Program-made: the position numbers and the translations under genes
The notes under the pieces: generated by a model
Seen by the model: the letters and a program-made list of their open reading frames with translations, nothing else
What the model was told of the DNA's origin: nothing
Databases searched by the model: none
NCBI GenBank assembly: GCA_001780985.1
Contig: MFJV01000001.1
Span: 300,049-364,048, forward strand
DNA length: 64,000 nucleotides
From: Candidatus Gottesmanbacteria bacterium RIFCSPLOWO2_01_FULL_43_11b
Lineage (GTDB): Bacteria; Patescibacteriota; Microgenomatia; UBA10105; UBA927
Direction of reading: 5' to 3'
In this document: positions 1 to 64,000 of the stretch, one piece after another
How positions within the stretch are numbered: position 1 is the first letter of the stretch
Layout: the number at the start of each line of letters is the position of its first letter

Positions 1-322
1 ATCACTCGAAGCTAAAAAGTGCCAGGTTTAGACTACTCAATAATTATTGACTAATTACTGCCTCCATTCCCCCATATTGATCACTTTATATTCCTCGGTA
101 CTCTTATTTTAAATAATAAAACTATAAGGCCTTAAAATATACTCCTATAGGGTATTACTATAAAATAGCCCGTTTTATCGCTCTTTTCGATTCCCGCATT
201 ATTTACTGAGTTTTTTGTAAAAAAATGGTAAGTAATCATGTTTATCAAACTATATCATACAAAATATATTGATTAATGATATATTTTGATTCTTTAATCA
301 CAGCTAAAATATTTATGCGGTA

Positions 323-970
323 ATGCGTGAAAACTACTCTTTATTTCTTTTATTACCCTACTCACTTTTATCACTAAAGAGAACTCAAGTACATCATTTC
401 CCTCTTGACACCTTTATTAATAATGGTTTTACTGGATATATGGTTAATAAATTTCAAACGAATGCGTCTAATGTGCCGTATTATCTGAATAATCTGGAAA
501 TGTTATTTACCGATTTTTTACAGCAGGCGGGATCATCGGAAAAAACGCGGAAAAACTACAAAAGTGACGCGAATCATTTCTTAGGCTGGTTTATTTTCAA
601 ACTTGAATCCGCGGATCGTCTCCCTCATTCGCATATTGAATTCGTTCAGCGCATCACTCCGCGGTTCGTTGAGCAATATAAAACTTTTTTGCTAGTAAAC
701 AATATTCCAACAGCAACAATCAATCGCAGGCTCTCAACCATTCGAAGTTTTTTCAATTTCTGTCAAACACAAAAGTGGATTTCAGACAGCCCTGCTAAGA
801 ATCTTGCCACTGTTCGATCAAAAAAATTAGAACAGTCACGTTCCCAGGAAGACATACTTTCGTCATTTGCGCGGGATCTCAAAATGGAGGGTGCTTCAAG
901 GGCGACAATAAAAAATTACGTAAGCGACGTCCGGCTTTTTCTCCGTTGGAAAGATATTTATGCCGTTTAA
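323..970 (+). CDS. Protein of tandem phage-integrase-type N-terminal SAM-like (core-binding) repeats with no catalytic recombinase domain; probably joined by a +1 frame junction to the giant gene that follows
   Basis: 215-aa [29 protein letters not shown] ... [12 protein letters not shown] forms one complete core-binding-type helix bundle. A second N-terminal half follows ([28 protein letters not shown]). No R..HxxR..Y catalytic motifs. The stop overlaps the ATG of the 960 ORF, whose first 45 aa are a third copy of the same motif. Confidence 0.55.
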
Positions 971-3900
971 ACCTGCCAATCTCACCCAATACGAAGAACA
1001 CCTTGCTGACCAAGGATACTCTCCTGCAACAATTGCGCGAAAAAAAGCCTCTGTAGGTAAATTTCAACAGTGGGCTGATTCGCGGGAAACGATTACGATA
1101 CCGGCTGAAAACGAACACCCACGGAAAAGTCGCGCATGGATGTATGGAGTTTTGTTAGCACTTGGTGGTATTGGATTGCTAACCATGATCGTCATAGTAC
1201 TGTTGAATCAACAAAGCCGGGTAGCCCCAGCAATTACCAGCCGTGCAGTTGTTGTTGAACCAACACCTGGCACTCGGCCTACCCCGACTGCTACTCCTAC
1301 CCCAGAGGTAAGCACGGTTGCAAAATCTCAAGAGATCCCCTCATCTCAAGCATATACGATCAGCGGAGAGACTGTTACTATCACTACTTCCCCATTTAGC
1401 AACGGCGACATAACGCTCGCACCCGATGGTCAGGGACAGTTCCTCATTCGATCGAGTACAAGCACAGAGAATTCCGTAGATGTTCGCAATGCCAATTTAA
1501 CAACCGGTGCCCTTCTCTACGGGAATGTAGGTAACAGCAATCTTGGGTATGATTTCCTGCGCTTTACCAACGGCCCGGATGAAAAACTCCACTTCTCGGT
1601 CGATGCCTCCGGCAATACCTATATCGGAGGAAATGCAACGATTGAAAATATCCTGCTTGTCGATGAATTAAAGACTAAAGATGCCTCAGCCATACAGCTG
1701 GACAATGCCATCACGTTTAAAGATGCCGGTACGATATCAACAACCAATGGTAATTTGAATCTCCAACCCTCTGGAGTCGTGAATATTCCGGTAATTATCC
1801 AAAATCTCTCAACAAGTAACAGTGGGAGGGTGCAAATCAACGATGATTTACAAATCTATGGATCAGAATGGATTTCAGGGGGGTTAGATGTCAATGGTCG
1901 TACAATTCTCAACAGCAGCCTTCTCATTAAAAATGGTTATGGGCTGCCTGGGTTTGAATTTACTCTTGCCGGCGATGCGACAATTTCCGGAAGTCTTTCT
2001 CTTGCCCCGAACGTGCCGGGTTACGTTGGCACATGCGATTCAAGTAAAGCAGGACTGATCTATTATGATGGAGTTGTAAATATTCTGTACTATTGTAATG
2101 GAACAACATGGGTTTCTGCTGAAAGCGGTGTGGGCGGTCCCACCGGTGCGACTGGGGCGACTGGGGCAACGGGAGCCACCGGAGCGACAGGAACGGCTGG
2201 AGCTTCCGGCCCAACGGGTGCTACCGGAGCGACAGGCGGAGCTGGTCCGACTGGGAGCACCGGAGCAACGGGGGGTGCTGGTGCTTCTGGACCGACCGGG
2301 TCAACTGGTGCAACCGGTGGAGCCGGTATAGGTGGAGCAACGGGGAGCACAGGCTCTACGGGAACAGATGGACCAACCGGACCAACCGGGGCGACAGGGT
2401 CTGCTGGACCAACGGGAGCGACCGGAGCGACAGGAGATGGCGGTCCGACGGGATCCACGGGTGCAACCGGAGCAGATGGACCGACGGGTGCAACAGGCGC
2501 AACCGGAGCTACCGGTACTGCTGGAGCTTCTGGTCCAACCGGAGCGACCGGGCCAACAGGAGGTCCCGGTATTGGAGGGGCTACAGGAAGTACAGGTTCC
2601 ACAGGAGTTGAAGGGCCCACCGGAAGCACGGGGGCGACGGGAGCGAATGGACCCACAGGAAGTACCGGCCCCACTGGGTCAAATGGACCAACGGGGGCGA
2701 CGGGGGCCACGGGTGCAGCCGGAAGCGATGGGCCAACGGGAAGTACGGGGGCCACCGGAGGCGGGGGGCCAACCGGACCAACGGGAACAACCGGTGCTAA
2801 CGGACCAACCGGAAGTACAGGGCCGACGGGGGCCAATGGACCAACGGGAAGTACGGGGGCGACGGGAGCAACGGGAACGGTGGGAGCAAGTGGGCCGACC
2901 GGAAGTACAGGAGCAACAGGGGCTAGTGGGCCGACCGGAAGTACAGGAGCAACAGGAGCTAATGGACCGACGGGATCTACTGGTGCTACAGGCGCAACAG
3001 GGACCGCAGGTGCTTCCGGACCGACGGGAAGTACAGGTGCAACCGGTGGTAACGGACCCACTGGATCGACCGGACCGACGGGATCTGCCGGACCAACCGG
3101 AGCGACTGGTGCGACGGGGGCCACGGGCACTGCTGGTGCGAGTGGACCAACAGGGGCGACTGGGGCAACTGGTTCTAATGGACCAACGGGAAGCACAGGA
3201 ACTACCGGATCAAATGGTCCTACTGGAGCCACAGGCGCAACGGGAGCTACTGGTGCGGCAGGTGCTTCCGGTCCTACAGGAGCAACCGGGTCAACGGGAG
3301 GAGATGGTCCGACGGGAAGTACCGGTGCAACAGGAACAAATGGACCCACCGGTGCAACCGGAGCCACAGGCGCAACAGGTGCAACCGGCGCAAATGGGCC
3401 CACTGGGGCAACCGGAGCGACGGGCGCAACCGGAGCGACGGGAACCGCCGGCGCTTCCGGACCTACCGGCGCAACAGGAGCAACCGGCGCAACGGGAGCA
3501 ACCGGAGACAACGGTCCCACGGGAAGTACCGGCGCAACAGGTGCAACCGGAGGGGATGGTCCGACAGGTCCCACCGGGACAACGGGGGCTAATGGGCCGA
3601 CCGGTGCAACGGGTGCAACGGGTGCAACGGGTGCAAATGGGCCAACAGGATCGACAGGGGCAACTGGCGCAACAGGAACAGATGGGCCGACAGGATCAAC
3701 GGGTGCAACAGGAACGGGTGGCCTCGGTGGTGCAACGGGGGCAACGGGAGGAACAGGAGTTGCTGGTTCTTCCGGACCGACCGGGGCAACTGGCGCAACC
3801 GGGGGAACTGGCGCAACCGGGGTACAGGGACCGACAGGTACGACTGGTTCAACGGGAACAACGGGAGCAAACGGCCCAACTGGGATGACTGGGGCTACCG

Positions 3901-6900
3901 GCGAACGTGGTGCCGCGGGTGAAAATCTCTTTGATCAAACGAATAATCTTATTTACCCCTACCCTGTCGTCAATCGCAGTATTGCTTTGGGAAGCGACAT
4001 ATTTTCTCCCGCCGATGATCCGTCAACAACATCAACTGCGAGTGCCCTTATCATGCTCAATGGCGATAATGGACAGATCTGGGGAGCAGATACTACGATA
4101 GGAAAAAACATCCGGACCGACCTACGAGCACTTAGTAACGTCACCGATGTGTTCGTCTATGATACAAGCAAAGACTCCGACGCCGGATTATGGAGAAATG
4201 ATGATCGGGGCAAAGCAACAAGCTGGTACAACGAAACCATTGATAACCCGGCCGCCACCTGTGTCGTGGATACCGACGATCGCTGTGGCAACAGAGAGTT
4301 TCCAGCCAAAGCCATTATCGTCGTAACTACTACCAAAATGTATATATATGATGCATACGATAACACGCTGTGGATGGATTTCCGCAAAGGCGCGACCACG
4401 ATCGAGCAAATGATCGGGCCGACCGATAATTCCACAGGTTCCAGTGTCTGGGCGTTAAACGGCAAGATTTACTATGCAAATAACGGCTCGGTCGGAGGTC
4501 TCTATGTCATCGATCTTCTCAACGACCGTGCCTACAAATACGACGCCACTAATGATTACGTCGGCGACAAAACCGTGGGAACCAGAAATTCGACGGTCAC
4601 CTGGACGGCCGGACCATCATCACCCATCGTGAATGCAACGATCAATGATATCATGGCACGGGTCATCGGTGGAGACACATACGCTGTCGTAGGAACCGAT
4701 GCAGGTATGTCCGTCATTAACGAAACCGACCGCGCGGTCTTTGATTATGACGATGAGGTGGGAACGGCAGATAACGACTACAATAGCGTCTGGCTCGACC
4801 GTGATGGTAATCTCTGGGACCTCAACGAAACTGCGGGGCAGCTCGATAAATGGACAAACGTCATTGCTGACTCTGCCGATGAAAATCCCGGTAATCCGGA
4901 TACCGTCTGGGACGAATCCTCTACCCCGGCGCTTTTTGACAGCGCGCAAACGATAAACGTGGCACCTTCTGCCCTCACCGTCCGTGAGGGGACGAGTACG
5001 GTGGACGGAAAATCTCCGACCGTTTACGTCGGCCACAATGGCGGACTCACGGCGCTTTCTACCAAGGCAGATGATGAAACCAACGGCTCGGTCAAATATT
5101 ACACCAACTCATATATTACCGAAGAAATGATAGGAGATATCCGCGGCATGTGGCCTTTATACGGCAGTGGTTCCATTGCCGACGGAACCAACAATATCGA
5201 CGATGCCTCAGTCAAATCCGAAGAGCTCACCGCCAAAAATGCCAACGGCACAGGTCTTGCCTACGCCACAGGAGTACGGGGAACGGGAATAAGTTTTGAC
5301 GGAACCGACGATTATCTCTGTTCCGACACGAATGATGACGACACCTGCGACGACACAGCAAATCTTGAATTCGGCGCATCACCCACATTCTCCTACGGGA
5401 CATGGTTCAATGTTAATTCCTCCGGAGGGAATGAATGCGCCGTCAGTGATAAAAATGGGTGTGTAAACTCGACGGCCGGCTACTCCGTGTATAAGGATAC
5501 CACGGACAAGATTGTATGCCGCATCGCAGACGGAAGCAACGCCGCAACGGCCACAACCGTCGGGACACATGCCGACAGCCTTTGGCACCAGGTAACCTGT
5601 ACCGTGGATGGATCAAACATCCGAATCTACATCGATGGGATTCTTGACGCGACATCAAGTATTGCAACCGTGACTGGCTCAACCAACAACACATTACCAT
5701 TTATTATTGGGGGTCAGGGGTCACCAACCACCAATTTTTTCTCGGGATCTATTGACGATGTTTTCGTTACGGCGGAAGCTCTCACTCCGGGTCAGATCAG
5801 AAACCTATACCAAGTTGGCTACCGCGCTTCGCAAAACCATACAGCAGGACGAATTACAAATATCGGAGCGGATGATTATCAGCATCTTTTGGGAAATGCC
5901 TCCGGCGGCACCTCAACCAGTAGCCGTGTGTTTTCTGCCGCAGTCGATGATAGCAATCAATTTATTTATGCCGGAATCAACTCAAGCGGCGATAACACCG
6001 GTGGAGTGACGGTGCTTGGAATTGACAGCGACAGTGCTCTTGATCTTTATGACACAACGGCAAATACCAGTAAAGACGACGATATCGGTACGCAGTTTAA
6101 CGCCAGCGATGCGCTTGCGATATCTGTAGCTGGTGCTCCGTGCCCTGCGTACAACGGCGGCACGACCGCCTGCAACAATAGTGCCACCCTCGCAATCGCC
6201 GGAACTGACGATACGAACTATCGAGTCTGGATGGAGACGTCGGAAATATCACTGTATAACGCGCTTTCTCTTATCAGTAGTCCGTCACTCACGAAAAACA
6301 ATATGACCGTCAACAACATATTCACGATCTACAATACCTATAACAATCTGGATCAATCATCTACAGGAGAAACGATCCAAACCCCGGCGCTTTCCGTCGA
6401 CAGCAACGGGAACCTCGTCTACAACTATCTCGGCACATCAACAAGCGCAACAGCCATGGACTTCAACGATTCCGTACTCACTACAGGAACCATGCTTGAT
6501 CTAACTTCCACGACGCTCACGACGGGAGATGCGCTCAAAATTACCACAAACGCCCTCACGAGCGGCAATGCGCTCGATATTTCCTCAACGAGCACGGCCA
6601 TGACGGGCGATTTGGCGGCGATTACGCTTTCCGGAAGTAACGCTGCCAACACCGGCTCGCTTCTTTCTCTCACTAATAGTGGTACAGCTAATACCGGGGA
6701 GACTCTCTATATCAAACACTATGCTACCGGTACAAATAATCTCGCGATGCGCGTAGACGATGTAAGTAGCGATACGTCACCCTTTGTCATAGACGGCGCA
6801 GGCAACGTCGGCATCGGCCAGTCGGCGCCAGTCAGTCAACTTTATATTGGAAACAATGCCGACAGCTGGACCGATGCGTCCAACTCCCAGGTGACCATAG

Positions 6901-9900
6901 AAGGCGTTGATAATGAAACGACAGTCAAAGCGTTTTCGGTGAAAGATGAAAATGCAAACGAGTACTTCTTCCTTAGCTCCGTTGCCGGCTCTAACAACGG
7001 AATAGCATATTTCAAAGGCAATGTTGGCATTGGCGATACTGGTCCGGATTATCATCTGGAAATCAGCGATACCACCGATACTCCGGTTCTGGCCCTTTCT
7101 GATGATGATATCGCCCAGGGATTCACCACAGATGTAGCAGAGACAGACGTGTTTGCTCACCTTACCTCCCTCTCCACAACTGCAGGAGGAGTCCAGTTCA
7201 CTGCGCTTTCCGATACTGACGCTCAAGCCCTTTCCATCAAGGCCGGTATTGGATCTGCAACCCCTACGGATACGACGCCCGCGATCAAGTTTATCGGTGG
7301 TAAATTAAGTGGTACGACATTCGGCGATCTTGACGTCACCTCTGCAATCACGTCAACTACCGCAGAAACGGTCTTCCAAATTGCCAACAACAATGACACT
7401 GCGGGATTTACTATGTTGGGGAATGGAAATATAGCTATTGGTAATAATGTAAGCCCTTTGGGAAAACTGGTTATTACTTCAAATCCCTTAGGGTCCGACT
7501 ACACAACCGGCCACGCGGCACTCATCGTCGACCAATTTGAAACCCAGGATATTATCGCCGCATCCGCCTCTGGAGTACTTCGCTTCAAAGTAGAAAGCGA
7601 CGGAGATGTTGTTTCGCAACGGTTTATGGATTCGGCAGACAATACTTACCTCATAGATCCGGCGAACGCCAGCACGGCTCTTACCCTAGCAGGAAGTGCC
7701 GGAATCGGCGACACCACACCCGATTATCTTTTGGAATTATATGACGCAACCGCCACACCCGCGTTTGCTCTTTCCGATGATGATATCGGCCATGGGGTTA
7801 CTACCCTGGTCCAAACAGACGTCTTTGGGCATCTGTCCTCGGTCTCCTCGTCCGACGGGGGCCTACAAGTAACCGGACTGGCCGACGCTACGGGAATAGC
7901 GTTGGGGCTCAAAGGGGTTCAGTCTTCCAATCCGACAGACACAACACCTGCAATTTCACTCATCGGAACCAAAGCCAATGGCACGGGGGTTCAGGATTTG
8001 GATTCTGCAGAAACCGTGCTCCAAATAGCCAACAACGATAATACCGCAGCCCTGACAGTTCTAGGAAATGATTATGTCGGAATCGGGACAACCACCCCGT
8101 CAACCCCGCTTGAAGTTGCAATTAATAACGCCACCAATAACGACATTACCAATCTTTTAACCCTGACCCACACCACCTCCGGAACTGCCACAGGTGGCCT
8201 TGATGCTGTCCTTCTCCATATGGACGGAGATGATGCTTCAACGACTTTTACTGACGAATCAGGCAAAACATGGACAGCCAACGCCAATGCCCAGATTGAC
8301 ACGGCTCAAAGCAAGTTCGGCGGAGCATCGGGTTTATTTGACGGCACCGGTGATTACATTAACACCGCAGATCATGACGACTTTTATCTCGGCAGCAGAG
8401 ACTGGACCTTTGATTTCTGGATAAGACATGTATCAAATGCCACAGATGAATATATCTTTACTCAATATGCAGATGCCAACAATTATTTCTACATCCTGGC
8501 AAATGGAGGGGGAAATACGCTAGCTATCGTACAGGCAGATTCAAGCACAACCAGATGGTCATTCACAGCCCCGTGGAATCCGACAAACGCCACCTGGTAT
8601 CATGTCGCAATCGAAAGAGAAGGAAACACTCCAAGAATATTCATAGGCGGTGTAGCTCAAACTGTTACCGAGGTAACCACAATTGCCGGAAAAACGGCGG
8701 CTGACATTGCCGCAAGCCCAAGAATCGGGATAAACGGGGTGGGCAGCGCAGGTCTTAACGGCTGGCTGGATGATTTCAGGTTTACCAACGGCACTGCCCG
8801 CTGGAGCAGCAACTTCACCCCGCCGGCAAGCGCAGTCACCTATCAAGGGGGAACAGTCACCGGAATAGGGACAGGTCTTCTTTTCAGGACGGAAGATTCG
8901 GCCGGCAATACGGAAAACGCCGGCAGGATATATTCTGCTCTAAATAAAACCACCGACGGAGAGGAGACGTCCCAAATGACTTTTGAGACAAGAACCGGCG
9001 GAGCGGCTCTAACTCCCGCGATGAGACTTAACGGAATCGGGAATCTAACCCTAAAAGGTTCGCTAATTCAATCCAGCACACCGGATATTGCCGAAAATGT
9101 GATTGTGACTGACCCGACGGTTGAGGCGGGAGATATCGTGGTAATTGATCCGTCCTATCAACCGCCGGAGGGGGCCAATATTTATAACCGCTTTGCCGCC
9201 AAAAAGGCCGAGACACCCTATTCGCAGCAGCTTCTGGGAGTAATTTCGCAGGACCCGGGAATTATTCTTAATGCCCCTGAAGACGCGGTTGATACCGGCG
9301 AGCAAAGTGCTGCCAACGAGCGGCCTTTGGCTATTGCCGGCCGTGTTCCGGTCAGGGTTTCCACAATTAACGGCAATATTAAAAATGGCGACGCCATTAC
9401 CGCCTCGATGATTCCCGGAGTCGGGATGAAGGCAACCGGCGAAGGCAATATCGTAGGCCGCGCTCTGCAGGCATTTAGCTGTGAATCTCCCGATACTCCC
9501 TGCGAGGGCAAAATCCTTGTCCTTGTGTCCACTTCCTGGCATAAACCCAAAATTTTTGAAGAGGGCGGGATAATAACCACGATCATCCAGGACGCCCAAA
9601 CTTTGGTGTATCAGGTGGTGCAAACGACGGCCGAGGGCATTGACCGGATCGCCGAGGAGATTGGAGTTTACGCCAATTTAATCGCGGCAAACATTAACGC
9701 GGGACTGATTGAAACAAAAGAACTCAAAACCGATACTCTCTCTCCCATTGCTTCGGATAGCGCAGGGATCGCCGTACGCCTAGGGCCGGAACAAACGTTT
9801 ACCATCACCGACAGAGAAGGCACTCCGTCTGCACGCTTTGACAACTTGGGGAACGCTACATTCTCTGGTGAACTAACTGCGAGTGAAGCAAGTATTTCCG

Positions 9901-10658
9901 GCAATTTATATGCTGACCGTGTTCAGACTTCGTTTGGAGATTTAGATGCTCGGCTGATTGGTCTCGAAGCGTCAATTTCAGCTATTGGTTACATTGCTCC
10001 ACCTGATGAGTCAACAAGTTTAGCAACCAATGTTCCTGACCTCACCGTCGCCAATAATCTAACCGTCTACGGACAGACGAGTTTAGGCCCCGTAAGTGTT
10101 GCCGGATCTCTCCTTGTTGATGGCGTCATACAGTTGTCGCAGCAGGGAATCGACTTTCTCGGTGACACGTTAGATTTTCTCAGCGGCGTTCTTCGCCTAA
10201 GTGCAAACAGAATTGAAGTCGGCGCGCCCATTGCTCCCATTCCAGGCCAAGATCTCACGATAGATCTCGAAAAACCGTCATCCGGCTTCGGCACGCTTCT
10301 CGTCAAAGGAAATGTTTACACTGAGGGCAATATCGCTGCCCGAAGTGCCACTGTCTCGGGCGAACTCACCACCCGAAAGCTCATTATAGCTAACGATCAA
10401 GCCTCACCAAGTGCGGAACTATCTGAAATTTCAAGTAACGCGACAGTCGGAGTCGGCACAATACAAGCTGAATCACTCGAAGTAACTATTCCCACTACTG
10501 CAGTAACAGATTCATCATACATCTATATCACACCGACAACTTCTACAAATAACCAAGTACTATATGTAAAGTACAAGATCGCCGGAAGCGGATTCGTTGT
10601 CGGATTTGATCAAATTGTTCCTGCTGATGTGGAGTTTAACTGGTGGGTGATTAATTAA
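960..10658 (+). CDS. Giant membrane-anchored surface protein (3232 aa) with N-terminal SAM-like segment, signal-anchor TM helix, Thr/Pro linker, collagen-like Gly-X-Y region, two LamG/ConA-like lectin domains and tail-fibre-like repeat modules
   Basis: Uninterrupted 9.7-kb ORF. TM helix [23 protein letters not shown] at ~1138-1210. [10 protein letters not shown] linker. About 200 GXY triplets. LamG motifs ([22 protein letters not shown] ... [21 protein letters not shown]; [10 protein letters not shown] ... [20 protein letters not shown] ... [15 protein letters not shown]). Repeated NVGIG(D/Q)(T/S)xP modules. Confidence 0.85.
2130..3920 (+). repeat. Collagen-like Gly-X-Y triplet repeat (about 200 triplets, mostly GPTG(A/S)TGATG) inside the giant gene, highly repetitive at DNA level
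   Basis: Continuous G-x-y periodicity from ...[14 protein letters not shown] to ...[14 protein letters not shown]. Reverse-strand Pro/Val/Ala-rich ORF 2090..3574 and +-strand ORFs 2098..2331 and 2332..3888 are frame shadows of this repeat. Confidence 0.85.
6780..8110 (+). repeat. Three tandem, diverged ~100-150-aa tail-fibre-like modules within the giant protein
   Basis: Module starts [17 protein letters not shown]..., [48 protein letters not shown]..., [47 protein letters not shown].... Each ends in ...QIANN(N/D)(D/N)TA(G/A)(F/L)T(M/V)LGN. Confidence 0.5.
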
Positions 10659-10705
10659 CTTTACAACTTACAACTTTACAACTTATAACTTGATAATTTA
10701 CAACT
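10657..10705 (+). repeat. Imperfect heptamer array (T)TTACAAC x ~6 directly upstream of the four-helix-bundle gene start
   Basis: aactttacaacttacaactttacaacttataacttgataatttacaact, ending 5 nt before ATG 10711. Confidence 0.8.
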
Positions 10706-10710
10706 AGGTA

Positions 10711-11070
10711 ATGAAAAAATTTCGTTTTCTCGAGTGGAAAGTTTACAAAGACGCGAAGAATCTATTCGCTAGACTCCTTACGATTGTTAAAAGACTTCCA
10801 AAAGAATATCGTTTTGAATTGGGAAGTCAGATTATTAGATCGGGACTTTCTGTTGTGCTCAATATAGCCGAGGGAAGTGGGAAAAATTCAGATAAGGAAC
10901 TTAACCGTTATTTCGATATCTCCCTTGGGTCATTACATGAAGTTTTGGCATGCATTGATGTACTGAAAGACAATAAGCTTATAACAGAAAAAGAGTTTAA
11001 TGATATTTTTACTTTAGTAAATGAAATTTCCAACCAATTAGGAGGCTTCAAGAAAGTTGTTAAGTTGTAA
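10711..11070 (+). CDS. Four-helix-bundle protein (TIGR02436 / 23S rRNA intervening-sequence protein family; DGR Avd-like fold)
   Basis: 119 aa. Family-typical LxxA..L...VV.L...I.R.......LNIAEGSG....KE...F..ISLGSL.E....I.V. The last four residues are encoded by the downstream repeat array. Confidence 0.8.
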   Translation: MKKFRFLEWKVYKDAKNLFARLLTIVKRLPKEYRFELGSQIIRSGLSVVLNIAEGSGKNSDKELNRYFDISLGSLHEVLACIDVLKDNKLITEKEFNDIFTLVNEISNQLGGFKKVVKL

Positions 11071-11096
11071 GTTGTAAGTTGTAAGTTGTAAGTTGC
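11056..11096 (+). repeat. Heptamer array (GTTGTAA) x ~5.5, the inverted complement of the array at 10657..10705
   Basis: gttgttaagttgtaagttgtaagttgtaagttgtaagttgc. Overlaps the last codons and stop of 10711..11070 and lies 5 nt from the stop of the pilin gene on the minus strand. Confidence 0.8.
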
Positions 11097-11100
11097 GTAG

Positions 11101-11580
11101 TTAATCCGCACACAATTTATATTCCCCGGGGGTAGGGGTGGGATATCCGCAGCGGGCTTGGCTCGCTCCGATATCTGCGTCTGAGGCGTTCTCAAGAACA
11201 ACTTTTGCCAGAAAATCATCTGTATCAGTCGGTTTAAGAGGATGCCGGTTATACAAATACTCGACCGGTAGATTTTTCATGTACACGGTCTCTCCGCCCG
11301 ACGGCCCTGCTTGAAAAGGACCTGTCTGGGAACAGGCTGACGTCCCCGTAGTCCCACAGCCATTGATGAGAGTGCCTGTGCCGCTCGGGTAACTATTAAA
11401 GTCATTGTAATAGAGCCGAAGAGCACTTTTGAGCTCCCGCAGTTCCGCTTTTCTCTTGGCATCTTTAGCCCGCTGTCTGGCTCCAAGAAAATTTGGAAGT
11501 GCTACACCCACGAGGGCGGCAATAATCGTTATGACAACCAGAAGTTCGATAAGTGAAAAACCTTTCTTACTATTTTTCAT
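11101..11580 (-). CDS. Type IV pilin / pseudopilin-like protein with class III (prepilin peptidase) signal peptide
   Basis: MKNSKKG|FSLIELLVVITIIAALVGVALP. G-1/F+1/E+5 motif and hydrophobic N-terminal helix. Confidence 0.75.
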   Translation of the reverse strand: MKNSKKGFSLIELLVVITIIAALVGVALPNFLGARQRAKDAKRKAELRELKSALRLYYNDFNSYPSGTGTLINGCGTTGTSACSQTGPFQAGPSGGETVYMKNLPVEYLYNRHPLKPTDTDDFLAKVVLENASDADIGASQARCGYPTPTPGEYKLCAD

Positions 11581-12122
11581 GGATCGTTTATGAGTGTTCT
11601 TCCTGTATTTGGTGTTGTATTGGTACTACTCCTTCCATAATTACACAATTTTGTCCCGCAGTACAGGTTTTGGTACGCTTGGGGCGTACTGCCGCTTTTT
11701 TGTACATCTGCATCATCGGTATTTTCCAATCGTGCATAGAGCTGGTAGGAATTATTTCCACCACCGACATCATAATAGTACGAGTGAATTGCAATTGGAT
11801 CTTCGGGAAGTTCTACCATGTAGATCGTGTTGTTTTGATCTTTAAATTCCTCTCCCCATTCGCATACTGTTGCCCCGGCTGACCCGCACGCAGTAATCTT
11901 ACCTCCGCTATTATCATTCGGGTATTTACCGGTGTCGTTAAAATAAAGCTCGAGAGCAGAAGTAACATTTTTTATATCCGTTTTCCTTCGGCTATCACGG
12001 CTTTTGGTTTGGGATGATCGGAATGTCCCAAGTCCGAGGGTAATGAGTATCGCCAAAATCAGAATGACGACGATTAACTCTATGAGTGTAAATCCGCGCG
12101 ATTTCAAAAGTTTATTATTCAT
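11577..12122 (-). CDS. Type IV pilin-like protein (start trimmed to the internal Met; the long upstream extension is judged spurious)
   Basis: MNNKLLKSRG|FTLIELIVVILILAILITLGL prepilin motif. ATGA overlap with the downstream pilin gene. The upstream 96 codons of the track ORF (11577..12410) are Ala/Arg-rich and overlap the neighbouring gene. Confidence 0.7.
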   Translation of the reverse strand: MNNKLLKSRGFTLIELIVVILILAILITLGLGTFRSSQTKSRDSRRKTDIKNVTSALELYFNDTGKYPNDNSGGKITACGSAGATVCEWGEEFKDQNNTIYMVELPEDPIAIHSYYYDVGGGNNSYQLYARLENTDDADVQKSGSTPQAYQNLYCGTKLCNYGRSSTNTTPNTGRTLINDP

Positions 12123-12156
12123 AGTTGTTAGTTGTTCGTTGTTTAGTTGTCGGTTA
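12123..12156 (+). repeat. GTTGT-type heptamer array (agttgtt agttgtt cgttgtt tagttgt cggttat) in the 34-nt gap between two pilin genes, directly upstream of start 12122 on the minus strand
   Basis: Same motif family as the arrays at 10657..10705 and 11056..11096. Confidence 0.6.
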
Positions 12157-12882
12157 TTATGGGCACCAGTTGTCTGGATTCCTGCAAGCCTCGACACAGG
12201 TAGCGACATCGTCAAAAGACGCCGGACAGCCACTCTGCTGCGGGTTAGTGTACGTATTGCAGTCACCTCCCGGCGTGCAAGCCAAACTCCCATAATACCC
12301 ACTCGCCGGCGTTGGCGTTGGGCCGCCGCCGCCATCACCACCACCGTCACCACCCGGTGTGGGCGTTGGCGTTGGGCCGCCGCCGCCATCACCACCACCG
12401 CCAGGAACAAACCCTTCTGCTACAACCGAAACACCTACCGAATTACAAAAATTGTATCCCTCCCCCCACCCACATCCCTCGACGGGGTCACAGCCAAGCG
12501 AGGTAATGGCAGGATCGCTCGTGTCTTTGAGGGAAGCGCAGGCGCGGTACCCCAAACAGGGATTTGCTTCCGGCACGTATAAATAGGGCTGTTTCGTAGA
12601 GGGGTCACAAGGAATTTTATCAAGGTATGGAACCAGTGTTGCTGCGCCGCAACTATCGAGAATTCCAGAGTCGGGGTAACACCCCTTGTCATTGTAGTAC
12701 TCTTCAAATGCAGTACGTATTGCATTAAGGTCGCTTTTTCGCTTCGCATCATAGCCCCTATCAATTTGTCGTTTCCAGTTAAAAAGGGCAACGACGGTAA
12801 ACAGAACCAGGATAATCGCAATTGCGATCAGGAGTTCTGCCATCGTCCACCCCTGCCTGCCGGCAGGCTGGCCTTCTTTCAT
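12157..12882 (-). CDS. Type IV pilin-like protein with Gly/Asp and Pro/Thr low-complexity repeats (start trimmed to Met16 of the track ORF 12157..12927)
   Basis: MKEGQPAGRQG|WTMAELLIAIAIILVLFTVVALF with E+5. Internal GGGGDGGGGPTPTPTPGGDGGGDGGGGPTPTP. Confidence 0.65.
   Translation of the reverse strand: MKEGQPAGRQGWTMAELLIAIAIILVLFTVVALFNWKRQIDRGYDAKRKSDLNAIRTAFEEYYNDKGCYPDSGILDSCGAATLVPYLDKIPCDPSTKQPYLYVPEANPCLGYRACASLKDTSDPAITSLGCDPVEGCGWGEGYNFCNSVGVSVVAEGFVPGGGGDGGGGPTPTPTPGGDGGGDGGGGPTPTPASGYYGSLACTPGGDCNTYTNPQQSGCPASFDDVATCVEACRNPDNWCP
12308..12402 (+). repeat. Direct tandem duplication (~54 nt unit, 1.75 copies) inside the pilin-like gene, encoding GGGG(D)GGGGPTPTPTP
   Basis: ggcgttggcgttgggccgccgccgccatcaccaccaccg occurs twice in tandem. 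Confidence 0.7.
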
Positions 12883-13204
12883 ATAGTTTTTAGTATGACA
12901 TGGATATTGACTCTGTGCAAATATCAATACTACTATAGTATATACAATGCTGCCTCAGAAACGCCTGCTACTTCTGCTATCAGTTATTGTCGTTCTCCTC
13001 TACGTTGGACTCAATGTCGCAATCTATCTCTGAGGCACAACGATCTCTCAAAGCAAATTCGGGAAAGCAGCCACGAATCTTTCCATCATCAAAGAACAAA
13101 AAAAACCACAATCAACACAAACCACTAGGGAAATCCCCTTCACCCCCCAACAAGTTGTCCTCCCAAGTGGCTCTCAAACATACCGTTTTTCCCACGGAAA
13201 AGAC

Positions 13205-13480
13205 GTGATAGGCCCCAAACCTGAAAGTATCACCATCGATCCCCTTACCCCGGAGAAAAACCAGACGCAGACTGTAATCGTTGCAATCAAAGATCCGGTT
13301 GAAAGTGCTGTTGTCGAACTTACCACTGACAATCAAAAAACTCAGCACGATCTTAAAAATAATAACGGAAACTGGGAGGGGGTTTGGACAGTGGACGATA
13401 ATTATGACAACACGAACGCCATGCGGTTAATTTTGAAAAACAAAAGCTATACCTATGATCAAACGTTATACTTTCGATGA
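13205..13480 (+). CDS. Hypothetical small protein (possible beta-sandwich fragment) with a GTG start
   Basis: 91-aa ORF in an otherwise gene-poor ~650-nt stretch. No recognisable family, and it could be a gene remnant. Confidence 0.25.
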   Translation: MIGPKPESITIDPLTPEKNQTQTVIVAIKDPVESAVVELTTDNQKTQHDLKNNNGNWEGVWTVDDNYDNTNAMRLILKNKSYTYDQTLYFR

Positions 13481-13539
13481 GAATTAGGGATTAGGGGGAT
13501 AGTATTTAGTATATAGGGATTAGCATAGAGGAAAACAAT

Positions 13540-13803
13540 ATGCAAAATGAAGATAACGGCAAAATTACAAGCTTTACCCAGCTTATTGCGTGGCAAAGAG
13601 GACACCAGTTAGTACTCAATATCTATAATATGGTGAAGAAATTTCCATCGGAGGAGCGATACGGATTATCGGATCAAATGAGGCGTTGTGCGGTGTCTAT
13701 TACATCGAATCTCGCCGAAGGATTTTCCCGACAGGGCAAAAAAGAAAAAATTCAGTTTTATTTTACTTCACGAGGTTCACTCACACTTCGACGGCACCAT
13801 TGA
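13540..13803 (+). CDS. Four-helix-bundle protein (TIGR02436 family), 3'-truncated relative to the family norm and overlapping the next ORF
   Basis: 87 aa. LIAWQRGHQLVLNIYNMVKKFPSEERYGLSDQMRRCAVSITSNLAEGFSRQGKKEKIQFYFTSRGSL matches helices 1-3 of the family, but the ORF stops about 30-40 aa early (...TLRRHH*). The downstream LamG ORF begins inside it in another frame. Confidence 0.65.
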   Translation: MQNEDNGKITSFTQLIAWQRGHQLVLNIYNMVKKFPSEERYGLSDQMRRCAVSITSNLAEGFSRQGKKEKIQFYFTSRGSLTLRRHH

Positions 13804-15635
13804 CGAGCCTTTCTTTGTTAGAAAATCCCTTGCCTATGAAGAGGCTGCCGAGGCCTACCGCGCCGGGCGCGACCACTACCTAAATAAAACCATTTCCTCA
13901 ACCGATTTATCCGGTAAACAAACGCTACCCTTCTACGTCGCCGCAGACCGGCCGGGAACGTATCTCGAGGCCACCGTCGGCGAGAACGCCTTTGCCAACT
14001 ACCAGCCTGATTCCAACACGGTTGGCTTATGGCACCTTGCCGAGCAATCCGGTTCGGGGGAATACATCAAAGATAGTTCCGGTAATTCCAATCATGGAAC
14101 TCCAACAGGAACTACTTTTACCCAAGGTAAAATTGGCAAAGGGAGAAATTTTGCGGGATCTTCAAGCCACTGGATCGGAATTAATTCTCCAACTTCCGGG
14201 ATTACTGCTGGCGGAGTAAAAACCGTTAGCGCGTGGATAAATACATCGTTGGCTACAGACGAAGTTATATTTAACGCATATGATGGAACGAATGGTTACC
14301 AAATTTATGTAGGCGGAGGGGCTTTTTACAGTTGGAGTAATGGTGGCGCAACTCTAAGTTCTTCTACTGTAGTTAATGATGGAAAATGGCACTATGTAGT
14401 AGCTGTTTTGGGATGGAACAGACGCTTATTTATATGTTGATGGAGTCCAGAGAAACTCGGGAGCCAGAACAATTTCGACAAGCACAACACCTCAAGCCCA
14501 AATAGGTACACAATGTACAGGATCTTGCCCCACCGGCCAAGCGGTTAATTTTAACGGTACTATTGATGAAGTCAGAGTTGACAATACCGCCCGCACTGCA
14601 GATGAAATCCGGCAGGCGTATGAGGTCGGGAAACGAACCCATCCGGTGACGATTGATTTTGGAGCAAAACTCGATAGTGGCGATGATTTAAGCGATCTCT
14701 CATTTACGATTGATGCCACCTATTACGGACTTAACAGTAAAGGCAGTAATTTGTATAAAGGCGATAAAATCATAGTCCGGGAAAACGTCGACGGTACCGA
14801 ATATATCTCCCAGGGAACGGTAACGGCGGTGACGGCCTCAACCGGTGCAGTAACTGTTGCTGCCTGGGATTCAGGATCCACCGTCCCCTCCGGCGGATTT
14901 ACCGTAAACGCATCAGTATTCAAATGGCAGCGGGAATACTTTGATCCCACCGGATCGCTGTCTACCCACCGCGATGCAATAACTAATCTCACATTCAGGT
15001 TAACCGATGGCGCCGAAGGCCGGACCATCTGGCTTGATGATCTCAAAAGCAGCGGCGGGTATCTTACCACACCAGAAGGATCAACGATCGCTTCTTCTTT
15101 AGACAATCAGTATTTCCAGTACCGAATTGTCGAGATGACCAATGACACAGCGGTTTCGGCAAGCCTAACTTCGTTAACGGGTGGCTATGGTTCCTTGGGT
15201 ATACCGATTTCGGGTAATTATATTTATACCACTACTTCGGCTAACACGAGTGATTTTATAACACGCTACGTTGACATCAACGATCCCACTACCCCCCGTT
15301 ATGTTTTGGGGGTAGACAACGGCGCGGACGAGGACGCCGACAATACGGCCAATTTTGAAGTCCAAAGCGGTGCTTTAACCATAAATGCAAGTGACACTTT
15401 AGTGGCGGGGACTATGACTCTGACCGGAGGCTCGGTGGCCATTGCCAACGGCGGCCAGATCGTCATCGGGCAAAAGTTATGGACGGTCGACCAGGATGTC
15501 GACGGCTGGTCGTTGAACCGAAGGTTGGGGTACGGTAGTAAACCAACCAACGGACGGCGTAAAAATTTGATGGCCAGCTTTGGCGCAAATGACTGCGACG
15601 ATACGGTAAACAGTTCAACCAACACCTGTCAGTGA
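13688..15635 (+). pseudogene. LamG/ConA-like lectin-domain protein with C-terminal DxDxDG...CDD metal-binding-type motif, interrupted by a 1-nt frameshift at a GGG run (~14409-14411); the track splits it into ORFs 13688..14440 and 14646..15635
   Basis: Frame A carries GLWHLAEQSGSGEYIKDSSGNSNHGT...KWHYVVAVLG then a stop. Frame B opens at 14403 and continues DGTDAYLYVDGVQRN...FNGTIDEVRVDNTARTADEIRQAYEVG, the canonical end of a LamG_3 domain. Deleting one G restores ...VAVLDGTDAYLYVDGV. No internal Met in the first segment except M1, which lies inside the upstream 4HB gene. Confidence 0.5.
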
Positions 15636-15655
15636 AGTGATGTTATTGAAAAATC

Positions 15656-15814
15656 TCCTGGGCGGTTGACCAGGACGCTGACGGCCACTCTTTAGACCGC
15701 CGGCTCTGGTACGGTGACCAGCCAACAAACGGCAGACGTAAAAACTTGATGACCAGCTTTGCCGTTGCCGACTGCAACGACACGATCTATGATACCTCCA
15801 ACCTCTGCCAGTAG
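15656..15814 (+). repeat. Promoterless, start-less, diverged (~70% identical) duplicate of the last ~50 codons of the LamG gene, including the DQD(A/V)DG(H/W)S...CNDT motif and its own stop
   Basis: Translation AVDQDADGHSLDRRLWYGDQPTNGRRKNLMTSFAVADCNDTIYDTSNLCQ* compares with the gene end TVDQDVDGWSLNRRLGYGSKPTNGRRKNLMASFGANDCDDTVNSSTNTCQ*. It lies in a different frame, with a stop 7 codons upstream and no ATG. Confidence 0.7.
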
Positions 15815-15842
15815 TTCAGGTATGTGATACAATAAATGTACT

Positions 15843-16052
15843 ATGCCGCTTGTTTGGGATTATCCGAAAGCTAAACTCACGAGATCCCGCCGCGGTTCCG
15901 TACTACTTCTTGAGCGATTGATTAATTTTGGACCGGGAAAAGGAGAAAAAATTCACCTGCGGAAAGTAAAAGAACACTGGGGGGCCCTCCGCTTGTTTCC
16001 GAACAAACGGCGGCTCATGGAGCTTTTCTTATGGGGAAAGCCACAATCTTAA
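15843..16052 (+). CDS. Small hypothetical protein directly upstream of and overlapping an AbiEii toxin gene; possibly a truncated or remnant AbiEi-type antitoxin
   Basis: 69 aa. Overlaps 16031 ORF by 22 nt. No confident family match from sequence alone. Confidence 0.3.
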   Translation: MPLVWDYPKAKLTRSRRGSVLLLERLINFGPGKGEKIHLRKVKEHWGALRLFPNKRRLMELFLWGKPQS

Positions 16053-16693
16053 CACCGAGACAAACTGAGCTCATACGGGCACTTTGCGCAGACACATTTT
16101 TCACCGACACGTTTTATTTTACCGGAGGAACTGCGCTTTCAGAGGTGTATCTCAAGCATCGCAAAAGCGAAGATCTGGATTTTTTTTCCGCCCGCACGTA
16201 TGATCCCCAACGAATTCTCCACGCGTTAACGCGGTGGTCCAAAACACAAAGATTTTCTATCAAAACGGACTTTGTCGAGCCTACGCATATCTACGTGCTG
16301 ACATACCCCGATGGCCACGCTGTCAAAGTGGACTTTGCTACATATCCCTACCCAAGCCTCGATACGCCAAGCCGGTATCGGGATACCTTGTCCGTGGACA
16401 GCCTGTTTGATATTGCCGTCAACAAACTCGTAACCATTACCCAACGCACGGAGGTGAAAGATTTTGTAGATCTTTATTTTCTATTCCGGCAGTTTACATT
16501 TTGGACCCTCCGGGACGGCGTTAAAACCAAATTTAATATCGAGATAGATCCATATGGAGTTGCCTCAAATTTCATGGCTGTAGAAGACTTTGATTTCCTT
16601 CCGATCATGCATACCCCATTGACCCTACAGGCGCTCAAAATGTTTTTCCGGACCAAGGCAAAAGATCTGGGGAAAAAGAGCATCGCCCCTTGA
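16031..16693 (+). CDS. abiEii: AbiEii / AbiGii-family nucleotidyltransferase toxin (type IV TA system, DUF1814)
   Basis: FYFTGGTALSEVYLKHRKSEDLDFFS matches the GGTAL...RxSxDLDF nucleotidyltransferase signature of the family. Confidence 0.75.
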   Translation: MGKATILTPRQTELIRALCADTFFTDTFYFTGGTALSEVYLKHRKSEDLDFFSARTYDPQRILHALTRWSKTQRFSIKTDFVEPTHIYVLTYPDGHAVKVDFATYPYPSLDTPSRYRDTLSVDSLFDIAVNKLVTITQRTEVKDFVDLYFLFRQFTFWTLRDGVKTKFNIEIDPYGVASNFMAVEDFDFLPIMHTPLTLQALKMFFRTKAKDLGKKSIAP

Positions 16694-16726
16694 CATACAA
16701 AGAATGTTATATTATCCTGTACATAT

Positions 16727-17263
16727 ATGTACAAGATAGATATACTCCTGAAGCAAAAAAATCGTTTATTTCATACCAGGGACCTCGGCCTTTTGTGGCA
16801 GATACAAAATACAAATACACTCTACACCCAAATCAAACGCTACACAGCCAAAGGCATACTTATTCCGGTCCAAAAAGGACTGTATACCACCGTCCCCGTA
16901 ACCCAACTGCATCCGTTTGCGCTTGGCGCGGCTGCCCTGCACCGTTATTGCTATATAAGTTGTGAGTATGTGTTGGGTCAGGCAGGCATTATATTCCAGG
17001 CCGGTCAATCCGTCACGTTTGTTTCATCTGTTTCACGTAAATTCACGCTTGGTGGTCATGAGTTTTTTGTAAGACAGCTGGCAGATCAATTTCTCTTTAA
17101 TGATGCCGGTATTCAAAAAGATGACGACGGCATATCTATCGCCTCCCCCCAGCGCGCAGTTGCCGATCTTTTATACTTTAATCCTCACGCTCATTTTGAT
17201 AACCGACGCGCATTAGATTGGACAAATGTGCGCGACATACAAAAGAAAGTGGGGTATCTATGA
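16727..17263 (+). CDS. abiEi: AbiEi-family antitoxin / transcriptional regulator (type IV TA system)
   Basis: N-terminal LFHTRDLGLLWQIQNTNTLYTQIKRYTAKGILIPVQKGLYT matches the AbiEi_4 winged-helix pattern (F...DL......N....L.RL...G.L..I.RGLY). Its stop overlaps the next gene as ATGA. Confidence 0.75.
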   Translation: MYKIDILLKQKNRLFHTRDLGLLWQIQNTNTLYTQIKRYTAKGILIPVQKGLYTTVPVTQLHPFALGAAALHRYCYISCEYVLGQAGIIFQAGQSVTFVSSVSRKFTLGGHEFFVRQLADQFLFNDAGIQKDDDGISIASPQRAVADLLYFNPHAHFDNRRALDWTNVRDIQKKVGYL

Positions 17264-18009
17264 TACTTCCGTATCCCAAAGACGCGCTCCATAAAGCCAT
17301 GCTCTACCGGCTCCTCATTGGTCTGTTGGATGCCAAAGATGTGGCAAGAGAGATATTTTTCAAAGGCGGTACCTGTGCTGCTATGCTTGAGTGGCTGGAT
17401 CGGTTCTCCATCGATTTGGACTTTGATCTTTCCCGAAATGCAGACAGGCCCAAGCTGAAACGGCTCCTGAAACGTATATTTAACGCCAATGGATTTCGTG
17501 TTGCCGAAGAAGCCAAAAACGAGCTCTATTTTATTCTGAAATACCAAGCACCACCGGGTACACGAAATAACTTGAAGCTGAGCATTATTGATCTTCCGGT
17601 TCGCGCGAATGTGTACCAGCCACAGTATCTTTCGGATATCGCGCGTTTCGCTGTGTGCCAAACCGTCGAAACCATGTTTGCCAATAAACTCATCGCTGTC
17701 ACCGACCGGTTTAAGAAATATCACACCATCGCTGGAAGAGACATTTATGATATACACTATTTTTTTACCCAAGGATATGGATATAATCAGGAAGTTATTA
17801 CGGAGAGGACGGGAGTGTCGCCAGCCGTATATCTACGTGAGCTTAGCGAATTTATCCGTCAAAAAATAACGGAAAGAATTATTAGTGAGGACCTGAGTTA
17901 CCTCCTGCCGCCTACAAAATTTCAAGTGGCGCGGCGCACACTAAAATCAGAAGTCCTTATCTTTCTTCAGTCCGCAAAATCCCACGCGCCGTTGATACAA
18001 CAAGCCTAA
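17260..18009 (+). CDS. abiEii: AbiEii-family nucleotidyltransferase toxin (start at the internal Met overlapping the AbiEi stop)
   Basis: FFKGGTCAAMLEWLDRFSIDLDFD signature. ATGA overlap with 16727..17263. Confidence 0.75.
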   Translation: MILPYPKDALHKAMLYRLLIGLLDAKDVAREIFFKGGTCAAMLEWLDRFSIDLDFDLSRNADRPKLKRLLKRIFNANGFRVAEEAKNELYFILKYQAPPGTRNNLKLSIIDLPVRANVYQPQYLSDIARFAVCQTVETMFANKLIAVTDRFKKYHTIAGRDIYDIHYFFTQGYGYNQEVITERTGVSPAVYLRELSEFIRQKITERIISEDLSYLLPPTKFQVARRTLKSEVLIFLQSAKSHAPLIQQA

Positions 18010-19102
18010 CGTCCGACTTTGTTAAATCCGGATAAATAGGAAGACGAACGAGTGTCGCCGCAACATCATCGGTCACTGGCAGTTTCCTTTTGTTCCCCCC
18101 AAGCTTTTTTCCCATCGGAGAGCTATGTAAAGGAACAAAATGCGTGCTCACCTCTATTCCCTTTTTTCGCATACCCACAACAAACATTTTTCGATGAGTT
18201 GGATTTTTGAATTTTATTGCGTAAATATGCCAGTTTGGATTTGTCATACCTTTTGGAATACCGGGTAGTTGGATAAAATCACTATATTTATGTAGTTCTT
18301 TTGTATAAAAAGATGCAATACGAGTTCTTTTTTTATTTATGTAATTAATTTGATCAAGTTGTACATTAGCTAATGCTGCAAGAAGATCAGAGAGAAGGTA
18401 ACTACTCCCCTCGCCCACCCAGCGGTAAATCGGCACTTTTCCTGCTAAAAACGCTTGCCGGTCGGTTCCAACTGCGCGGAATATTTCCAGTTTATCGGCA
18501 AGTTTTCTATCATTGGTAACCATTGCTCCTCCCTCTCCTGTTGCTACATTTTTTGTGCCGTGGAAAGAAAATGCGCCGGCATTGCCGAATGTTCCCAGAT
18601 GTCTTCCTTTATAATACGAACCTATACAATGGGCTGCATCTTCAATGATCCAAAGTCTATGAGCACGTGCAAGTTTCAAAAGTTTTTCAAAATTCTCCGA
18701 TGCAAATCCACCATAATGTTCCGTGATGATACCAACGGTTCGCTTTGTAATTACCTTTGCCACATCTATTGGATCTAAACAATACGTTATTGGATCAATG
18801 TCAGCAAAAACCGGTTTGGCGCCCCGGATCATTACTGCTGTTGCAGTTGAGGATAGAGTAAAACTTGGAACAATAACCTCATCGCCGGTTTTTGCCCCCA
18901 GACAGGCGACAGTGGCTTCCATTGCGTGGGTTGCTGATGTTGCCGGCATGGCAAATTTTGCACCGGTAATCCTTTTTAATTTCTCCCGCATTCGGACACT
19001 TTCGGGGCCATCTGCAACACCGGTTCCGGTCCTCATTGCTTTAACAATTGCCCGCTCTGCGGATATTCCCCAATATGGTTTATGAAGTGGAATACGTGTC
19101 AT
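17957..19102 (-). CDS. DegT/DnrJ/EryC1/StrS-family PLP-dependent sugar aminotransferase (WbpE/ArnB/PseC-like)
   Basis: 381 aa. FSFHGTKNVATGEGGAMV (PLP-lysine region). DAAHCIGSYYKG. Confidence 0.9.
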   Translation of the reverse strand: MTRIPLHKPYWGISAERAIVKAMRTGTGVADGPESVRMREKLKRITGAKFAMPATSATHAMEATVACLGAKTGDEVIVPSFTLSSTATAVMIRGAKPVFADIDPITYCLDPIDVAKVITKRTVGIITEHYGGFASENFEKLLKLARAHRLWIIEDAAHCIGSYYKGRHLGTFGNAGAFSFHGTKNVATGEGGAMVTNDRKLADKLEIFRAVGTDRQAFLAGKVPIYRWVGEGSSYLLSDLLAALANVQLDQINYINKKRTRIASFYTKELHKYSDFIQLPGIPKGMTNPNWHIYAIKFKNPTHRKMFVVGMRKKGIEVSTHFVPLHSSPMGKKLGGNKRKLPVTDDVAATLVRLPIYPDLTKSDVRLVVSTARGILRTEER

Positions 19103-19152
19103 AAGCTCAAGTACTCTTGCAAATTATACCTTCTTCCTGTAAGGTTGTCTCG

Positions 19153-20160
19153 ATGACACGCATAGGGCTTATCGGATATGGGTACTGGGGACCAAATCTG
19201 GCGAGAAACTTTAGCGCACACCCGAATGTACAGCTTACATGGATTTGCGACATGCGTAAACATGTACTCTCAAAACTGCCGCTCCTCTACCCAATGACCA
19301 AAACCACAACCCGCGCATCCGATGTTTTTTCAGATCCCGATACCGATGCGGTCGTCGTCGCAACACCGATTTCTACACATGTACCCCTCGCCAGAGCGGC
19401 ACTACGAGCTCGCAAGCACGTACTTGTTGAAAAACCGCTTGCTCCAACCGGAAAAGATGCAAAAATGCTGGTAACACTTGCACGAAAGAAAAGAAAAATC
19501 CTCATGGTTGATCATACATATATCTACACTCCGGCAGTACAGAAAATAAAAGAGATTATCGCCTCCGGAGAACTTGGGAAAGTATTTTTCATAGACTCTG
19601 TTCGAACCAATTTAGGACTTGTTCAAGCCGATAGTAATGTTATCTTCGATCTTGCAACACATGATTTTGCTATTTTGGATTTTCTTTTTGGCAAAAATCC
19701 GACAGTTGTTTCTGCAACCGGATTTTCAGTGGGCGGAACACGTGAAGAGGCAGTTGCATACGTCTCAGCTCGATATGGTAAGGAGCTCTTCCTCCACACA
19801 CATGTCAGCTGGCTATACCCGATAAAGATTCGTACCATGATATTTGTCGGTACGAAAAAAATGCTGGTATTTGATGATGTGGAGCCTTCAGAAAAAATTA
19901 AAATTTACGATAAAGGAATATCAGTAAGTCTTGACCCGAAAAACCGCTACCAAATGCGTGTAGGTTACAGAACAGGCTCTGTTGTTTCTCCCCACCTCCC
20001 TCTCACAGAGGCTCTCTCCGGTATGGCAAAAGAATTTATTCGTGCAATTGAAAAAAACAGGAAACCGACCACCGATGGCACAAGCGGTACGAATGTCGTC
20101 TCTGCAATCGAAGCTGCAACCAAATCTCTTCGTACTGGCGGCAAACACATCCGATTATGA
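19153..20160 (+). CDS. Gfo/Idh/MocA-family NAD-dependent sugar oxidoreductase (WbpB-like UDP-sugar 3-dehydrogenase candidate)
   Basis: MTRIGLIGYGYWGPNLARNF Rossmann N-terminus. Start trimmed to Met13 of the track ORF 19117..20160. Divergent from the aminotransferase gene. Confidence 0.85.
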   Translation: MTRIGLIGYGYWGPNLARNFSAHPNVQLTWICDMRKHVLSKLPLLYPMTKTTTRASDVFSDPDTDAVVVATPISTHVPLARAALRARKHVLVEKPLAPTGKDAKMLVTLARKKRKILMVDHTYIYTPAVQKIKEIIASGELGKVFFIDSVRTNLGLVQADSNVIFDLATHDFAILDFLFGKNPTVVSATGFSVGGTREEAVAYVSARYGKELFLHTHVSWLYPIKIRTMIFVGTKKMLVFDDVEPSEKIKIYDKGISVSLDPKNRYQMRVGYRTGSVVSPHLPLTEALSGMAKEFIRAIEKNRKPTTDGTSGTNVVSAIEAATKSLRTGGKHIRL

Positions 20161-21104
20161 AACTATCCGGACGGAAAATTCTCATTACCGGTGGTGCCGG
20201 ATTTATAGGTTCTCACCTCTCCGAGACTTTGGCAAAAAACAACCGAGTTGTAGTTTATGACAATTTTTCCTCTTCAGTGATTTCTTCAAAAGATATCCCT
20301 GGTGTCCGGTTTATTCGGGGAGATATTCTTGATGAAAAAAAATTGATAAGAGCTATGCGGGGTGTTGATGTGGTGTTTCATCTTGCTGTTGCCTGTGTCC
20401 GCCTATCGCTTTCAGAGGTACAACACGTCCACGAAGTCAATAGCACCGGAACGCTCACCACTCTCCTTTCGGCAACCAAATCGCATGTGAAGCGATTTAT
20501 CTATATTTCCTCAAGCGAGGTTTACGGTGGCACCGACAAATCTAAAATCTCCGAGAATCATCCGATTAAACCTACGACAGTTTATGGCATTAGCAAATAT
20601 CAGGGCGAGCTCTACACAAAACTTCTTCCTTCTATTATTATCCGCCCGTTTAATGCCTATGGTCCGCGGAGTCACTTTGAGGGCGTGTACGGCGAAGTTA
20701 TCCCCCGCTTCGTCATTCGAACGCTTGCAGGGTTACCGCCAATAATATTTGGCGACGGAAAACAAACGAGAGATTTTACCTACGTTTCCGACACGGTATC
20801 CGGCATCATAAAAGCTGCGCAGTCAGATAAACTCCTAGGATCTGTCATAAATATTGCCTATGGGAGGGAAATTTCCATTCGTAGGACTGCCTCAATTATT
20901 TCACCGCTTAAACCTATTCATAGAGCTGCTCGGCCGCTCGATGTCCATAGGCTTGCGGCAGATATCCGTTTGGCTAAAAAAATGATCGGGTATAAACCAC
21001 GTATTGCAATTGACGAAGGACTTGCCCGCTACATTTCTTGGGTGAAAAAAACAGTGCCGAACCCTAAAAAATTACTTTCCAAAATTCCTGACACTAATTG
21101 GTAA
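20157..21104 (+). CDS. NAD-dependent epimerase/dehydratase (extended SDR; UDP-sugar 4-epimerase-like)
   Basis: ILITGGAGFIGSHL glycine motif. YGISKYQGE (YxxxK). ATGA overlap with the upstream gene. Confidence 0.85.
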   Translation: MKLSGRKILITGGAGFIGSHLSETLAKNNRVVVYDNFSSSVISSKDIPGVRFIRGDILDEKKLIRAMRGVDVVFHLAVACVRLSLSEVQHVHEVNSTGTLTTLLSATKSHVKRFIYISSSEVYGGTDKSKISENHPIKPTTVYGISKYQGELYTKLLPSIIIRPFNAYGPRSHFEGVYGEVIPRFVIRTLAGLPPIIFGDGKQTRDFTYVSDTVSGIIKAAQSDKLLGSVINIAYGREISIRRTASIISPLKPIHRAARPLDVHRLAADIRLAKKMIGYKPRIAIDEGLARYISWVKKTVPNPKKLLSKIPDTNW

Positions 21105-21957
21105 GAGCCAGATCAACTGCTTGTCTCCATGTTTTAAAACGAATTCCTAATAGTTTTTGTGTTTTTTTTACGTCTAACGTATTGTGTTTATGAAATCGTA
21201 GTGGTATATCAGACGATCTCATAAGACTATCTATTGATCTTTTCTGTATCGATTTATCACCAATAATGTGCTGTGCAAGATCATACGGAGTCACCCAGTC
21301 GGGGTTGGTAACATGGAAAATACCTTGTTTTGGTTTCTTTATTAGTTTCTCTATTGCTTTTGCTATGTCATCAATCCAGGTTAATTGTATCCGTTGATCC
21401 GTAAACATAGGATAGAGTTTGCCGCGGCGATACAAAGCAGGAGTTGCGTGCACGTAATCGTTTGCAACACGGATTCCACTTTTTTTGATTGGGTGTGCCA
21501 CCCGTAAAACTGCTCCTTTAACATGCTGTTCTGCTCGTGATTTCGTCCAACCATACCAAGAATTGTTTCGAAGAGGTGTTACAGAGTGACTTTCGGAGTA
21601 TGGTCCGGGGTCTTTTGTACTTCCTCGAAATACTGATCCTGTTGAAATGTAAATGAGATAACACCTTGCGGATTTGGCAGCCTTGGCAATATATTTTGTG
21701 CCCTCGACATTTACCCTCCAATACTTACCTTCTTTATCTCCCCTTTCCCGCTCTGCTTCATTCAAATCAATAAGTGCTGCAGCGTGAATTATCACATCAG
21801 GTTTGTGTTTTTTAAAATACGCAAAAACTGCCCTTTTATCTGTAATATCCAATTTTTTATGGGAAGGAACTAGAACCGTATAGTTATTTTTGAGAATCTC
21901 TGCAATCCGCGATCCAACCAGCCCGCTTCCGCCGCTAACAAGAACTGTTTTAGCCAT
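21094..21957 (-). CDS. SDR-family sugar-nucleotide reductase (RmlD / dTDP-4-dehydrorhamnose reductase-like substrate-binding domain)
   Basis: MAKTVLVSGGSGLVGSRI. YGWTKSRAE (YxxxK). Start trimmed to Met11 of the track ORF 21094..21987. Confidence 0.7.
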   Translation of the reverse strand: MAKTVLVSGGSGLVGSRIAEILKNNYTVLVPSHKKLDITDKRAVFAYFKKHKPDVIIHAAALIDLNEAERERGDKEGKYWRVNVEGTKYIAKAAKSARCYLIYISTGSVFRGSTKDPGPYSESHSVTPLRNNSWYGWTKSRAEQHVKGAVLRVAHPIKKSGIRVANDYVHATPALYRRGKLYPMFTDQRIQLTWIDDIAKAIEKLIKKPKQGIFHVTNPDWVTPYDLAQHIIGDKSIQKRSIDSLMRSSDIPLRFHKHNTLDVKKTQKLLGIRFKTWRQAVDLALTN

Positions 21958-22891
21958 ATCTAACCCTCCCCAACACTGCTCCTGCAAAAATAAAGCAGTA
22001 CAGCACTATCCCTACAAAAAATCCTTTTACTGCAAAGATAAGTCCTTTCTCTTTATACATAAAAACGAGAAATTTTCGGATGAAAAAAATGTGGAAAGCG
22101 ACAGCAAAGGCAAAAATACGCGGGTCGATGAATACGCTTAAGACCACAAACACAGCAGAGAATGTTGTCAGAGCCTCCGCCAATGTTGTTGCAACAGGAT
22201 CGAATTTTTTCCGTCTTTGGTACAGTTTTGTCCAGTAATATGCGCGAAGAAAATACTTTTTTGCAATCGGCCAAAATCCTTCAAATTCATGCCGTACCCG
22301 TACATTGGGAGCAAAAATAATCGCGTACCGACGGGCAATTCTATAGGTAAGTTCAATGTCTTCAACCAGCGGCGCCGGGTATTTTTCGTCAAAACCGTGA
22401 AGCCTTGTAAATACGCTCTTTTTAATTGATGCAATACGGGTAGAGAAAAGAAAATAGTAGCCGCTTTTATCCCGTTCGTTAATCCAGTAGCTCCAGTCGC
22501 GTAAGGCTTTAAAATTCGGAAAAAACGCTTTGGATTGCTGCTCCTTTACCCATACGCCTGTGACTGCAACAATATCAGGGTCATTGGTGTATATGTGGGC
22601 AAGATTTTTGAGCGTATCGGGGAAAACCGTGACGTCGCTATCAAGGAATACTATGAATTTCCCTTTGGCAACCTTCACGCCTCTATTTCTGGCAACCGCC
22701 GGACCATGATTTTTTGTGAGTCTGATGATCTTTGCAAGGGGTGGCCTTGGAAATGGCTTTGTGGAGCCGTCATCAACAACGATGACTTCAAAATTTTTGA
22801 ATGTTGACTGTTTTAAAGATCCAACGAGTCTTTTGAGATTATCACCAGGATTGAAGGCAGGAATGACAATAGAAAAAAATGGTTTTTTCAT
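21950..22891 (-). CDS. Family 2 glycosyltransferase (GT-A) with C-terminal transmembrane helices
   Basis: FSIVIPAFNPGDNLKRLVGSL...EVIVVDDGS...VFLDSDVTV (DxD). Hydrophobic C-terminus. Confidence 0.85.
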   Translation of the reverse strand: MKKPFFSIVIPAFNPGDNLKRLVGSLKQSTFKNFEVIVVDDGSTKPFPRPPLAKIIRLTKNHGPAVARNRGVKVAKGKFIVFLDSDVTVFPDTLKNLAHIYTNDPDIVAVTGVWVKEQQSKAFFPNFKALRDWSYWINERDKSGYYFLFSTRIASIKKSVFTRLHGFDEKYPAPLVEDIELTYRIARRYAIIFAPNVRVRHEFEGFWPIAKKYFLRAYYWTKLYQRRKKFDPVATTLAEALTTFSAVFVVLSVFIDPRIFAFAVAFHIFFIRKFLVFMYKEKGLIFAVKGFFVGIVLYCFIFAGAVLGRVRYG

Positions 22892-23430
22892 GATCGAATA
22901 GTTTTTATCACCCTCGCGGGGATTCCGGCAACCAACGTTTTGTCAGCAACATTTTTCACGACGACCGATCCGGCCCCCACGACACACTCCCGGCCAATGG
23001 TGACACCAGGCAGTATTATAACGCCTGTTGCGATGAAGGCGCCGCGTTTGATGGTAACCGACCGCTCCTTTGTCGGATATATTCTTTGCAAAGGGTGGTC
23101 CGGGTAGCCAACATTGATATGGGAGACAATCGTTGTGCGATTTGAGATTGTCACATCATCTTCAAGTTTCACGCCACCTCTGGTGTCTACCATTACTTCA
23201 TCGCCAATAAAGCATCGGCTGCCGATAGCAACCCGGGAAAACCCGTAGTGGTAAAGATTGGTAAAACGAATGTTCTGGACGACCGTGTCGTTGCCAATAC
23301 TCGCCCCGGCAAGTCGCAGCATCATAACGCGAATCTGCGGCACAACGCATACAGAAAGGAGTCCGCCAAAAAGCTCCCAAAGAACAAAACGAGTGGCTTT
23401 CATAATACCGACGGTTCGTATGGCTTTCAT
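22888..23430 (-). CDS. Left-handed beta-helix (hexapeptide-repeat) acetyl/acyltransferase, WcaF-like
   Basis: Hexapeptide repeats VAIGSRCFIGDEVMV...VKLEDDVTISNRTTIV...IKRGAFIATGVIILPGVTIGRECVVGAGSVV. Confidence 0.7.
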   Translation of the reverse strand: MKAIRTVGIMKATRFVLWELFGGLLSVCVVPQIRVMMLRLAGASIGNDTVVQNIRFTNLYHYGFSRVAIGSRCFIGDEVMVDTRGGVKLEDDVTISNRTTIVSHINVGYPDHPLQRIYPTKERSVTIKRGAFIATGVIILPGVTIGRECVVGAGSVVVKNVADKTLVAGIPARVIKTIRS

Positions 23431-24119
23431 CTCCGTAATCTCCACAAGCTTATCAGATAATCAGCAATATCACGAAATGGCCGCACGGTTGAGGTCTTAT
23501 CAAAGCGACGGAGAAAAAGGACCGGGACCTCGACAATATCAAAACCTGCTCCTTTGGCCCGAACCATAATTTCCGTATCCCAAAACCACCCATTATGCTT
23601 TGTTCTTTTCAAAACGGGCAGAATTTTTTTTCTGTTGAAAAACTTATACCCGGTTTCCGTATCCAATCCCCCGGTTCTAACCATACGATCAGCAAGCCAC
23701 CTATAGCCTCGGCTCAAAATCTCACGAATAATCGATTGCGTATTTGTCCGGTAAAATCGCCTGCCGATAACAACATCAGCTTTCCTTTTCATAATAAGGT
23801 CAACCATGTGCGGAATGTATAAAGGAGACACTTCGCAATCAATATCGATAAATCCAGCAACCGTGCCTGTCGCTTCCAGTAACCCATCCCGGACAGCACT
23901 ACCACGGCCCATGTTTCGGGAATGGAAAACAGCTCTCATATGCTTGTTTTTTTTGATTGTGCCGCGAATAAGTTTTGCAGTTTCATCTTCGCTTTTGTCA
24001 TCGACAAAAATAATCTCGTAGGAATACTTTGTTGCCTCGAGTGTATGTACTATGCGGGATACACTTTCCCGAAAAATTTGCGCTTCGTTGTAACAGGGCA
24101 GAATTAAGGAGACATCCAC
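23427..24119 (-). CDS. GT2 polyprenol-phosphate sugar synthase (DPM1/ArnC-like), soluble form
   Basis: VSLILPCYNEAQIF...EIIFVDDKSEDET...FIDIDCEV. About 230 aa with no TM helix. Confidence 0.85.
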   Translation of the reverse strand: MDVSLILPCYNEAQIFRESVSRIVHTLEATKYSYEIIFVDDKSEDETAKLIRGTIKKNKHMRAVFHSRNMGRGSAVRDGLLEATGTVAGFIDIDCEVSPLYIPHMVDLIMKRKADVVIGRRFYRTNTQSIIREILSRGYRWLADRMVRTGGLDTETGYKFFNRKKILPVLKRTKHNGWFWDTEIMVRAKGAGFDIVEVPVLFLRRFDKTSTVRPFRDIADYLISLWRLRR

Positions 24120-25537
24120 AGCAACTCACCTCCCATGGAACTAATCGTATAGTGATCAGTTATATATGCTTGATCAGTTGGCTGAAGCGTTGTCACGCGC
24201 TTGAGTGAACCTTGGAAGATATACTTTGTCTTTGTTGTTTCAAGTGCTTTCGAAAGAGATGGGAGCGGCTGTGAGAGAAATCCCTGCCACTGCCCGAACG
24301 GCAGGCAGCAGGCGTAATATGGATCCGGATAATATAATGTGCTGCCATCCAGATCTAAAATATATTCATTTTTTGGAACGGTCTGCCAAACTTTTTCAAG
24401 GTTACTCAGCATTTCGACATTCGTCCAAGAAAGCTTGGGTTTGTTAACGAGGAGGAATGTTTGGTAGAGACCAATGAGCCCCATTAAAAATAGCGCAAAA
24501 CCTGATACTGCTCCAAGTGGGTGGCGACTAAGTTTCTTCCAAATGAGAAGCAACCCATCGGCCCCGTACAATGCAACAAACAGCGCAATCGGAATGAGGT
24601 ATTGGGCGTGCTTCAAAGGAATATAGAGAACGTAGAGAGCAACGTTGAGGATAAATATCCCTGCCGGCAGCAACTCTTCCCGCGAAAACTGCAAAAGTCT
24701 GTATGCTCCAATTCCTATTCCAAATAACCAAAGGGCGTGATTTACAATCAGCCCCGTGTTCACCCCGCCCTGCCCGTAGTAAATGTTATTTGGATAGAAA
24801 AATAAGTCCGGGCCCATAAAAAATATGTTGGCGAGTTTATTTGCTTCTAATGGTAAATTCACCAAGGAATACCAAATTGTTGAAAAATGGCCCGTCGAAA
24901 TGGCCCAAACTCCAAATACACTAAGAGGAAGTGCTAACCCCAGTAAAAATGAGGGAACACGCCGGCGCTCTAAAAAGAACAAAACCAGGAATGCAAAAAT
25001 TACTGTTGGTGCAATTTTCGTAAGAACGAGGAGGGAAAGACCGTAGCAGACACCTGACCATAAAGCACGTCTTTGCACCTGTAGAATTAAACCCGCTAAC
25101 AGGAGGAGTGTGGCCAGATTATCCGGGCGGATTTCAATGATTTTGTCCATCGGAAGCGGAAGGAAGGCAAAGAGCAACGCCGGAAAAATAGCAAAAGAGT
25201 TTTTTCGTAAAATATAAAAGAGAACGCCAGCGGCAGCGGCATTGCCTAAAAATATAAAAAACATGAGAATTCGGGCCGATAAAATTGGCTGCACCGTCCC
25301 CCACCCCTTTACAAATACGGGTGAAAGAAAGATCCAAAATCCAGGAGGGAAAAACGAGAGAAAATCTATGTACGGACGATTTCCCATGAGCATATGGGAA
25401 GTCCAATGGAGATGAGCAAATTCGTCAACGTCAAAATAGCGTATCAATCCAAGTTTCCAGTGCCACGAAACAAAGAAAATAAAGATTACACCTGCAGTAA
25501 TTATGAGTATGGTTTGCAAAAATTTAGATAGGCTCAT
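24104..25537 (-). CDS. Polytopic membrane GT-C-like glycosyltransferase (PMT/ArnT, GT39/GT83-like)
   Basis: More than 10 predicted TM helices. First-loop YFDVDEFAHLHW (DE motif). Confidence 0.7.
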   Translation of the reverse strand: MSLSKFLQTILIITAGVIFIFFVSWHWKLGLIRYFDVDEFAHLHWTSHMLMGNRPYIDFLSFFPPGFWIFLSPVFVKGWGTVQPILSARILMFFIFLGNAAAAGVLFYILRKNSFAIFPALLFAFLPLPMDKIIEIRPDNLATLLLLAGLILQVQRRALWSGVCYGLSLLVLTKIAPTVIFAFLVLFFLERRRVPSFLLGLALPLSVFGVWAISTGHFSTIWYSLVNLPLEANKLANIFFMGPDLFFYPNNIYYGQGGVNTGLIVNHALWLFGIGIGAYRLLQFSREELLPAGIFILNVALYVLYIPLKHAQYLIPIALFVALYGADGLLLIWKKLSRHPLGAVSGFALFLMGLIGLYQTFLLVNKPKLSWTNVEMLSNLEKVWQTVPKNEYILDLDGSTLYYPDPYYACCLPFGQWQGFLSQPLPSLSKALETTKTKYIFQGSLKRVTTLQPTDQAYITDHYTISSMGGELLWMSP

Positions 25538-26196
25538 AAGCGAAATCGTAGCATATCAAGAATTGTTGGCAACGTTGTAGTTAGTGCCGCTCCGCTTCCT
25601 CGCGAAATCGACGGCCGGTGATCGATGGGCACTTCGAGAATTTTGAACCCCCTTTTCCTTGCTTTTACGCAAAGCTCTGCATCGACAAAAGCGCTCCGAG
25701 ATTCCAAGCGAACAGATTTGAGTAATTTTTTTGATACTAATCGAACGGAATTGACGTCATGAAGGGATAAACCATATATATATTTAAGGAGTGTGTTATA
25801 TGCCCAAGACTGAAAAAGTCGCATTGGTGGATCATTCCTTTTTACCCTCCAACCAACAATCATATCAGCTCTATCTTTGTACGGAAGAAGTTTTAACAAC
25901 TCTTTTGGATGAATCTGGTAATCGCCAGGGAGAGAAAAAATCCAGTCATAGCGGGCTTTTTCATAAAGTTCTTTTATTGTTGCTCCGTAGCCTCTGTTTT
26001 TTTTATGGGTAACGACATGCACATGTTGGTTTTTAATAGTTGCTAGAATTTCACCTGTTTTATCGAAACTTCCGTCGTTAATTACCAATATTTCATAATG
26101 GGAAAACGTATCTCTACCGATCTTATCGGCTTCCGCTATAACATCACGGATAGTTTTCTCATCATTATACGTTGGTATGATAAAAGAAAGTTTCAC
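25534..26196 (-). CDS. GT2 polyprenol-phosphate sugar synthase (DPM1/ArnC-like)
   Basis: LSFIIPTYNDEKTI...EILVINDGSFDKT...PGDYQIHP. Paralogue of 38453..39145. Confidence 0.85.
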   Translation of the reverse strand: MKLSFIIPTYNDEKTIRDVIAEADKIGRDTFSHYEILVINDGSFDKTGEILATIKNQHVHVVTHKKNRGYGATIKELYEKARYDWIFSLPGDYQIHPKELLKLLPYKDRADMIVGWRVKRNDPPMRLFQSWAYNTLLKYIYGLSLHDVNSVRLVSKKLLKSVRLESRSAFVDAELCVKARKRGFKILEVPIDHRPSISRGSGAALTTTLPTILDMLRFRL

Positions 26197-27149
26197 ATCC
26201 GCTCCATAACAATATTGATAAGTCCGCCCGCGTCGGGCATGAATTTTGCAATCACGTCCGTTTTTGAAAGCATTCGTTTTGCCACTTCAACGGAAAATAG
26301 ATTAACAATATGCGGGGGCAAAAATGTATGCGTGGAAACCGAAATCTTGTGTTGTCCATTAAACCACCCTTTTATATCACGCTTTCCAATAAGCGGCATG
26401 CTCCCCGCCCGTTCATACCAAAGAGGGTGAAGTTTTTGCAAAAAATCAAAAAAAATTCGTACTGGTGTTTTATTGTTTTCCAATCCAAAATACGTGCCCC
26501 CTGGTTTGAGCACACGAATGATTTCTTTCACTGTTTTGCGAGGATCTGGCAGATGATGGAGAACACCATATAAAAGTACATAATCAAAGCTTTCACTCTT
26601 TATGGGGAATGATGTTGCGTCGCCAACAAAAAAATACATGTTCGCTCTTCCACGACTCCTCTTGATCGCCTCGACAATCATGTTTTTTGATATATCAAAT
26701 CCCACGATTGAAATGGGAAGATCCGCAAATTGGAATGCGCTCCTTCCTTGTGCGCACCCAACATCCAGAAGCCATGAATCTTTTCGAATTCCCTTTCGCC
26801 ACTTTCCTATGATGAGCTCGTCTGTTGCCCTCCAAAATGAACTTCCTGCATAGTCAGAATAGGACTGCGTTGAGTTTTTTGCGTACCAATCGAAGTATTG
26901 TTGTTGTTCTTTTTCTAATTTAAATCGTTTCTTATGTCGTTTATAAAATATTTTCCGATCTTCCCAATACGCAAGATCGTCGGGAAGAAGTTCCAAAATA
27001 TAATCAAAAATTGGGTAGGTTCTCGTACACCTTGGGCATTTGACAACTCCCTCTTTCACGCCGTATGAATCTTTATCAAAAACTTCAAGTTTTAATTTAT
27101 TTGCTCTGCATGAGGGACAAAGTAGAATACTGACTACATCTTTATTCAT
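26193..27149 (-). CDS. Class I SAM-dependent methyltransferase with N-terminal Trm112-like zinc ribbon
   Basis: MNKDVVSILLCPSCRANKLKLE...CPRCTRTYPIFDYILELL. LLDVGCAQGRSAFQF (motif I). LKPGGTYF. Start trimmed to Met7 of the track ORF 26193..27167. Confidence 0.75.
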   Translation of the reverse strand: MNKDVVSILLCPSCRANKLKLEVFDKDSYGVKEGVVKCPRCTRTYPIFDYILELLPDDLAYWEDRKIFYKRHKKRFKLEKEQQQYFDWYAKNSTQSYSDYAGSSFWRATDELIIGKWRKGIRKDSWLLDVGCAQGRSAFQFADLPISIVGFDISKNMIVEAIKRSRGRANMYFFVGDATSFPIKSESFDYVLLYGVLHHLPDPRKTVKEIIRVLKPGGTYFGLENNKTPVRIFFDFLQKLHPLWYERAGSMPLIGKRDIKGWFNGQHKISVSTHTFLPPHIVNLFSVEVAKRMLSKTDVIAKFMPDAGGLINIVMERM

Positions 27150-27173
27150 AGGAGAATTATAATACAAACACGT

Positions 27174-28631
27174 ATGATTCTGGGCATTGCAATTCTCTTC
27201 TCATTCCTTAATCTCTTTCACGTATTCTATTACCTTTCAAAAGTTCCACCAAATACAATATTTATCGGCATCACCCATTGGTACGAGGATTACTTTTTTT
27301 ACCTTTCGCAGATGACTCAGGGAGCCATGGGGCAATGGAGCTTGATCAATAAATACTCACTTGAAAATATCCCCATTGGCTTTAACTGGGTATTTAATCT
27401 TCTGTTGGGTAAATTATCAAACTCCCCCGTATGGACAACCTATGACATAACGATTTTTATTCTCACATTTATTTATATTCTTCTCATGTATAAAGTTCTC
27501 ACGTCTCTTTTTACTAACAAAATCAAAGCCTACAGCGCTCTTATAGTTGCACTTACAAGCACCAACTGGTTCTTTAACCCGGTTACCTACTTCTATGCGT
27601 ATACATCTGCATTGAATCGCTTGGGAGGAGTAGCGCATCACGTTGCTCAGAATATTTTAAGTTTAGTCTCTGTGTATCTATTCGCAAAACTTCTTGAATC
27701 TTATAAATTAAAAACGGCAATAATTATTGCCCTTACTCTCTCAATTCTTTTTCTTATGTCTTCGTTTTATGTCATGATTAACATTATCGTTTTTGTAGTT
27801 TCGGCAGTTTTATTAAAGAACCGTAAAATAGTAAAAAGCTTTTTAATTATTATCGCTCCGCTTGCAGTTTTAGCATACTTTCAATCTCAAGTAATCAGTC
27901 ACCCGTTTTGGGTACTTGTCAGAGAGTGGGAACAGACCAGAAGTCCGGCGACATTCTCCACATTTATTATCTCCGGCGGTCTCATTATGTTCTTGGTTCC
28001 TTTTGGTCTCACAAAGTTTCTTAAAATTAAATCTCCTCTTCGTGTTGTCGGACTTATGTTTGCCATTTTACCCATTGTTTTATATTTTTCAGGAATAGCC
28101 GGAATACCTGTATTTCGCCTGTTGCAACCAGCCGGATATGTATTCCTTGCCGCAATTGCAACAGAGGCGCTTGCAGGAAAAAAACGGATATTCCTTTTGC
28201 TTGTATCTATCTATGTTCTCCTCCAAATCCCGGGGCTTGGTATGGAAATAAAATCCAGGGTAAATGAATACTACCTCAACTCCCACCTCAATTTCCTCGA
28301 TCGCGACGTCTACGACGGACTCCTTTTTCTCAAAGATCAGCCTCATGATAAAAACGTCCTGGCAGTCCACACACTCGAGTCATTTGTACCGGTTGTAAGC
28401 GGCCACTCTGTATTCGAAGGCCATGCAACATTAACGCTTGATTACAAAGAAAAAATCGACAAAACCATTGCATTTTACACGAACAAAATGTCGGAAATAG
28501 ATGCGTATACGCTTCTCAAAAATAACAATATCGACTATATTCTCTGGGAAAAACGATTCGGAGAAGCTCCCCGTTATTCATTCTTTAGGTTGCTTTATGA
28601 AAATCCAAAACTGGTTATCTTCACGCTCTAA
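27174..28631 (+). CDS. Polytopic membrane protein, member of a paralogous family with loop motif DYxxYxSxxxQGxxG (putative GT-C-like glycosyltransferase)
   Basis: About 12 TM helices. HWYEDYFFYLSQMTQGAMGQW. Confidence 0.65.
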   Translation: MILGIAILFSFLNLFHVFYYLSKVPPNTIFIGITHWYEDYFFYLSQMTQGAMGQWSLINKYSLENIPIGFNWVFNLLLGKLSNSPVWTTYDITIFILTFIYILLMYKVLTSLFTNKIKAYSALIVALTSTNWFFNPVTYFYAYTSALNRLGGVAHHVAQNILSLVSVYLFAKLLESYKLKTAIIIALTLSILFLMSSFYVMINIIVFVVSAVLLKNRKIVKSFLIIIAPLAVLAYFQSQVISHPFWVLVREWEQTRSPATFSTFIISGGLIMFLVPFGLTKFLKIKSPLRVVGLMFAILPIVLYFSGIAGIPVFRLLQPAGYVFLAAIATEALAGKKRIFLLLVSIYVLLQIPGLGMEIKSRVNEYYLNSHLNFLDRDVYDGLLFLKDQPHDKNVLAVHTLESFVPVVSGHSVFEGHATLTLDYKEKIDKTIAFYTNKMSEIDAYTLLKNNNIDYILWEKRFGEAPRYSFFRLLYENPKLVIFTL

Positions 28632-30156
28632 ACAAAGACTCATCGGAGTCGTATTGACACTTTCACTTTTCCTTGTCCACGTGACAATCATCGATGATTA
28701 TGGATTAACCTGGGACTTTCACCACCATTTTTTTGCAGGACTCCATCTCCTCGGTCGACCAATAGACAAAAAACTGACAGAAAATATCCCTTTCACCGAA
28801 CCATCGCCGCTTTTAACTCAAGAGCTTCCCTTCGGTCCGCTCATGAGTATTACTCCTGTGCTCTCCTATCAACTTTTCTATGAAAAACTTAGACTACTTG
28901 CTTTTGACAATGCGTACAATATAGCAATTGTCGCAAGTGGTGTTGCCGGCATCGGAATCTTGTATTTCTTCCTTCTTGAAGCAACAAATTTTCCCACAGC
29001 ACTTATTGCATTTATGTTTCTTGCACTCCTGCCTCGTTATTTCGGTGACCTCCACAACAATATGAAAGACGTTCCTCAAGCTGCCGCATTTGCTCTTGCC
29101 ATCTGGTTATTTTGGAGACTCGTCAAATACAACAAGATTAAGGATCTCGTTATTGCAAGCCTTGGTTTTGCAATTGCATTTAATACCAAAGTAAATACGC
29201 TCGCTATCCCTTTCATTGCCTTCCTGTCCCTACGAAAATTTCACCCTCGCATACTTTCTTACTTTTTTCTTGCACCTCTTTTTGCTCTTTTAATATGGAT
29301 CCCATTCTGGCAAGACCCGTTCGGAGTACTTGCGTATCTACCTAAGTTTTTCCAGATCAATACGCCAAATATTGAAGTCCTTTATATGGACAAGTGGTAT
29401 TGCTCCGGAGTAAACGTCCCCTGGCACTATCCGCTGGGCTACCTGGCCATAACGACACCACTCCCCCTTCTTTTATTTTTCTTCATAGGTCTTTTTCGTC
29501 GCCCTCCATCAATTTTTCTCTTATGGTTTTTCGTTCCCCTTGCTCGTTACCTTATCCCTAAAATCGGCGTCATTGACGGCATTCGTCACTTTGAAGAAGT
29601 GGTCTATCCAATGTCTGCAATTGCAGCAATCGGCGCACAAAGTATATTCCAATGGATTAAACAAAAAACAATTGTTTTGGTATTATATTTCCTTATTCTT
29701 TATTCCTTATCCCTTATTCTCATCACTTATCACCCCTTCCAAATCTCCTACTTTAATGAACTGGTCGGTGGAATCCGAGGAGCCTACGGACGCTACGATA
29801 TTGACTACTGGGGTGGACCACAAAAACAGGCAATTAACTGGATTAATGCCAATGTGCCTCAACAAAGCAGGATCGCTGTTGCCATGGCTGCTGATGTTGC
29901 CGTAAAATACATCCGGCCCGATCTCACCCCTCTTCTCAATACAAGACACTATAACTCGAGCGATTACGTTGTCATCCTTAACCGCCAATCATTCTTTTAC
30001 CGATACCGCGTTGTTGATTATTTGCTCACTCATACCCCTATCTACACCATTGAAAATCAAGGGGTTCCGATTGTGTGGATTTTTGATAATCACGTATCCC
30101 CTGCGCAAAAAAAGAATCCGTGGTGGGAGGGAACAGATCCGTGCATCAGACTATGA
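28597..30156 (+). CDS. Polytopic membrane GT-C-like glycosyltransferase (GT39/PMT_2-like)
   Basis: Multi-TM. TWDFHHHFFAGLHLLG loop. Start trimmed to the internal Met of the track ORF 28501..30156. Confidence 0.7.
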   Translation: MKIQNWLSSRSKQRLIGVVLTLSLFLVHVTIIDDYGLTWDFHHHFFAGLHLLGRPIDKKLTENIPFTEPSPLLTQELPFGPLMSITPVLSYQLFYEKLRLLAFDNAYNIAIVASGVAGIGILYFFLLEATNFPTALIAFMFLALLPRYFGDLHNNMKDVPQAAAFALAIWLFWRLVKYNKIKDLVIASLGFAIAFNTKVNTLAIPFIAFLSLRKFHPRILSYFFLAPLFALLIWIPFWQDPFGVLAYLPKFFQINTPNIEVLYMDKWYCSGVNVPWHYPLGYLAITTPLPLLLFFFIGLFRRPPSIFLLWFFVPLARYLIPKIGVIDGIRHFEEVVYPMSAIAAIGAQSIFQWIKQKTIVLVLYFLILYSLSLILITYHPFQISYFNELVGGIRGAYGRYDIDYWGGPQKQAINWINANVPQQSRIAVAMAADVAVKYIRPDLTPLLNTRHYNSSDYVVILNRQSFFYRYRVVDYLLTHTPIYTIENQGVPIVWIFDNHVSPAQKKNPWWEGTDPCIRL

Positions 30157-31655
30157 AAAAATCTCTCCCTGCGTTCGGAATTATCATTGTCTGGCTTTCT
30201 ATAAGTTTCCTCTATTCCAGAGACTTCGTGTTTATTTCACCAGGAGACGGTCAGCGGGATGCGGCAATAATCACCAATATTCTCTCGGGAAATATCCTCG
30301 GCGACCCTGCCTATGCGGGCGAACATGCCTGGTATCCGTTTCTCATGCATATATATTTTGCTTTTATAAAAACAATAACGAATATCCCCGTTCAGATGTT
30401 ACTCTCGCAATTTGGTTGGCTAGCACCACTCCCCAGTATTCTCCTTATCGCGCTACTTCTTTTAAAAGAGTCTCGTTCCTGGTTGTTTGTGTCGTTAGGT
30501 TTACTTGCCTTCATTCTGTTTATTCCCTGGACACAGGAGATGTTTCTTCTTAGCTCTCATCCTATGGTTTTTAGCCTAGGTATTGTCTGCCTTGCGTTCT
30601 TCACTTTTTCCAAGACAATGAAAACAGGGCGCTGGAAATATTTTTTCTATAGTGCTATTTCGCTTGCGCTACTCGTGTATTCCCACACCATTGCATCTCT
30701 TTCCGTTGCCGCGGGGTTTACGCTCTATACACTTCTCACAAAAAAACATCTGGGAAAATTCATTGTCATGGCCATCCTATCGTTTATCTTAACCCTCCCC
30801 TACCTCTGGCCTATAATCTCGGTCTATAAACTTACCCCGGTGAATTCTTCTGTCTACTCATTTCGCGGAATTTACAACGCGAATTCCTTGCCGGAAATTC
30901 TTAATGCGCATCTCTACGGATTCGGGTGGTTACGGTGGGTAAATACGTTTTTTATAGTAAGCGGAGTTATTCGTGTAAATCCTATTATTCTATCCGTTTA
31001 TTTTGCGAGTTTCATTATGACACTCCCCAGTTTCATTCCCTCCCTCCCCTCCTTTGCCCCGCACGACTTTCAAGTATTTAACCATTTTGTTGCGATTTTC
31101 CTCTACGTTAGTGGTGTGGCGTTCTGGCTGAAAAAAGTAAAAAAATCTCTCAGACCGTTGGTATTTTTCTCATTTCTTGCACTCAATATCATGCTTGTTT
31201 GGCCGACCTACACAGCTAATTTAGAAAAACGACATTTGCAATTAATTACTGGCAATATCAAAGAACCGGATTGGCTCGCGGCAAGTAACTGGATAAACGA
31301 CAATACAAAAATTACTGATGTTATTGCAGCAACGCCGGATCGATCCTATTTTTATGTTTCGGGATTTACCGGCCGTAAAGTTGTTGCAACACACAATAAC
31401 TTTGCCAATGCGTTCGTTAACCAAAACAAACGACTCAGAGACCTTTATGAACTGTATAGCACCCAAGATCAGGAAGTATTTATACAAATAGCGCGGTACT
31501 ACAACATTTCCTATATCATCGCTTCACCATACGAAGCTTCGTACGTTGGACTTTCAAACCTTAATAAATTCGATTCCTATACAAATCTCCGGAAGGTTTT
31601 TACATCGGTTTCAGTCAGTATTTATAAATTTATAGAGTCGGACGCTGCCAAATGA
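30153..31655 (+). CDS. Polytopic membrane protein (putative GT-C-like)
   Basis: ATGA overlap with the upstream gene. More than 10 TM helices. MKKSLPAFGIIIVWLSISFLY start trimmed from the track ORF 30120..31655. Confidence 0.65.
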   Translation: MKKSLPAFGIIIVWLSISFLYSRDFVFISPGDGQRDAAIITNILSGNILGDPAYAGEHAWYPFLMHIYFAFIKTITNIPVQMLLSQFGWLAPLPSILLIALLLLKESRSWLFVSLGLLAFILFIPWTQEMFLLSSHPMVFSLGIVCLAFFTFSKTMKTGRWKYFFYSAISLALLVYSHTIASLSVAAGFTLYTLLTKKHLGKFIVMAILSFILTLPYLWPIISVYKLTPVNSSVYSFRGIYNANSLPEILNAHLYGFGWLRWVNTFFIVSGVIRVNPIILSVYFASFIMTLPSFIPSLPSFAPHDFQVFNHFVAIFLYVSGVAFWLKKVKKSLRPLVFFSFLALNIMLVWPTYTANLEKRHLQLITGNIKEPDWLAASNWINDNTKITDVIAATPDRSYFYVSGFTGRKVVATHNNFANAFVNQNKRLRDLYELYSTQDQEVFIQIARYYNISYIIASPYEASYVGLSNLNKFDSYTNLRKVFTSVSVSIYKFIESDAAK

Positions 31656-33125
31656 TGCCGTAAGCGAAAGATCTGGATACGTTAGACCTTTTCCACTCTC
31701 CTGTTCTCCAACAAGTACGTAGGCCATGTTGTAGTTACGAAGAAACGCCCGTGCTTCGTTCTCGTTCATCGATCCTTCATAAAATTGTTTTGACATAGCG
31801 TCAAGTTTTGTAAATAGTGATTCATCCATTATGCGAAGCCAAAAACTCGTATAAACGCGGTTATTAGAAAATGCAGGAATGATCGCTCCCGCGTATGGTC
31901 CGGACAACACGCCGTCGCTCTCCGTTGTGTTGTCGCGCAGCCAAAAAATGGCGTCCATAAGATCCTTCTTCGGGTAACCATAGTCGGAAAACTGGACGTT
32001 GCAGAAACAAACTCTCGTGTAATTGATGCTTGCACCGTAGGAAATAAAACTGCTTCCCAATGCGAGAATTGCAAATAATAGTATTATTAGAGGTTTAAAA
32101 CGTCGAATTCCCATATACGCAAGAATTCCAAAAACCACAAAATACGGTCCGAAGAAAAATCTGGAGGCATTGACGGAGAGAATGTTTGACAAAATGAGGG
32201 CGCCAAGCGGATGAACGATAATCCACGGTAAAAACAGTAGGTGGAGCGGATTTTTTTTCTTGAGAATCTCCGGAATTGAGAACAGTGAGAAGATAAATAT
32301 GGATCCTACTGCAAAAAAATACTGGAAAATATTCAATCTAAACGGAACTATGTTTTCGGTTTTCACAAAGAGATTAAGGTCCCAAAATTGAGAAACGTAT
32401 CGGATGTATACAATAGGAAGTAAACTTATTATTGAATACAAAATGAGTGCACCTCGGGATTGTTTTTTATAGAAAAATAAGAGCCAAAGTGAGCCAATAA
32501 CCAGGATCATCGACGGTGTGTAGACGAAAGTTCCGACAAATCCGAAGACTGTTGCGATAACAAATCGCGACCGAGACAAAAAGTACATGGATAAAAGCGG
32601 CAAAATAATGCCGAGGAGGTAATGCGGAGCTGCTGTTGTAAGCCGTTGAAAAACCAATGTATCGCCCGGCATTGAATCCATAATTCTCATCGGCCACGTA
32701 TTCCACGGCTCCGTGATTCCTGTTGCGAAAAAAATAAAAAGAAGAGGAAGTAGAGAAAAATTTGCCATCCGCAGTATTATTCCGATTGCTGCAATCGACA
32801 AGATAGCCCGTATTACATAATAAGTAACGATCGGATCGGTATGTATAACTCGTGCAATGTGTCCGATGAGGATATATTCAAATTTTAAGAATGTTGATTT
32901 TCCGGAAACCGCAGTTGTTTTGTTTGGACTCCTGGTCCAGCGCCCCGCAAAGCCCTGTCTCACTGTATCAAAATTTCCCAACACATCAATAGCGTTATCA
33001 ACCGATCCGAAATAGTAGCGATCCGGTGGTGTATTTTTGAAATTCTGAAATAAACCGTAGTAGGGAATAAAAAAAAGAACGAATATCAAAGCTAGATATT
33101 TATATTTTCCCATAAATAATGACAT
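31611..33125 (-). CDS. Polytopic membrane protein of the DYxxYxSxxxQG-type paralogous family (putative GT-C-like)
   Basis: 504 aa, multi-TM. Loop motif NFDTVRQGFAGRW...KFEYILIGHIARV. Confidence 0.65.
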   Translation of the reverse strand: MSLFMGKYKYLALIFVLFFIPYYGLFQNFKNTPPDRYYFGSVDNAIDVLGNFDTVRQGFAGRWTRSPNKTTAVSGKSTFLKFEYILIGHIARVIHTDPIVTYYVIRAILSIAAIGIILRMANFSLLPLLFIFFATGITEPWNTWPMRIMDSMPGDTLVFQRLTTAAPHYLLGIILPLLSMYFLSRSRFVIATVFGFVGTFVYTPSMILVIGSLWLLFFYKKQSRGALILYSIISLLPIVYIRYVSQFWDLNLFVKTENIVPFRLNIFQYFFAVGSIFIFSLFSIPEILKKKNPLHLLFLPWIIVHPLGALILSNILSVNASRFFFGPYFVVFGILAYMGIRRFKPLIILLFAILALGSSFISYGASINYTRVCFCNVQFSDYGYPKKDLMDAIFWLRDNTTESDGVLSGPYAGAIIPAFSNNRVYTSFWLRIMDESLFTKLDAMSKQFYEGSMNENEARAFLRNYNMAYVLVGEQESGKGLTYPDLSLTASFGSVRLYKFINTD

Positions 33126-34626
33126 GAATTTTTAATTCATCGAAGAGTTTTTCAGTAATCTTCATGAGTGTTTTATCCTGACTCCTGTAACGGATATTAG
33201 AGAGCTGCCATGTGTTGTGTTTGATGTAATCGGCCGTATAGTAACGGGATTGCGGCAGGACTTCAATAGTTACCGTGTATGACGAGTATGGTGAGGGTAA
33301 CTGAGTGTTCTTTTCCCTTTCTAATGCCAACACCATATCCAAATAGCCCGGAGATAATTCGTTGAAGTATCCATCGACCCAGACAGGTTTGCCTAAATCA
33401 ATCGACCGGGCGATGAAATCGGCAACATCCTGCGGTTTTTCTTCATTGGGAAGGGCTAGAGGCATCTGCCAGCGCCTCACGTCGTATACATAAAACGTCT
33501 CTTCATACGCCCGCTGGTTAAAAAGAGGTGTCCGAAATGCATGAACTCCTAGAGCGTACACAAAATTCGGAAGATTGAAGAGGTCTATGAAAATTTTAAT
33601 TCCCAAGACTCCGAAGAGCACTCTTTTCCACGTAATTTTTAGTTTGTACGAAACCAGGAATTTGCTTGTCAGAAGAAACAATAACGGCACAGTCGATGCA
33701 ATGTAGCGTTCCTGAAGATTGTTGTGGTGAATAGTTGCCAGAATTATATTGCCTATAAAAATAAACCATACCACCCGCACTTTGTAGTCCTTGAAATATA
33801 AAAGTGATCCCACAATGGAAAAGAGCAGGACCATTCCGATAATCAGTGAGACGCTGTACGTTAAAAGAATCGCCATCGGGTAGTACGTTAATGCCTGCCC
33901 TACCGTGGCAATGGAATACGGAACTGGATCTGTTACAGCGCGGATAAATCCGGGTATTTTATATGCCGGGTATGACATCCACAATGCAAACATAACCCCT
34001 GTGACTCCAAAAATTAGAACGTGAGATTTCAACAAGCGCGAATACAGTGCTTCGAGCATAAAACCCGCCACAACAAGAATTCCCAGATTATATTTGGCTA
34101 TAAGCACACCAAAAAGTGCAAGCCCAACGATTACATAACTTCGTACAGTTCTCTTATCGCGCGCCTGATAATACAGAAGTATAGAAAGTAACGTCATTGT
34201 TATAGATATTCCCTCCCGCATAAAAAGCATATGAAGAAGGAGAAGAAGTGGACTGAAAATAAAAAGAAATGAACTAAGCAATCCTCCACGAGTCGAGCGC
34301 GTTAGTTGTCTGCCGAGGAGATACATCAAAACGCTCGACAGAACAAACCAGATAAGGTTCACGCGGCGCGCCATTTCAAAAGAAAAGCCAGTGAGAAGAA
34401 AAAGAAGACTCGACACCATAGGTAAAAGCGGTGGGTACCCTGTTTGATTAATCGCAAACCTAACGTACGACCCAAAATCTCCATCGCGAAGGTACGTATA
34501 CATAGTATACGCATGGCTCATGTGCGTCCCCTCATCCCACACAACAATCGCCTTAGGTAGGTACTCGTAGGAAAGAAAGAAAGACACAAGGAGAGAAAAA
34601 ATGATGACAAAAACGATGTTTCTCAT
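33100..34626 (-). CDS. Polytopic membrane GT-C-like glycosyltransferase (ArnT/PMT-like)
   Basis: IVVWDEGTHMSHAYTMY (DE motif in the first extracytoplasmic loop). Multi-TM. Confidence 0.7.
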   Translation of the reverse strand: MRNIVFVIIFSLLVSFFLSYEYLPKAIVVWDEGTHMSHAYTMYTYLRDGDFGSYVRFAINQTGYPPLLPMVSSLLFLLTGFSFEMARRVNLIWFVLSSVLMYLLGRQLTRSTRGGLLSSFLFIFSPLLLLLHMLFMREGISITMTLLSILLYYQARDKRTVRSYVIVGLALFGVLIAKYNLGILVVAGFMLEALYSRLLKSHVLIFGVTGVMFALWMSYPAYKIPGFIRAVTDPVPYSIATVGQALTYYPMAILLTYSVSLIIGMVLLFSIVGSLLYFKDYKVRVVWFIFIGNIILATIHHNNLQERYIASTVPLLFLLTSKFLVSYKLKITWKRVLFGVLGIKIFIDLFNLPNFVYALGVHAFRTPLFNQRAYEETFYVYDVRRWQMPLALPNEEKPQDVADFIARSIDLGKPVWVDGYFNELSPGYLDMVLALEREKNTQLPSPYSSYTVTIEVLPQSRYYTADYIKHNTWQLSNIRYRSQDKTLMKITEKLFDELKIHVIIYGKI

Positions 34627-34658
34627 ACACTATTTGATATAATGCTTCCGATTGATAT

Positions 34659-35399
34659 ATGCAAATGTACGATCTTTTTCTCACTCATGAACATTCCCGG
34701 CTCATTGCCTCTATTCTGACCCGTTTTAACAGTAACATACTCTCCTACCTCCTTACGTATTTTCGGAAAAACCAAAGCCTCTCAATATTGGAAATCGGAC
34801 CGGGAAAAGGATATTTCTATCGGGCAACACGCAAATACCCGCGTATTACGTATTATGCATTTGACCGAAATATCACAATACTTAAAAATCTTCACATTAC
34901 AAGAATTTATCTTGGAGAGGCGCCAAAGCTTATTAACTTTAAGAAAAAGTTTCATGTCATCTACATTGCATACGTCATTGAACATCTCCAAGATGGTGTT
35001 GCAGTCTATGAGCTTATTAAAAACTGTAAAAAATACCTCTACCCAGGCAGCATTATCGTTATGCTTGCGCCCAATACAATGAGTCAGGGAATGGAATTTT
35101 GGAATGAAGATTACACACATACCTACCCCACGACCAAACGAAATGTTGCAATGGCATTTGCTGATAATGGCATGACAGACCTCACTGTCCTCGACTTTAA
35201 CGACATGGCGTTATGGCTTGCGAGCAACCCCGTTTTGTGGAAATGGATTGCGGTAACCTGTAAAATAATTTTTTACTTCTTCAATTACCGCGCTTTTCAC
35301 CTGCTCACAAACCAAAAGGAATATGATCTTAACAGCTTTTTCTATCGTCTCTACCTCTTTTGTAAAGCGCAGAATATCCTCTTTGTCGCCCGATCATGA
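34659..35399 (+). CDS. Class I SAM-dependent methyltransferase
   Basis: ILEIGPGKGYFY (motif I). IAYVIEHL. YPGSIIVM. Confidence 0.7.
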   Translation: MQMYDLFLTHEHSRLIASILTRFNSNILSYLLTYFRKNQSLSILEIGPGKGYFYRATRKYPRITYYAFDRNITILKNLHITRIYLGEAPKLINFKKKFHVIYIAYVIEHLQDGVAVYELIKNCKKYLYPGSIIVMLAPNTMSQGMEFWNEDYTHTYPTTKRNVAMAFADNGMTDLTVLDFNDMALWLASNPVLWKWIAVTCKIIFYFFNYRAFHLLTNQKEYDLNSFFYRLYLFCKAQNILFVARS

Positions 35400-36358
35400 C
35401 TAAAAAAACACTCGTCTCTGTTATCCTCCCCTGCCTCAATGAGAAAAAAACCATTGAACGGTGTATTACATGGGCAAAACAAGGGCTTCGAAAATTAGCG
35501 CAACGCTATAAAAGCGAAATCATTGTCGTTGATAATGGTTCGACTGATCGATCCCGAAGTTTGGCCAGACGAGCCGGAGCAAAAGTAGTAGTTGAAAAAA
35601 GAAGGGGGTATGGAAGTGCATATAAAGCCGGTCTTGCTGCTTCTCATGGGACGTACATAATCATTGGAGATAGCGACGGAACGTACGATTTTCGCCAAAT
35701 ACCCAGATTTATTCGGGAACTAGAAAAGGGAGCAGACTTGGTGCTCGGATCAAGACTCACAGGTACGGTCTCTCCCGGTGCAATGCCCTTTACACATCGC
35801 TATTTGGGTAATCCCATTCTCACATCACTTCTTAATATATTTTATGCACGGCGCTTATCTGATTCGCAAACAGGTTTTCGAGCATTTACAAAAAGAGTTT
35901 CAAAAATTCTCAACCTTCAAAGTAATGGCATGGAATTTGCATCGGAAATGATCGTTAAGGCAATCTATCATCAGCTCAATATTTCTGAAGTTCCCATTCG
36001 CTATTTCCGCCGTAGCGGAAATTCAAAACTCCTCCCCCTCTCCGATGCATGGCGCCATATAAAGTTTTTGATTCTCTACACCCCTACCTACGCATTCATC
36101 ATCCCAGGTCTGGTTTTTCTCGTTATAGACCCATACATTGGCATCCAGCTTGTCATGCTGGGAGTATTTGCAAAAGTGTACACGAATAAACAATTGAACC
36201 TCCCAAGTGGACCGCTGGCTCGTTTTCTCATCTCGCACTTAACTGTTGAACGATTGTTTATTGCAGGCGTTATTCTTCTTCTTGTCCCGGAATTTCGACT
36301 CATTGGCGTACAACTCATATTCACATCTTTTTTCTATGGCCTCCTCAAAGAGTCGTAA
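35396..36358 (+). CDS. GT2 polyprenol-phosphate glycosyltransferase (GtrB/ArnC-like) with two C-terminal TM helices
   Basis: VSVILPCLNEKKTI...IIVVDNGSTDRS...IIGDSDGTYD. Hydrophobic tail. Confidence 0.85.
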   Translation: MTKKTLVSVILPCLNEKKTIERCITWAKQGLRKLAQRYKSEIIVVDNGSTDRSRSLARRAGAKVVVEKRRGYGSAYKAGLAASHGTYIIIGDSDGTYDFRQIPRFIRELEKGADLVLGSRLTGTVSPGAMPFTHRYLGNPILTSLLNIFYARRLSDSQTGFRAFTKRVSKILNLQSNGMEFASEMIVKAIYHQLNISEVPIRYFRRSGNSKLLPLSDAWRHIKFLILYTPTYAFIIPGLVFLVIDPYIGIQLVMLGVFAKVYTNKQLNLPSGPLARFLISHLTVERLFIAGVILLLVPEFRLIGVQLIFTSFFYGLLKES

Positions 36359-37361
36359 ATTAAATATTCTCATTGTGATTGAATATTTTGCTCCGCATAT
36401 TGGGGGTGTCGAGCGAGTGATGGAAGAAGTGGGAAAAAGGCTCGTCAAATACGGCCACAACGTATATGTGTTGACAACAAAAGAAAAAACTTCAGTTCCG
36501 TACCATGGGATGAACGTTACGCGCCTTGCCCTTCAAAACCGGTATCTTTTTGCTCTCGCTATCCTGCCGGTGCTTTTTTTGAAATTTCGTAATGTCGATA
36601 TTGTCCATAGTGCCAATAATTATTCTGTCGCCTTACCCGCCTGGATATTCGCGCGAGTAACCGGCAAAAAAATCACGATGTCCGTTTGGGAGATATGGGG
36701 AAACATGTGGTTTCGACTTCTCCCAACGACCGGATTTTTACATCTTTTATACGAGCGCCTCATTGTCAATCTCCCATTCAATGCGCTCTTTGTCCCATCG
36801 AAATTTGTTGTTCATCAACTTCCTAAAAAACCAGCTATTTTCGCACCTTTAGCCGGTAAAAATCTGAGGTTTTCTGCTACGGGGAGAACAAATCTTCGAA
36901 AACGATTGGGGTATGCAAAAAATTACGTTTTCTTGTATTTCGGCCGACTTGGGCTGTCAAAAGGAGTTGATATTCTAGAGACTGTATTTAATAAAATTCA
37001 TAATAAATATCCTCATACCAGACTTTACGTGGCAAAAAATATACCTGAAGATCAACTTGCAAACTATCTTTCAATGAGCGACTGCGTTGTTATCCCCGAT
37101 ATAAGAGCCTCCTTCGGTCTCAACGCTCTGGAGGCATCTGAAATAGGAAGACCAATTGTCACAACAACAGCCGGAGCACTGCCGGAAGTTGTTTTTGGAC
37201 GGGTTGTTTTTGCTAAACCCGGATCAGTACTAAGCCTCGTTAAGGCAATGGAGCAATCAATTCAAAAAAAGTTCTTGATTATTCCGAGGAAACGGTTTTC
37301 TTGGGAAAAAACCGCGCGTATCTATGAAAACGTTCTAGCCCGTACGCCGCCCACAATATAA
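36336..37361 (+). CDS. GT-B fold glycosyltransferase (GT1/GT4 family)
   Basis: LNILIVIEYFAPHIGGVERV...ALEASEIGRPIVTTTAGALPEVV. Start trimmed to the internal Met of the track ORF 36246..37361. Confidence 0.8.
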   Translation: MASSKSRKLNILIVIEYFAPHIGGVERVMEEVGKRLVKYGHNVYVLTTKEKTSVPYHGMNVTRLALQNRYLFALAILPVLFLKFRNVDIVHSANNYSVALPAWIFARVTGKKITMSVWEIWGNMWFRLLPTTGFLHLLYERLIVNLPFNALFVPSKFVVHQLPKKPAIFAPLAGKNLRFSATGRTNLRKRLGYAKNYVFLYFGRLGLSKGVDILETVFNKIHNKYPHTRLYVAKNIPEDQLANYLSMSDCVVIPDIRASFGLNALEASEIGRPIVTTTAGALPEVVFGRVVFAKPGSVLSLVKAMEQSIQKKFLIIPRKRFSWEKTARIYENVLARTPPTI

Positions 37362-38463
37362 TGATCGGGTAGGCCGGAATCGTCAACCGCGATTCGCTAA
37401 TCACAAGACCGAACACAAGAGAAAGCGCCGTAAAATAAATGAGTGAAAAAACCACAATTGGTTTTCGTGCAAAACGTGCGATACCAATGATAAATAGTGC
37501 AATCAGCGAGATATTTATTATACGAAGAAATTGGGTATCCTTCGGATAGAATGGGTCGATAAAGAGTAAGAGAAATCGTTTGTCCCATAAATAGATAATA
37601 TTTTGTATAGTGTTTTGGATAAAAATAGGCCACTCCCCCTTCATACGCTCTTTGAATTTCTCCGTATATTTTTGATCGTATTCATGCATGAGTTCCGGTT
37701 TTGTATCAACATATCGATAGTATTCATCTGTGGCGTTGCGCCATTCGTCCGAAAGCGTTGAAAAATCACTCACAAGCTCCGGATAGCGGCCGACGGAAAA
37801 ACTTGCGTAGAGCATGCCACCTGCCGTGCGGTACGGCGGGATCACGCTCACTTTTTGGAATACGGCGTAATTAGCAAACAACGCATACAAAGACACTATA
37901 AAAAAACCAAGAAACGCTAAGACGAGTCGTTTCGGTCGTAAGCCAATGGTAACAAGTGCCACAATGGGAATGAAAAAAACGTACGCAATTTTTATTTGAA
38001 TCAAATACCCAAATAAAGCGCCAAAAAGAAGCCAATGCCACCACGCCGGGCGGCTAACAAGGAGATATGCAATGAGACTAACAACAAAAACAAGAAGCGT
38101 TTCTCCTAAAAGAAGCCCTGTGTAGGCACTCGTAAATGGATTGAGCATGTAGAGAATAAAAGCGATGCGGGATACTTTTGCTCCAAATAGGTTTTTGGCA
38201 CAAGCCGCGATAAGAAGCCCGCTGACGAGATCTAAAAGTACCTGAATCAGTCTCACGGCAAAAAAATTATCCATGCCGAATATGCTGTAGATAAGGGAAA
38301 GAAACAGCGGATAACCGGCTCCGTGATTACAACAGTGCGCAGCCCACTCCCCTCTCAAAATGGCGTGTGCAAGCTCATTGTAGGCGGCCATATCCCAAAA
38401 AACCCTGTATTGGGGTATACTTGCTAGAAATAGCCGCCAAAGGAAACCGATAATGAAAAACAT
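37279..38463 (-). CDS. Polytopic membrane GT-C-like glycosyltransferase
   Basis: Multi-TM. Start trimmed to [12 protein letters not shown] from the track ORF 37279..38679, because the upstream 72 codons overlap the divergent GT2 gene. Confidence 0.6.
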   Translation of the reverse strand: MFFIIGFLWRLFLASIPQYRVFWDMAAYNELAHAILRGEWAAHCCNHGAGYPLFLSLIYSIFGMDNFFAVRLIQVLLDLVSGLLIAACAKNLFGAKVSRIAFILYMLNPFTSAYTGLLLGETLLVFVVSLIAYLLVSRPAWWHWLLFGALFGYLIQIKIAYVFFIPIVALVTIGLRPKRLVLAFLGFFIVSLYALFANYAVFQKVSVIPPYRTAGGMLYASFSVGRYPELVSDFSTLSDEWRNATDEYYRYVDTKPELMHEYDQKYTEKFKERMKGEWPIFIQNTIQNIIYLWDKRFLLLFIDPFYPKDTQFLRIINISLIALFIIGIARFARKPIVVFSLIYFTALSLVFGLVISESRLTIPAYPIIILWAAYGLERFHRYARFFPKKTVSSE

Positions 38464-39145
38464 CTCAATGGTGATTCCCTTATATAATAACGACACCACC
38501 CTCGTCAAAGAGATACGTGCGTGTCTTTCGATTCTCAAAAAACACACCTCTCGACATGAAATTGTCGTGTGTGATGATGGAAGTACGGACCGATCTGCGA
38601 ATTTACTAAAAAAACATTTTGGTAAAAATCCACGCGTCCGACTCCTCTTCCATAAAAAGAATCTTGGGATCGCACCCACCCTGCGACAACTCTACCGAGA
38701 GGCACGGTATGACTACATTTTTCTTTATAGTGTCGATGGTGACTGGAAAACAGAAGACATCGTCAGAATGCTCTCTACTCTTGATAAAACACGTGCTGAC
38801 ATCGTCACCGGAGTCCGTTCACAAACAAATTACACCGCTTACCGAAGAATTGTTTCGTTTTTCTATAACCTCCTCCCCTGGCTTCTTTTTGGCGTCAAAA
38901 CGTACGATGCCGGAAGCATAAAAATAATAAAGAAATCCGTTTTCGAAAGCATCAAACTCTCATCCAAGAGTGTCTTTTTTGAAGCAGAGCTCATCATAAA
39001 AGCAGTAAAAAAGGGAGCAAACATTGCGACAGTTCATAATATCCATTACCATAAGCAAAATCCCGCGGCAGGACGCGGAGGAAGGCTAACAAGCGTTGTA
39101 CAGTCATTTTCTGATATGATCCGCTTGAGACTGACTCAACTATGA
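38453..39145 (+). CDS. GT2 polyprenol-phosphate sugar synthase (DPM1/ArnC-like)
   Basis: [12 protein letters not shown]...[13 protein letters not shown]...SVDGDW. Paralogue of 25534..26196. Confidence 0.8.
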
Positions 39146-39630
39146 AACGCGTAAAAATTTACCATCCAGAACTGGTGTCGATTACCGGCGCTCATATTGG
39201 CGCAGGCACAAAAATTCATCCATTTGTTGTCATACAACCAGGTGTACGAATTGGCAAAAATTGTAAAATAGAGCCATTTGCGTTTATCCCCGAGGGAATT
39301 ACGATAGAAGACGAAGTCTTCATAGGCCCACACGTCTGTTTTATCAACGACAAATACCCCAGAGCAACTAGCCCTGACGGAAGCCTCAAAAAATCAGGTG
39401 ACTGGAAAAATCTGCCAACTCGAGTTAAAAAGGGCGCTTCTATCGGGTCAAATGCCACCCTCCTCTGCGGTATAACTATTGGCGAGTATGCCATGGTCGG
39501 AGCCGGATCGGTCGTAACCCGTGATGTTCCGGGTTATACAGTGGTTGTCGGTAACCCCGCCCGCGCAATTAAAACTATTGATGAACCAATGGGAAAACGG
39601 AACCGCAGAAAAAAAGGTAATTCCAGGTAA
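39142..39630 (+). CDS. Hexapeptide-repeat (LbH) sugar N-acetyltransferase (WbpD/PglD-like)
   Basis: [37 protein letters not shown]...[33 protein letters not shown]. Confidence 0.8.
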
Positions 39631-40280
39631 GAGAGAAAGAGAAAAAAAGAATTTATAATTTTGGGGGGAACGGACAGATACTCTGAAAGCTTCTTCTTCC
39701 TTGATCTAAAAATAATAAAAAACGGCAATGTGAACATTTGCCAATAATTCCAATACAAAACATTAAACCCTGCCTTGTTTACGACGTCTAATAGTTTTGA
39801 TATTTCATATCTTCGCTTGTGACCGGCATATTCATCGAGACTGTTCCAAAGCCACATACCAGAGGGAGCCGTGAGAAAAAGTAGACCATTAGGTTTAAGA
39901 AGCTGATAGCATTTCGCAAGAAATTTACGATCATCGCTTTGATGTTCAAGCACATCGAATGCGCCAATGGCATCATATTGCTTGCCCGGAATAAATGAGT
40001 AGAGTGAGCTTCGGTAAAACTTTGCGTGTACGCGTCGTTTTGCAATACTAACCGCTTCGGCGTTCACGTCTACACCCTCAACGTTTAAACCTAATGAAGC
40101 AAGTTGGGCAAGCACCACTCCTGTTCCAAAACCAACCTCTAAAAACGTTTTCCCGGCTCTTTTTGGTATAAAACGATCTACGATGTGTGCGAGAAGACGG
40201 TTCCTGCTTTGAAACCAAAAATGCTCTCTCTCCATTTTGACGATGAGATCATAGTGACTTGTTTTATACGTTTTTGACAT
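39534..40280 (-). CDS. Class I SAM-dependent methyltransferase
   Basis: [19 protein letters not shown] (motif I). [13 protein letters not shown]. Confidence 0.75.
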
Positions 40281-42192
40281 ATACTAAACAGGCAAGCAGG
40301 CTCAATACGGATATCAATCCTCCAATAAGAAAGATTTTAGGAATATAGTAAATTCTTACTGTGTGCTTTCCATAGGGAATAAAAAGTGTCCTGAACGCTA
40401 GGTTTCCTTCGACGAGACTTGTTTTTGTTCCGTCAATTGTGGCTTCCCATCCGGGATACATAACCTCACTTGAAACAAGATATCCATCACACGGCGCTTC
40501 AACAGAAACAATGATTTCATTAGGGTTATATTTCTCAACACCCACTTTCCCGGTACACGTTTTATCCGGAGAAGGTAATGCATCCTGTATATATACCGTT
40601 GTCTTAAGATCTGCTACCCCACTCCGAATAAGAGAAGCAACATCGGAGCGAGGAAGAACCACTACTTTTGAAACAAAGAAAAAACGGGGAAGAAAACCGT
40701 CGTTTTTGCGAAACCCCGATGAATCAAAAACGTATTTTACATTTAAGAAATCGAGATAAGGTGAGGAAATATTTAGGTAAGGTACCTGCACATCGTGCTC
40801 GAGAATGCTCGGCGTCACATTTCCGTTGACTGCATCAATAAATTCATAGTAATTACGAAGTAACGTCGAGTCGTATCCTGTTGCATTATAAAACTTGTAG
40901 ATCATGCTGCTATCGAAATCCAAATCTTCGCGCGGAGGGACCCAGACGCCGAAATTGGGTAACATCCGAGTGAGTGTTTTTTCTTTTTGGAGTAGTTCGA
41001 CAAGCTCACTGCTATGGCGTGCTTCCGGTTGTTCTTTTACCTCAATAAAGTGACGACTAAAAACAATCATTTCAAAAACCGCAAAAAGCACAATAAGTTG
41101 TCGCAACCAACGATTCTTCACTAAAGAAAACCCAATTCCTGCAAGCAAACTTCCCCCAAAAGAAACGAGGATGAGATGGCGGGCCGGAATCCGAAGATAA
41201 TGATAGGCTGGTATGATCTCCCAGACGAGTTTATACAAGGGAGTAGCAAGGCTCATAAGTATCCCGAAGACTAAAATTATTAATGCAACTATTCCTTCTG
41301 TTTTACGCTTACTATTTAAAAGCACATACGCTCCACCTATCATGGCAAGAACAAATCCAATTCGTCCGAAAAAGAATGCATGCTCCCAGTAGTTAGGTGG
41401 TGCCCCACTATACGTATACTGATCACCTTGGAGATAGGGATTTACAACCTGCAGCAAATCAACCGGGGTTATTGCGCCGAAACTGCTCCAACTGTAAGGC
41501 TTTTCAAATGTGCGGATGCTTCGCCTCACAAATTCCTGCGTCGGGATAAGAGTGAATGCGGTTAGTCCCAGCGCCAAAAGAATACTAAGAATCAAGTGGA
41601 AGATATTCGTTTTTTTAATACAGGCGAAAATAAGCACTGCCTCAAGAGTTAGTATTGTCATCGTCTGGTAACCGGCTAACAGTTGCAGGGCAAGAATTAC
41701 CGAGGCGCAAACCCAGCTTGATGCGCGTTTCTTTTCCATCGCACGCACAAACATGTAGACGACAAGCGGCATGTAGGATGCGGAAGAAATAAGATCGATG
41801 TGCCCAGCATATATTCGACTTACAAAAAATCCCGACAATCCAAACAGCAAGCCGGCAAACCAAGACCTACTGAGTAAGTACATTCCGCTCATGGCTAGGA
41901 TGAGATGGAGTACAAAACTCACTGGATAGACGACGTTTGCCGGTAGTATGAAAAAGAGCCAGTTGATAGGATAAAACGCATTGGTAATCGGATTTGCCAA
42001 AAAGGGAGTTCCTGCAAAATTGTACGGATTCCACCACGGAATAAATCCTGATTTGATTGACGCTGTTAGATACTGGCTGAAAAAGTAGTAGGACCTGTGA
42101 ATGTCGTCCCCAAAAATAAGAGTACCGTTTGGAGCCGTAAATACCGTCCAAAATATAGTAACGACAATGATGATATACCCTAGAATGCCCAT
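40264..42192 (-). CDS. YfhO-like polytopic membrane protein (glycopolymer glycosylation family)
   Basis: 642 aa. N-terminus FIPWWNPYNFAGTPFLANPITNAFYPINW. Many TM helices plus a C-terminal extracytoplasmic domain and terminal TM helix. Confidence 0.65.
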   Translation of the reverse strand: MGILGYIIIVVTIFWTVFTAPNGTLIFGDDIHRSYYFFSQYLTASIKSGFIPWWNPYNFAGTPFLANPITNAFYPINWLFFILPANVVYPVSFVLHLILAMSGMYLLSRSWFAGLLFGLSGFFVSRIYAGHIDLISSASYMPLVVYMFVRAMEKKRASSWVCASVILALQLLAGYQTMTILTLEAVLIFACIKKTNIFHLILSILLALGLTAFTLIPTQEFVRRSIRTFEKPYSWSSFGAITPVDLLQVVNPYLQGDQYTYSGAPPNYWEHAFFFGRIGFVLAMIGGAYVLLNSKRKTEGIVALIILVFGILMSLATPLYKLVWEIIPAYHYLRIPARHLILVSFGGSLLAGIGFSLVKNRWLRQLIVLFAVFEMIVFSRHFIEVKEQPEARHSSELVELLQKEKTLTRMLPNFGVWVPPREDLDFDSSMIYKFYNATGYDSTLLRNYYEFIDAVNGNVTPSILEHDVQVPYLNISSPYLDFLNVKYVFDSSGFRKNDGFLPRFFFVSKVVVLPRSDVASLIRSGVADLKTTVYIQDALPSPDKTCTGKVGVEKYNPNEIIVSVEAPCDGYLVSSEVMYPGWEATIDGTKTSLVEGNLAFRTLFIPYGKHTVRIYYIPKIFLIGGLISVLSLLACLVYVKNV

Positions 42193-43334
42193 GATGCAGC
42201 GATAACGAGCAATGGATAGAATGGTATAGTCAGTCGATACTCTGCGTGCGTTATACTAAACACTAAGGTTCCGTAAATAACTGTTCCTATAATAGTCCAC
42301 CAGAGCCAATTTCTTCGTGCCCTCCAAAGCCCAAATGCTGCCAGCACTAAAATCGCTAAGTTTAGGGCATATGTATATGCTTTGTGTTGATTAAATCCAG
42401 GTTCTTCGTAGAAAAATACGTTTTCCTTCTGCCACATGTACCACATTTTATCAAGCCGTACTTTAATGTAATCAATCGGATCGTTTTTGATAATTGAAAA
42501 CGCCGAATTCATATATTTTTTTGCGATAGCTTTCCTTTCGTCACTCGTTCTACCTGGATTACGCTCTGAATAAAACTCCATGTACATCTCCCGTAGTCCG
42601 GCAATGTTGAGGTCGTGGGCAAACGGCGGAAGAGTTTTTAGAATAGCTCCGTTCCACAGTTCCCTGGCAAATATGCTATCGACTGTCGTTATGGAAATTT
42701 CTTTATAATCGCGCCAATTTACATATAGCGGATAGATAATGGTGACGATAACTCCCAATAAAATTGCAAAAAAATACTTTTTCGATCGAATAAATAAATA
42801 TGCCAAACCGATCGGAATTGCTGCCCATAAAAACGCAGCATTTCTGGTTTCTGCGGCAAGTCCTGCGGCCAATCCAAAGAGAAATCCAGTGGCAAATTTC
42901 GGTTTTTTAACAAAAAATGCTCCAAACAGAATCGTCGCAGTAATAAAAAATATTGAAAGCACCTCGGAAAGGATCACGCCCACGTAGCCGGAGGTGAAAG
43001 GATTTATTTGGTAGAGAATAAAGGCGATCCAACTGCCGGTCATTAAAAATACCATAACTCCACTAAACGCATCGAGAATTGCCTGCAGGAAAAAGATAGC
43101 TTCGTGATTGCCGAAACCCACGAATTTATACACTGTGGCAAGGAACAGTGGGTATGGATAGGAACGAAAGCTGAAAGATTCTAACATCTGCGGATGAAGG
43201 AAAATTTTAGCTGCGTACCATTCATATTCCGTCTGATCACCCATAAAAGGTTGCGGCGCAAGGCTTATAAACCATAAGCGAAATAGCACACCGGCAACAA
43301 ATATGAGAAAAATAAGCAACACATTATGCTTCAT
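42180..43334 (-). CDS. Polytopic membrane GT-C-like glycosyltransferase (GT39-like), tandem paralogue 1
   Basis: MKHNVLLIFLIFVAGVLFRLWFISLAPQPFMGDQTEYEWYAAKI. PFTSGYVGV motif. Start trimmed by analogy to its paralogue (track ORF 42180..43367). Confidence 0.7.
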   Translation of the reverse strand: MKHNVLLIFLIFVAGVLFRLWFISLAPQPFMGDQTEYEWYAAKIFLHPQMLESFSFRSYPYPLFLATVYKFVGFGNHEAIFFLQAILDAFSGVMVFLMTGSWIAFILYQINPFTSGYVGVILSEVLSIFFITATILFGAFFVKKPKFATGFLFGLAAGLAAETRNAAFLWAAIPIGLAYLFIRSKKYFFAILLGVIVTIIYPLYVNWRDYKEISITTVDSIFARELWNGAILKTLPPFAHDLNIAGLREMYMEFYSERNPGRTSDERKAIAKKYMNSAFSIIKNDPIDYIKVRLDKMWYMWQKENVFFYEEPGFNQHKAYTYALNLAILVLAAFGLWRARRNWLWWTIIGTVIYGTLVFSITHAEYRLTIPFYPLLVIAASWAF

Positions 43335-44550
43335 ATCGAGTAATTCGCCCAATGCCGATTGCCGCAAAAGCGATAATTATTGGGTAAAACGGTATAGTAA
43401 TGCGATATTCAGCGTGACTAATGCTAAAAACAAGCGTCGCATAGACAAGCGATCCGACCATTATCGTATAAATCCAAGTGGCTATGGCACTCCGTTTCCT
43501 CTTCCAAGAAGCAGCTATACCCAAAATAGCCAATACTAAAAGAGAGAGATTGCCTACATATGTCCATCGCCAATGTGAAGAAAATCCCGGCTCTACATAA
43601 AAAAATATGTTCTCCTTCTGCCACATATACCACATCTTATCGAACCTCACTTTTAGATAATCAATAGGGTCACGGAGAATTATATCCCATGTTTTTTTAA
43701 CATATTTTGCTGCCATCTGACGGCGCTCTTGAGTGGTACGTCCCGGGTGTTGCCCCGAGTAATACTCCCAAAACATATACTCTACCTCGTATGGGTAACG
43801 GTAGGTAAACGGAGGTAATCGTTTAAGTACTGCTCCGTTAAAGAACTCTTTTGCAAAAAAACTATCAACGGTCATAATGTTTATTTCTCGGTATTCGCGC
43901 CAATTAGTAATAAGTGGGTATATAAATGACATAAGTAGTCCTATGGTAATTGCTGCAACAAAACGTTTGATGTTGGCAGTACGTAACCAAAAGAGCGCAA
44001 AACCGATGGGAATTACCGCCCAAATGAGAGCCGCGTTTCTTGTTTCTGCCGCAAGACCGGCAATTAATCCAAATACAACGGCCCAAATAATACTTCGAGT
44101 TTTCAAAAGAATCATCCCCGTGCCAATCGTTACTATGATAAAAAAAGCTGACAAAATCTCGGCGAGTAATACCCCAACATATCCTGATGTAAACGGATTT
44201 AATGTATAAAGAAGCTGCCCAATAAATGCCTCTTTTGGTTTTTTCAGTCCATAGTAAACAATGGCATAAATGATAAGGCCGATTGATGCGTCTAGAACTG
44301 CTTGAACGGTAAAAACAGCAAAGTTATTCCAATACCCAAATAGTTTATACATGCCTGCTAAAAAAAGTGGGTATGGGTACGTTCTATAGCTATGTGGTGC
44401 AAGAAACCACTCCGCGCTATAGATTTTAGTTGCATACATTCCATATTCCATTTGGTCATTTATGATTGGCTGTGGAGCAAGGGATATTAACCAGAGGCGA
44501 AACAGGACTCCGGCCAAAAATATGAGCAGGACGAGCATGTTTTTTTTCAT
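43324..44550 (-). CDS. Polytopic membrane GT-C-like glycosyltransferase (GT39-like), tandem paralogue 2
   Basis: MKKNMLVLLIFLAGVLFRLWLISLAPQPIINDQMEYGMYATKI. PFTSGYVGV. Confidence 0.7.
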   Translation of the reverse strand: MKKNMLVLLIFLAGVLFRLWLISLAPQPIINDQMEYGMYATKIYSAEWFLAPHSYRTYPYPLFLAGMYKLFGYWNNFAVFTVQAVLDASIGLIIYAIVYYGLKKPKEAFIGQLLYTLNPFTSGYVGVLLAEILSAFFIIVTIGTGMILLKTRSIIWAVVFGLIAGLAAETRNAALIWAVIPIGFALFWLRTANIKRFVAAITIGLLMSFIYPLITNWREYREINIMTVDSFFAKEFFNGAVLKRLPPFTYRYPYEVEYMFWEYYSGQHPGRTTQERRQMAAKYVKKTWDIILRDPIDYLKVRFDKMWYMWQKENIFFYVEPGFSSHWRWTYVGNLSLLVLAILGIAASWKRKRSAIATWIYTIMVGSLVYATLVFSISHAEYRITIPFYPIIIAFAAIGIGRITRYEA

Positions 44551-46115
44551 TGCCGTCGCAATACCGTAACGTAGGTATTTCGATATACTGGCGTTAAGAA
44601 CGGATAGACTTTTTCAAGCTCTTTCACTCCCCCGTCTTCCCGCTCTTGCGGACCGAAAAAGATCACCTTGAGATTATTTTCTTGCATCCAATTTTTTGCC
44701 TGCTCAACTTTCATTTTCCCGCTGAAAAATTGCTTGACTGTTTCCTTTTTCTCTTCGAAATTAACCGTGTTATCGTGACCGATGTAGACTGTGTTGCCGC
44801 TATAAACCGGCATGTAATTCCCTGCCGTGGTTTCCGAAAGAATAATGTCGTTTCTTTTTGTATTATCCTGAATAAATTTCATTGCTGAAAGAAAGTCTTT
44901 GAGTGGGTACATTACGTATGCACCTGTTGGCACCAGGGGCAGTGTGGCGCGAATTTTATGATCTACAAAATCCCGTTGCCAAAGCCAACTCGAGTACATA
45001 TGAAAAAGACCGATTCCGATTAAGAATATAGGAACTATTTTTACATATTTTAGACGAGTAAAAAGGTAGGCAGCCAAAATTGCAAGAGGTACATGCGGAA
45101 TCATCTCACTAAAACGAAGAGGGCTTTGAGACGGGATAAAACGGAATATCGCAAGGAGCGATATCCATGCAAAAACCCAAGAAATTGCGAGGTTCATTGA
45201 TTTTTCTTTTTTAACCAGTGCCATGATCAGCCCCAAAAGCCCGAGGGGGAGAATTGGGCCGACCGCTTTGATATATTCTGTGTAATCAAATGGTAGAGGG
45301 CGGATAATATCAACCTGCGCGAGTCTATTCCACGGCATAAACGTTGTCATAAGCTGCAGGTAGATAAGTGATGGAATACTTAAGAGAAAAAAGTTTATTA
45401 ATGGTTTTACGTATTTGCGATCAAAAACCGCCATGATACCAAGAGTTGCGTAGACAAAAATGAGGCCCGGCGGGAATATCATCCCTAAGAGAAATCCCAT
45501 GACAGCCGGAAAAACCCAGTTTCTGCCAAAGAACATGGGGAGAGTTAAAATGAGAGCTTGACCTGCAAGAAGGTGCGGAATAAAGGTAATCCGCTGCAAA
45601 CTATCCATGACACTCCACCATGCCATGTACCCTCCGAATCGCCAGCCTCCAGCCTCAAAGACTACCTTCGGCCACGTACTTGCAGTAACTGCGAGCAAAA
45701 ATGCAATCACTTGCCAAGGGAACGATTTAAACGATCTCCGTGCAAATTGAGCAATGAGAAATAACACGGTGGCGCCCAGTACGACTCGTGCCATGTGGTA
45801 AACATCTCCTCCCCGCTCCCACGGCACTCTCACCCACCGGCCTACACGGCCCAGAATAAGATAAAATGCATGAATAAACGATCCCTTATGGGGTTCACTT
45901 GTGTACTGTTCAATGATAGTTATTCTCCCTTCTATCCCCTGCCTTATACGTGAGAGGTAGAAATTATAGTCTGTGGGGAAATTATGAACCAGTTCAAACG
46001 AGCGGTCGGGGCGGAGATTGCTGCGTCGGGATATTTCGTATCCCGTGGGAAGAAGTGAAAAAATGAGAAATGAGAAACCAAGCAGATAAAAAATCCATGT
46101 GTGTTTCCCAGTCAT
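44547..46115 (-). CDS. Polytopic membrane protein of the DYxxYxSxxxQG-type family (putative GT-C-like)
   Basis: PTDYNFYLSRIRQGIEGRITIIEQYTSEPHKGSFIHAFYLILGRV. Confidence 0.65.
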   Translation of the reverse strand: MTGKHTWIFYLLGFSFLIFSLLPTGYEISRRSNLRPDRSFELVHNFPTDYNFYLSRIRQGIEGRITIIEQYTSEPHKGSFIHAFYLILGRVGRWVRVPWERGGDVYHMARVVLGATVLFLIAQFARRSFKSFPWQVIAFLLAVTASTWPKVVFEAGGWRFGGYMAWWSVMDSLQRITFIPHLLAGQALILTLPMFFGRNWVFPAVMGFLLGMIFPPGLIFVYATLGIMAVFDRKYVKPLINFFLLSIPSLIYLQLMTTFMPWNRLAQVDIIRPLPFDYTEYIKAVGPILPLGLLGLIMALVKKEKSMNLAISWVFAWISLLAIFRFIPSQSPLRFSEMIPHVPLAILAAYLFTRLKYVKIVPIFLIGIGLFHMYSSWLWQRDFVDHKIRATLPLVPTGAYVMYPLKDFLSAMKFIQDNTKRNDIILSETTAGNYMPVYSGNTVYIGHDNTVNFEEKKETVKQFFSGKMKVEQAKNWMQENNLKVIFFGPQEREDGGVKELEKVYPFLTPVYRNTYVTVLRRQ

Positions 46116-46140
46116 AAGAAACAGTATACTCTAAAAGTAT

Positions 46141-47244
46141 ATGATTCCAATCCTTGTTGCCATTGCGCTCATTCCCCGACTCCTCTACGCGTGGTACCAC
46201 CCAGGCATCATATTTACTCCGGATAGTGCTATCTATTACGATTTTGGACGGCAACTTTTGTCGAATTTCACCGTTAAATTTATTTTTAACCCGTTCAAAG
46301 CGCCGCTTTACGGAATTGCCAATTTCTTTTCGACACCCGATATCCTTGTAATTCTCCAAATGGGAATAGGCATACTCACAACGATCCTCGTGTACCGGCT
46401 ATCAAAAAATTTTCTTGTCGCCACACTTGCATCATGGAATATGCTGGTGATTCCGTGGGAACGGGCTATTCTCTCTGAGGCTTTCGCAACCGTCTGGGTA
46501 CTCATCTTTTCGTATCTGTTTATCAAGAAAACCAATTGGGGACTCTTTTTCGTCGTGTGTGTTACGGGCCTGTTCCTCCGTACTGCGCTCATGTTCTTAC
46601 CAATTGTTGCATTGATTCTACTTCGCAAGAACAAAATGGCAATTATTTCTCTGTTATGTTACCTTGCTATCATTGTAGGGCTCATAGCACTCAATGCCGT
46701 CAATTGGGGCTACCGGGGACTACAAATAACCAGCGACATTAACTTATTTGGAAAAATTCTACAGTACAATCTGCCCATAGAATCGGCAAAATCTCATACA
46801 TACTTCTATACGATAGTTTCTGACTACCGCACAAAAAATCTTGAACTCCATCCCTATAAACTCCTCGACTACTACGATCCGGATATCTATGTTAATGGTC
46901 AAAAGCTTCAAGAGCTTCGCGCATTTACCATACAAGTTTTAGTTAACTCCCTCCCCCGGTATATCGCCGGCTCACTTTTTGACATTCCGAAAGCGCTCAT
47001 GGAGATTGATCCGTACATTGAAAGTCAACCGCTGGGTTTTTTGCAGAAAATATATGCCATACTTCAAACTATCGCATTTTTTGTCATGCTGGGGGGTCGA
47101 AAATCAGTGACGTGGCTTTTTGCACTCACCCAAGTTCTTGTTGCGGTATTCCTCTCTTATGGGGAATACGGGAGGCTCATTTCCGTTGTTTCACCGCTTA
47201 TATTCGTAAATGGTTACCTGGCTATTTTCAAAAACAGGTCGTAG
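46141..47244 (+). CDS. Polytopic membrane protein (putative glycosyltransferase-associated)
   Basis: 367 aa, about 9 TM helices. It is the only plus-strand gene in a minus-strand block. Confidence 0.6.
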   Translation: MIPILVAIALIPRLLYAWYHPGIIFTPDSAIYYDFGRQLLSNFTVKFIFNPFKAPLYGIANFFSTPDILVILQMGIGILTTILVYRLSKNFLVATLASWNMLVIPWERAILSEAFATVWVLIFSYLFIKKTNWGLFFVVCVTGLFLRTALMFLPIVALILLRKNKMAIISLLCYLAIIVGLIALNAVNWGYRGLQITSDINLFGKILQYNLPIESAKSHTYFYTIVSDYRTKNLELHPYKLLDYYDPDIYVNGQKLQELRAFTIQVLVNSLPRYIAGSLFDIPKALMEIDPYIESQPLGFLQKIYAILQTIAFFVMLGGRKSVTWLFALTQVLVAVFLSYGEYGRLISVVSPLIFVNGYLAIFKNRS

Positions 47245-48630
47245 GAACGGGTATTTTGGACCGTTGTAGACAAAACTGACATTATTGTTTTGAAGATATT
47301 GTTTTGCTTCTTCTTCACTTAATATCCCTGCGAAGAATTTATCGCGGTCAGCAAGCATCTTTTTGCCTTCTTCTTTCGACCACCCCTGATCATTTCCAAG
47401 AGTATAGTTGTGACTATAGAGAAGGAGATTATTTGCAATTTCATAGCTCCCAATAATCAAACTTTCCGTCGGTGTATTTTTGTCAAGGTATTCGAATGAT
47501 TCCATTTGTGCTTTCGTCGGGAAAACAAACGTTGAGTAATTCTTATAGTCAGTGAGAAAATACAGACTTTTATTTAAATCCGAAATATAGACGGGTAACG
47601 AAACGAGAATGGTGGCAAAAACGCCAACCGGAAGCATCCAATGGGATATTTTTTGACTGATATATTTCCAAAAAAGCACTGTGCCATAGGCCATTGGGAT
47701 AAAATACAACCCCTGGAGAAATCGCACCCTATCAGCATGGAAAAATCTGTATCCGAAAAGAAACAGGCCGAGTTGAATGAGAAGCCAATAAAAAATCTTC
47801 CGATGCGTTGGTTTTCGATCAAGAATAAACCCGACCATTCCGAGCCATAACGTAGGTCCGAACGATACAATGTCCCGTAATATCCCCAAAAGGGTGATTG
47901 ATCCTGAGTAAATATATGAATCGAGCCAAATTTCCGGAACAAGCGTATACTTCCTAATAAAAATGTACGTCACGCCGAGTGCGACAGATGAACCTAAAGC
48001 AACCGGAACGGATCGGAGAAAAAGACTTAACACAAAAAGGAGTATGCCGGTTGACACATGTACCATTGCGGTAAGTATTGAGAAAATGAAAAGTAAAGCG
48101 GGTTTTCGTAGGAGGAGGATTGCGAGAAACAAAACCGCGCCAAACACATAGTGCGGCCGGTCAGTGATACGTTCCGGATGAATAATCGAAAAATTAAAAA
48201 ATGAGAGATTCGGGAGAGGTGCTGAGATAAAGGCAAGGAGTGTCGCAAGAAACGTGAGTTGCGGTGAGAATACTCTCGAAAAAAGTTTATAGGTAAAAAG
48301 TACGTATAAAGAGCCAAGGATAACCCTGGTGAGGTGAAACATGAATGGGGCGTTTGCACCTATCCAATCGCCCACTATCCCGGTTGCAATATAGATAAAA
48401 TGAATAGGTGTTATCGGCTGGAAAAACGGAAATGAGCGGAAAATCATTTGGTAACGGCCGTACATACCTTCTTTAATGTAGGAAACGTATTGTATGTAAT
48501 CACTCGAGTACCCGTTCATGCCGGTAAAAAATCGGTCATTCGGCTTTGAAAAATACGGAATAATCGTCGAGAGCATCCCAAGACCGACAAGGATAACAAT
48601 GCAAAGAATAAGAGGTATGTGTTTCTTCAT
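47191..48630 (-). CDS. Polytopic membrane protein of the DYxxYxSxxxQG-type family (putative GT-C-like)
   Basis: SSDYIQYVSYIKEGMYGRYQMIFRSFPFF. Confidence 0.65.
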   Translation of the reverse strand: MKKHIPLILCIVILVGLGMLSTIIPYFSKPNDRFFTGMNGYSSDYIQYVSYIKEGMYGRYQMIFRSFPFFQPITPIHFIYIATGIVGDWIGANAPFMFHLTRVILGSLYVLFTYKLFSRVFSPQLTFLATLLAFISAPLPNLSFFNFSIIHPERITDRPHYVFGAVLFLAILLLRKPALLFIFSILTAMVHVSTGILLFVLSLFLRSVPVALGSSVALGVTYIFIRKYTLVPEIWLDSYIYSGSITLLGILRDIVSFGPTLWLGMVGFILDRKPTHRKIFYWLLIQLGLFLFGYRFFHADRVRFLQGLYFIPMAYGTVLFWKYISQKISHWMLPVGVFATILVSLPVYISDLNKSLYFLTDYKNYSTFVFPTKAQMESFEYLDKNTPTESLIIGSYEIANNLLLYSHNYTLGNDQGWSKEEGKKMLADRDKFFAGILSEEEAKQYLQNNNVSFVYNGPKYPFLRPVFENSQVTIYEYKR

Positions 48631-50111
48631 GGAATTTTTGTTACCTGGTAATAGGTAACCTGCGCATTGGTAAATACCGGCGTAAACTTGAATCCTGCAA
48701 ATGTTTCAGGCATTTTAAGCGTCCAATCGGTCCAAATGAGAGATACGTGGTGATCGCTAATTACCCGAGCAACTTCTTTTTCATCACCAAATGCATAAAG
48801 CGCGTTCATGTCTATTTGTTTTTTGTCGCGTTGATACGTGAGTGTCGGGTGCCCGAGCATCACTCGTTTATTTGAAAGTGCTGGAATAATTGAAGAAATC
48901 CACTCCGGCGCAACCACAAGATCATCAGGATTTCCATACGAATTTAACCAATCTATTGAAGTAACGAGGTCTTTAGTAGGATAGGTAGCAAGCTTCTGGC
49001 TGCTTTCAGAAACCATACTTTCATTAAATTTTATATTAGCGTAGAACGAAGGGATTGAAGTTGCGGCCAAAAGAATGAGCCAAAAAAATATTGATTTTTT
49101 CCGGGATAGCCAGACGACAGCCAAAAATGCAGTCGGAATATAGTAGGCGGCTTGTATATACCGGCTATTACTCATGGGAATGAAATACTGCAAAAATCCT
49201 ATGCCAACAATTGGCCAAAAAAACCAGCCTACAATAAGATCCCACATGATTGATCGTTTCTTTAAAACCCAAGGAACACTAATGAGGGCAATGACACCGC
49301 CTATATTCATGATTTTAAAATATGTAAAAAGATCCAGTGGATAGCGCCACAACGGTTCAATCCGTTTATACTCAGTCCAGGGGAAAAAATTATTTTGATA
49401 CCAGGAAAAAATGAGAAGCGGAATCCCTGCTGCTACAAAAATAAGAAGCGGAAATTTGCGCCGAAGCGTACTGTAAAAAGTGAGCGTAAAAAGAAGCGCG
49501 AGACCGCTTGCAGGATTGGTCCAGCTGGTGAGAAACGCAAAAAAAACTGATGGCCAAAGAGGAAACAAAAGTATTGCTCCGATGAAAAATGTGTTCGCTG
49601 CCAGGTGATGGGGAAGGAAGGTAATTCTTCCCAATGGTTCAAGACCCCGCCAGAAATTGCCGGCGGTCCAAATATTGCCGTCTTGAATGAACCAGAGCGG
49701 CACTCCAATTATCATGAGAGTAAAGGCGAAAAGCTGCAGTGAGGATTTTTGAAAAAGTTTAGTCGCAAGCATAAAACCAAAAATAAGAAGCAGAAAACCA
49801 AAAACTATACGGGCTCCTAAATATACTGTTGGAGTCCAAACACCGGGCGTAAAAAATCCTAAAACTGGGTAAAACGTTTGAACGAAAAGCCGGGGAAATT
49901 GTTCACTCGTAAAGCGCGTCGTGACAAAAAAATTTCCCTCTCTCCCTTGTTCAATGAGGGAAAGATAGTAATAGTAATCAGGTGTGTAACCATGAATGAA
50001 TGGATAAATAGCATGGAGTGGAGTACGCAGAGATAAGAGCCATGTTTCGTGAAGTGAAAGGGTGACTATAAGAAGCGATACGCATACCACTAAAAACCAT
50101 ACATGCTTCAT
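48627..50111 (-). CDS. Polytopic membrane protein of the DYxxYxSxxxQG-type family (putative GT-C-like)
   Basis: TPDYYYYLSLIEQGREGNFFVTTRFTSEQFPRLFVQTFYPVLGFF. Confidence 0.65.
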   Translation of the reverse strand: MKHVWFLVVCVSLLIVTLSLHETWLLSLRTPLHAIYPFIHGYTPDYYYYLSLIEQGREGNFFVTTRFTSEQFPRLFVQTFYPVLGFFTPGVWTPTVYLGARIVFGFLLLIFGFMLATKLFQKSSLQLFAFTLMIIGVPLWFIQDGNIWTAGNFWRGLEPLGRITFLPHHLAANTFFIGAILLFPLWPSVFFAFLTSWTNPASGLALLFTLTFYSTLRRKFPLLIFVAAGIPLLIFSWYQNNFFPWTEYKRIEPLWRYPLDLFTYFKIMNIGGVIALISVPWVLKKRSIMWDLIVGWFFWPIVGIGFLQYFIPMSNSRYIQAAYYIPTAFLAVVWLSRKKSIFFWLILLAATSIPSFYANIKFNESMVSESSQKLATYPTKDLVTSIDWLNSYGNPDDLVVAPEWISSIIPALSNKRVMLGHPTLTYQRDKKQIDMNALYAFGDEKEVARVISDHHVSLIWTDWTLKMPETFAGFKFTPVFTNAQVTYYQVTKIP

Positions 50112-50317
50112 TTCTCTTATGCTACACTAGACTCTGGTGAAACAACAAATACTCCTCTCAATCGGCATATTCGTTCTTCTGGTTCTTACGACATTTGTGA
50201 TTGTCGAATGGTCCCGCCCGCGTGTTGGCAATATCATTCTTCCCGCCGGCGGCACCTACCTCGGCCCCTCTCCAAAACCATAAATTTCTCCTTGAAATGT
50301 GGTATACTTATATTCGT

Positions 50318-50566
50318 ATGAGCCGAACATATCGAACAATTATTACTAAGGATGATGCTGGTTATCATGGGTGGGTGCCCGCACTGCCGGGTTGTCACAC
50401 GTATGGTAAAACAATCGAAGATACACAAAAAAATCTGAAGGAAGCAATTGAAGGTTGGCTTTTAACACGCGAGGCTCGCCATTGGCCAATACCAGAGGAT
50501 ACTCTGATAGAAACTTTACAAACAGTAACTCTTCCGCCTGGATCCTCTCTTTCGACGTATGCCTAA
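50318..50566 (+). CDS. hicB: HicB-family antitoxin (UPF0150)
   Basis: MSRTYRTIITKDDAGYHGWVPALPGCHTYGKTIEDTQKNLKEAIEGWL. Start trimmed to Met40 of the track ORF 50201..50566. Overlaps hicA by 8 nt. Confidence 0.8.
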   Translation: MSRTYRTIITKDDAGYHGWVPALPGCHTYGKTIEDTQKNLKEAIEGWLLTREARHWPIPEDTLIETLQTVTLPPGSSLSTYA

Positions 50567-50786
50567 ATTGCCCGTCGTTACTGCTCAAAAACTCATCAAA
50601 GTTCTCAAAAAGAAAGGGTTTGTGCTCGACCGCATCCATGGAAGCCACCATATATTCGTCCGAACGCGTGATCGAGTCACTGTGTCCGTACCTGTACATC
50701 GAAGTAAAGACTTAGGTCGAGGCATCACCCGATCAATTCTCGACGACGCGCATATTACCCTAGAAGAACTCCTCAAATTTCTTTAA
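50559..50786 (+). CDS. hicA: HicA-family mRNA-interferase toxin (YcfA-like)
   Basis: LIKVLKKKGFVLDRIHGSHHIFV...VPVHRSKDLGRGITRSIL. Confidence 0.85.
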   Translation: MPKLPVVTAQKLIKVLKKKGFVLDRIHGSHHIFVRTRDRVTVSVPVHRSKDLGRGITRSILDDAHITLEELLKFL

Positions 50787-50824
50787 ATAGAGTCCCTAGA
50801 CGCCCTTTTCCTCTCCGGCCCGAT

Positions 50825-50852
50825 TTGACAAGAAAAAAAGAAGTTGTATACT
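50825..50852 (+). promoter_or_regulatory. Sigma70-type promoter: -35 TTGACA, 16-nt spacer, -10 TATACT
   Basis: ttgacaagaaaaaaagaagttgtatact, with an ATG 10 nt downstream of the -10 hexamer, implying a leaderless or near-leaderless transcript. Confidence 0.45.
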
Positions 50853-50862
50853 CTTTGCATAA

Positions 50863-51084
50863 ATGAGAACACCTTCAATTGAAGCTCCTCGAATATCTGT
50901 TGGCACCTGTAGTACTTGTTCTGTACCCAAAGACGGGGACTGTGCCTTAGCAAAATTACAGATTAAATTACAAAGAGTTCCTACTACCACTGATACAAAG
51001 GCTGCTCGAATTGACGTATCAGGCATTCCTGCGTTGTTCTGTCCAAATGGGTATACAAATTCATCGAACGACCGCATTTTTTAA
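50863..51084 (+). CDS. Small Cys-containing hypothetical protein (73 aa); alternatively the locus may encode a small RNA
   Basis: The ORF begins just after the promoter and ends at a T-run (gcatttttt). Contains CSTCS and CPNGY. No family recognised. Confidence 0.3.
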   Translation: MRTPSIEAPRISVGTCSTCSVPKDGDCALAKLQIKLQRVPTTTDTKAARIDVSGIPALFCPNGYTNSSNDRIF

Positions 51085-51119
51085 TATTCACAACCTCAAT
51101 TTCCCCGTAGAGAAATTTC

Positions 51120-52844
51120 TTGTATGATGAGTTCATGTCTTCAAAATTTTTGATCTCATTCCTCTTTGTCATTGCCTTTCTCCTCCGCCTTCTCCTTGTT
51201 CCCAATCCTGGTTTTGAGGCGGATGTATCATTCTGGAAGTCGTGGGGGCTTGCAACGAGAGATTTTGGCATTGTCGAGGGTATCAAGCAAACGAACAATA
51301 ACTACCCTACTCCCTTTGCCTACACATTGGGGCTCATGGTGAAGCTCTATAGTCTGTTTGCCGATCCGCATAATTTTAACGAATTTTGGCAAAATACCAA
51401 TCTCACGTTTTTAGCCATAAGTAAACTCTTTCCAATTCTTGCTGATCTGGGTATCGCGGCGATTATTTTATACATGGGCCAAAATACCCTCTCTTTGCTT
51501 TTGGCAGTTTTCTACTTATTCAATCCCGTTTCTTTAATTGATGGCGCCTGGTGGGGACAAGTTGACTCCCTCGGCGTATTTATATTTCTTATCGCACTTC
51601 TTCTGTCGCTCAAACGGCAGCCTTTTTGGGCTGGCGCTGTTTTCATGTTATCGATGATGACGAAATTACAGAACATGATTTACGGCCCACTTTTCTTCCT
51701 CTTCATCTGGCAATCTCTTGGATTTGACGGGTTAAGAAAAGCGATACTTGGTGCAACGGTTGGATTTTTTGGGTTGAATATTGAGTTCTTTTTGTCAAAA
51801 AATATGGACCGGGTGATCGCGTCATTAACGTCTAACTACGACTACTTCCCTTGGATGAGCCTCAATGCGTTTAACGTTTGGTGGATTGTTTCAGGAGGCC
51901 ATGGCATGCAGGTATCCGATAAACTACTGGCAATCGGGATTGTCAACGCCAAAACCGTTGGGCTTCTTATGTTTTCCAGCTTTTATCTTTTCGCATTAGT
52001 CCGACAACGGAAAAATCTGCAGAGTTTTTTGGAAAGTTTAATCATTGTCAATGCATCGTTTTTCCTGTTCATGACCGAATCCCATGACCGATATCTCTTC
52101 CCTACATCCGTATTTCTTCTTCTCTGGGCGCCATTTTATAAAAATTTCCGCGTGTTCTCTGTCTTTTATATTCTTTTTTCTCTCGTCTATTTCTACAACC
52201 TCCATAGCGCCCTCGTCTTTAACTACCCAAATAACGGTCTACCGGGGCTTTCCCAATTAATACAACCCACCGTAACAATCACCGCATCGGTCTTACTTAT
52301 CGCGCTATTTGTTATATTTCTTCTCTTTCTCACTCGTTATTCTCTTGCTGTCTTTGCTGTAATTGTTTTAGGAATCACTGCCCTCAACTTTCCTTTATAC
52401 GCCAAACAGCCTATGTCTTTAACAAAATTCACTCCCTACATTAGCACTCAGGATTTTGGTAGCAGGCAAACCAACAAATCAGTCAACAGCAGTTACGGCA
52501 TCAACAGTTGGAATCGTCTTTCCGTCCAGTACATGTTCTATAAGAAAGGCATAGGAACGCACACAAACTCCCGTCATGTCTTTGCTATAAACAGCAAATT
52601 TAAGCGTTTCTCAACTGATTTCGGCGTCGATACGGAATCAGGACCTCAGGCTTCCGTTATTTTTGAAATCTATGGGGACGACAAACTTCTCTTTCGATCC
52701 GAAACAATGAAAAAATACGATTATCCCCGTCATACGGAAGTCAATATCGAAGGGATTAAGTTTCTATCGCTTGTTACAACAGATGCGGGAGATGGAAATA
52801 TCGATGATCATACTGATTGGTTGAACCCAATGCTGTATCCATGA
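51120..52844 (+). CDS. Polytopic membrane glycosyltransferase-like protein with C-terminal NPCBM/NEW2 carbohydrate-binding domain
   Basis: N-terminal ~450 aa multi-TM. C-terminal GIGTHTNSRHVFAINSKFKRFSTDFGVDTESGPQASVIFEIYGDDKLLFRSETM...IEGIKFLSLVTTDAGDGNIDDHTDWLNPML matches the NPCBM pattern (GIG.HA.S...F.L......F...VG.DD.......V.F.V.GDG..L..S..M......V.V...L.L.V.DAGDG...DHADW). Confidence 0.7.
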   Translation: MYDEFMSSKFLISFLFVIAFLLRLLLVPNPGFEADVSFWKSWGLATRDFGIVEGIKQTNNNYPTPFAYTLGLMVKLYSLFADPHNFNEFWQNTNLTFLAISKLFPILADLGIAAIILYMGQNTLSLLLAVFYLFNPVSLIDGAWWGQVDSLGVFIFLIALLLSLKRQPFWAGAVFMLSMMTKLQNMIYGPLFFLFIWQSLGFDGLRKAILGATVGFFGLNIEFFLSKNMDRVIASLTSNYDYFPWMSLNAFNVWWIVSGGHGMQVSDKLLAIGIVNAKTVGLLMFSSFYLFALVRQRKNLQSFLESLIIVNASFFLFMTESHDRYLFPTSVFLLLWAPFYKNFRVFSVFYILFSLVYFYNLHSALVFNYPNNGLPGLSQLIQPTVTITASVLLIALFVIFLLFLTRYSLAVFAVIVLGITALNFPLYAKQPMSLTKFTPYISTQDFGSRQTNKSVNSSYGINSWNRLSVQYMFYKKGIGTHTNSRHVFAINSKFKRFSTDFGVDTESGPQASVIFEIYGDDKLLFRSETMKKYDYPRHTEVNIEGIKFLSLVTTDAGDGNIDDHTDWLNPMLYP

Positions 52845-55054
52845 AAGATAATAAACGAAAAGTGAGTCAAAATTTTTCGCGCGCAATCATCCGAGTCAGC
52901 GAGGGCGTGAGCACGAAAAAATTTTGGGCGAACTTTGTGGGATTCGCACTCCTTCTTTTTTCCATAGGCTTTAACCTGTGGATCTACCGCCTCGAACCCA
53001 CTGCAAAAGTAGATCCGAATGATAATCATTTTCAATTTGCATTAGTTGATCGGACGAACCAAATCTTTGATTTTGCACCTAAAAATTGTTCAAAAAAATT
53101 GTCATTTGTCATTTGTCATTTGTCATTTCTTATTGATCACTGGGTGCCCAATTGGGCTGAAGGCTATAACCTCCCCTACTACTATTCCCACATCCCTCAA
53201 ATTGCTATCGTCGCTTTCTGGCGTTCGTTACATATCGGATCTTTATTTCAGTTTTATCATTGGGTTATTTATTTTCTTCTCTCTCTATTTCCACTTTCTT
53301 TATTTCTTGCACTTCGTATCACAGGACTTTCCTGGATAACAGCCGGGGTCGGAGCATTAATAGGATCTCAAATCTCTACCGACGGCTTCTACGGCCTGGA
53401 TCCAGCTTCATTCCTCTGGCGCGGGTACGGGCTTTCAAGCCAACTCTTTGCCATGGTTTTCTTACCGCTTGCAATTGCATTTGCTCTACGAGGCAAAGTG
53501 ATTCCAACGATCCTCACACTTGCCGCTACCACCGCCGGACATCTTGGAATCGGTATTATTGCATTCATAAGTGTTGGTATTGTAGGATTCCGAAAAGTTT
53601 TGTGGATTTGGGTGGGCGCGGGACTGCTCCTTGCCTACTGGATTATTCCGGCATATCTTCACAATAATTACCATAATTTCTCTGTCTGGGATCCTATCTG
53701 GAAATTTGATTCGTATGGTGCAAAAGAGGTCATCACAAGACTCTTTAACGGCAACCTATTCGACTTCGGAAGATTCCCAATTTTGACAATACTTGTATTG
53801 GTGGGATTGTTTGTAAACCGAAATTTTGCCATTCTATTTATTTTTTGGGTGCTCATGTATTTCGGAAGAACAACGTGGGGGTCACTCATCGACCTTGTTC
53901 CCTTTTTGAAAGAATTTCACCAATCTCGCTTTATCGTCGGAATTCACCTAGCCGGATTGTTTCTTATTCCGATTGGTTTCCAATTTCTCTTTCAAAAATT
54001 AAAAAATATCTTTCTTGTTATCCCTATAATTATTTTATTTATTTTCATGATTTATCCCCAAACGACGCGCTATGCTAAACATAACGATTTTTTGATTAAC
54101 CGCGGCAATGCGGACTATCAAAAAGTGGAAGATGACGTGGATTCTTTATTCTTAAATCTTAAATCTTACCTCTCTGCCCGCCCGGGGAGGGTATTTGCAG
54201 GGAGAGGAGGATCTTGGGGACGTGATTTTCGCGTTGCTGAAACCCCCTATTACATGTTCCTTTCTACACATGGAATTTCAACAGTTTTATGGATGCCGGA
54301 AACATGGTCACCAAGCTCTGATACCGAACAGTTCTTCAGTGAAAATCAACCGAAAGATTACGTTCTATTTAATATTAGATACGTAGTAGCGCCACCCAAT
54401 CAACAACCGCAATCATTCTGGAAATTACTCAAAGAGTCACCCACCTGGAAACTCTATGAAGTTGAAACGGAAGGCTACATATCCTCCGGAGTTCGTCCGG
54501 CTATTGTCAGCAGTTCGAAAGAAAACTTTATTAATCTTGTCCACTTATGGATCCAATCAGACTATCACAAGCAAGGTCTTTACCCGCAGTTAATCTTTGA
54601 CAAAGACTATCCAAAAAATTACGGCCTGCCGAATTTCAGAATGCTCGACGAAGTTACCTATAAAGTTCCGGACGGAAGCACCCACAATCTCTTTTCCGAA
54701 GTTCCCAGTTATATGTTGTCAGTTGACAGTTATCAGTTACCAAAAATTCTTTCTCAGGAATCGGACTCTGATATGGTCTTTAAAGCCAAAGTTGAGGTCA
54801 AAGAAGACTGTAAAGAATGTATTGTCATCCTCAAGCAAACCTTCCACCCGTCCTGGCGTGCCACCATCGATGGTAAGCCTGTCGAACCCATCACCGCCTT
54901 CCCCTTCTTTACCGCGGTCAAACTGGAATCAGCGGGAACACACGAAGTCATCTTTTCCTACCAACCATCGGGGATCAAAATAGCGCTCCTTATCGTTTCC
55001 GTCATCAGTCTGGGCGCTCTCTTCGCCCTCACTTCTACTGGCCAGAACCAGTGA
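52841..55054 (+). CDS. Large polytopic membrane protein (putative GT-C-like) containing a heptamer tandem repeat
   Basis: ATGA overlap with the upstream gene (MKDNKRK start, trimmed from the track ORF 52817..55054). More than 12 TM helices and a C-terminal soluble domain. Its 3' end overlaps the convergent giant gene by 20 nt. Confidence 0.65.
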   Translation: MKDNKRKVSQNFSRAIIRVSEGVSTKKFWANFVGFALLLFSIGFNLWIYRLEPTAKVDPNDNHFQFALVDRTNQIFDFAPKNCSKKLSFVICHLSFLIDHWVPNWAEGYNLPYYYSHIPQIAIVAFWRSLHIGSLFQFYHWVIYFLLSLFPLSLFLALRITGLSWITAGVGALIGSQISTDGFYGLDPASFLWRGYGLSSQLFAMVFLPLAIAFALRGKVIPTILTLAATTAGHLGIGIIAFISVGIVGFRKVLWIWVGAGLLLAYWIIPAYLHNNYHNFSVWDPIWKFDSYGAKEVITRLFNGNLFDFGRFPILTILVLVGLFVNRNFAILFIFWVLMYFGRTTWGSLIDLVPFLKEFHQSRFIVGIHLAGLFLIPIGFQFLFQKLKNIFLVIPIIILFIFMIYPQTTRYAKHNDFLINRGNADYQKVEDDVDSLFLNLKSYLSARPGRVFAGRGGSWGRDFRVAETPYYMFLSTHGISTVLWMPETWSPSSDTEQFFSENQPKDYVLFNIRYVVAPPNQQPQSFWKLLKESPTWKLYEVETEGYISSGVRPAIVSSSKENFINLVHLWIQSDYHKQGLYPQLIFDKDYPKNYGLPNFRMLDEVTYKVPDGSTHNLFSEVPSYMLSVDSYQLPKILSQESDSDMVFKAKVEVKEDCKECIVILKQTFHPSWRATIDGKPVEPITAFPFFTAVKLESAGTHEVIFSYQPSGIKIALLIVSVISLGALFALTSTGQNQ
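53092..53126 (+). repeat. A7 homopolymer followed by (TTGTCAT)x4 heptanucleotide tandem repeat inside a coding sequence
   Basis: caaaaaaattgtcatttgtcatttgtcatttgtcatttc, encoding ...KKLSFVICHLSFL.... Confidence 0.8.
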
Positions 55055-58000
55055 GGCTTTCTATCCATTCAAGCTGCAAGAAAGTCCGAATCAGAATCGG
55101 CGGCTCGATATAGCCGATCCCCCATAATACCAATCCGATGCTCAGAACAGATAAGATCGCCGGAACAAGAAATTTGTAAAAAAAGCCGTTTACGTTTACT
55201 TCAAATATTGCTTCGAGCATTTTTTGATATCCTCGAAACCATGCATCAAGTTTCTGTTGTAACCGCAACATTCTTTCTGCTTGTCTTTTTTGATGCAATT
55301 CAATATTTGATATTCCTTCCATCCAATTACCTAATTTCACTCCAAGCTTATTAAGCATTGGTCTAATATGGGGGGCGACATAATGAGCTGCAATGAGTCC
55401 GAGAGCGGCTACCCCTTGCCCAAATAACATATCCGGGTATGGATGCCCACTATAATCATAAACGGAAGTCCCTGGCAGAAAACTCACTGTATAGGCTATA
55501 TAACCCAAGGAGTGTAATGCCTGTATTACCACAATTGTCCCTAAAGACGACCAAAAACTAACGTTATCCGGAATCTGCTTTCCTGTAATCTTCTTAAGAA
55601 CCTCGTTTGCTGCAAAAAACAACAGTCGAAGAGCAATAAACCCTACTGAAACTTCCAACATATCTCCAATATTACTCACCGCCCATGCGAGTGTTGGATT
55701 TGTAGACAACTGTTGAGCCTGGCTAAATGTCAGTCCATCTTCCCTTACAATCGCAGGATTTATTGGTAGCTGATAAGGCATATTCATTTCCACTGGATAT
55801 AACCTCATATAGCGAAAAAGCTCGAGCGTAATCATGGTGAGCCCAATCAAAAACTCAACAGCTCTTGTCGGGATCAAAATATTGTCTAGCAAAGTTGTTA
55901 TAAAATCGGACTTAATTTTATGGTTCTCGAGGATTTTGGAAACAACCGAGGATATTATCGAGACTTTTTCTTGCTCCGTAAATGGTGGTGCACGGTCCTG
56001 GTATTGGCGAGTGAATGCTTCTTCAACGATCGCAGTAACTGTTTCCCGTGCTACTCCCTCCTCCTTCCAGTTTACTTTTGCAAGCACATCAGCAAAATCC
56101 CGCTCAACGACGGCTTGAAGTTGGGTGATTTGGACTTGGAAATTCGGTTGTCGTGATTGTTTTTGGAACAAACCTTTCACCCTCTCCCACGTCCCCTGTA
56201 TGGCATCCCCGATTGCCAGCATCATTTCGGTAGTACGCGGATTGAAAGCATAGATGGATTCGGAAGAGGGTTTTGATACGGATTGCGTTTTCTTGGTTAT
56301 TACAACACCAACCGCAGGAGCACCCATCGATGTCATATGAAATTGACTCCTACTCATGTCAACTGCAAGATCTGTTCCAAGCAGGTATTTCTCATAACTT
56401 CTCGATGACAAAAATTGTGTTTTGTGAAGTTCTTGCGCTTCTGACAATATTTGTCGAAAATCACGTACCCACTGCAACTTCTTTCCTGTTTTTTTCTCTA
56501 GATATTCTTTTGCAACACCAATGGTAAAAATTCCTTTCAGCGGCTCTGCCGGTACAACTGCAATAAATTCGCCGTTTTCAGCAAGTACCTCATCAAGATT
56601 ATGGAAAAATGCCGATAATTCTGTTTCTGAAAGGTGCTCTAGCGTGTGAGATGCAAAGCCTAGGGTAATCTTTCTATCACCCAGAGTCGAAAGAAGCGGA
56701 TTCGTCGCTGACTCGGCAACATTGGCAGTGATAAAGCGAATGTCTTTTCCTTCACGATTAACGCGGGTTTGTGCTTCGGTAATAGAATTTACATTGATGT
56801 CAAACCCTATCAGACTGATATTTAAAGGCAATTTTACAGCCAGTCTGCTTGTCGGATTTGCAAGATCAAATAGGAAATCTCCTTTGTTGGTACCAAACTC
56901 CGCCACCACATCACCGGACGCAAGAGCTGAAAGTTTCCCCCTCTCCACCATCCATAACTCGCTTTTTCCCCAGGAGCCTGCTTTACTCTGGCCGGGGCGA
57001 CGAGATACTGCTACATCAGCATAATCGCTATCATAGTTAGGTGATTCAGTCGATGTCTCTAATGAAGAGGTTCCAGGGCGATAATCGGTTAAAATTTGAA
57101 GAAGCAATGGTTTAAGAGATTCGGGGTTATCGAAGTTCTTCTTGAGCTCTTCAACAAGAGGAGTGCCGAGACGAGCGAGACGATTCATTCCCCGTCGCTC
57201 GAACGGACTCAAATAGTGAGCAAGGAAATCCCAATCGCTATCTGTTGGATTTTGACTATAAAAATCACGAAGTGCAGTAACCGTTCCGCTCCAAACATCT
57301 TGTGCTAATTGTTGTTGAGCAATTGAGAGATTTACTTCATTGTCAGGATCTACTTCCAGTGAAGTGGTATTGGCTTTGAGCGTAAGATCTGTTTTTGCAA
57401 TGACAGAAATTACCGGTGCAATCGGCAAACTTTCACCGGTAAATGTGTAATGCCCTGACCCACCTGCGATAGCGGTTTTTATTGCGGCAATAATCTCATC
57501 CGTTATTTCGATGTTTCTCGGAAGTTCAATGTAGAAATCGCTCCCACTCGGTCGCCAAAAACCGATGTGTGTTTCTTTTCCGATAATATCTGCAATTGCC
57601 GGTACAGACCGATTCAAAATATATCGTAAGAAATCATTTCCGGAAGCATAACCATACTTGTCGTTAATCCATTTGAGTACTCCCGGAACTTCTATTCGTA
57701 ATAAGTTAAAATTCCCTCCTGATTGATTTTCATCTTCAAGGTGGCTAAGTAAATCGGTCCTATCATGGAAGACTTCAATATTGATGTTTTGTTGGATTCT
57801 TAATATATCGACGTCATTGGATAGTACCGGATCAAACAATATCTCTGAGAAGAACTGCAACAAACCCTGATCCCCTTGGACGCTATCAACAATGTCAACC
57901 ATTTCACGGTGATACGTTTTGAGCCTGTTTGCGAGAAGTCCGGCGGAAAGCACAGGTTGAAGTCCGACATCAACAGTATCTGGCACCTCGCGGGTTATGT

Positions 58001-61000
58001 GCACGGATGCAGGTCGATAGACAATGGCGTCCCCTTCTTTGTAAAGGCTTTTGACTTGGTTTGCGGCAGCCTGAACGCGACTAACCAACGCATCATCAAC
58101 TAAGCTTTGTGTGAGAATGCTGAATTCATCACCACCAGTTCGGACTACAATGTAGTCTTCTCCTAATTCTTTTTCAATTGCCGCAATGACGTCATAAATG
58201 AGGTAATCTCCCACAATATTCGAGGGCTGCCCGCCAACATCGTTTGCGCCGCGGATATTCGTGAAGTCAATCGTCAAGGCGTTGTAGCTATTACCAAGGA
58301 GATACCGAAGCACGAATGATCGGAAGACCGGGATAGCTGACCTGTTATTTTTATATTGGGCTTGAACTTCTTCTGTTATAGCAGGGTCTTGCGGCAAGAT
58401 GGCAGAGGGTAAAACTTTCTGGAAACCAGGATCGATTAATCGGCGCTTAATGAACGAGGTAATTTGATCTGCATTTGGGAGGACGCTGAGCTTATCAAAA
58501 TCAATAGAAAGGTTTTCCAGGACTTTTTCTGTCATAGCATCAACCGATGGTGGCGATCGACCGGTCGGCTGAGGAGTTTGCGGTGTCGCTGGAGGCAGAA
58601 GGCTCGGGAAGAATCGCCCGAGAAACTGCCGAATCGGCGCAATCCATCCTTCCCCTACTTTCTGCAATTCCAAAAGCGGCACGGAAAATTCATAGCGTCG
58701 GGTATTACTTCTTTCAATCCAGTCCTCTTTTGTCCCGACCTTTGCGTAATTCCAAAAGACATAACTATCGCTATATCCAAATTCTGCTGAATCACCACCT
58801 TCTGTTTCTATAATCCCGTCGACCCCAATTTCTCGCATAAAAGTCGTAAGCGCGAGATTCGATGGACTTCCTAACCACTGCAGATAGGAATACCCTTGAA
58901 TATACATTGTGCCAAGGAGATATCGAGGGTCAATTTCTGTAAGTTCACCTGACTCAATCCGGTTATAGATCGAATTCAACAAGCGAGTATATTCAGTTTC
59001 ATGATTGGTGTATAAAGCATGAGTCATTCCGGTTAATGATTTAATATGCTCTAAACGCTCTGGCTTGCGCCCAAACCACCAAGAAATGTACGCTTTCACA
59101 AGGGCCGGAGGAACTCTATTTCGGGCATCGAGTAGGGATGCTCGGTAAGGAATAACTGCAGTTACGAAACCTTCGCCCTCCCCTCGTGTTCTTCCGTATA
59201 ATTTTGCTTGCGTTTGATCATCTGTAGTGTATAGACCCACTCCAAGAGTCTGTCCTGCATCTGCATCGTCGTCTAATTCCTCGTCATAGTTTAAACGCAC
59301 TGAAAGCGGCTTTTTTGACCCGTGCCAAAGTACAATCTCGTCAGGCCGTGGAGAATTAATATCAACCGTCAGTGGATCTGTTTGCCCCAAAACAAGAAGG
59401 GGAACAGCTGCATCATTAATGACAATCTCGCTTACTGTGTTTGTGTTATCAAGTTTCTTTCGTATGGTAAAGGTTTTAAAATCAGGAACATTCGTAATAG
59501 GTGCAGTGGTACTCCCCGTGTCTACTCCCTTCTTGCCAAACAAAGATCTGACTCTATTTGCCGCCTCCGCCTTGATAACTCCCTCTAGCTCCCACAGCGC
59601 CTTCCACCAAAACCCAATAAACTCTCGAGTAAGCGAGCGAGATTTCGCTGGCCCCTGGAAATATTCTTCATATACGGCATCGTATGGCCTCAGCGTATCT
59701 CCCGGAAGAATACCTTGGTTTCGTAAACTCAACTCTTTTTCATAATCAGCATTGTGAGCCTGAATCAAACGTAATCTTGTCTGCCACAAATCTACTTTTC
59801 TCTGTGCAGTAGCAGTAAATGGTATAAGAGCTGGCTGAACCTTGACTGCCCCAGAGTTGCTTTGACCACTTGGGTAGTAGTACTCTATTACATTCTTTCC
59901 TATCGTACTTACAACTGGTCTGCCAGACATATACTCACTGTCACTTTGAAAAGAAGTCAAAACTACTACAACAACTATTTTGTCATTCGGCAGTTTCACT
60001 AAAGCAAAATCGTGCGCAACAAATATTTTATCGGCCGGACTGCGAATATTACCAATCATGTTTGCAACAGCATCTTGGTCAACACCTAGGTCAGTACCGC
60101 TTAGCGTCCATTCTGCATCGTCTATAGAAGACGGTGCGGACATGAAAGACCACAAAAGGTTGGTACTTTCATCTGAAAGTCCTAATCGGTCGGAGGCAAA
60201 AAGTTCCAAGAGTTCGCCGAGTGATTTTGCGGTTACTAATCTGGGAGATACGCTAATGTCTGTGATCCCCCAAGAGGAAAAATTATCCTTGAACGTATAT
60301 CCCTGATGAGATTCTACGAATTCTGTAAGAATTTGTGTGGCTTCTTCGTCGTGATTTACAACCATGGCTGATAGTAATTCACGAATATTTTTCGTACTAT
60401 TTTCTGGAATTGCCGCCATAGCTTCTTCAAAAGGCATTCTTTGATTGTCCACCCACCGCAAAACGCTCATGGCAATTGGTATTTTTACGGTAGAAGCAGC
60501 ATGCACCGGAATATCTTCATTTATTTTTATTGTTTTTGATATATTGTCGTCGAGTTCATACACATACACAGACACCAATCCATCTGTCTGAGAAACGGCA
60601 TCTTGAATAGTTGCCGTTAAAGACTGAAAAGCTTGTTGTTCTGCTATTTCTTGAGCATTTTCTACCTCGAGATTGGTTTCATAAATATCTGTTGAAACAA
60701 TATCTCGAACATATTGATAGTATGCAACTGAATCTTCAACATCTTTTTGTTCGTATGTCCATTCACCCTGTCTATATCGCCCATCCCACGTTGGCAAAGC
60801 TCCTTTACCAAGAAGCACGCTATATGTTTTGAGAAACGGTAAATCGACATCAAGTTTTGTATCGACAGGTAGGAAGGTTATACCCTGAATGCCGGCAGTC
60901 AGATGTGCTAGAAGACCGCTAAGCTCGTTGGCATAGCCTACTCGTCTTTTATCTTTCACTATCTGATCACGAACAAGCATTTCGTAGAGAATCCCCTGAT

Positions 61001-63986
61001 TCAGTTCGCCGTTCGGACCAATCCAAGGTGTATCTGTCATAAAGCTCGAACTATTTTCTAGTTCGAGCATTATGTTTTGAAAATCAGTTAATACGCTAGT
61101 AAACCCACCTTGCGCTACTCCCCGCGCCGCCTGATCAAGGCCAATTATTACAGCAACTTGCCCCATTCGTATTGTTCTTCCAAAATGGCTATTGCCCAAA
61201 AGTCCACTACCTGTTCTTAAACGAACGTACCACTGGAGCTGTTCACCATCCATCGTCTCTGTTTTTCCTTTTTCAAATGCGGTAACCCAAATTGGATTTT
61301 CCTCAGTTCCATAGTTATATTTCAGATCAGCAATCGATGTTATTTCAATTCCATTCGGATACAAACTATCAATCAAATTAATAAATCCATAAAACCCCCC
61401 TAAATTAACTGAGTCAACGGGTCTTCCCAAAAACCACTCATACCGATAGCGGACATTTGTTAGGGGCGCACGCGGATCAGTTTTATCAACTCCCGGTAAC
61501 GCATTGTTTTCATCTATATCAAGCGTATCAGGATCATCGATAGGCTCTGTCCACGTTGATTCATTTATCCATTTCCCATCGGCCATGATGACTCTCCGAG
61601 GAACAAGCATTAGTGATATTTTTCCGGTCTTAGTATTAATAAACAAAACAATATTCTGATCAGTTCGACTCTTGCTAAAGGGCAACTCATTGCCTTCTGT
61701 CCCCATAGCGCTATAGGGACTATCTGCGCTTCGTGCGTCCATACCGAGAATTAATACGGTAACTATGGGATCCTCAAGCATTTTCCTTTTTTCTTCTTCA
61801 GATGGGTTTGGTTTTCCGTCTTTTGAAACCCTTTGCCAAAAACGATCTCCTTCTTCTGCGGCTAATTCAGTTCGGTGACGCACTGCATAGGAATGTAAAG
61901 GTTTAGAAATAAATGCAATGAATGGATTTTGAGCATTACTCGTCTGGTCAAATTCTTGCACAACTGTTTCTTCATATAAAGACTGTGCAGCAGGGACATC
62001 ATAATTAATTGTTTGTACTATGGCCGTCGGCTCTTTTACTGGCATTTGTGGTGTCGGTGTAAATACAACGTTGAGCCAAATGACGGCGCTCAAGAGGCCG
62101 TAAGCAAAAGTAGGGACGCCTATTGTCAAACCGGTGGCCCATTTAATGACATTGATAAATGTCTTACGATTTACAAATTTTTCACGAATCCCATTAACAA
62201 ACGCCTGCGCCCTGTCTCTTAACGACCTGCTTTGGATTTCTTTTAACTCTATTGTTTCTTCTGGTTGCTGCGTCTCAACAATTGTTAATTCCGTTGCTGC
62301 ACGGGTAATAATGTCTTCTCGAAGAGCAGTTAATTCTGCAGTTCTGGCTTCCGCTTCAAGTCTTCTTTGGATTGCTGCCTGTTCTGCAAGACCTTCTGTT
62401 TCAAAAATTTCCTGCCTGGATAATTGACCAAAAATCTGCAATCCTTGTTCTCGCGTCATGGTGGGAAGCTCGGCAACAATCGTTGCAAAATCTATTTCAT
62501 CTGCTTCTTTGAGCATTGCAGCGACAATTTTTCGACGCTCAATTTCAGCTTTTCTATCAGGATACAAAAGACCACGAAGTTCACTTCGAAGAGATGAAGC
62601 TAAACTATTGAGCGTCATACCAAGGGGCGCAATCTGTTCGTTGGTGAACCCGTGACCCTCAAGCGATCTAAGAATAATTACATTGAGTTCTGTTGTTGAT
62701 GCGCCGCGGATGTAAGCTTGCGGATATGCATTATCTTCTGATGCGTAAAGATCAAGGAGTACTTGGCCATAGCGATTTTTCACGTCTTCACTCAAACTTG
62801 CGAGTGCTTCAGTTCTTTTTTGTAATGCTTCAATAAGTAACAATCTATTGTTAACTAAATCTTTCTGTCTCTGCGCTTCTTGAGCTAGTTCAAGAGCTTC
62901 AGCCTCCTGTTTTTGGGTAAACCAGGTGTCCAAATTCGCAGAAAACTCTTCGAGAGCGTTGTTGGTATTCTCAAGCCGATCAACGCTGCGGACTCTGGAC
63001 AGTAACGATCGCTCGGCGAGCATGGAGTTAAGCGCATTCATGAATGAGGCAGGAGTTCGGGGAATTTGCCCGCCGGACGTACGCACATCAATGCCGTTTG
63101 CAACTAAATCCGCATGTACTTTTGTGAGCGCCTCTGAAACTCCTTGCATACCAGAAATCGCTCCTATCTCCTGCAGACGATCAGTGACACCAGAAAGTAG
63201 CAAAACGATTTGATCTCGCAATCCTCCTCTCGCTTGCGCTTGCTCTGCCCTTCGAGCAAGTTCTTCAGCAGAAGGCTCTGTGGAAACAGGAGCAGCAGGT
63301 GGTTTCGGCTCGCTCGAGGGTTCTGTTGATTCTGCTAGTTTTTTCGCCGTGTTGACAACATCAATTTTCACCTGAATTTCATTAATCAAGTCCTGAATTT
63401 CTTTACCCATGCGGAATGCTTTGAAGGCCGGTAAAACGCCGGATTCCAGCGCGTCCTGAAGAGCTTCGAGGGAGGCGGGGCTCCGGAGACGATTGGCTTT
63501 TTGTTGAATTACAGGTAACACTACTTTTTGAGCAATATCTTGTGCCTGGTCAATCGTTTGAGCGGTAAATCGAATTCTCCCAAGGTTTACACCAGCATTC
63601 CTCACGCTCTCAACCAGAGTTTTAAGTTGTTCGCGCAGTTGAATACCCAGATTTTTCGGCACGGGCGGCGCAATTGGTGGTGGTAGAGCTGGGGGAATGA
63701 TATCACTGCTTTGTTTAGCCTGAACAAGTGCGTTAACTGCTTCCGTTTGCTGCTTAATCTCTTCGGTAGTTGTTAATCCGTTGAGCAGTAAAGGATTTTG
63801 ATAATGCTCTTTGAAGTACAAATTATACTCTCTCAACGCGACCCCATATTTGAAAAATTCAACCATCTTTTCTTTCCATTGTGTATTGTCCAAATCAGTA
63901 TCAGATGGAATAACCCGAAGGGAATTTGCGTGAGCATACGGTCCATTACTCCTTATGAGATTATTGATTTTATTGTTCATCGACAC
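55035..63986 (-). CDS. Giant multidomain membrane protein (2983 aa): coiled-coil N-terminal region, TM helix, LCP (LytR-CpsA-Psr) domain, beta-lactamase-like serine-hydrolase domain, GGDEF domain, degenerate GGDEF domain, class-I methyltransferase-like domain, C-terminal TM bundle
   Basis: Uninterrupted 8.95-kb ORF. TM helix at ~62040-62140. LCP motifs VTVLILGMDARS...SRTDQNIVLFINTKTGKISLMLVPRRVIM...VDSVNLGGFYGFINLIDSL (~61290-61770). HAASTVKIPIA SxxK with ADKIF (KTG-like) (~59790-60600). IDFTNIRGANDVGGQPSNIVGDYL...YIVVRTGGDEFSIL (GGDEF at ~58123-58137). WINDKYGYASGNDFL...IGFWRPSGSDFYIEL (~57525-57570). LNISLIGFDIN...LEHL (~56780-56840). Confidence 0.85.
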   Translation of the reverse strand: MSMNNKINNLIRSNGPYAHANSLRVIPSDTDLDNTQWKEKMVEFFKYGVALREYNLYFKEHYQNPLLLNGLTTTEEIKQQTEAVNALVQAKQSSDIIPPALPPPIAPPVPKNLGIQLREQLKTLVESVRNAGVNLGRIRFTAQTIDQAQDIAQKVVLPVIQQKANRLRSPASLEALQDALESGVLPAFKAFRMGKEIQDLINEIQVKIDVVNTAKKLAESTEPSSEPKPPAAPVSTEPSAEELARRAEQAQARGGLRDQIVLLLSGVTDRLQEIGAISGMQGVSEALTKVHADLVANGIDVRTSGGQIPRTPASFMNALNSMLAERSLLSRVRSVDRLENTNNALEEFSANLDTWFTQKQEAEALELAQEAQRQKDLVNNRLLLIEALQKRTEALASLSEDVKNRYGQVLLDLYASEDNAYPQAYIRGASTTELNVIILRSLEGHGFTNEQIAPLGMTLNSLASSLRSELRGLLYPDRKAEIERRKIVAAMLKEADEIDFATIVAELPTMTREQGLQIFGQLSRQEIFETEGLAEQAAIQRRLEAEARTAELTALREDIITRAATELTIVETQQPEETIELKEIQSRSLRDRAQAFVNGIREKFVNRKTFINVIKWATGLTIGVPTFAYGLLSAVIWLNVVFTPTPQMPVKEPTAIVQTINYDVPAAQSLYEETVVQEFDQTSNAQNPFIAFISKPLHSYAVRHRTELAAEEGDRFWQRVSKDGKPNPSEEEKRKMLEDPIVTVLILGMDARSADSPYSAMGTEGNELPFSKSRTDQNIVLFINTKTGKISLMLVPRRVIMADGKWINESTWTEPIDDPDTLDIDENNALPGVDKTDPRAPLTNVRYRYEWFLGRPVDSVNLGGFYGFINLIDSLYPNGIEITSIADLKYNYGTEENPIWVTAFEKGKTETMDGEQLQWYVRLRTGSGLLGNSHFGRTIRMGQVAVIIGLDQAARGVAQGGFTSVLTDFQNIMLELENSSSFMTDTPWIGPNGELNQGILYEMLVRDQIVKDKRRVGYANELSGLLAHLTAGIQGITFLPVDTKLDVDLPFLKTYSVLLGKGALPTWDGRYRQGEWTYEQKDVEDSVAYYQYVRDIVSTDIYETNLEVENAQEIAEQQAFQSLTATIQDAVSQTDGLVSVYVYELDDNISKTIKINEDIPVHAASTVKIPIAMSVLRWVDNQRMPFEEAMAAIPENSTKNIRELLSAMVVNHDEEATQILTEFVESHQGYTFKDNFSSWGITDISVSPRLVTAKSLGELLELFASDRLGLSDESTNLLWSFMSAPSSIDDAEWTLSGTDLGVDQDAVANMIGNIRSPADKIFVAHDFALVKLPNDKIVVVVVLTSFQSDSEYMSGRPVVSTIGKNVIEYYYPSGQSNSGAVKVQPALIPFTATAQRKVDLWQTRLRLIQAHNADYEKELSLRNQGILPGDTLRPYDAVYEEYFQGPAKSRSLTREFIGFWWKALWELEGVIKAEAANRVRSLFGKKGVDTGSTTAPITNVPDFKTFTIRKKLDNTNTVSEIVINDAAVPLLVLGQTDPLTVDINSPRPDEIVLWHGSKKPLSVRLNYDEELDDDADAGQTLGVGLYTTDDQTQAKLYGRTRGEGEGFVTAVIPYRASLLDARNRVPPALVKAYISWWFGRKPERLEHIKSLTGMTHALYTNHETEYTRLLNSIYNRIESGELTEIDPRYLLGTMYIQGYSYLQWLGSPSNLALTTFMREIGVDGIIETEGGDSAEFGYSDSYVFWNYAKVGTKEDWIERSNTRRYEFSVPLLELQKVGEGWIAPIRQFLGRFFPSLLPPATPQTPQPTGRSPPSVDAMTEKVLENLSIDFDKLSVLPNADQITSFIKRRLIDPGFQKVLPSAILPQDPAITEEVQAQYKNNRSAIPVFRSFVLRYLLGNSYNALTIDFTNIRGANDVGGQPSNIVGDYLIYDVIAAIEKELGEDYIVVRTGGDEFSILTQSLVDDALVSRVQAAANQVKSLYKEGDAIVYRPASVHITREVPDTVDVGLQPVLSAGLLANRLKTYHREMVDIVDSVQGDQGLLQFFSEILFDPVLSNDVDILRIQQNINIEVFHDRTDLLSHLEDENQSGGNFNLLRIEVPGVLKWINDKYGYASGNDFLRYILNRSVPAIADIIGKETHIGFWRPSGSDFYIELPRNIEITDEIIAAIKTAIAGGSGHYTFTGESLPIAPVISVIAKTDLTLKANTTSLEVDPDNEVNLSIAQQQLAQDVWSGTVTALRDFYSQNPTDSDWDFLAHYLSPFERRGMNRLARLGTPLVEELKKNFDNPESLKPLLLQILTDYRPGTSSLETSTESPNYDSDYADVAVSRRPGQSKAGSWGKSELWMVERGKLSALASGDVVAEFGTNKGDFLFDLANPTSRLAVKLPLNISLIGFDINVNSITEAQTRVNREGKDIRFITANVAESATNPLLSTLGDRKITLGFASHTLEHLSETELSAFFHNLDEVLAENGEFIAVVPAEPLKGIFTIGVAKEYLEKKTGKKLQWVRDFRQILSEAQELHKTQFLSSRSYEKYLLGTDLAVDMSRSQFHMTSMGAPAVGVVITKKTQSVSKPSSESIYAFNPRTTEMMLAIGDAIQGTWERVKGLFQKQSRQPNFQVQITQLQAVVERDFADVLAKVNWKEEGVARETVTAIVEEAFTRQYQDRAPPFTEQEKVSIISSVVSKILENHKIKSDFITTLLDNILIPTRAVEFLIGLTMITLELFRYMRLYPVEMNMPYQLPINPAIVREDGLTFSQAQQLSTNPTLAWAVSNIGDMLEVSVGFIALRLLFFAANEVLKKITGKQIPDNVSFWSSLGTIVVIQALHSLGYIAYTVSFLPGTSVYDYSGHPYPDMLFGQGVAALGLIAAHYVAPHIRPMLNKLGVKLGNWMEGISNIELHQKRQAERMLRLQQKLDAWFRGYQKMLEAIFEVNVNGFFYKFLVPAILSVLSIGLVLWGIGYIEPPILIRTFLQLEWIESLTGSGQ

Positions 63987-64000
63987 TACTCCTCTATTAT

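Follow-up and report, generated by a model that had tools for sequence, protein, structure and literature searches.

Gene content of the locus

The window, that is, the whole stretch of 64,000 nucleotides analysed, which belongs to a Candidatus Gottesmanbacteria genome, contained two genes for four-helix-bundle (4HB) proteins of the PF05635 family, 4HB1 and 4HB2. Each gene belonged to a cassette with flanking heptamer sequence (cassettes 1 and 2). The first cassette and its surroundings comprised the following features:

960-10658, plus strand: gene of a giant surface protein, 3232 aa (Pfam Collagen, 216.8 bits; Laminin_G_3, 103.3 bits).
10654-10705, plus strand: heptamers of ACAACTT type in tandem, about 6.5 units, forming the 5' arm of cassette 1 (TRF period 7 at 10657-10705).
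10711-11070, plus strand: the intact gene 4HB1, which encodes a PF05635 four-helix-bundle protein of 119 aa (97.2 bits; profile positions 4-105 of 106).
11054-11105, plus strand: 3' arm of cassette 1, (AAGTTGT)n, 5.9 units (TRF, 97% matches).
11101-12882, minus strand: three pilin-like genes (11101-11580, 11577-12122, and 12157-12882) between the two cassettes (N_methyl and T2SSG matches in the first two).
12122-12150, minus strand: a solitary heptamer array with no inverted partner (TRF period 7, 4 copies).

The gene of the giant surface protein was the upstream neighbour of cassette 1, and its product carried collagen-like repeats and two LamG domains, at aa 1393-1628 and 2406-2617, as located with a custom LamG HMM. 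The third pilin-like gene had a pilin-like N-terminus as read from the sequence. The solitary array, which reads CGACAAC TAAACAAC GAACAAC TAACAAC on the minus strand, abutted the ATG of the second pilin gene.

4HB1 covered a full-length four-helix domain, whereas 4HB2 did not; the scores of both were about threefold higher than the Pfam cut-off of PF05635 (33.8 bits). 4HB1 was 100% identical to a Candidatus Gottesmanbacteria protein on record, and its relatives in the PDB by sequence match were 2GSC (E = 3e-6) and 2RLD (E = 3e-4), each deposited with five chains. The RxxxSxxxNxxE motif, which is reported as conserved in Xcc0516 homologs (PMC3936711), was read from alignments in both proteins: R43-S47-N51-E54 in 4HB1 and R49-S53-N57-E60 in 4HB2.

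Cassette 1 took up the space that separates the giant surface-protein gene from the pilin operon. Its 5' arm began at the stop codon of the giant gene and ended 5 nt ahead of the start codon of 4HB1, and its 3' arm overlapped the last 4HB1 codons and ran as far as the stop codon at which the convergent pilin gene ends. The two arms (10654-10705 and 11054-11105) were matched by inverted-repeat pairs I1-I8, and the segments 10661-10684 and 11054-11077 were 96% complementary. In the RNA fold of 10645-11112, both the minimum-free-energy and the centroid structure paired the arms (z = -5.98), and the inverted arrays were predicted to form a stem of approximately 45 bp enclosing the ORF. Complementary termini with a stem around the ORF, as in the intervening sequences (IVSs) of rRNA genes, were found in copy 1 and not in copy 2, which has no 3' arm. 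Neither copy lay inside an rRNA gene helix, and the neighbours of both were protein-coding genes. There was no Rfam match in 10000-16500 (E up to 1). A promoter and terminator scan of 10400-14000, which is weak as CPR promoters are not modelled, gave nothing beyond the shuffled expectation and no site before either 4HB gene.

Truncation of cassette 2 and decay of the adjoining genes

The second cassette and the region downstream of it comprised the following features:

12947-13480, plus strand: a small gene encoding a TM segment and a beta-rich domain, with an in-frame TGA at 13031-13033 (frame translation).
13483-13539, plus strand: degenerate heptamers (ATTAGGG / TAGTATn units) in an array that forms the 5' arm of cassette 2 (period-7 score 17 of 28).
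13540-13803, plus strand: 4HB2, a 3'-truncated PF05635 gene, 87 aa (90.6 bits; profile positions 2-69 of 106).
13784-13787, plus strand: deletion junction at which the inner parts of 4HB2 and of a LamG gene meet (end of the 4HB homology, 13785; LamG-family homology, FDGTIDE, from 13787 on).
13787-15635, plus strand: LamG-family pseudogene (the repaired 616-aa translation matches LamG proteins of 500-1060 aa).
15650-15814, plus strand: an orphan fragment without a start codon, comprising the final 54 codons from the tail of a paralogous gene (69% nucleotide identity, 107/154, to 15480-15635).
16031-18009, plus strand: two genes of AbiEii-type toxins, at 16031-16693 and 17218-18009, accompanied by small ORFs as partners (PF08843, 76.6 and 62.2 bits).

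The period-7 score of the 5' arm of cassette 2 resembled those of the arrays in the clade of copy 2. In an alignment with 24 relatives, whose full length is 118-132 aa, the homology of 4HB2 covered only codons 1-82 and stopped at T82 (position 13785), which indicated that approximately 42-47 residues were missing. The preliminary description had recognized the truncation, which the profile match also displayed, but had placed the loss at about 30-40 aa. The final five codons and the stop codon of 4HB2 consisted of fused LamG DNA read out of frame, as judged also from a DNA alignment with a related contig, L172. No sequence complementary to the 5' arm was found anywhere in 13800-16200, and the flank complementarity of 4HB2 was 7, which is the control level. 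An exact look-up returned no record of the 87-aa product.

On the other side of the junction, the LamG homology beginning at 13787 corresponded to the C-terminal end of a preceding LamG domain. The matching motif sits at aa 295-470 in homologs, and therefore at least 300-470 N-terminal codons are absent from the window gene. Further downstream, a 1-nt frameshift in TTTTGGG (14405-14411), with the frame switching between 14410 and 14412, divided 13688-15635 into two ORFs, 13688-14440 and 14403-15635. The 3' half scored 37.5 bits against Laminin_G_3 (cut-off 27.6), and the two halves matched the custom LamG HMM with E = 6e-34 and 6e-26. Since the gene is both 5'-truncated and frameshifted, we assigned it as a pseudogene member of the LamG / Laminin_G_3 family. 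An overlap of 115 nt between the LamG ORF and 4HB2 in another frame, with the only Met of that ORF inside 4HB2, had been described; the overlap was present, but the ORF has a GTG start at 13688 and the overlap measures 116 nt. This stretch is a mere open frame running back into 4HB2, an accident without function.

The surroundings were also decayed. The product of 12947-13480 showed 40% identity over 175 columns with the product of an intact upstream gene of 203 aa in L172, in an alignment that crosses the stop, and the window gene is probably a pseudogene. An alternative genetic code for the in-frame TGA was ruled out, as table 11 leaves ORFs of 3232 and 2983 aa uninterrupted. Between 15480-15635 and 15650-15811 there were 47 mismatches, spread over all types. 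The AbiEii-type toxin genes mark the context of an accessory island.

L172 preserved the same gene order in an intact form: the small gene, the 4HB cassette, and the LamG-family gene. Its 4HB protein (128 aa) was 80% identical to 4HB2 and both arrays were present. The downstream protein, of at least 600 aa, was a LamG-family homolog that reached the contig edge at the opening motif of its LamG domain. Because L172 ends before this domain is complete and the neighbours are only 40% identical, the orthology of the downstream genes is deduced from family membership and gene order. Synteny in relatives, a check suggested in the preliminary description, was thus obtained at this locus, where a 4HB cassette directly precedes a LamG-family gene. 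L172 was the only syntenic locus; LamG neighbours elsewhere were 25-30% identical to the window pseudogene, and their orthology to it was rejected at that level.

The window derives from a metagenome assembly, the frameshift falls in a homopolymer run (TTTTGGG), and short contigs of other assemblies break within the heptamer arrays, so that the truncation, overlap, and frameshift might stem from chimeric assembly or from indel errors in the metagenome-assembled genome. Against this, the region 12371-16072 was 100% identical to a Logan contig and 99.9% identical to three ENA assemblies with zero gaps; these four independent assemblies reproduced the junction, the frameshift, and the surrounding decay. 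The 250-aa ORF, which crosses the junction and ends at the frameshift-induced stop, was called as an exact copy on 7 contigs from several samples and assemblers. The ORFs of 3232 and 2983 aa run unbroken in the same window, which indicated a very low indel error rate. An artefactual origin is therefore extremely unlikely.

Relationship to diversity-generating retroelements

The locus had been proposed to be an RT-less association or a decayed element linked to diversity-generating retroelements (DGRs). DGRs diversify ligand-binding surface proteins. According to this proposal, the 4HB genes would be Avd-like accessory genes targeting LamG surface proteins, with no local reverse transcriptase (RT) or in a decayed state. 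Both 4HB genes adjoin LamG genes, as had been pointed out, namely the gene of the giant protein with two LamG domains and the LamG-family pseudogene after 4HB2; L172 keeps the adjacency, and ligand-binding surface proteins are the target class expected of a DGR. Avd of DGRs (bAvd, PDB 4DWL) has a homologous four-helix-bundle fold and a size similar to that of PF05635 proteins, which are regarded as its relatives (PMC10053308). The claim that TIGR02436 proteins are related to Avd held, with weak bAvd (PF22296) matches of 35.3 and 21.9 bits in the window. Both scores were, however, below the Pfam cut-off of 40, whereas the PF05635 scores were about three times their own.

No RVT family match was detected in any ORF of at least 120 aa within the 64-kb window, in agreement with the earlier statement that an RT is absent. 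There was also no pair of template and variable repeats (TR/VR) in the window, in which the long direct repeats were the collagen repeats and two unrelated pairs only, and the mismatches of the local near-repeat 15480-15635 / 15650-15811, the duplicated tail, were not adenine-specific. In neither set of related loci (290 neighbours in all) did RVT_1 appear within the 25 commonest neighbour families, and the same cassette occurred in contexts unrelated to DGRs, such as rRNA, tRNA arrays, and the spaces between housekeeping genes. The part of the proposal that stood was the decay of the locus; the link to DGRs is very improbable and is already largely refuted for the window. This is an ordinary decayed locus, not a DGR.

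Arrays and contexts of related cassettes

We surveyed 160 related loci in two sets, one of the clade of copy 1 and the other of the clade of copy 2, in which approximately 95% of the copies were intact. Most copies bore co-varying inverted heptamer arrays. In 150 intact copies, the median flank complementarity was 15.5 and 14.25 in the two sets; control ORFs gave medians of 7.0 and 7.5, a difference with p = 5e-34 and 2e-27. A period-7 signal was present in both flanks of 62 and 57% of the copies versus 2 and 7% of the controls. The top upstream heptamer was the reverse complement of the top downstream one, with at most one mismatch, in 45 and 53% of the loci, compared with 10 and 13% of cross-locus pairs. 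PF05635 genes with inverted heptamer arrays occurred in CPR bacteria and in several other phyla.

The contexts of the cassettes were diverse. Relatives of copy 1 were located within 16S rRNA (L066, L070, and L077), and other cassettes lay between tRNAs (L035, L040, L045, and L048), between pilB and pilC, around ATP synthase genes, and at thyA and folA or groES and groEL, among other places. The neighbours were co-oriented with the cassette in 86-89% of cases against a background of 73-77%, and the gaps between cassette and neighbour had medians of 25-45 nt. Copies within one genome or locus shared 29-67% identity, and recent intragenomic proliferation was thus unsupported.

The pairing of 4HB and LamG genes, which had been described as recurrent, was not general. 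The association was assessed by neighbour slots, a Pfam census, raw distance bins, and a within-locus placement null. LamG occupied 5/292 neighbour slots, 0/152 in the clade of copy 1 and 5/140 in that of copy 2 (gene-level Fisher p = 0.18). A functional tie of the cassettes to surface, pilus, or LamG genes, with the adjacency under selection, would be suggested by the raw distances; the stem or the 4HB protein might, for instance, govern how such large secreted proteins are expressed or how stable their mRNA is. Around cassettes of the copy-2 clade, LamG density per 100 kb was 7.1 at 0-1 kb, 1.8 at 1-3 kb, and 0 at 3-10 kb, with LamG ORFs within 3 kb in 10 loci and 0 beyond (raw binomial p = 6e-4). 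The locus L101 holds two cassettes between two LamG genes, and pilus and secretion genes were the commonest neighbours (T2SSE 12, T2SSF 9, PrgI 7, and T4SS_pilin 9), a surface and pilus setting that is also seen in the window. However, the raw enrichment shrank to a marginal one when contig and gene lengths were controlled per locus (p = 0.066, 0.049, and 0.36; both sets pooled in the within-locus placement null, p = 0.36 at 1 kb and 0.049 at 3 kb), and the neighbour counts are not independent, since related genomes may share ancestral insertions. The LamG neighbours were not orthologous to one another (25-30% identity), and more than 90% of the cassettes had unrelated neighbours, drawn from approximately 110 families per set. 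There may be a weak local excess of LamG near cassettes of the copy-2 clade, but we regard a functional tie as improbable.

Discussion

The protein family and the anatomy of the cassettes resemble those of the IVSs in the 23S rRNA of Leptospira, Coxiella, and Brucella, whose ORFs (S23p / 23S_rRNA_IVP) encode the same PF05635 protein. In these rRNA IVSs, as in cassette 1, the ORF lies inside terminal inverted repeats that form a long stem, and, as in the window, tandem heptamers of variable copy number stand right before the start codon. In Coxiella, the termini of the IVS form an inverted-repeat stem, the S23p ORF is preceded by tandem GACAGAT heptamers, and the first of these repeats is the site at which RNase III cuts (PMC4990558). 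These IVSs also decay by deletion, as in the 176-bp loss of Coxiella strain AuQ01 (PMC4990558), and IVP ORFs are reported in rRNA insertions of CPR bacteria (PMC11270868). The window copies differ from rRNA IVSs in lying between protein-coding genes and in having heptamer arrays as both arms, and excision by RNase III would apply to them by analogy.

Tandem 7-nt units in spacers, often ending beside a start codon as in the window, are also known as the GGGAATC heptamers of Xanthomonas, the TAACTGA heptamers of Beggiatoaceae, and the STRR-type heptamers of cyanobacteria, and the solitary array at 12122-12150 resembles these intergenic systems. Xanthomonas has 70-75 convergent inverted heptamer pairs near genes such as groES and pilU (PMC4692102, PMC4679880). 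In contrast to these systems, the arrays of the window cassettes bracket a conserved ORF and their unit sequence varies by locus; under the terms searched, IVS or PF05635 genes were not mentioned in the Xanthomonas and Beggiatoa heptamer papers (PMC4692102, PMC4679880). PF05635 genes have also been found wedged in other operons, for example between cmr3 and cmr2 in CRISPR-Cas loci, where the embedded gene prompted a proposal of guilt by association (PMC3936711). The pairing with LamG looks like another such case, although flanking arrays were not described for the cmr3/cmr2 insertion and the neighbours in the window are surface-protein genes.

Taken as a whole, the locus is probably best explained by cassettes of the rRNA-IVS type, of which one was cut by a single deletion together with the adjoining LamG gene, with no retroelement involved. 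What the analysis showed directly is the anatomy of the locus, the junction and its recurrence across assemblies, the gene order shared with L172, the degree to which the arms are complementary, and the settings in which cassettes lie; the deletion size, the role of the 4HB protein, and RNase III processing outside rRNA are inferred. Both 4HB genes would represent one kind of cassette, a promoter-less PF05635 ORF between a heptamer array and its reverse complement. The ancestral copy 2 probably stood upstream of a surface-protein gene encoding TM, Gly-rich, and LamG regions, as in L172. One deletion, of at least approximately 2.5 kb if the architecture of L172 is assumed, would then have taken out ~45 codons from the end of 4HB2, the 3' array behind them, and the LamG gene's 5' portion, leaving the out-of-frame fusion at 13785/13787. 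The remnant has decayed further, as seen from the frameshift at 14405-14411, the upstream nonsense codon, and the reduction of a second paralog to a tail fragment. By analogy with rRNA IVSs, an intact cassette would be transcribed by read-through from the host gene, its two arrays would pair into a long stem cut by RNase III, and this cleavage would separate the flanking host RNAs and free the 4HB message. The 4HB protein is probably a nucleic-acid-binding oligomer serving the element.

As to the mechanism of the cassette only, the inverted arrays might instead act on DNA, as terminal repeats or hairpins for transposition or recombination by a transposase in trans or by the 4HB protein. About a quarter of the aligned arm positions are not Watson-Crick pairs. 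A comparison of mismatch types, intended to tell pairing in RNA from pairing in DNA, showed no excess of G-U over A-C in the arms (134 vs 116 and 77 vs 100) and thus gave no evidence of selection for pairing in the sense RNA in particular. This lack of asymmetry is consistent with a role at the DNA level, as are the co-variation of the arms per locus, as if both ends were copied or converted together, and the wide variety of settings that cassettes occupy in different phyla. In L172, the cassette has a Y1 transposase gene at a distance of 1.2 kb, and IVSs were proposed in older work to be remnants of transposition (quoted in PMC4990558). However, the cassette itself has no transposase, and the divergence of intragenomic copies gives no sign of recent proliferation, which argues against this mechanism. 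A life style at the transcript level is in keeping with the strong co-orientation and with gaps that leave no room for a promoter, and RNase III cleavage has been shown by experiment for the homologous rRNA IVSs (PMC4990558). We consider a DNA-level role possible but rather doubtful.

These results remove a false lead: the gene resembling Avd that adjoins LamG does not mark a DGR, whether cryptic or RT-less. The odd overlap is a deletion scar in a decaying accessory region, and annotators should mark the ORFs of 87 and 250 aa as fragments of pseudogenes. The neighbours of PF05635 genes should not be read as functional partners. The survey ties the old, unexplained family of rRNA-IVS ORFs to a single cassette architecture. 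It also offers a testable hypothesis, namely RNase III processing of mRNA-embedded stems and array binding by the 4HB protein. As a tentative extension, which we hold to be speculative, PF05635 genes could belong to a single, widely distributed class of selfish cassettes that lack promoters and are embedded in operons, "IVSs of any transcript". Each would consist of an ORF between co-varying inverted heptamer arrays, would reside in rRNA, tRNA arrays, or well-transcribed operons, and would be cut from host transcripts at the array stem, with an oligomeric protein recognizing its own arrays and Avd as a domesticated relative. We found no description of such a general architecture in the searchable literature, where no paper was found under TIGR02436 either. 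If this were true, the guilt-by-association claims for PF05635 in CRISPR, DGR, and LamG contexts would be by-products of promiscuous insertion.

Arrangement of the accessory region

In the window, a surface-protein and accessory region took up the first 18 kb and was followed by a glycan-synthesis cluster; the features were arranged as follows.

323–970: integrase N-terminal fragment; a 215-aa ORF with only the N-terminal SAM-like domain of a tyrosine integrase, stopping where the giant gene begins
960–10658 (+): giant surface-protein gene, collagen/LamG, 3232 aa
10711–11070 (+): four-helix-bundle (4HB) gene, copy 1, intact
Opposite strand, after copy 1: three pilin-like genes
12947–13480: small TM/secreted-protein gene
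13540–13803 (+): 4HB gene, copy 2, 3'-truncated
13787–15635 (+): LamG ORF
15843–18009: two AbiEii-type toxin genes in a row, with small partner ORFs upstream, directly after the LamG remnant
50201–50786: HicB/HicA pair, further along the window

The AbiEii modules and the HicB/HicA pair are hallmarks of accessory islands. The giant gene contained about 1.9 kb of GC-rich (64%) collagen-like Gly-X-Y repeats with a 9-nt period (2000–3900), which gave rise to long ORFs, one antisense at 2090–3574 (-) and one in an alternate frame at 2332–3888 (+). At the other end of the window, 55035–63986 (-) encoded a 2983-aa multidomain protein with LytR_cpsA_psr, beta-lactamase-like, GGDEF, and methyltransferase domains.

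Truncation of the second 4HB gene and of the LamG gene

In a Pfam profile search, both 4HB proteins matched PF05635 (97.2 bits for copy 1 and 90.6 bits for copy 2; cut-off, 33.8). The copy 1 protein covered the whole model and had 100% identity to a Candidatus Gottesmanbacteria bacterium RIFCSPLOWO2_01_FULL_43 protein; it is an ordinary PF05635 member. Copy 2 covered only positions 2–69 of 106, in agreement with the truncation proposed in the preliminary description; the loss was slightly larger than the 30–40 residues given there, because relatives of 118–132 aa aligned up to T82 (nt 13785) and continued with ELQNQLL..., leaving about 42–47 C-terminal residues missing. No heptamer array was found 3' of copy 2. 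The LamG ORF had been described as overlapping copy 2 by 115 nt from its only Met; the overlap measured 116 nt, with the start at GTG 13688, and there was no LamG homology within it. The LamG frame became meaningful from 13787 (FDGTIDEPFFVRK...AYRAGRDHYLNKTISSTDLSGKQTLPFYVAADRPGTYL), a motif that forms the end of an upstream LamG domain at residues 295–470 in homologs of 860–1030 aa; the gene therefore lacked its first 300–470 codons. The LamG gene also had a frame shift at TTTTGGG (14405–14411), where removal of one base restored ...HYVVAVLDGTDAYLYVDG..., a normal LamG core. Further decay was seen as an in-frame TGA (13031–13033) in the small gene upstream of copy 2, and as an orphan 54-codon copy of the Cys/Asp-rich C-terminal tail of the LamG pseudogene at 15650–15814 (69% nucleotide identity; aligned part to 15811), in another frame and with no start codon, which looks like what is left of a tandem paralog after its deletion.

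The closest relative of the copy 2 protein, P0241 (80% identity), was encoded on contig L172, where the gene order (small gene, 4HB gene, LamG-family protein gene) mirrored that of the window. The upstream gene in L172 was intact (203 aa) and 40% identical to 12947–13480, with an alignment that spanned the window's stop codon (score 287 versus 33 ± 6 for shuffles). The L172 4HB gene was full-length (128 aa) with arrays on both sides, and the gene directly 3' of it, whose product is homologous to P0140, P0156, and P0151 of the same LamG family, coded for at least 600 aa that included a TM segment and a stretch rich in Gly. The contig ended in ...DQSTVGLWHMNE, the opening motif of a LamG domain, so that the first LamG domain began there and was incomplete. 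The window and L172 were similar at the DNA level as far as TCACTCAC (13777–13784) and no further; therefore, one deletion took the 3' third of the cassette (the 4HB ORF with its two flanking heptamer arrays) together with the 5' part of the LamG gene. Assuming an architecture like that of L172, the deletion would have been at least about 2.5 kb.

An assembly artefact as the source of the junction and the frame shift was ruled out. Over 12371–16072, four contigs retrieved from Logan and ENA assemblies, which covered several samples, matched at 100% or 99.9% identity without gaps; the exact 250-aa ORF running across the junction to the stop codon created by the frame shift was on record on seven contigs. 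The indel error rate was negligible, since the ORFs of 3232 and 2983 aa were unbroken in the same window. The assignment of 13540–15635 as a deletion scar is well supported.

Inverted heptamer arrays around PF05635 genes

The arms of copy 1, (ACAACTT)n at 10657–10705 and (AAGTTGT)n at 11054–11095, were complementary up to 96%, and the inverted repeat reached 10654 and 11105, including the stop codons of both neighboring genes. RNA folding predicted that the arms pair around the ORF (-129.9 kcal/mol, z = -5.98). A solitary array at 12122–12150 (-), CGACAAC TAAACAAC GAACAAC TAACAAC, lay directly against the start codon (ATG) of the second pilin gene. This array shared its unit family with the 5' arms of copy-1-clade cassettes and was without an inverted partner; it could be the one arm remaining from a cassette that was lost, or an independent repeat close to a start codon, as are the TAACTGA arrays of Beggiatoa.

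We surveyed 80 genome loci of copy 1 relatives and 80 metagenome loci of copy 2 relatives by simple ORF calls; these 160 loci (L012–L171) are phylogenetically related and the counts are not independent. Nearly all copies had a heptamer array 5' of the start codon and the reverse complement of that array 3' of the stop codon (e.g. L031:3520–4060 and L045:3933–4559).

Table. Flanks and neighbors of PF05635 cassettes (copy-1 set / copy-2 set)
Median flank complementarity: 15.5 / 14.25; control ORFs, 7.0 / 7.5; p = 5e-34 / 2e-27
Period-7 signal in both flanks: 62% / 57%; control, 2% / 7%
Top upstream heptamer the reverse complement of the top downstream one, at most 1 mismatch: 45% / 53%; cross-locus pairs, 10% / 13%
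Distinct heptamer units: 56 / 46
Same-strand neighbors: 86% / 89%; background, 73% / 77%
Median gap to upstream and downstream gene: 45 and 37 nt / 34 and 25 nt

The heptamer unit varied between loci and the two arms therefore co-vary, and the short gaps left no room for an own promoter. Cassettes were located in the 5' part of 16S rRNA (L066, L070, L077), between tRNA genes (L035, L040, L045, L048), and between co-oriented housekeeping genes, among others pilB|pilC, ATP synthase subunits, groES|groEL, thyA|folA, and secDF; the commonest neighbors were pilus and secretion genes (T2SSE 12, T2SSF 9, PrgI 7, T4SS_pilin 9). At three copy-2-clade loci (L161, L166, L168), integrase N-terminal SAM-like ORFs similar to 323–970 adjoined the cassette, which looked as if inserted within or beside them. 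The distance of 2.5 kb between the two copies in the window was not unusual, because 12 of the 160 loci had at least two mutually divergent copies within 20 kb. A 6.4-kb metagenome contig (L101:1–6409) carried two divergent cassettes (56% identity) between two LamG genes, a layout that recalls the window. We found no account, in the literature searched, of how general the inverted heptamer arrays are or of their range of contexts, which is not proof of novelty.

Association with LamG genes and diversity-generating retroelements

The recurrent pairing of 4HB and LamG genes put forward in the preliminary description stood at this orthologous locus, by synteny with L172, and failed as a property of the family. 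LamG genes filled 0 of 152 neighbor slots in the copy-1 set versus 8 of 960 for other genes, and 5 of 140 in the copy-2 set versus 7 of 435 (Fisher p = 0.18); by Pfam, the 140 copy-2-set neighbors included 4 Laminin_G_3, 9 T4SS_pilin, 6 ThyA, and 5 DHFR. The raw density of LamG ORFs per 100 kb in the copy-2 set was 7.1 at 0–1 kb, 1.8 at 1–3 kb, and 0 at 3–10 kb, and most of this signal is accounted for by the shortness of the contigs and the length of the genes. Random placement of each LamG ORF within its own locus gave p = 0.066 for the copy-2 set (1 kb) and p = 0.049 (3 kb) and 0.36 (1 kb) for both sets pooled, and the LamG neighbors at the surveyed loci were unrelated to the window pseudogene. 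We concluded that the pairing at this locus is inherited synteny and not a property of the PF05635 family; the cassettes may slightly favor neighborhoods of pilus or surface-protein genes.

A reverse transcriptase (RT)-less association with, or decay from, a diversity-generating retroelement (DGR) had also been suggested. As described earlier, there was no RT match in any ORF of at least 120 aa in the 64-kb window; nor was there a repeat of the TR/VR type, the only long direct repeats in the window being the collagen repeats, a pair in the glycosyltransferase region, and a 42-nt pilin repeat. The duplicated LamG tail was 69% identical, with mismatches covering all ten observed substitution types, and the 4HB proteins scored below the threshold of the DGR accessory protein model, bAvd. 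The DGR was rejected on every point tested within the window.

Possible processing of the cassettes

The anatomy of the surveyed cassettes matches that of the Coxiella 23S rRNA intervening sequence (IVS), which has a 28-bp terminal stem and, preceding the S23p ORF, variable-number tandem GACAGAT heptamers, and in which RNase III cuts at the first repeat (PMC4990558). ORFs of this family (IVP) are known in CPR rRNA insertions (PMC11270868) and wedged between cas genes (PMC3936711). The copy 1 element shares the architecture of rRNA IVSs but differs in its location, which is their defining criterion. For the intact cassette we favor a reading in which it would be transcribed by read-through, the arms of the transcript would form a stem, and RNase III would process that stem, because the analogy with rRNA IVSs, the co-orientation, and the tight packing fit. 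Alternatively, the arrays may act at the DNA level, e.g. in the form of terminal repeats or hairpins kept by concerted evolution, since arm mismatches showed no excess of G-U over A-C (134 versus 116; 77 versus 100) and about one quarter of aligned arm positions were unpaired. A Y1 transposase gene (IS200/IS605- or RAYT-type; L172:348–1037) was located in L172 at 1.2 kb upstream from the intact cassette of the syntenic locus, perhaps by coincidence, or perhaps with relevance to a role of hairpin-forming arrays at the DNA level.

The finding at 13540–15635 is ordinary genome decay. Among the PF05635 relatives, about 95% of copies were intact and identity across phyla was 60–80%, and this conservation argues that the 4HB protein is under selection.

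Follow-up and report, generated by a model that had tools for sequence, protein, structure and literature searches.

A once-translated relic behind the 3' end of a decayed LamG surface-protein gene in Candidatus Gottesmanbacteria

Repeats of the 3' end of a surface-protein gene that lie close to the gene itself are known from DGRs of the Bordetella phage BPP-1 type, where a variable repeat and a template repeat form the pair. DGRs are abundant in CPR bacteria, and the myDGR limit for the share of substitutions at non-adenines is ≤30% (PMC6602519 for both). Similar layouts occur in the silent cassettes of Neisseria (pilE/pilS) and Borrelia (vlsE), in which several silent copies accompany an intact expression locus. 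The third arrangement to be considered is plainer, namely the gene remnants, or unitary pseudogene fragments, that deletions leave behind. To which of these does a 3'-end repeat in the reduced genome of a groundwater bacterium belong? The stretch of DNA analysed here (the window) is 64 kb of the 1-Mb genome of Candidatus Gottesmanbacteria bacterium RIFCSPLOWO2_01_FULL_43_11b. Its repeat is best read as ordinary gene decay in a CPR (Patescibacteria) surface-protein locus and not as a diversity-generating system, and we give a probability of roughly 55% to the reading that the second copy is what remains, as a 3' stump, of a neighbouring paralogue lost from this decaying locus.

The repeat pair and the broken genes around it

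The features of the locus are as follows (positions are those of the window):

12947..13480, + strand: apparent further gene remnant, in which a membrane anchor is followed by a TGA in frame at 13031 and then by an N-domain
13540..13803, + strand: truncated four-helix-bundle gene (23S_rRNA_IVP/Avd-like), fused at ~13787 to the LamG remnant
13787..15635, + strand: remnant of a CPR LamG surface-protein gene, beginning midway through a LamG domain (FDGTIDE...), with a +1 frameshift at 14408
14405..14410, + strand: frameshift site GTTTTG, at which one extra T shifts the frame, 2 to 0, within the Laminin_G_3 domain
15330..15632, + strand: conserved ~100-aa module, a beta-solenoid (xLTINAxDTLxxGxxxLTGGSxAIA) and then a W.VDxDxDG...NGRRKNLM...DCxD...N.C domain
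15480..15635, + strand: copy 1, WTVDQDVDGWSL...NTCQ, 51 codons plus TGA in frame 0, the 3' end of the LamG-gene remnant
15636..15658, + strand: spacer of 23 nt, with stops in all three frames and no demonstrable family homology
15659..15814, + strand: copy 2, WAVDQDADGHSL...NLCQ, 51 codons plus TAG in frame 2, with no start codon and a TGA in frame at 15647

Copy 1 consists of the last 51 codons and the TGA of ORF 14646..15635. The two copies align without gaps at 106/153 identical nt (69.3%), and BLAST finds the same relationship at 72% over 126 nt (blastn, E 9e-15) and at 65% over 51 aa (tblastn, E ~1e-20), a similarity far above chance. The first-pass annotation had described the gene's 3' end as recurring downstream at ~70% nucleotide identity in a copy that keeps frame and stop, lacks a start and has a stop 7 codons upstream, and our measurements agree with it on each of these points. 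The upstream stop is the TGA at 15647 (4 codons before the Trp codon that opens copy 2 and 7 before DQD), a second TGA lies in the same frame at 15638, and no ATG, GTG or TTG was found in that frame between these TGAs and copy 2. Stops close each of the three reading frames between the copies; there is an ATG at 15640, in the frame adjoining that of copy 2, which reaches a stop after 9 codons. The copies end in different stop codons, TGA in copy 1 and TAG in copy 2, and their starts are 179 nt apart, which is 60 codons minus one nt. BLAST at the DNA and protein levels and a six-frame profile search found no third copy in the 64-kb window. An Rfam search of 10-18 kb gave no matches, promoter and terminator scans gave background level only, and a search for phage matches found none.

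The repeat arrangement is real and not an assembly artefact, because two further assemblies agree with the window: a Logan contig is 100% identical to it over 12371-16072, and an ENA contig is 99.6% identical and gapless, with its SNPs confined to the contig ends. No variation was seen inside 15470-15814 among the three assemblies.

The gene that carries copy 1 had been taken in the first-pass annotation for an intact LamG gene, a description that has to be given up, since what is left is a frameshifted and 5'-truncated remnant. Its LamG frame 2 spans 13787-14407 and then continues in frame 0, with VAV|WDGTDAYLYVDG split by one extra T, and the GTTTTG site is identical in all three assemblies. 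When the T is corrected, the product is 615 aa long, aligns end to end with the homologues P0007/P0008 at 46-50% identity, and matches Laminin_G_3 (PF13385) across the frameshift site (E 2.6e-21; 76.8 bits, cut-off 27.6); the uncorrected LamG ORFs gave no match to Pfam. At its 5' end the remnant begins with FDGTIDEPFFVRK...AYRAGRDHY, the end of a LamG domain, which abuts the four-helix-bundle gene, and the remnant has no usable start codon and no signal peptide. The frame-0 part, ORF 14646..15635, is 100% identical to the deposited 'hypothetical protein A3A79_01855' (Gottesmanbacteria RIFCSPLOWO2_01_FULL_43). It may be useful to annotators that this 329-aa entry is the tail of a frameshifted pseudogene and not a gene.

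The neighbouring genes are broken as well. The family match of the four-helix-bundle gene ends at profile position 69/106 (protein residue 81/87). The stretch at 12947-13480 looks, from its sequence, like a further gene remnant: its N-domain bears a weak likeness to the N-termini of the homologues P0079, P0071 and P0053 (blastx E 1e-5, small database), whose full-length forms continue into the same solenoid and DxDxDG module as the LamG remnant, and this module is absent from 12947-13480. The 3 kb around the repeat are thus a patch of gene fragments, with three other truncated or broken genes besides copy 2. TGA is a normal stop in the window because it ends 18/41 of the window ORFs; an alternative genetic code, with TGA read as an amino acid, was considered and ruled out on this count.

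The solenoid and DxDxDG module and the divergence of copy 2

Copy 1 is the last half of the ~100-aa module. An exhaustive profile search recovered 42 proteins with the domain at E <= 1e-3, and all of them are CPR-type secreted or surface proteins. A first profile scan of genome contigs for the domain gave no matches; among the matches listed from later scans are at least 4 distant loci in metagenomes and at least 8 in genomes, and the genome matches listed come from Woesebacteria, Roizmanbacteria, other Microgenomates MAGs and several MAGs labelled as other phyla. Each of the 12 related loci listed, in other genomes, has one copy of the domain. Its consensus is W.VDxDxDG[YW]...P.NGRR[KR]NLM...DC[ND]D...N.C, and it always lies 3' of a beta-solenoid (xLTINAxDTLxxGSLxLTGGSIAIA). 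The domain is internal in most family proteins and is then followed by MopE-like DADGDxYG...DCxD repeats or by Cys-rich or Gly-rich tails. In the giant homologues P0050, P0054 and P0061 (2300-2700 aa) the order is multiple LamG domains, a HPVTIDFGAKLD...YFQYR module that is also present in the window LamG gene, FN3, and then the solenoid and DxDxDG module; compared with these proteins the LamG remnant lacks at least 1000 residues at the N-terminus, as well as the FN3 region and the tail.

Searches of both copies and of the homologues P0041 and P0045 against Pfam and NCBIfam at E <= 0.1 gave no match, including to Cu-binding_MopE. AlphaFold (AF2) modelled the module with a mean pLDDT of 88 from a 32-sequence alignment and with a pLDDT of 50 from a 7-sequence alignment. 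Foldseek of the predicted fold against the PDB found no relative (best E 2.9), and the sequence profile reaches the solenoid part only of 4wa0, a 'possible adhesin'. The DxDxDG and DCxD motifs might bind metal, a guess from the motif. The combination of solenoid and W.VDxDxDG...NGRRK...DCxD is a widespread Microgenomates surface-protein domain with no Pfam, NCBIfam or PDB counterpart, and its description may be useful to annotators.

Has copy 2 changed as a coding sequence or as untranslated DNA? The 51 codon pairs divide into 21 identical, 13 with only synonymous differences and 17 with a residue change, and the Nei-Gojobori values are pS 0.70 and pN 0.20 (dN/dS ~0.12; Fisher's test of synonymous against non-synonymous changes, p 6e-7). 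Synonymous sites between the copies are therefore near saturation and non-synonymous sites are not. We also scored the copies against a foreign profile built from 36 homologous domains of other organisms, with the window sequences left out. Copy 2 scores 74.8 bits and copy 1 scores 66.8 bits, and the best foreign identity is 59% for copy 2 (to the P0041 domain) and at most 49% to any foreign domain for copy 1. Neutral drift was then simulated: at 0.2 or more substitutions per site, 74.8 bits together with an open frame were kept with P <= 0.002, even with the best-scoring family member as the starting sequence, and at 0.43 substitutions per site, which is half of the lower bound of ~0.85 for synonymous divergence, with P = 0 (1000 runs).

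Copy 2 is a relic of a once-translated sequence, and its translation was lost recently relative to the age of the duplication; the latter follows from the absence of any internal stop or indel in its 51 codons. A relative-rate test gave no significant overall sign that copy 1 had changed faster (12 vs 6 sites, p 0.24), and its outcome varies with the outgroup. Each copy is the other's best match, at 65%, and both carry the lineage-specific residues SLxRRL, NLMxSF and CQ-stop. Neither copy 2 by itself nor a 10-sequence alignment of the domain brought up a closer relative of copy 2 when used as a query against protein databases.

Origin of the second copy

The course of events that we favour is as follows. 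At first the locus would have contained two or more adjacent paralogous genes for LamG-type surface proteins, each of them ending ...N.CQ-stop, and for most of the time since the copies diverged copy 2 would have been translated, supplying a CPR cell-surface protein with its C-terminal Asp/Cys-rich domain. A deletion, recent on this time scale, would then have removed the second gene save for its last ~52 codons and placed this stump 23 nt past the first gene's stop codon. Decay of the first gene would have followed, by 5' truncation against the truncated four-helix-bundle gene and by the +1 frameshift in its LamG domain. We infer this deletion, and with it the hypothetical second gene, as the most likely route. 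It is favoured because both copies are protein ends (each of them ends in CQ-stop, so each was once the end of a protein), and it also agrees with the other truncation junctions found in this locus. Homology to the family sets in abruptly with the Trp codon at 15659, as expected for a deletion junction. Copy 2 further has what identifies a gene remnant, namely homology to the 42-protein family, loss of the start and of the upstream part, and the low dN/dS given above. We regard it as a non-functional relic, and nothing indicates a present role. Against the stump, no intact paralogue or orthologous locus was recovered; a junction merely 23 nt behind a stop is a coincidence under random deletion; and a local domain duplication would explain equally well that the copies are each other's closest relatives with lineage-specific residues.

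Such a local duplication is the alternative that survives best, and we consider it unlikely. It states that the last domain was duplicated in tandem and in frame, and that a nonsense mutation (e.g. GGA to TGA at 15633) and a 1-nt spacer indel later cut the second domain off. The spacing of 179 nt is 180-1, the TGA at 15633 aligns with GGC at 15453, a Gly codon, the route accounts for the long purifying selection that both copies show, and the locus does gather point defects (the frameshift at 14408 and the TGA at 13031). The 8-9 codons before the Trp codon should in that case be a conserved solenoid strand. In copy 1 the preceding 8-12 residues add ~17 bits on the foreign profile, and for the spacer, in any frame and with any single-base correction, the best score is 81.9 bits (frame 1, EVMLLKNL), which is not above random (null P 0.145). 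Spacer frame 0 (SDVIEKSP) was considered separately as continued family homology that would favour this duplication, and was dropped at a null P of 0.28. At least two separate mutations are moreover needed, the duplication must end exactly at the last sense codon, and the domain never occurs twice in tandem among the 42 database matches and the 12 loci listed. We rank the in-frame duplication below the deletion stump because its linker is without homology, it takes more events and no two-domain relative was found.

It is rather improbable that copy 2 arrived as a piece of a distant paralogue or foreign gene, pasted in behind the LamG gene by illegitimate recombination or horizontal transfer. 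Copy 2 does share residues with one foreign subgroup (P0041/P0045/P0060) and copy 1 with another (P0047/P0054), the left boundary of homology is abrupt, and the GC3 of the module (0.65-0.73) exceeds that of neighbouring genes (0.32-0.48). Composition does not single out copy 2, however, because copy 1 and the adjoining solenoid share the raised GC3; the copies are also reciprocal best matches, and no donor was found.

Could copy 2 instead act as pilS does for pilE, as a silent cassette from which gene conversion replaces the C-terminal domain of the expressed gene? The first-pass annotation had left a conversion cassette standing, and it finds little in its favour here beyond a well-preserved, start-less surface-protein end placed in register directly behind a gene, with pilin-like genes nearby. 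The copies share no exact run longer than 9 nt, and their mismatches are distributed evenly (P 0.85 under shuffling). An identity of 9 nt is too short for RecA-type recombination, and since synonymous sites are saturated there has been no recent exchange between the copies. There is a single extra copy in 64 kb, the three assemblies are invariant, and the would-be acceptor is a frameshifted, start-less pseudogene where several silent copies and an intact expression locus would be expected. With a longest exact match of 9 nt and a dead acceptor gene, this reading is very unlikely. We give slightly less credence still to the idea that the start-less copy 2 is kept as a reserve C-terminal module, which would restore or alter the surface protein by rare recombination, or that the TGAs (13031, 15633) and the single-base shifts (14408, ~15658) are reversible or recoded switches by which this CPR lineage turns a set of surface-protein genes off and on.

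There is very little to be said for a plain tandem duplication that included the stop and left copy 2 untranslated from birth and drifting since, although the geometry would suit it, with a stop at the end of each copy and the junction immediately after the first stop. We reject a never-translated duplicate because of the coding-type divergence, the foreign-profile score and the neutral simulations: at the lower bound of pS a pN of at least 0.33 is expected and 0.20 was observed, copy 2 outscores copy 1 on the foreign profile, neutral drift keeps its score with P <= 0.002, and 51 codons are free of internal stops and indels. The 'old tandem duplication' of a copy start-less from the beginning, which the first-pass annotation had retained, is contradicted by the same observations. 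Equally little credence goes to copy 2 being still translated, by TGA read-through and frameshifting or as a small protein for which translation would begin at the ATG at 15640 and slip by 1 nt. The frame is indeed open and well preserved over 51 codons, and that ATG is one frame off, but TGA is a normal stop here (18/41 ORFs), stops block every frame between the copies, neither a slippery heptamer nor a signal peptide is present, and the upstream gene is dead.

That the copies are the variable and template repeats of a DGR is the least probable reading, in spite of a C-terminal repeat pair, two Avd-like four-helix-bundle genes within 5 kb and the abundance of DGRs in CPR (PMC6602519). The first-pass annotation had already rejected it on finding mismatches beyond adenines, and base-by-base classification bears this out: the 47 mismatches are 28 transitions and 19 transversions and comprise every base class. 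With copy 2 as template 11/47 mismatches are at adenines (11/37 adenine sites and 36/116 other sites differ), and with copy 1 as template 17/47 (17/43 adenine sites and 30/110 other sites), so that non-adenines account for 77% and 64% of the substitutions, respectively, against the 30% limit; T-sites, for the opposite strand, hold 10/47 mismatches. A DGR would be expected to have a reverse transcriptase of its type within ~10 kb, and a Pfam scan of all ORFs of at least 150 aa in the 64 kb found no reverse transcriptase (RVT) family. The 3' ends differ between the copies (their last 30-nt windows match at 17/30), and an IMH/IMH* pair is therefore lacking. The four-helix-bundle genes at 10711-11070 and 13540-13803 fit PF05635 (23S_rRNA_IVP; E 1e-26 and 8e-28), reach 22 and 35 bits against bAvd (PF22296; cut-off 40), and one of them is truncated; the assemblies, again, show no variation. 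A DGR is excluded, for practical purposes, because the mismatches span all base classes and no ORF of at least 150 aa in the window encodes a reverse transcriptase.

Meaning and comparison with known systems

The repeat is of little weight in itself and is an example of recent decay of a surface-protein locus in the reduced CPR genome of a groundwater bacterium. It does show that a VR/TR-like layout beside Avd-like genes can be a false alarm in DGR scans. The locus resembles DGR pairs, of the type of Bordetella phage BPP-1 and common in CPR, in having a repeat of a surface-protein 3' end nearby and Avd-like four-helix-bundle genes around it, and differs from them in lacking adenine-specific mismatches, a reverse transcriptase and an IMH and in having a 'template' that evolved in the manner of coding sequence. 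As in the silent cassettes of Neisseria pilE/pilS and Borrelia vlsE, a start-less partial copy of a surface-protein gene adjoins the gene. Unlike them, the locus has just one such copy, which lacks conserved recombination flanks and is 69% identical to the end of the gene, with exact runs of no more than 9 bases, its acceptor is a pseudogene, and variants were not observed among the three assemblies.

The domain itself is like the MopE-type 'putative metal-binding' repeats (DxDGDxYG...DCxD) and the DxDxDG calcium-binding loops in having DxDxDG and, ~30 residues on, DC[ND]D, and canonical DADGDxYG...NNTDCxD repeats directly follow it in P0042, P0045, P0049 and P0061; an invariant W and NGRR[KR] motif of its own sets it apart from them, as does its constant place after a beta-solenoid. 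Among gene remnants left by deletion, or unitary pseudogene fragments, copy 2 is unusually well preserved, with 51 codons that contain no internal stop or indel. In other respects it is like them: it bears the codon-level mark of past purifying selection with no evident function, and it lies, with neither a start nor a promoter of its own, beside truncated and frameshifted genes.

The C-terminal module of the broken LamG gene

The ~100 aa module at 15330-15632, a conserved beta-solenoid plus W.VDxDxDG...NGRRK...DCxD, recurs in the homologues P0039-P0080 (foreign proteins found by profile searches) and is part of Microgenomates surface proteins. Its predicted fold has an AF2 pLDDT of 88, and no counterpart of the module was found in Pfam, NCBIfam or PDB. 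At third codon positions, the C-terminal module and both copies of its last half (15200-15814) have a GC fraction of 0.61-0.73 and the neighbouring genes one of 0.32-0.48, so the module may be mosaic or of foreign origin. At 15656-15675, right where copy 2 (the start-less relic) begins, there is a hairpin, TCCTGGGCGGTTGACCAGGA; the terminator scan reports it as a minus-strand terminator-like site, a score that is probably due to chance.

The LamG gene that carries the module is broken by an extra T in GTTTTG (14405-14410), a +1 frameshift within the Laminin_G_3 domain that is common to the three assemblies (the window, Logan and ENA contigs), and the start codon of the deposited protein A3A79_01855 (329 aa) is a GTG inside this frameshifted pseudogene.

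Surrounding genes and an apparent remnant upstream

Features around the LamG pseudogene and elsewhere in the window
323-970, ORF overlapping the start of the next gene; of a tyrosine integrase it carries just the N-terminal SAM-like domain
960-10658, 3232-aa ORF with two Laminin_G_3 domains and a collagen-like stretch of ~600 residues made up of GPTGATG repeats (Pfam Collagen, E 2e-65)
12947-13480, apparent gene remnant with N-terminal membrane anchor, in-frame TGA at 13031 and N-domain
15843-16052, 69-aa ORF directly 3' of copy 2
16031-16693, AbiEii toxin gene
16727-17263, AbiEi-like gene between the two AbiEii toxin genes
17218-18009, AbiEii toxin gene
55035-63986 (-), 2983-aa ORF with Pfam matches to Beta-lactamase2, LytR_cpsA_psr, GGDEF-like and methyltransferase

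The collagen-like ORF probably encodes this locus's giant surface protein in intact form. The N-domain of the remnant is weakly similar to the small secreted proteins P0079, P0071 and P0053, and in proteins of this type the solenoid and DxDxDG module normally comes next. The Pfam matches on the distant minus-strand ORF form an odd combination.

Two four-helix-bundle genes

The second four-helix-bundle gene (13540-13803) breaks off near residue 81 and is joined at about 13787 to the middle of the LamG gene, at what looks like a deletion junction. The intact one matches 23S_rRNA_IVP (E 8e-28) and, with its flanking repeats, occupies 10661-11084; these repeats, TTACAAC-type and inverted (10661-10691 and 11054-11084), are complementary at up to 96% over 24 nt. 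Because they lie on both sides of the gene, the entire ORF falls within a potential long stem, an arrangement reminiscent of rRNA intervening sequences or of a small mobile unit.

What the first reader, a model, noticed from the sequence alone, without database searches (positions are those of the whole stretch)
56540..58420. Canonical GGDEF domain followed by a degenerate GGDEF-like copy and a methyltransferase-like domain inside the giant envelope protein
IDFTNIRGANDVGGQPSNIVGDYL...EDYIVVRTGGDEFSIL is a textbook diguanylate-cyclase core (57950-58420). About 200 aa later WINDKYGYASGNDFL...IGFWRPSGSDFYIEL repeats the fold with the signature degraded to SGSDF (57430-57800). Active plus degenerate GGDEF pairs often act as c-di-GMP or GTP sensor modules. 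A class-I SAM-methyltransferase-like segment (LNISLIGFDIN...LEHL, 56540-56940) and a C-terminal multi-TM bundle follow. Nucleotide-second-messenger domains embedded in a 3000-aa LCP-containing envelope protein are unusual, and more so in a reduced CPR-type genome. The sidedness of these domains depends on an uncertain TM count.
Basis: partly seen in the sequence, partly recalled or inferred. Interest (0 to 1): 0.6.

Follow-up and report, generated by a model that had tools for sequence, protein, structure and literature searches.

The report
Double GGDEF cassette in giant protein
The flagged stretch is real, but it is one copy of an unnamed two-GGDEF-domain enzyme-like module found mainly in tiny CPR bacteria, here fused with a methyltransferase into the tail of a 7,182-residue membrane protein that the window cuts in half.

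Summary
All three features are present at the stated coordinates and are well beyond chance. The framing needs three corrections.

1. The ORF is not about 3,000 aa. Its frame runs off the window end, and an identical public contig calls a 7,182-aa product. The window holds only the C-terminal 42%. The organism is Candidatus Gottesmanbacteria (CPR).

2. The two GGDEF-like domains are not a chance pair. With a C-terminal helical subdomain carrying an invariant (K)RG motif, they form one conserved module of about 480 aa (window 57117-58559). It occurs as stand-alone soluble proteins of about 500 aa at a housekeeping locus (transketolase, class-Ib tRNA synthetase). It also occurs as a cassette in other giant proteins. 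Pfam and NCBIfam see only weak GGDEF hits.

3. Domain 1 keeps every catalytic residue family-wide. Domain 2 keeps nucleotide-contact residues but never the fourth-position Glu. This favours a single-chain, asymmetric cyclase-type enzyme over a sensor.

The methyltransferase is a separate cassette with borderline Pfam support. No transmembrane segment separates the LCP and beta-lactamase-like domains from the GGDEF and methyltransferase domains, so which side of the membrane they face stays unresolved. No EAL, HD-GYP or PilZ gene lies in the window.

The parts
55035..64000 (-). C-terminal 2,987 codons of a giant gene that continues beyond the window. It is called as a 7,182-aa product on an identical public contig.
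   Evidence: There is no in-frame stop between 63987 and 64000. The frame stays open for 351 further codons in L017, which is identical to window 52841-64000. Gene call of 7,182 aa. The ATG at 63980 with GAGGAG upstream is therefore internal.
62061..62138 (-). Hydrophobic transmembrane helix (aa 617-642 in window numbering). It separates a coiled-coil-rich region from the enzyme-domain region.
   Evidence: Kyte-Doolittle score 1.72. It is one of only two segments that pass a crude Hessa-scale sum. The N-side flank has net charge about +4 and the C-side flank about 0.
61203..61667 (-). LytR-CpsA-Psr (LCP) domain.
   Evidence: Pfam PF03816 scores 30.2 bits against a cut-off of 24.6. A weak alignment to TagT includes the RTD and YVRxR motifs.
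59955..60572 (-). Class-A beta-lactamase / PBP-like domain.
   Evidence: Pfam PF13354 scores 58.4 bits, E 8.6e-16. SxxK (STVK) is present. The SDN and KTG motifs are not recognisable by eye.
58710..59516 (-). Unassigned domain with an ADP-ribosyltransferase/PARP-like hint (LWHGS ... GVGLYTT).
   Evidence: Pfam PARP scores only E 0.11. There is no PDB sequence hit. The domain is 43% identical over 276 aa to the C-terminus of giant protein P0001, where it follows rather than precedes the GGDEF module.
57117..58559 (-). The whole tandem-GGDEF module (aa 1810-2290), equivalent to an entire stand-alone family member.
   Evidence: HMMER against 1.84 billion representatives gave 59 hits at E<1e-3 and 26 at E<1e-10, most spanning query positions 1-440. 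BLASTP alignments start at aa 1810-1840. The AlphaFold model of aa 1850-2300 is a confident single body (pLDDT 91.5, pTM 0.87).
57987..58319 (-). GGDEF domain 1, with an intact signature: D1907, N1915, G1926-D1927, R1949, G1951-G1952-D1953-E1954-F1955.
   Evidence: Pfam scores. The family profile against solved diguanylate cyclases gives E 3.6e-10. Conservation table.
57390..57788 (-). GGDEF domain 2, half-degenerate. It keeps E2099, K2105, N2108, G2116-N2117 and R2145. The signature reads SGSDF (family consensus RRGGDF[FY]).
   Evidence: Pfam 16.7 bits. hhalign of domain 1 against domain 2 gives E 2.7e-6 and aligns D104 with D301 and E105 with F302. Conservation tables.
57087..57350 (-). C-terminal helical subdomain of the module, carrying the motif [FL]NP[FY]DKRGxxRL (here LSPFERRGMNRL).
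   Evidence: R416 is invariant in 26/26 members, G417 in 25/26, and position 415 is K or R in 24/26. The model is helical over residues 365-450.
56937..57086 (-). Ser/Thr-rich linker between the module and the methyltransferase.
   Evidence: The composition is visible in the sequence. pLDDT is below 30 in a model that is poor overall. No homologue aligns here.
56547..56918 (-). Class-I SAM-methyltransferase-like domain.
   Evidence: Pfam Methyltransf_25 scores 28.6 against 27 and Methyltransf_11 scores 25.3 against 21.2. The only close relative is the fragment P0003 (50% identity), which carries precomputed Methyltransf_23/25/12 hits. Motif I reads EFGTNKG, and an Asp ends beta-2 (LIGFDIN).
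55911..56138 (-). An element of about 75 aa that lies just before the C-terminal hydrophobic region. It is shared with giant protein P0004.
   Evidence: BLASTP gives 49% identity to two places in P0004, one of them directly upstream of that protein's TM cluster.
55107..55880 (-). C-terminal hydrophobic region: one strong TM (aa 2939-2957) and marginal helices near aa 2703, 2779, 2818 and 2853.

Best explanation
Window 57117-58559 (minus strand) encodes one copy of a conserved but unnamed module of about 480 residues. Its order is GGDEF-fold domain 1, a helical linker, GGDEF-fold domain 2, and a helical subdomain with an invariant (K)RG motif.

The module belongs to a family centred on CPR bacteria (Microgenomates/Patescibacteria). 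Family members occur as stand-alone soluble proteins of about 500 aa at a housekeeping locus, and as a movable cassette inside giant multi-domain membrane proteins.

It most likely works as a single-chain, asymmetric GGDEF pseudo-dimer, as follows.
- Domain 1 is the catalytic half-site. It has the metal-binding Asp in beta-1, the Asn and Asp that read guanine, and Arg-x-Gly-Gly-Asp-Glu-Phe.
- Domain 2 holds a second nucleotide, either as acceptor substrate or as allosteric ligand. It cannot catalyse its own bond because the fourth-position Glu is always missing.
- The invariant C-terminal (K)RG motif probably supplies the phosphate-binding basic residues that canonical GGDEF domains carry in their last helix.
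- The substrate is probably GTP.
- The product is c-di-GMP if two modules pair their domain 1 sites, and otherwise a single-bond product such as pppGpG.

What is shown: the fold, the homology, the conservation pattern and the family distribution. What is inferred: catalysis, substrate, product and the role of the KRG motif.

The methyltransferase is an independent class-I SAM-dependent cassette joined by a disordered linker. It is not part of the conserved module.

Both sit in the C-terminal 42% of a 7,182-aa mosaic protein of Candidatus Gottesmanbacteria. They lie on the same side of the membrane as the LCP and beta-lactamase-like domains.
For: The family exists:
- 59 hits at E<1e-3, most aligned over query positions 1-440.
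- Members are either 485-645 aa or 2,884-7,844 aa.

The stand-alone members are soluble. None has a TM-grade hydrophobic segment or an N-terminal hydrophobic stretch on a hydropathy scan.

Conserved synteny of the stand-alone genes:
- Transketolase lies next to the gene in L001, L002, L003, L005 and L011.
- A class-Ib aminoacyl-tRNA synthetase lies next to it in L003, L005, L011 and L013.

Taxa with members are Ca. Gottesmanbacteria, Microgenomates and Patescibacteria.

Conservation in 26 members:
- Domain 1: D58 26/26, N66 24/26, D78 25/26, R100 25/26, D104 26/26, E105 23/26.
- Domain 2: acid at position 250 in 25/26, K256 25/26, N259 25/26, G267 26/26, R296 24/26, D/E301 22/26. Position 302 is never Glu.
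- C-terminal motif: R416 26/26, G417 25/26.

The two domains are homologous to each other: hhalign E 2.7e-6.

Structure:
- The AlphaFold model has pLDDT 91.5 and pTM 0.87, so it is one compact body.
- The top PDB matches are active diguanylate cyclases. Cas10/Csm1, which also has two palm domains, appears at E 4e-4.
- The family profile against solved cyclases gives E 3.6e-10.
- 17 of 26 members hit PF00990.

The giant-embedded copies keep the Asp-Glu pair even where the glycines have drifted (GDEH, SDEH).

Methyltransferase.

Gene length and organism.
Against: - No biochemical data exist for any member.
- The Pfam match to domain 1 lacks profile positions 1-31 and 133-161. These carry the DxLT start and the AKxxGRN helix (PleD K442/R446, from my own knowledge of the family), so canonical phosphate contacts may be missing.
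- I could not inspect the model coordinates, so I do not know whether the two half-sites face each other.
- One complete catalytic site per chain cannot by itself make a cyclic dinucleotide.
- No EAL, HD-GYP or PilZ gene lies in the window.
- The window copy of domain 2 is more degraded than the family consensus (RPSGSDF against RRGGDF).
- Hydropathy plus the positive-inside rule place the module on the LCP side of the membrane, nominally outside the cell, where GTP and SAM are not expected.
Confidence: 0.5

Rival explanations
1. Sensor reading. The pair does not synthesise anything. It is a nucleotide (GTP or c-di-GMP) binding switch that regulates neighbouring domains of the giant protein, in the way degenerate GGDEF domains regulate EAL domains.
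For: Domain 2 keeps nucleotide-contact residues while lacking a full catalytic set. The Pfam match to domain 1 is truncated at both ends. No c-di-GMP turnover or effector genes lie nearby.
Against: Domain 1 keeps the complete metal-binding and catalytic set across the family, including the Asp-Glu pair in otherwise drifted giant copies. A pure binding role would not require this. Neither domain has an RxxD I-site (sequence). Stand-alone members have no output domain to regulate.
Confidence: 0.2
2. Exported, partner-cell-directed effector array. The stretch from the LCP domain to the methyltransferase lies outside the Gottesmanbacteria cell. The NAD-, GTP- and SAM-type domains act on or in a host or prey cell, whose cytoplasm would supply the cofactors.
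For: No TM segment lies between the LCP or beta-lactamase-like domains and the GGDEF module and methyltransferase. A topology that satisfies the positive-inside rule at the helix at aa 620-642 and at the last three C-terminal helices puts aa 643-2774 outside (my reading). The window also encodes a pilin-like protein and a 3,232-aa collagen/LamG surface protein. Giant proteins of Omnitrophota have been proposed to act on prey cell walls. The module evolves fast relative to neighbouring housekeeping genes: 25-55% identity against about 72%.
Against: Stand-alone homologues have no signal peptide and sit among housekeeping genes. In the giant protein P0001 the module sits in a region with an FHA domain, which is typically cytoplasmic. 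No translocation device was identified. The N-terminal 4,199 residues are unseen, and the marginal helix at aa 2703-2727 would flip the prediction.
Confidence: 0.15
3. Decayed passenger domains. The GGDEF-like and methyltransferase-like segments are relics of gene fusions and now serve only as structural filler in a very long scaffold.
For: Scores are borderline: domain 2 is below the Pfam cut-off and the methyltransferase is barely above it. Motif I of the methyltransferase reads GTNKG instead of GxGxG. Some giant copies have drifted signatures (AGEFGDEH, SSGDEH, ELSDEH).
Against: In this protein domain 1 has every canonical residue. The family shows invariant positions across sequences only 20-29% identical. 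The model is confidently folded. The methyltransferase is 50% identical to its only relative, with long invariant blocks.
Confidence: 0.1

Closest known systems
Canonical GGDEF diguanylate cyclases (PleD, WspR, T. maritima TM1788, DosC)
   Same: They share the fold and the core sequence. The family profile hits them at E 3.6e-10 and they are the best Foldseek matches. Domain 1 has the beta-1 Asp, the Asn and Asp guanine contacts, and RxGGDEF.
   Different: Only profile positions 32-132 of 161 match. There is no RxxD I-site and no sensor domain. Two GGDEF folds are fused in one chain and the second always lacks the fourth-position Glu. An extra helical subdomain with an invariant KRG motif is present. 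Canonical enzymes are homodimers of two equivalent half-sites.
Degenerate GGDEF domains used as nucleotide sensors (for example the GTP-binding GGDEF of GGDEF-EAL phosphodiesterases such as C. crescentus PdeA; from my own knowledge)
   Same: Domain 2 resembles them: the signature is degraded while the base and phosphate-contact positions are kept.
   Different: The partner here is a catalytically intact GGDEF domain, not an EAL domain. The arrangement is a fixed module with stand-alone members that have no output domain.
Single-chain or heterodimeric palm/cyclase pairs with one dead site (Cas10/Csm1 Palm1-Palm2; class III adenylyl cyclase C1-C2)
   Same: The architectural logic is the same: two homologous cyclase/palm domains in one unit, only one of them fully catalytic, followed by a helical domain. 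Csm1 structures appear in the fold search over 420-500 aligned columns (E 4e-4).
   Different: The TM-score is only about 0.21. The intact signature is in the first domain here rather than the second. There is no HD domain, no CRISPR context and no PADLOC hit. The resemblance is an analogy, not shown membership.
Giant mosaic membrane proteins of Omnitrophota and Actinobacteria ('Archaeovorins' and relatives)
   Same: These are very long proteins that mix cell-wall-active domains with GGDEF, methyltransferase, HD and other cytoplasm-type domains. Their topology is also unresolved.
   Different: This protein comes from a CPR genome of about 1 Mb. No pilZ gene lies downstream (the downstream gene is convergent). 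Its GGDEF part is the tandem module, and tandem modules are not described in those papers as far as the passages I read go.

Membership tests
Pfam GGDEF (PF00990) | Domain 1 scores above the gathering threshold (23.8 bits) | tested here: met
   27.5 bits for aa 1850-2040 alone, 34.3 bits in the full ORF and 40.2 bits for the module. The match covers profile positions 32-132 of 161.
Pfam GGDEF (PF00990) | Domain 2 scores above the gathering threshold | tested here: not met
   16.7 bits, E 0.0065. Homology is nevertheless supported by hhalign of domain 1 against domain 2 (E 2.7e-6) and by family-profile hits to 6eib and PleD through the domain 2 part.
Active diguanylate cyclase | GG[DE]EF signature, beta-1 metal-binding Asp, and the Asn and Asp that contact guanine | tested here: met
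   Domain 1 has D1907, N1915, D1927, R1949 and GGDEF at 1951-1955. Domain 2 has SGSDF, so the fourth-position Glu is absent.
Active diguanylate cyclase | C-terminal helix Lys/Arg that bind GTP phosphates (PleD K442/R446, AKxxGRN) and the N-terminal DxLT start | tested here: inconclusive
   The Pfam match stops at profile position 132 and starts at 32, so these elements are not detectable by sequence. The invariant (K)RG motif at aa 2264-2266 might substitute for them.
Active diguanylate cyclase | Two catalytically competent half-sites brought together (homodimer) | not testable with these tools
   Within one chain only domain 1 is complete. Oligomeric state is unknown.
Product-inhibited GGDEF / c-di-GMP receptor GGDEF | RxxD I-site upstream of the signature | tested here: not met
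   In domain 1 the positions equivalent to PleD R359 and D362 are G and Y (KELGEDYIVVRTGGDEF). No RxxD is present in domain 2 either.
c-di-GMP signalling system | Partner EAL or HD-GYP phosphodiesterase, or PilZ-type effector, encoded with it | tested here: not met
   None was found among 40 ORFs of 150 aa or more scanned with Pfam. None was found in the precomputed Pfam lists for the genes called between 38.6 and 65 kb. A six-frame motif scan also found none. The rest of the roughly 1.02-Mb genome could not be searched.
Class I SAM-dependent methyltransferase | Profile score above the curated cut-off | tested here: met
   Methyltransf_25 scores 28.6 against 27 and Methyltransf_11 scores 25.3 against 21.2. 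Methyltransf_12, _31 and _23 score just below their cut-offs.
Class I SAM-dependent methyltransferase | Motif I (GxGxG) and an acidic residue at the end of beta-2 | tested here: inconclusive
   Motif I reads E-F-G-T-N-K-G, so the middle Gly is replaced. This is conserved in P0003. An Asp is present in LIGFDIN. The AlphaFold model is too poor to judge (pLDDT 43).
Cas10-type two-palm cyclase | Palm1-Palm2 pair with GGDD, an HD domain and a CRISPR/Csm-Cmr context | tested here: not met
   Foldseek hits to 6ifl_A and 6o74_A have E 4e-4 but TM-score 0.21. There is no PADLOC hit and no cas genes in the window.
LytR-CpsA-Psr (LCP) phosphotransferase | Profile score above the cut-off, and an extracytoplasmic domain following a TM anchor | tested here: met
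   PF03816 scores 30.2 bits against 24.6. The TM helix at aa 617-642 lies about 130 aa upstream. Catalytic competence was not tested.

The most novel reading that the evidence does not exclude
The tandem module is a new kind of single-chain, intrinsically asymmetric GGDEF enzyme. One live and one half-dead site are locked together by a KRG-bearing helical domain. It makes something other than c-di-GMP, such as linear pppGpG, a mixed dinucleotide or a nucleotidylated acceptor. It would be the main GGDEF-type enzyme of many CPR bacteria. In the giant protein it would be displayed or delivered, together with ART-like and methyltransferase cassettes, to act on the partner cell.
Probability: 0.15. 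Interest if true: 0.8.

Novelty: new variant of a known kind. Interest (0 to 1): 0.5.

Why it matters
Whether CPR/Patescibacteria use GGDEF-type nucleotide signalling at all is essentially unexplored. My searches of the held literature found nothing on it.

This work defines a compact, confidently modelled family of about 500 aa, with stand-alone members that could be expressed and assayed directly. That makes the question testable.

The family also offers a natural case of a covalently fused, asymmetric GGDEF pair. This bears on how diguanylate cyclase half-sites cooperate.

For giant-protein biology it adds a CPR example. It sharpens the unresolved paradox that cofactor-dependent 'cytoplasmic' enzymes sit on the same membrane side as cell-wall enzymes.

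Practically, it shows that the public annotation under-calls the domain (GGDEF is recorded only as 'faint') and that the window view under-called the gene by 4,199 residues.

Tried and rejected
Searches that found nothing useful:
- The word-index homologue search with the full ORF found nothing.
- The same search with family alignment A1 returned only P0048.
- The same search with the methyltransferase region returned only P0003.
- The search for related loci failed or found nothing with A1, A2 and A3 in genome contigs and with the module in metagenome contigs. I replaced it with a degenerate DNA pattern for [FL]NP[FY]DKRGxxRL. That pattern gave 6 true loci of 8 in GTDB genomes and 2 in metagenomes.
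- Exact look-ups of the giant product with either apparent start failed. The reason was that the gene is not complete in the window.

- The AlphaFold model of the methyltransferase, built from two sequences, was unusable (pLDDT 43), so I ran no fold search on it.
- PADLOC gave no hit for the module, the ART-like domain or stand-alone members. I therefore dropped a defence-system reading.
- PDB sequence searches gave nothing for the ART-like or methyltransferase segments.

Readings I considered and rejected:
- A phage or mobile-element origin for the giant gene. The surrounding genes are a cell-surface glycan cluster of a Gottesmanbacteria chromosome.
- The intein in P0018 as a toxin-release HINT domain. 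It looks like an ordinary intein inside a fragment of another giant protein.
- The 'uncultured Gammaproteobacteria' label for L003. Its neighbouring aaRS is 67-72% identical to that of the MAG contig L011 (GCA_016201695.1), so the label is probably a binning error.

Full report
**What is in the window.** The finding lies in a minus-strand ORF listed as 55035..63986, 2,983 codons. All quoted peptides are at the stated places. Pfam on the ORF gives five hits:
- LytR_cpsA_psr: aa 774-928, 30.2 bits when scanned as a segment.
- Beta-lactamase2: aa 1139-1344, 58.4 bits.
- GGDEF, two stretches.
- Methyltransf_25 and Methyltransf_11.

Scanned alone, the first GGDEF segment scores 27.5 bits (gathering score 23.8) over profile positions 32-132 of 161. 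The second scores 16.7 bits (E 0.0065). Methyltransf_25 and Methyltransf_11 just clear their cut-offs (28.6 against 27, and 25.3 against 21.2). However, 'textbook' overstates domain 1, and domain 2 is sub-threshold on its own.

**The gene is much longer than the window shows.**
- The frame has no stop between 63987 and 64000.
- A public ENA contig (ERZ28563625, scaffold_59) is identical to the window over 21,485 bases, with 0 mismatches.
- On that contig the gene is called with a 7,182-aa product.
- In locus L017, which matches window 52841-64000 exactly, the frame stays open for 351 further codons.

The ATG at 63980 with an upstream GAGGAG is therefore internal. The window holds only the C-terminal 42% of the protein, and full-length numbering equals window numbering plus 4,199.

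**Organism and surroundings.** Exact matches of window proteins to NCBI entries place the window in a Candidatus Gottesmanbacteria genome (locus tags A3A79_018xx-019xx) on a contig of 1,020,299 bp. The surroundings are a cell-surface glycan cluster:
- GT2, GT4 and GT-C/PMT_2 glycosyltransferases.
- RmlD, an epimerase and a DegT aminotransferase.
- Methyltransferases and hexapeptide acyltransferases.
- A pilin-like gene and a second giant ORF with collagen repeats and a LamG domain.

**The two GGDEF-like domains are one conserved module.** An exhaustive HMMER search with aa 1850-2560 against 1.84 billion representatives found 59 proteins at E<1e-3 and 26 at E<1e-10. Most align across query positions 1-440 as a single stretch. 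The hits fall into two size classes:
- Proteins of 485-645 aa that consist of little else.
- Giant proteins of 2,884-7,844 aa.

BLASTP shows that the homology starts at aa 1810-1840, so the unit is aa 1810-2290. The methyltransferase region found only one relative, the fragment P0003. It is therefore not part of the module.

**Conservation within the module.** In a 26-member alignment, pairwise identity to the window copy is 20-29% for all but one member (the nearest, P0001, is 43%), yet key positions are fixed.
- Domain 1: D58 26/26, N66 24/26, D78 25/26, R100 25/26, D104 26/26, E105 23/26.
- Domain 2: acid at position 250 in 25/26, K256 25/26, N259 25/26, G267 26/26, R296 24/26, D/E301 22/26. 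The position equivalent to the fourth signature residue is hydrophobic and never Glu.
- C-terminal helical part: [FL]NP[FY]DKRGxxRL, with R416 invariant.

Further support:
- A profile comparison of domain 1 against domain 2 gives probability 88.5% and E 2.7e-6, and aligns the key residues one to one.
- The family profile hits solved diguanylate cyclases at E 3.6e-10 through domain 1. It hits 6eib and PleD at 1e-4 to 1e-3 through domain 2.
- AlphaFold2 with this alignment gives pLDDT 91.5 and pTM 0.87 for aa 1850-2300, with two beta-alpha-alpha-beta-beta-alpha-beta cores and helical linkers.
- Foldseek against the PDB returns GGDEF cyclases first (E 7e-6, about 155 aligned residues, target TM-score 0.5-0.6). 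Cas10/Csm1 follows at E 4e-4 over 420-500 columns with TM-score 0.21.
- 17 of the 26 members hit PF00990 at E<=0.01, and no other Pfam family recurs.
- NCBIfam has nothing specific and PADLOC nothing.

**Where the family lives.** A degenerate DNA pattern for the C-terminal motif recovered true members in several places:
- Ca. Gottesmanbacteria and Microgenomates MAGs, embedded in giant ORFs.
- A Patescibacteria MAG, stand-alone.
- Three contigs labelled 'uncultured Gammaproteobacteria'. One of these (L003) has an aaRS 67-72% identical to that of the MAG contig L011 (GCA_016201695.1), so its label is probably a binning error.

The stand-alone genes show no TM-grade hydrophobic segment and no N-terminal hydrophobic stretch on a hydropathy scan. 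They sit next to transketolase (L001, L002, L003, L005, L011) and a class-Ib aminoacyl-tRNA synthetase (L003, L005, L011, L013). The modules themselves are only 25-55% identical where the neighbouring synthetases are about 72% identical, so the module evolves fast but keeps its key residues.

Giant-embedded copies cluster together in a rough neighbour-joining tree, with the window copy next to P0001 and P0004 (no support values).

Other domains co-occur in the giant proteins but in a different order:
- The ART-like domain of the window protein (aa 1491-1759) is 43% identical to the C-terminus of P0001.
- P0005, a Microgenomates giant, has a VanY peptidase.
- P0001 has an FHA domain.

**Mechanism.** Established knowledge of GGDEF enzymes, from my own knowledge of the PleD and WspR literature, is as follows:
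- Each domain binds one GTP.
- The beta-1 Asp and the signature carboxylates bind the metals.
- An Asn and an Asp read the guanine.
- Two loaded domains must meet to form the two bonds of c-di-GMP.

Here one chain carries one complete site and one site that has lost the fourth-position Glu in every member. All of this is inside a confidently predicted rigid body. The best-supported reading is a single-chain asymmetric pseudo-dimer with these features:
- Domain 1 catalyses.
- Domain 2 presents or senses a second nucleotide.
- The invariant KRG motif may replace the phosphate-binding Lys/Arg of the canonical last helix, which the Pfam match does not cover.
- GTP is the likely substrate, because the guanine-reading Asp is kept.

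The product cannot be decided. It would be c-di-GMP only if two modules pair their domain 1 sites. Otherwise it would be a single-bond product such as pppGpG. Catalysis, substrate and product are inferences, and I could not open the model coordinates to check the geometry.

It does not explain the strict conservation of the domain 1 catalytic set, nor the absence of an I-site.

**Sidedness.** In the visible 3,339 residues only two segments pass a crude Hessa-scale test: aa 620-642 and aa 2939-2957. Four further C-terminal helices are marginal. No TM segment lies between aa 643 and about aa 2700. The LCP, beta-lactamase-like, ART-like, GGDEF and methyltransferase domains therefore share one side.

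Evidence that this side is outside:
- Flanking charges make the N-side of helix 620-642 cytoplasmic.
- A topology that also satisfies the positive-inside rule at the last three helices puts aa 643-2774 outside, provided the marginal helix 2703-2727 does not span the membrane.
- An outside location fits the LCP and PBP-like domains.

Evidence that this side is inside:
- An outside location clashes with the need for GTP, SAM and probably NAD.
- The stand-alone homologues are cytoplasmic.
- The module shares P0001 with an FHA domain, which is typically cytoplasmic.

With 4,199 N-terminal residues unseen, the question is open. The same paradox is described for Omnitrophota giant proteins.

**Partners.** No EAL, HD-GYP or PilZ gene was found in three checks:
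- 40 ORFs of 150 aa or more scanned with Pfam.
- Precomputed Pfam lists for the genes called between 38.6 and 65 kb.
- A six-frame motif scan.

The gene downstream of the giant gene is convergent. This differs from the pilZ genes reported downstream of Omnitrophota giant genes. The rest of the genome could not be searched.

**Verdict.** The thing is a new, unnamed variant of the GGDEF family: a tandem, asymmetric, CPR-centred module. In this window it is used as a cassette, next to an independent methyltransferase cassette, in a 7,182-aa mosaic membrane protein. Interest is moderate. GGDEF and methyltransferase domains in giant proteins are already on record, but the tandem family, its stand-alone housekeeping-locus members and the sidedness paradox are worth a follow-up.

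Noticed in passing
window 63987-64000 and beyond (L017 21161-22214): The giant ORF runs off the window. An identical ENA contig calls it at 7,182 aa, so 4,199 N-terminal residues are unseen. Only Beta-lactamase2 and a 'faint' GGDEF hit are on record for the whole product.
   Followed up: yes
window 58710-59516 (-), aa 1491-1759: An unassigned domain with H-Y-E-like ADP-ribosyltransferase hints (LWHGS, GVGLYTT). Pfam PARP scores only E 0.11. It is 43% identical to the C-terminus of giant protein P0001, where the domain order is reversed.
   Followed up: partly
window 59955-60572 (-), aa 1139-1344: The beta-lactamase/PBP-like domain keeps SxxK (STVK). By eye it lacks recognisable SDN and KTG motifs, so it may bind rather than cleave peptidoglycan stems.
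   Followed up: no
window 960-10658 (+): A second giant ORF (3,232 aa) has long collagen triple-helix repeats (216.8 bits) and Laminin_G_3 domains. This explains the 64% GC and strong AT skew at 2-4 kb. An ORF matching the N-terminal SAM-like domain of phage integrases lies directly upstream (323-970).
   Followed up: partly
window 50318-50786 (+): A HicB-like / HicA toxin-antitoxin pair sits between the glycan cluster and the NPCBM-domain gene (from the precomputed Pfam lists for L016 and L017).
   Followed up: no
window 16031-18009 (+): Two adjacent AbiEii-type nucleotidyltransferase toxin genes.
   Followed up: no
window 55911-56138 (-), aa 2617-2692: An element of about 75 aa just before the C-terminal hydrophobic region. 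It recurs twice in giant protein P0004 (49% identity), once directly before that protein's TM cluster. It may be a conserved juxtamembrane unit of these giant proteins.
   Followed up: partly
P0018 (789-aa fragment of a related giant protein): It carries an intein (TGNHPY ... AHN-T junction) upstream of its tandem-GGDEF module.
   Followed up: no
L001, L002, L003, L005, L011, L013: Stand-alone tandem-GGDEF genes keep the same neighbours (transketolase, class-Ib aminoacyl-tRNA synthetases) while diverging to 25-55% identity. The neighbouring synthetases stay at about 72% identity. This is a fast-evolving gene at a stable housekeeping locus.
   Followed up: partly
L003, L009, L010: Three GTDB contigs labelled 'uncultured Gammaproteobacteria' carry family members. 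The neighbours of L003 closely match those of the MAG contig L011 (GCA_016201695.1), so at least that label looks like a binning error.
   Followed up: partly

Follow-up and report, generated by a model that had tools for sequence, protein, structure and literature searches.

A giant predicted membrane protein combining a divergent LCP module with an inserted PBP-like domain in a Gottesmanbacteria genome

The 64,000-nucleotide stretch of Candidatus Gottesmanbacteria DNA analysed here (the window) carries a giant ORF of 2,983 aa (55035..63986, reverse strand, as are all its features given below). Its best explanation is a giant membrane protein with an envelope-facing enzymatic head made up of a divergent LCP (LytR-CpsA-Psr) module and an inserted PBP-like module, a reading which as a whole is given about an even chance of being correct. 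A signal-anchor at aa 620-642 would expose the downstream chain beyond the cytoplasmic membrane. There, the LCP module (aa 743-1107) most likely still cleaves the pyrophosphate of a polyprenyl-PP-linked glycan and moves the glycan-phosphate to an acceptor; its acceptor site appears remodelled and the acceptor may be other than MurNAc-C6-OH. The PBP-like domain (aa 1108-1380) most likely serves to recognise peptidoglycan stem peptides of the acyl-D-Ala-D-Ala type, or undergoes slow single-turnover acylation, and would in this way hold the ligase at the wall.

Architecture, topology and surroundings of the giant ORF

All sequence features quoted in the preliminary description of this DNA were found to lie within this one ORF, which starts with GTG, has an ATG two codons downstream and a GAGGAG upstream. 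That it is an artefact was ruled out, as it runs for 8.9 kb without stops and a homologous stop-free ORF of more than 21.5 kb with conserved domain order is present in another assembly. An exact look-up of the protein with both start codons returned no record, a phmmer search of the PDB with the full-length protein yielded weak GGDEF and PBP-A matches and nothing else, and a PADLOC scan gave nothing meaningful.

The N-terminal region (aa 1-619, 62130..63986), earlier described as rich in coiled coil, is predicted to be cytoplasmic and its composition favours helix, with A+E+L+K+Q+R amounting to 51% compared to 40% in the whole protein by composition count. Within it, aa 8-93 match a stretch inside the giant P0018 (7,512 aa) with 46% identity. 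Next comes a single transmembrane signal-anchor (aa 620-642, 62061..62129), the prediction being that of a 19-residue Kyte-Doolittle hydropathy scan, in which this is the one uncharged hydrophobic span, with the next not occurring before aa 2703. The flank of the anchor is net positive on its N-side and neutral on its C-side, giving a predicted N-in/C-out orientation in agreement with the type II anchor earlier placed within 62041-62141. The anchor motif GLLSxVIWLNV is common to the giant protein and P0001/L002, while a strong TM helix is also located some 50-110 aa ahead of the LCP module in L002p and P0018. With its N-terminus inside, the anchor is predicted to leave the chain after it on the outer side of the cytoplasmic membrane, given the positive-inside rule and the TM-then-LCP order seen in all three homologous giants.

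Beyond the anchor lies a stalk with conserved pre-LCP helices (aa 643-742, 61761..62060), possessing a Pro/Thr-rich linker and the motif EGDxFW (aa 712-717). This leads into the LCP core (aa 743-950, 61137..61760) and its C-terminal continuation, which is peculiar to the subfamily (aa 951-1107, 60666..61136; FMTDTPW at aa 982-988), then the class-A beta-lactamase/PBP-A-fold domain (aa 1108-1380, 59847..60665) and a conserved post-insertion segment (aa 1381-1472, 59571..59846) with KVQP... and FIGFWWKALW, which has 42% identity with P0001/L002. The full LCP module thus spans nt 60666-61760, and the boundaries of both it and the PBP-like domain are slightly wider than the sub-ranges initially given. 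Further downstream are a GGDEF-like domain (aa 1902-1999, 57990..58283), in which DxFxxxND (aa 1908-1916) and GGDEF (aa 1951-1955) are both intact, a SAM-methyltransferase-like segment (aa 2357-2480, 56547..56918) that scores under the Pfam cutoff, and a C-terminal hydrophobic cluster of 3-5 spans (aa 2703-2957, 55116..55880).

With no TM helix in between, the GGDEF- and methyltransferase-like domains are predicted to face outwards like the LCP and PBP-like domains, into a space lacking GTP and SAM, and the topology model may for this reason be incomplete. The preliminary description was silent on the presence of these two domains in the same predicted extracytoplasmic compartment. A possible ART-like segment was also observed among the cytoplasm-type domains of the protein.

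The ORF neighbours a glycan island containing GT2, GT4, PMT_2/GT-C, RmlD, DegT and other genes, and the window encodes another giant protein of surface type, which contains collagen repeats (collagen/LamG). LCP enzymes require a polyprenyl-pyrophosphate-linked donor in the membrane of the producer itself. Among the genes of the island, none was recognisable as a phosphoglycosyl transferase, flippase or polymerase that would supply such a donor. The island to which the giant protein had been functionally tied is real, but the tie itself is one of proximity.

The LCP module

The region aa 743-1107 is securely placed by profile and alignment evidence as a true but highly divergent member of the LytR-CpsA-Psr family, as had been proposed. 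The Pfam model LytR_cpsA_psr (PF03816; cutoff 24.6) scores 25.6 bits with the whole protein and 30.8 bits with the excised region, and is matched by all three long members of the subfamily (best E-value 5.9e-13). A profile of the subfamily searched against the PDB retrieved structures of TagT, LcpA/MsrR, TagV, TagU, Lin1025 and Lmo1026 with E-values of 3e-10 to 1e-4, the best being TagT (E-value 2.9e-10). Alignment by hhalign to 12 canonical LCPs, these being annotated proteins taken from plasmids, gave a Prob of 99.3% and an E-value of 1.1e-19. The motifs VLILGMDARS, RTDQNIVLFINTKTGKISLMLVPRRV and VNLGGFYGFINLIDSL were located at aa 744-879. Identity to canonical LCPs is about 16-22%, and a single-sequence phmmer search found relatives of the region in just four of 1.84 billion representatives. 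There are two insertions, one of about 50 aa after the PR motif (aa 799-850) and one of about 160 aa (aa 951-1107); the latter, forming the continuation of the module, is kept in P0001 and P0077 and is weakly alignable to the C-termini of canonical LCPs. LCP domains are marked by an alpha-beta-alpha fold and a hydrophobic tunnel for the polyprenyl chain. An AF2 model of the LCP region built from a five-sequence alignment was unusable (pLDDT 41), with its predicted strands coinciding with the canonical beta1-beta3 motifs.

Absence of an LCP profile match or of the conserved arginines had been named at the outset as grounds for discarding the assignment; the profile matches, and the catalytic Arg and Asp residues are present. 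The alignment residue table shows that D750, R774, D776, R797, R922, R924, R937 and R940 are kept. Of these, D750 (LGMD) and D776 (RTD) are the predicted Mg2+ ligands and occur in all subfamily members and in 12/12 canonical LCPs, while R797, R922/R924 and R937, together with R774 and R940, make up the Arg cluster predicted to grip the pyrophosphate of the polyprenyl-PP-glycan, their numbering having been cross-checked on TagT and LcpA structure chains. In characterised enzymes the Mg2+ Asp residues are D234 and D246 of Cps2A, with the pyrophosphate bound by Arg residues R267, R362 and R374 of Cps2A and R118 and R219 of TagT (PMC7831098); the giant has equivalents of all of these, as well as of Cps2A R244.

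Three positions are substituted, namely R798 and H934, where canonical LCPs have Asp (LcpA D123, and LcpA D224/Cps2A D371, respectively), and M941, where they have Gln (Cps2A Q378). Both Asp residues are invariant among the 12 canonical LCPs and are replaced in 3/3 known subfamily members, positions 798 and 934 being K and T in P0001 and M and G in P0018. D123 and D224 of Staphylococcus aureus LcpA have been linked to peptidoglycan binding in one review's summary of structural modelling, and the PRD/GDFGR Asp and Cps2A Q378 are described as accessory (Arg-stabilising or peptidoglycan-binding) and outside the core catalytic set (PMC7831098). With the two peptidoglycan-linked Asp residues lost, the acceptor may differ from canonical peptidoglycan. 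The loss of Asp at 798 and 934 and of the stabilising Gln could also mean that LCP activity is altered or lost.

In having a predicted TM anchor ahead of an LCP domain predicted to be extracytoplasmic, the giant is like TagT, TagU and TagV of Bacillus subtilis, LcpA/MsrR of S. aureus and Cps2A of Streptococcus pneumoniae, and it has in common with solved LCPs the motifs LGxD, RxD, PR, YxRxR and GRxxR(Q). Unlike these, its LCP domain sits in a 2,983-aa protein behind some 620 cytoplasmic residues.

The PBP-like domain and its insertion

The class-A beta-lactamase-like domain with SxxK that was suggested previously is well supported. The Pfam model Beta-lactamase2 aligns along its entire length (1-214/214) to aa 1139-1344, with 51 bits and an E-value of 1.5e-13, and the AF2 model of the domain is of high confidence (pLDDT 92.8, pTM 0.90). 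The top Foldseek matches of this model are TLA-1, PER-2, LRA-5 and PBP-A (E-value about 1e-13, TM about 0.7), while a profile of the family has LRA-5 and PBP-A as its best matches in the PDB, with an E-value of about 2e-36.

The states of the active-site motifs were read from a 74-sequence alignment including TEM-1. S1165-T-V-K1168, within HAASTVK (aa 1162-1168), aligns with TEM-1 S70/K73, leaving SxxK intact. The SDN region, earlier described as atypical, reads H1212-D1213-E1214, with Ser130 replaced by His and the Glu in place of Asn132 being a family-wide trait. ADKIF (aa 1318-1322) had been put forward as a KTG-like motif; the alignment rejects this, as the structural position of Lys234-Thr/Ser-Gly is N1309-M1310-I1311-G1312, where Gly alone is kept and Lys234 has become Met, with strand E200-209 of the model covering M1310-I1311-G1312. 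The counterpart of TEM-1 RLDRWEPELNEAIPND in the omega loop is missing, along with Glu166, in this domain and in the whole family; compared with TEM-1, the loop of the giant is some 14 residues shorter.

The domain therefore has the fold and SxxK of class A beta-lactamases and lacks Ser130-Asp-Asn, Glu166/Asn170 and Lys234-Thr/Ser-Gly; the lack of Ser130, Lys234 and Glu166 rules it out as a beta-lactamase. With PBP-A-type DD-peptidases it has in common the fold, SxxK and the lack of Glu166, with the second-motif Ser and third-motif Lys replaced. Going by these motifs, it resembles PBP-A without being a typical member. PBP-A (Tll2115, Thermosynechococcus elongatus) and LRA-5, termed a 'beta-lactamase precursor', likewise lack the omega-loop Glu166 and hence are no true beta-lactamases (PMC11189452; PMC12777564). 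Both have SxxK in a class-A fold, as in the giant, but keep Ser130 and Lys234, where the giant has His1212 and Met1310. A non-catalytic role in D-Ala-D-Ala binding is plausible for such a domain.

Whether the domain should be called degenerate, as it was originally, is a more mixed matter. Ser130, Lys234 and Glu166 are gone, but His130 together with Met, Ile or Leu at position 234 is found in eight sequences forming one cluster in an NJ tree, and this small subclade mostly keeps SxxK, which suggests that the variant is being maintained and has not arisen by random decay. Across 72 PBP-like homologues the Ser of SxxK is invariant and the Lys nearly so; two members of the subclade have lost Lys73 (S-x-x-N).

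None of the 72 homologues (0/72) possesses a canonical LCP domain, and no other protein in the databases searched combines LCP and PBP-like domains. The closest PBP-like homologues are P0002, P0003, P0005 and P0008 (29-34% identity), in which Beta-lactamase2 is likewise one module of larger proteins and is accompanied by VanW/LysM, which are associated with peptidoglycan. These differ in having S-E-E and K-[TG]-G, as is typical of the family, and no LCP domain, while the giant has neither VanW nor LysM.

The sole close homologue of the giant protein is an ORF of more than 7,177 aa in a Patescibacteria MAG, which is without the PBP-like segment. In P0001/L002p both flanks of the domain can be aligned while aa 1108-1378 have no counterpart, and the equivalent of aa 1381-1472 directly adjoins the LCP module. 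On this alignment, the PBP-like domain is a clean, later modular insertion relative to P0001/L002. A word-indexed homologue search with a 785-aa query had P0001 as its one match, and such searches with the subfamily profile and with the isolated PBP-like domain gave no matches. The homologous LCP-bearing giants have 28-41% identity overall, and modules are shuffled between giant proteins, with relatives including, besides the Patescibacteria ORF, the giants P0018 and P0002, the latter with a SecA_DEAD domain.

Related loci turned up in one and the same Hainich groundwater organism in both the genome and the metagenome collections, and none in viral contigs. A phage or polyvalent-protein origin is unsupported, a tblastn search of aa 688-1385 against a phage collection having given no match.

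Alternative readings and significance

The PBP-like domain may alternatively be an active but rewired enzyme, in which Ser1165/Lys1168 and a His1212 proton shuttle replacing Ser130/Lys234 would serve a DD-/LD-peptidase or esterase that trims stem peptides or ester substituents beside the site of polymer attachment. This is considered unlikely. The conservation of SxxK, the apparently coordinated and maintained pairing of His130 with a hydrophobic residue at 234, the confidently predicted fold and the inclusion of the DD-peptidase PBP-A among the nearest solved relatives (PMC11189452) all speak for it. However, in the penicillin-recognising enzymes compared, Lys234 (or His/Arg) belongs to the carboxylate-binding KTG, and the S-x-x-N of two subclade members suggests relaxed catalytic constraint. 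To our knowledge, no active precedent has been described for a hydrophobic residue at this position. Somewhat less likely is that the LCP module glycosylates a protein and not peptidoglycan, whether the giant itself or the neighbouring collagen/LamG giant. The PMT_2 Pfam family is named after protein mannosyltransferases, and PMT_2/GT-C-type glycosyltransferases are abundant in the island, with the collagen-repeat protein at hand in the window as a possible acceptor. The retention of donor-side residues with replacement of both peptidoglycan-linked Asp residues (PMC7831098) would fit, and there is a precedent in the LcpA of Actinomyces oris, which is reported to place glycan on the surface protein GspA (PMC6381275). 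That enzyme, with its LCP fold, conserved Arg cluster and non-peptidoglycan acceptor, is a possible functional analogue; it has a protein acceptor, sortase coupling and a stabilising disulfide, whereas the likeness of the giant is drawn from its altered acceptor-side residues. The case is purely inferential, with no acceptor motif identified, the acceptor-site role of both Asp residues comes from the one review cited, and the PBP-like domain and its VanW/LysM-associated relatives indicate peptidoglycan.

The giant may instead be a surface-bound or delivered multi-effector that an episymbiotic ultrasmall bacterium directs at a host or prey cell, the LCP and PBP-like domains acting on the wall of the partner and the GGDEF, methyltransferase and possible ART-like modules working after translocation into it. 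It would account for wall-type and nucleotide-dependent domains, with GGDEF and DxFxxxND intact, being undivided by any TM helix, and the closest relatives are also giants among which modules are shuffled. Giants with implausible localisations are reported from predatory ultrasmall bacteria, the Omnitrophota 'Archaeovorins' and related giants being very long ORFs with few divergent domains, TM segments and cytoplasm-type enzymes predicted outside (bioRxiv 10.1101/2023.11.21.568195). The SecA_DEAD domain of P0002 is shared with Archaeovorin-type giants, but the giant described here is much shorter, lacks SecA and has its nearest relative in Patescibacteria, not Omnitrophota; the terms 'LytR' and 'beta-lactamase' are absent from the text of that study. 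This proposal is regarded as improbable, since no secretion, pore-forming or autoprocessing domains were detected, a link to phages or mobile elements is absent, the lipid-linked LCP donor must be in the producer's own membrane, and a missed TM helix explains the topology problem more simply. Marginally more credible, and still doubtful, is a wider conjecture in which the TM-LCP module would define a subfamily, not described before, that exists only in giants of ultrasmall Patescibacteria-type bacteria and has rebuilt its acceptor site while keeping the lipid-pyrophosphate chemistry. In the present giant it would have recruited the His/Met PBP-like domain, and the two would work jointly with the GGDEF, methyltransferase and perhaps ART-like modules on their side of the membrane as a machine of several enzymes, acting on or inside partner cells and not only on the cell's own wall. 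Least probable is that the LCP module has decayed into a non-catalytic remnant serving only as a structural or lipid-binding spacer. The D to R, D to H and Q to M changes at positions invariant in canonical LCPs, the Pfam cutoff barely passed and the long insertions are in line with decay, but seven catalytic Asp/Arg positions kept across homologues of 28-41% identity are what one would expect if catalysis were under selection.

LCP enzymes, which are drug targets, act outside the cell in the final step that joins teichoic acids, capsules and arabinogalactan to the walls of Gram-positive bacteria. The preferred reading, of a divergent LCP module joined by an inserted PBP-like domain on the envelope-facing side of a giant membrane protein, points to a deeply divergent LCP lineage seen only as a TM-plus-LCP cassette within giant proteins. 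If active, it would widen the range of acceptor chemistry in the LCP family. The PBP-like domain, as a probably maintained Ser-Lys-His variant of the class-A fold without Lys234, bears on how penicillin-recognising folds may be repurposed. That domains acting on the wall and domains dependent on nucleotides are predicted to share one side of the membrane raises a question about the topology or delivery of such proteins. For the opaque giant proteins of these ultrasmall, probably episymbiotic, bacteria, an active LCP module would provide a testable enzymatic handle.

The giant ORF, its membrane anchor and LCP domain

Giant protein 2 is encoded by a single uninterrupted ORF (window 55035..63986 (-), 2,983 aa) which contains the whole region and has GAGGAG directly upstream of its GTG/ATG start. 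Every peptide string quoted in the preliminary description is present at its reported position, confirming that observation, while the interpretation placed on it is borne out only partly. A Kyte-Doolittle scan gives one uncharged hydrophobic span (aa 620-642, nt 62061-62129), no comparable further span from there to aa 2703, and a C-terminal cluster of three to five spans (aa 2703-2957 (-)). The N-side of the aa 620-642 span carries R, K, R, K and K with one E and the C-side is neutral, so that by the positive-inside rule it is predicted to be a type-II (N-in/C-out) signal anchor, agreeing with the anchor originally proposed ahead of the LytR-CpsA-Psr (LCP) domain. An 80-aa database protein (P0051) is identical to aa 648-675, the 28 residues after this helix, and then fully divergent, suggesting a strain variant, frameshift or assembly break in another sample.

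The LCP domain matches Pfam LytR_cpsA_psr with 25.6 bits for the whole protein and 30.8 bits for the excised region (gathering cutoff 24.6 bits), as had been expected. Exhaustive phmmer search of 1.84 billion representative proteins identified just four relatives of this part, namely P0001 (41% identity), P0018 (a 7,512-aa giant, 28% identity), and P0062 and P0077, both of which are fragments. The profile made with these sequences (A1) matches the solved LCP structures TagT (E 2.9e-10), S. aureus LcpA/MsrR (2.5e-8), TagV, TagU, Lin1025 and Lmo1026, and hhalign against 12 annotated canonical LCP proteins, all from plasmids, gave 99.3% probability (E 1.1e-19). With these profile matches, homology to the LCP family is not in doubt. 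The core firmly alignable to canonical LCPs is aa 743-950; aa 951-1107 is kept within the subfamily (FMTDTPW and other motifs) and is weakly alignable to canonical C-termini. The AF2 model of this region, from a shallow alignment, has a pLDDT of 41, making it unusable for a lipid-tunnel check.

Residue equivalences were read from a joint alignment of the subfamily with canonical LCPs and a residue table, with numbering cross-checked on the TagT and LcpA chains. Conserved residues include D750 (LGMD; Cps2A D234), R774 and D776 (RTD; Cps2A R244, D246), R797 (VPR; Cps2A R267/TagT R118), R922 and R924 (YVRLR; TagT R217, R219), and R937 and R940 (GRTIR; Cps2A R374). Such residues serve as Mg2+ ligands and as the pyrophosphate-binding Arg cluster (review PMC7831098). 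Three positions invariant in 12/12 canonical LCPs are substituted, with R798 replacing the Asp of PRD (S. aureus LcpA D123), H934 the Asp of GDFGR (LcpA D224/Cps2A D371) and M941 the Gln of RQ (Cps2A Q378). Both Asp positions are also non-Asp in P0001 (K, T) and P0018 (M, G); LcpA D123 and D224 have been associated with peptidoglycan binding (review PMC7831098). From these residues we infer that the donor chemistry is probably kept and the acceptor site remodelled.

The PBP-like domain

The class-A beta-lactamase-like domain of the preliminary description is recovered by Pfam Beta-lactamase2, the full model being covered (aa 1139-1344, 51 bits, E 1.5e-13). AF2 modelling of aa 1108-1385 with 44 homologues was confident (pLDDT 92.8, pTM 0.90), and the best Foldseek matches of the model were TLA-1, PER-2, LRA-5 and PBP-A (E about 1e-13, TM about 0.7), assigning it to the class-A beta-lactamase/PBP-A fold. 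The best PDB matches of the family profile were LRA-5 and PBP-A (E about 2e-36), the latter being a class-A-like DD-peptidase without the catalytic Glu (PMC11189452) and the former a metagenomic protein whose wild-type form gives no beta-lactam resistance (PMC12777564).

In an alignment of 72 homologues with TEM-1, the consensus motifs of the family are S-x-x-K, S-[ED]-E and [HN]-K-[TG]-G, and its omega loop is shortened and has no Glu166. In the window domain these motifs read S1165-T-V-K1168, H1212-D-E and N-M1310-I-G1312, and therefore Ser130 is replaced by His and Lys234 by Met. The intact SxxK and the atypical SDN region had been correctly recognized, but the suggested KTG-like motif ADKIF (aa 1318-1322) is ruled out, as it falls in the loop that follows strand beta3 and the KTG position is that of N-M1310-I-G1312. 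In a neighbour-joining tree the domain groups with seven homologues sharing His130, six of them with Met/Ile/Leu at 234; on this grouping, the His130/non-Lys234 state looks like a maintained variant and not one-off decay, although Lys73 is also lost in two of the seven. In the nearest homologues overall (P0002, P0003, P0005, P0008) the PBP-like domain is joined to VanW or LysM, both of them modules associated with peptidoglycan. P0002 (4,445 aa) is itself a giant with Beta-lactamase2, VanW and SecA_DEAD/P-loop_SecA domains.

Relatives, downstream modules and the glycan island

P0001 shares 40% identity with aa 614-1107 and resumes at aa 1379-1472, with an exact gap at aa 1108-1378. As it aligns on both sides of the PBP-like domain, the latter is a cleanly bounded insertion or deletion that keeps the frame. 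The gene call behind P0001 is truncated; the gene itself occurs on two contigs, one of 94.6 kb in a Patescibacteria MAG from Hainich groundwater and one of 190 kb from a metagenome, and its frame (loci L002/L003, MAG H41-bin250) has zero stops across the 21,533-nt locus (>7,177 aa). The sole Pfam family reported there is LytR_cpsA_psr, sub-cutoff because the query split fell within the domain. This ORF has a strong TM helix directly before its LCP module, as well as a region homologous to the GGDEF-like part of the window protein, and in P0018 a TM helix precedes the module by about 60 aa; TM and LCP thus form a cassette that is conserved within giant proteins. An LCP domain occurs in none (0/72) of the PBP-like homologues and no protein among the 1.84 billion representatives matched both query halves in phmmer, so the combination appears unique to the window protein within the databases searched. 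Searches of the phage and viral-contig collections revealed no connection to either. It is worth mentioning that the N-terminal 86 residues (aa 8-93, window 63708-63965 (-)) are 46% identical to internal aa 3423-3508 of the otherwise unrelated P0018, a match indicating module shuffling among giant proteins. Two Sulfatase/Phosphodiest-family genes come after P0018 at its locus (L020).

Further modules lie at aa 1902-2957 (window 55116-58283 (-)), these being an apparently intact GGDEF domain (Pfam 34 bits; DxFxxxND aa 1908-1916, GGDEF aa 1951-1955), a degenerate second copy (SGSDF, aa 2147), a SAM-methyltransferase-like segment (aa 2357-2480) and the C-terminal spans. The Kyte-Doolittle scan shows no membrane span between the LCP/PBP-like domains and the GGDEF, SGSDF and methyltransferase-like modules, which on this prediction would be extracellular, in a place that offers neither GTP nor SAM. 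Possibly so simple a hydropathy scan overlooked a membrane crossing; alternatively, the protein may be something other than an ordinary resident of the envelope. In ultrasmall predatory bacteria, giant proteins with similar "unlikely localisations" have been reported (bioRxiv 10.1101/2023.11.21.568195). A segment with LWHGS (aa 1553-1557, window 59316-59330 (-)) followed by GVGLYTTDD is reminiscent of the H-Y-E signature of PARP-type ADP-ribosyltransferases; no match in Pfam, NCBIfam, PADLOC or PDB sequences supports this reading.

The neighbouring glycosylation island does exist and is very large (window 17957-55054). By Pfam it encodes a DegT aminotransferase, GFO/IDH/MocA oxidoreductase, epimerase/dehydratase and RmlD, two hexapeptide acyltransferases, five GT2 and one GT4 glycosyltransferases, three PMT_2 (GT-C) proteins and one YfhO-like protein, one NPCBM-domain protein and several methyltransferases, as well as many multi-TM ORFs, and about 10 large ones, for which Pfam gave no match. 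No initiating phosphoglycosyl transferase, flippase (Wzx) or polymerase (Wzy) was recognised in it, and the proposed functional tie to the LCP domain is therefore one of proximity only. Two AbiEii-family nucleotidyltransferase toxin genes (16031-16693 (+), 17218-18009 (+)), a family belonging to type IV toxin-antitoxin/abortive infection systems, sit at the island edge. Elsewhere in the window is a second giant ORF (960-10658 (+), 3,232 aa), which contains Laminin_G_3 domains and repeats of the collagen triple-helix type (Pfam E 2e-65); the GC peak of 0.64 at 2001-4000 within it may be due to the collagen repeats. Immediately downstream of giant protein 1 are two pilin-like genes (11101-12410 (-)) with an N-terminal methylation motif and a T2SSG fold.

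Possible function

The reading we favour, at roughly an even chance, is an outward-facing, membrane-anchored LCP-type phosphotransferase with a remodelled acceptor site, coupled to a peptidoglycan-recognising PBP-like domain. The TM anchor would hold the enzyme at the membrane facing outward, the LCP domain would still handle a polyprenyl-pyrophosphate-linked glycan, and the PBP-like domain, rather than acting as a beta-lactamase, would recognise peptidoglycan stem peptides and so position the enzyme. The data themselves show LCP family membership, the conserved residues, the PBP-like fold, the insertion and the TM + LCP cassette, whereas activity, acceptor, topology and a binding role for the PBP-like domain are inferred. 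It is unlikely that the PBP-like domain is instead an active peptidase or esterase with a rewired Ser-Lys-His site, and a little less likely again that the LCP module glycosylates a protein, by analogy with A. oris LcpA. That the protein is a multi-effector directed at a partner cell seems improbable, and a dead remnant in place of a working LCP module is the least credible reading, with very little probability. The LCP ligase and the PBP-A-like domain are themselves of known kinds, present here in variant form and in the unusual setting of a giant protein.
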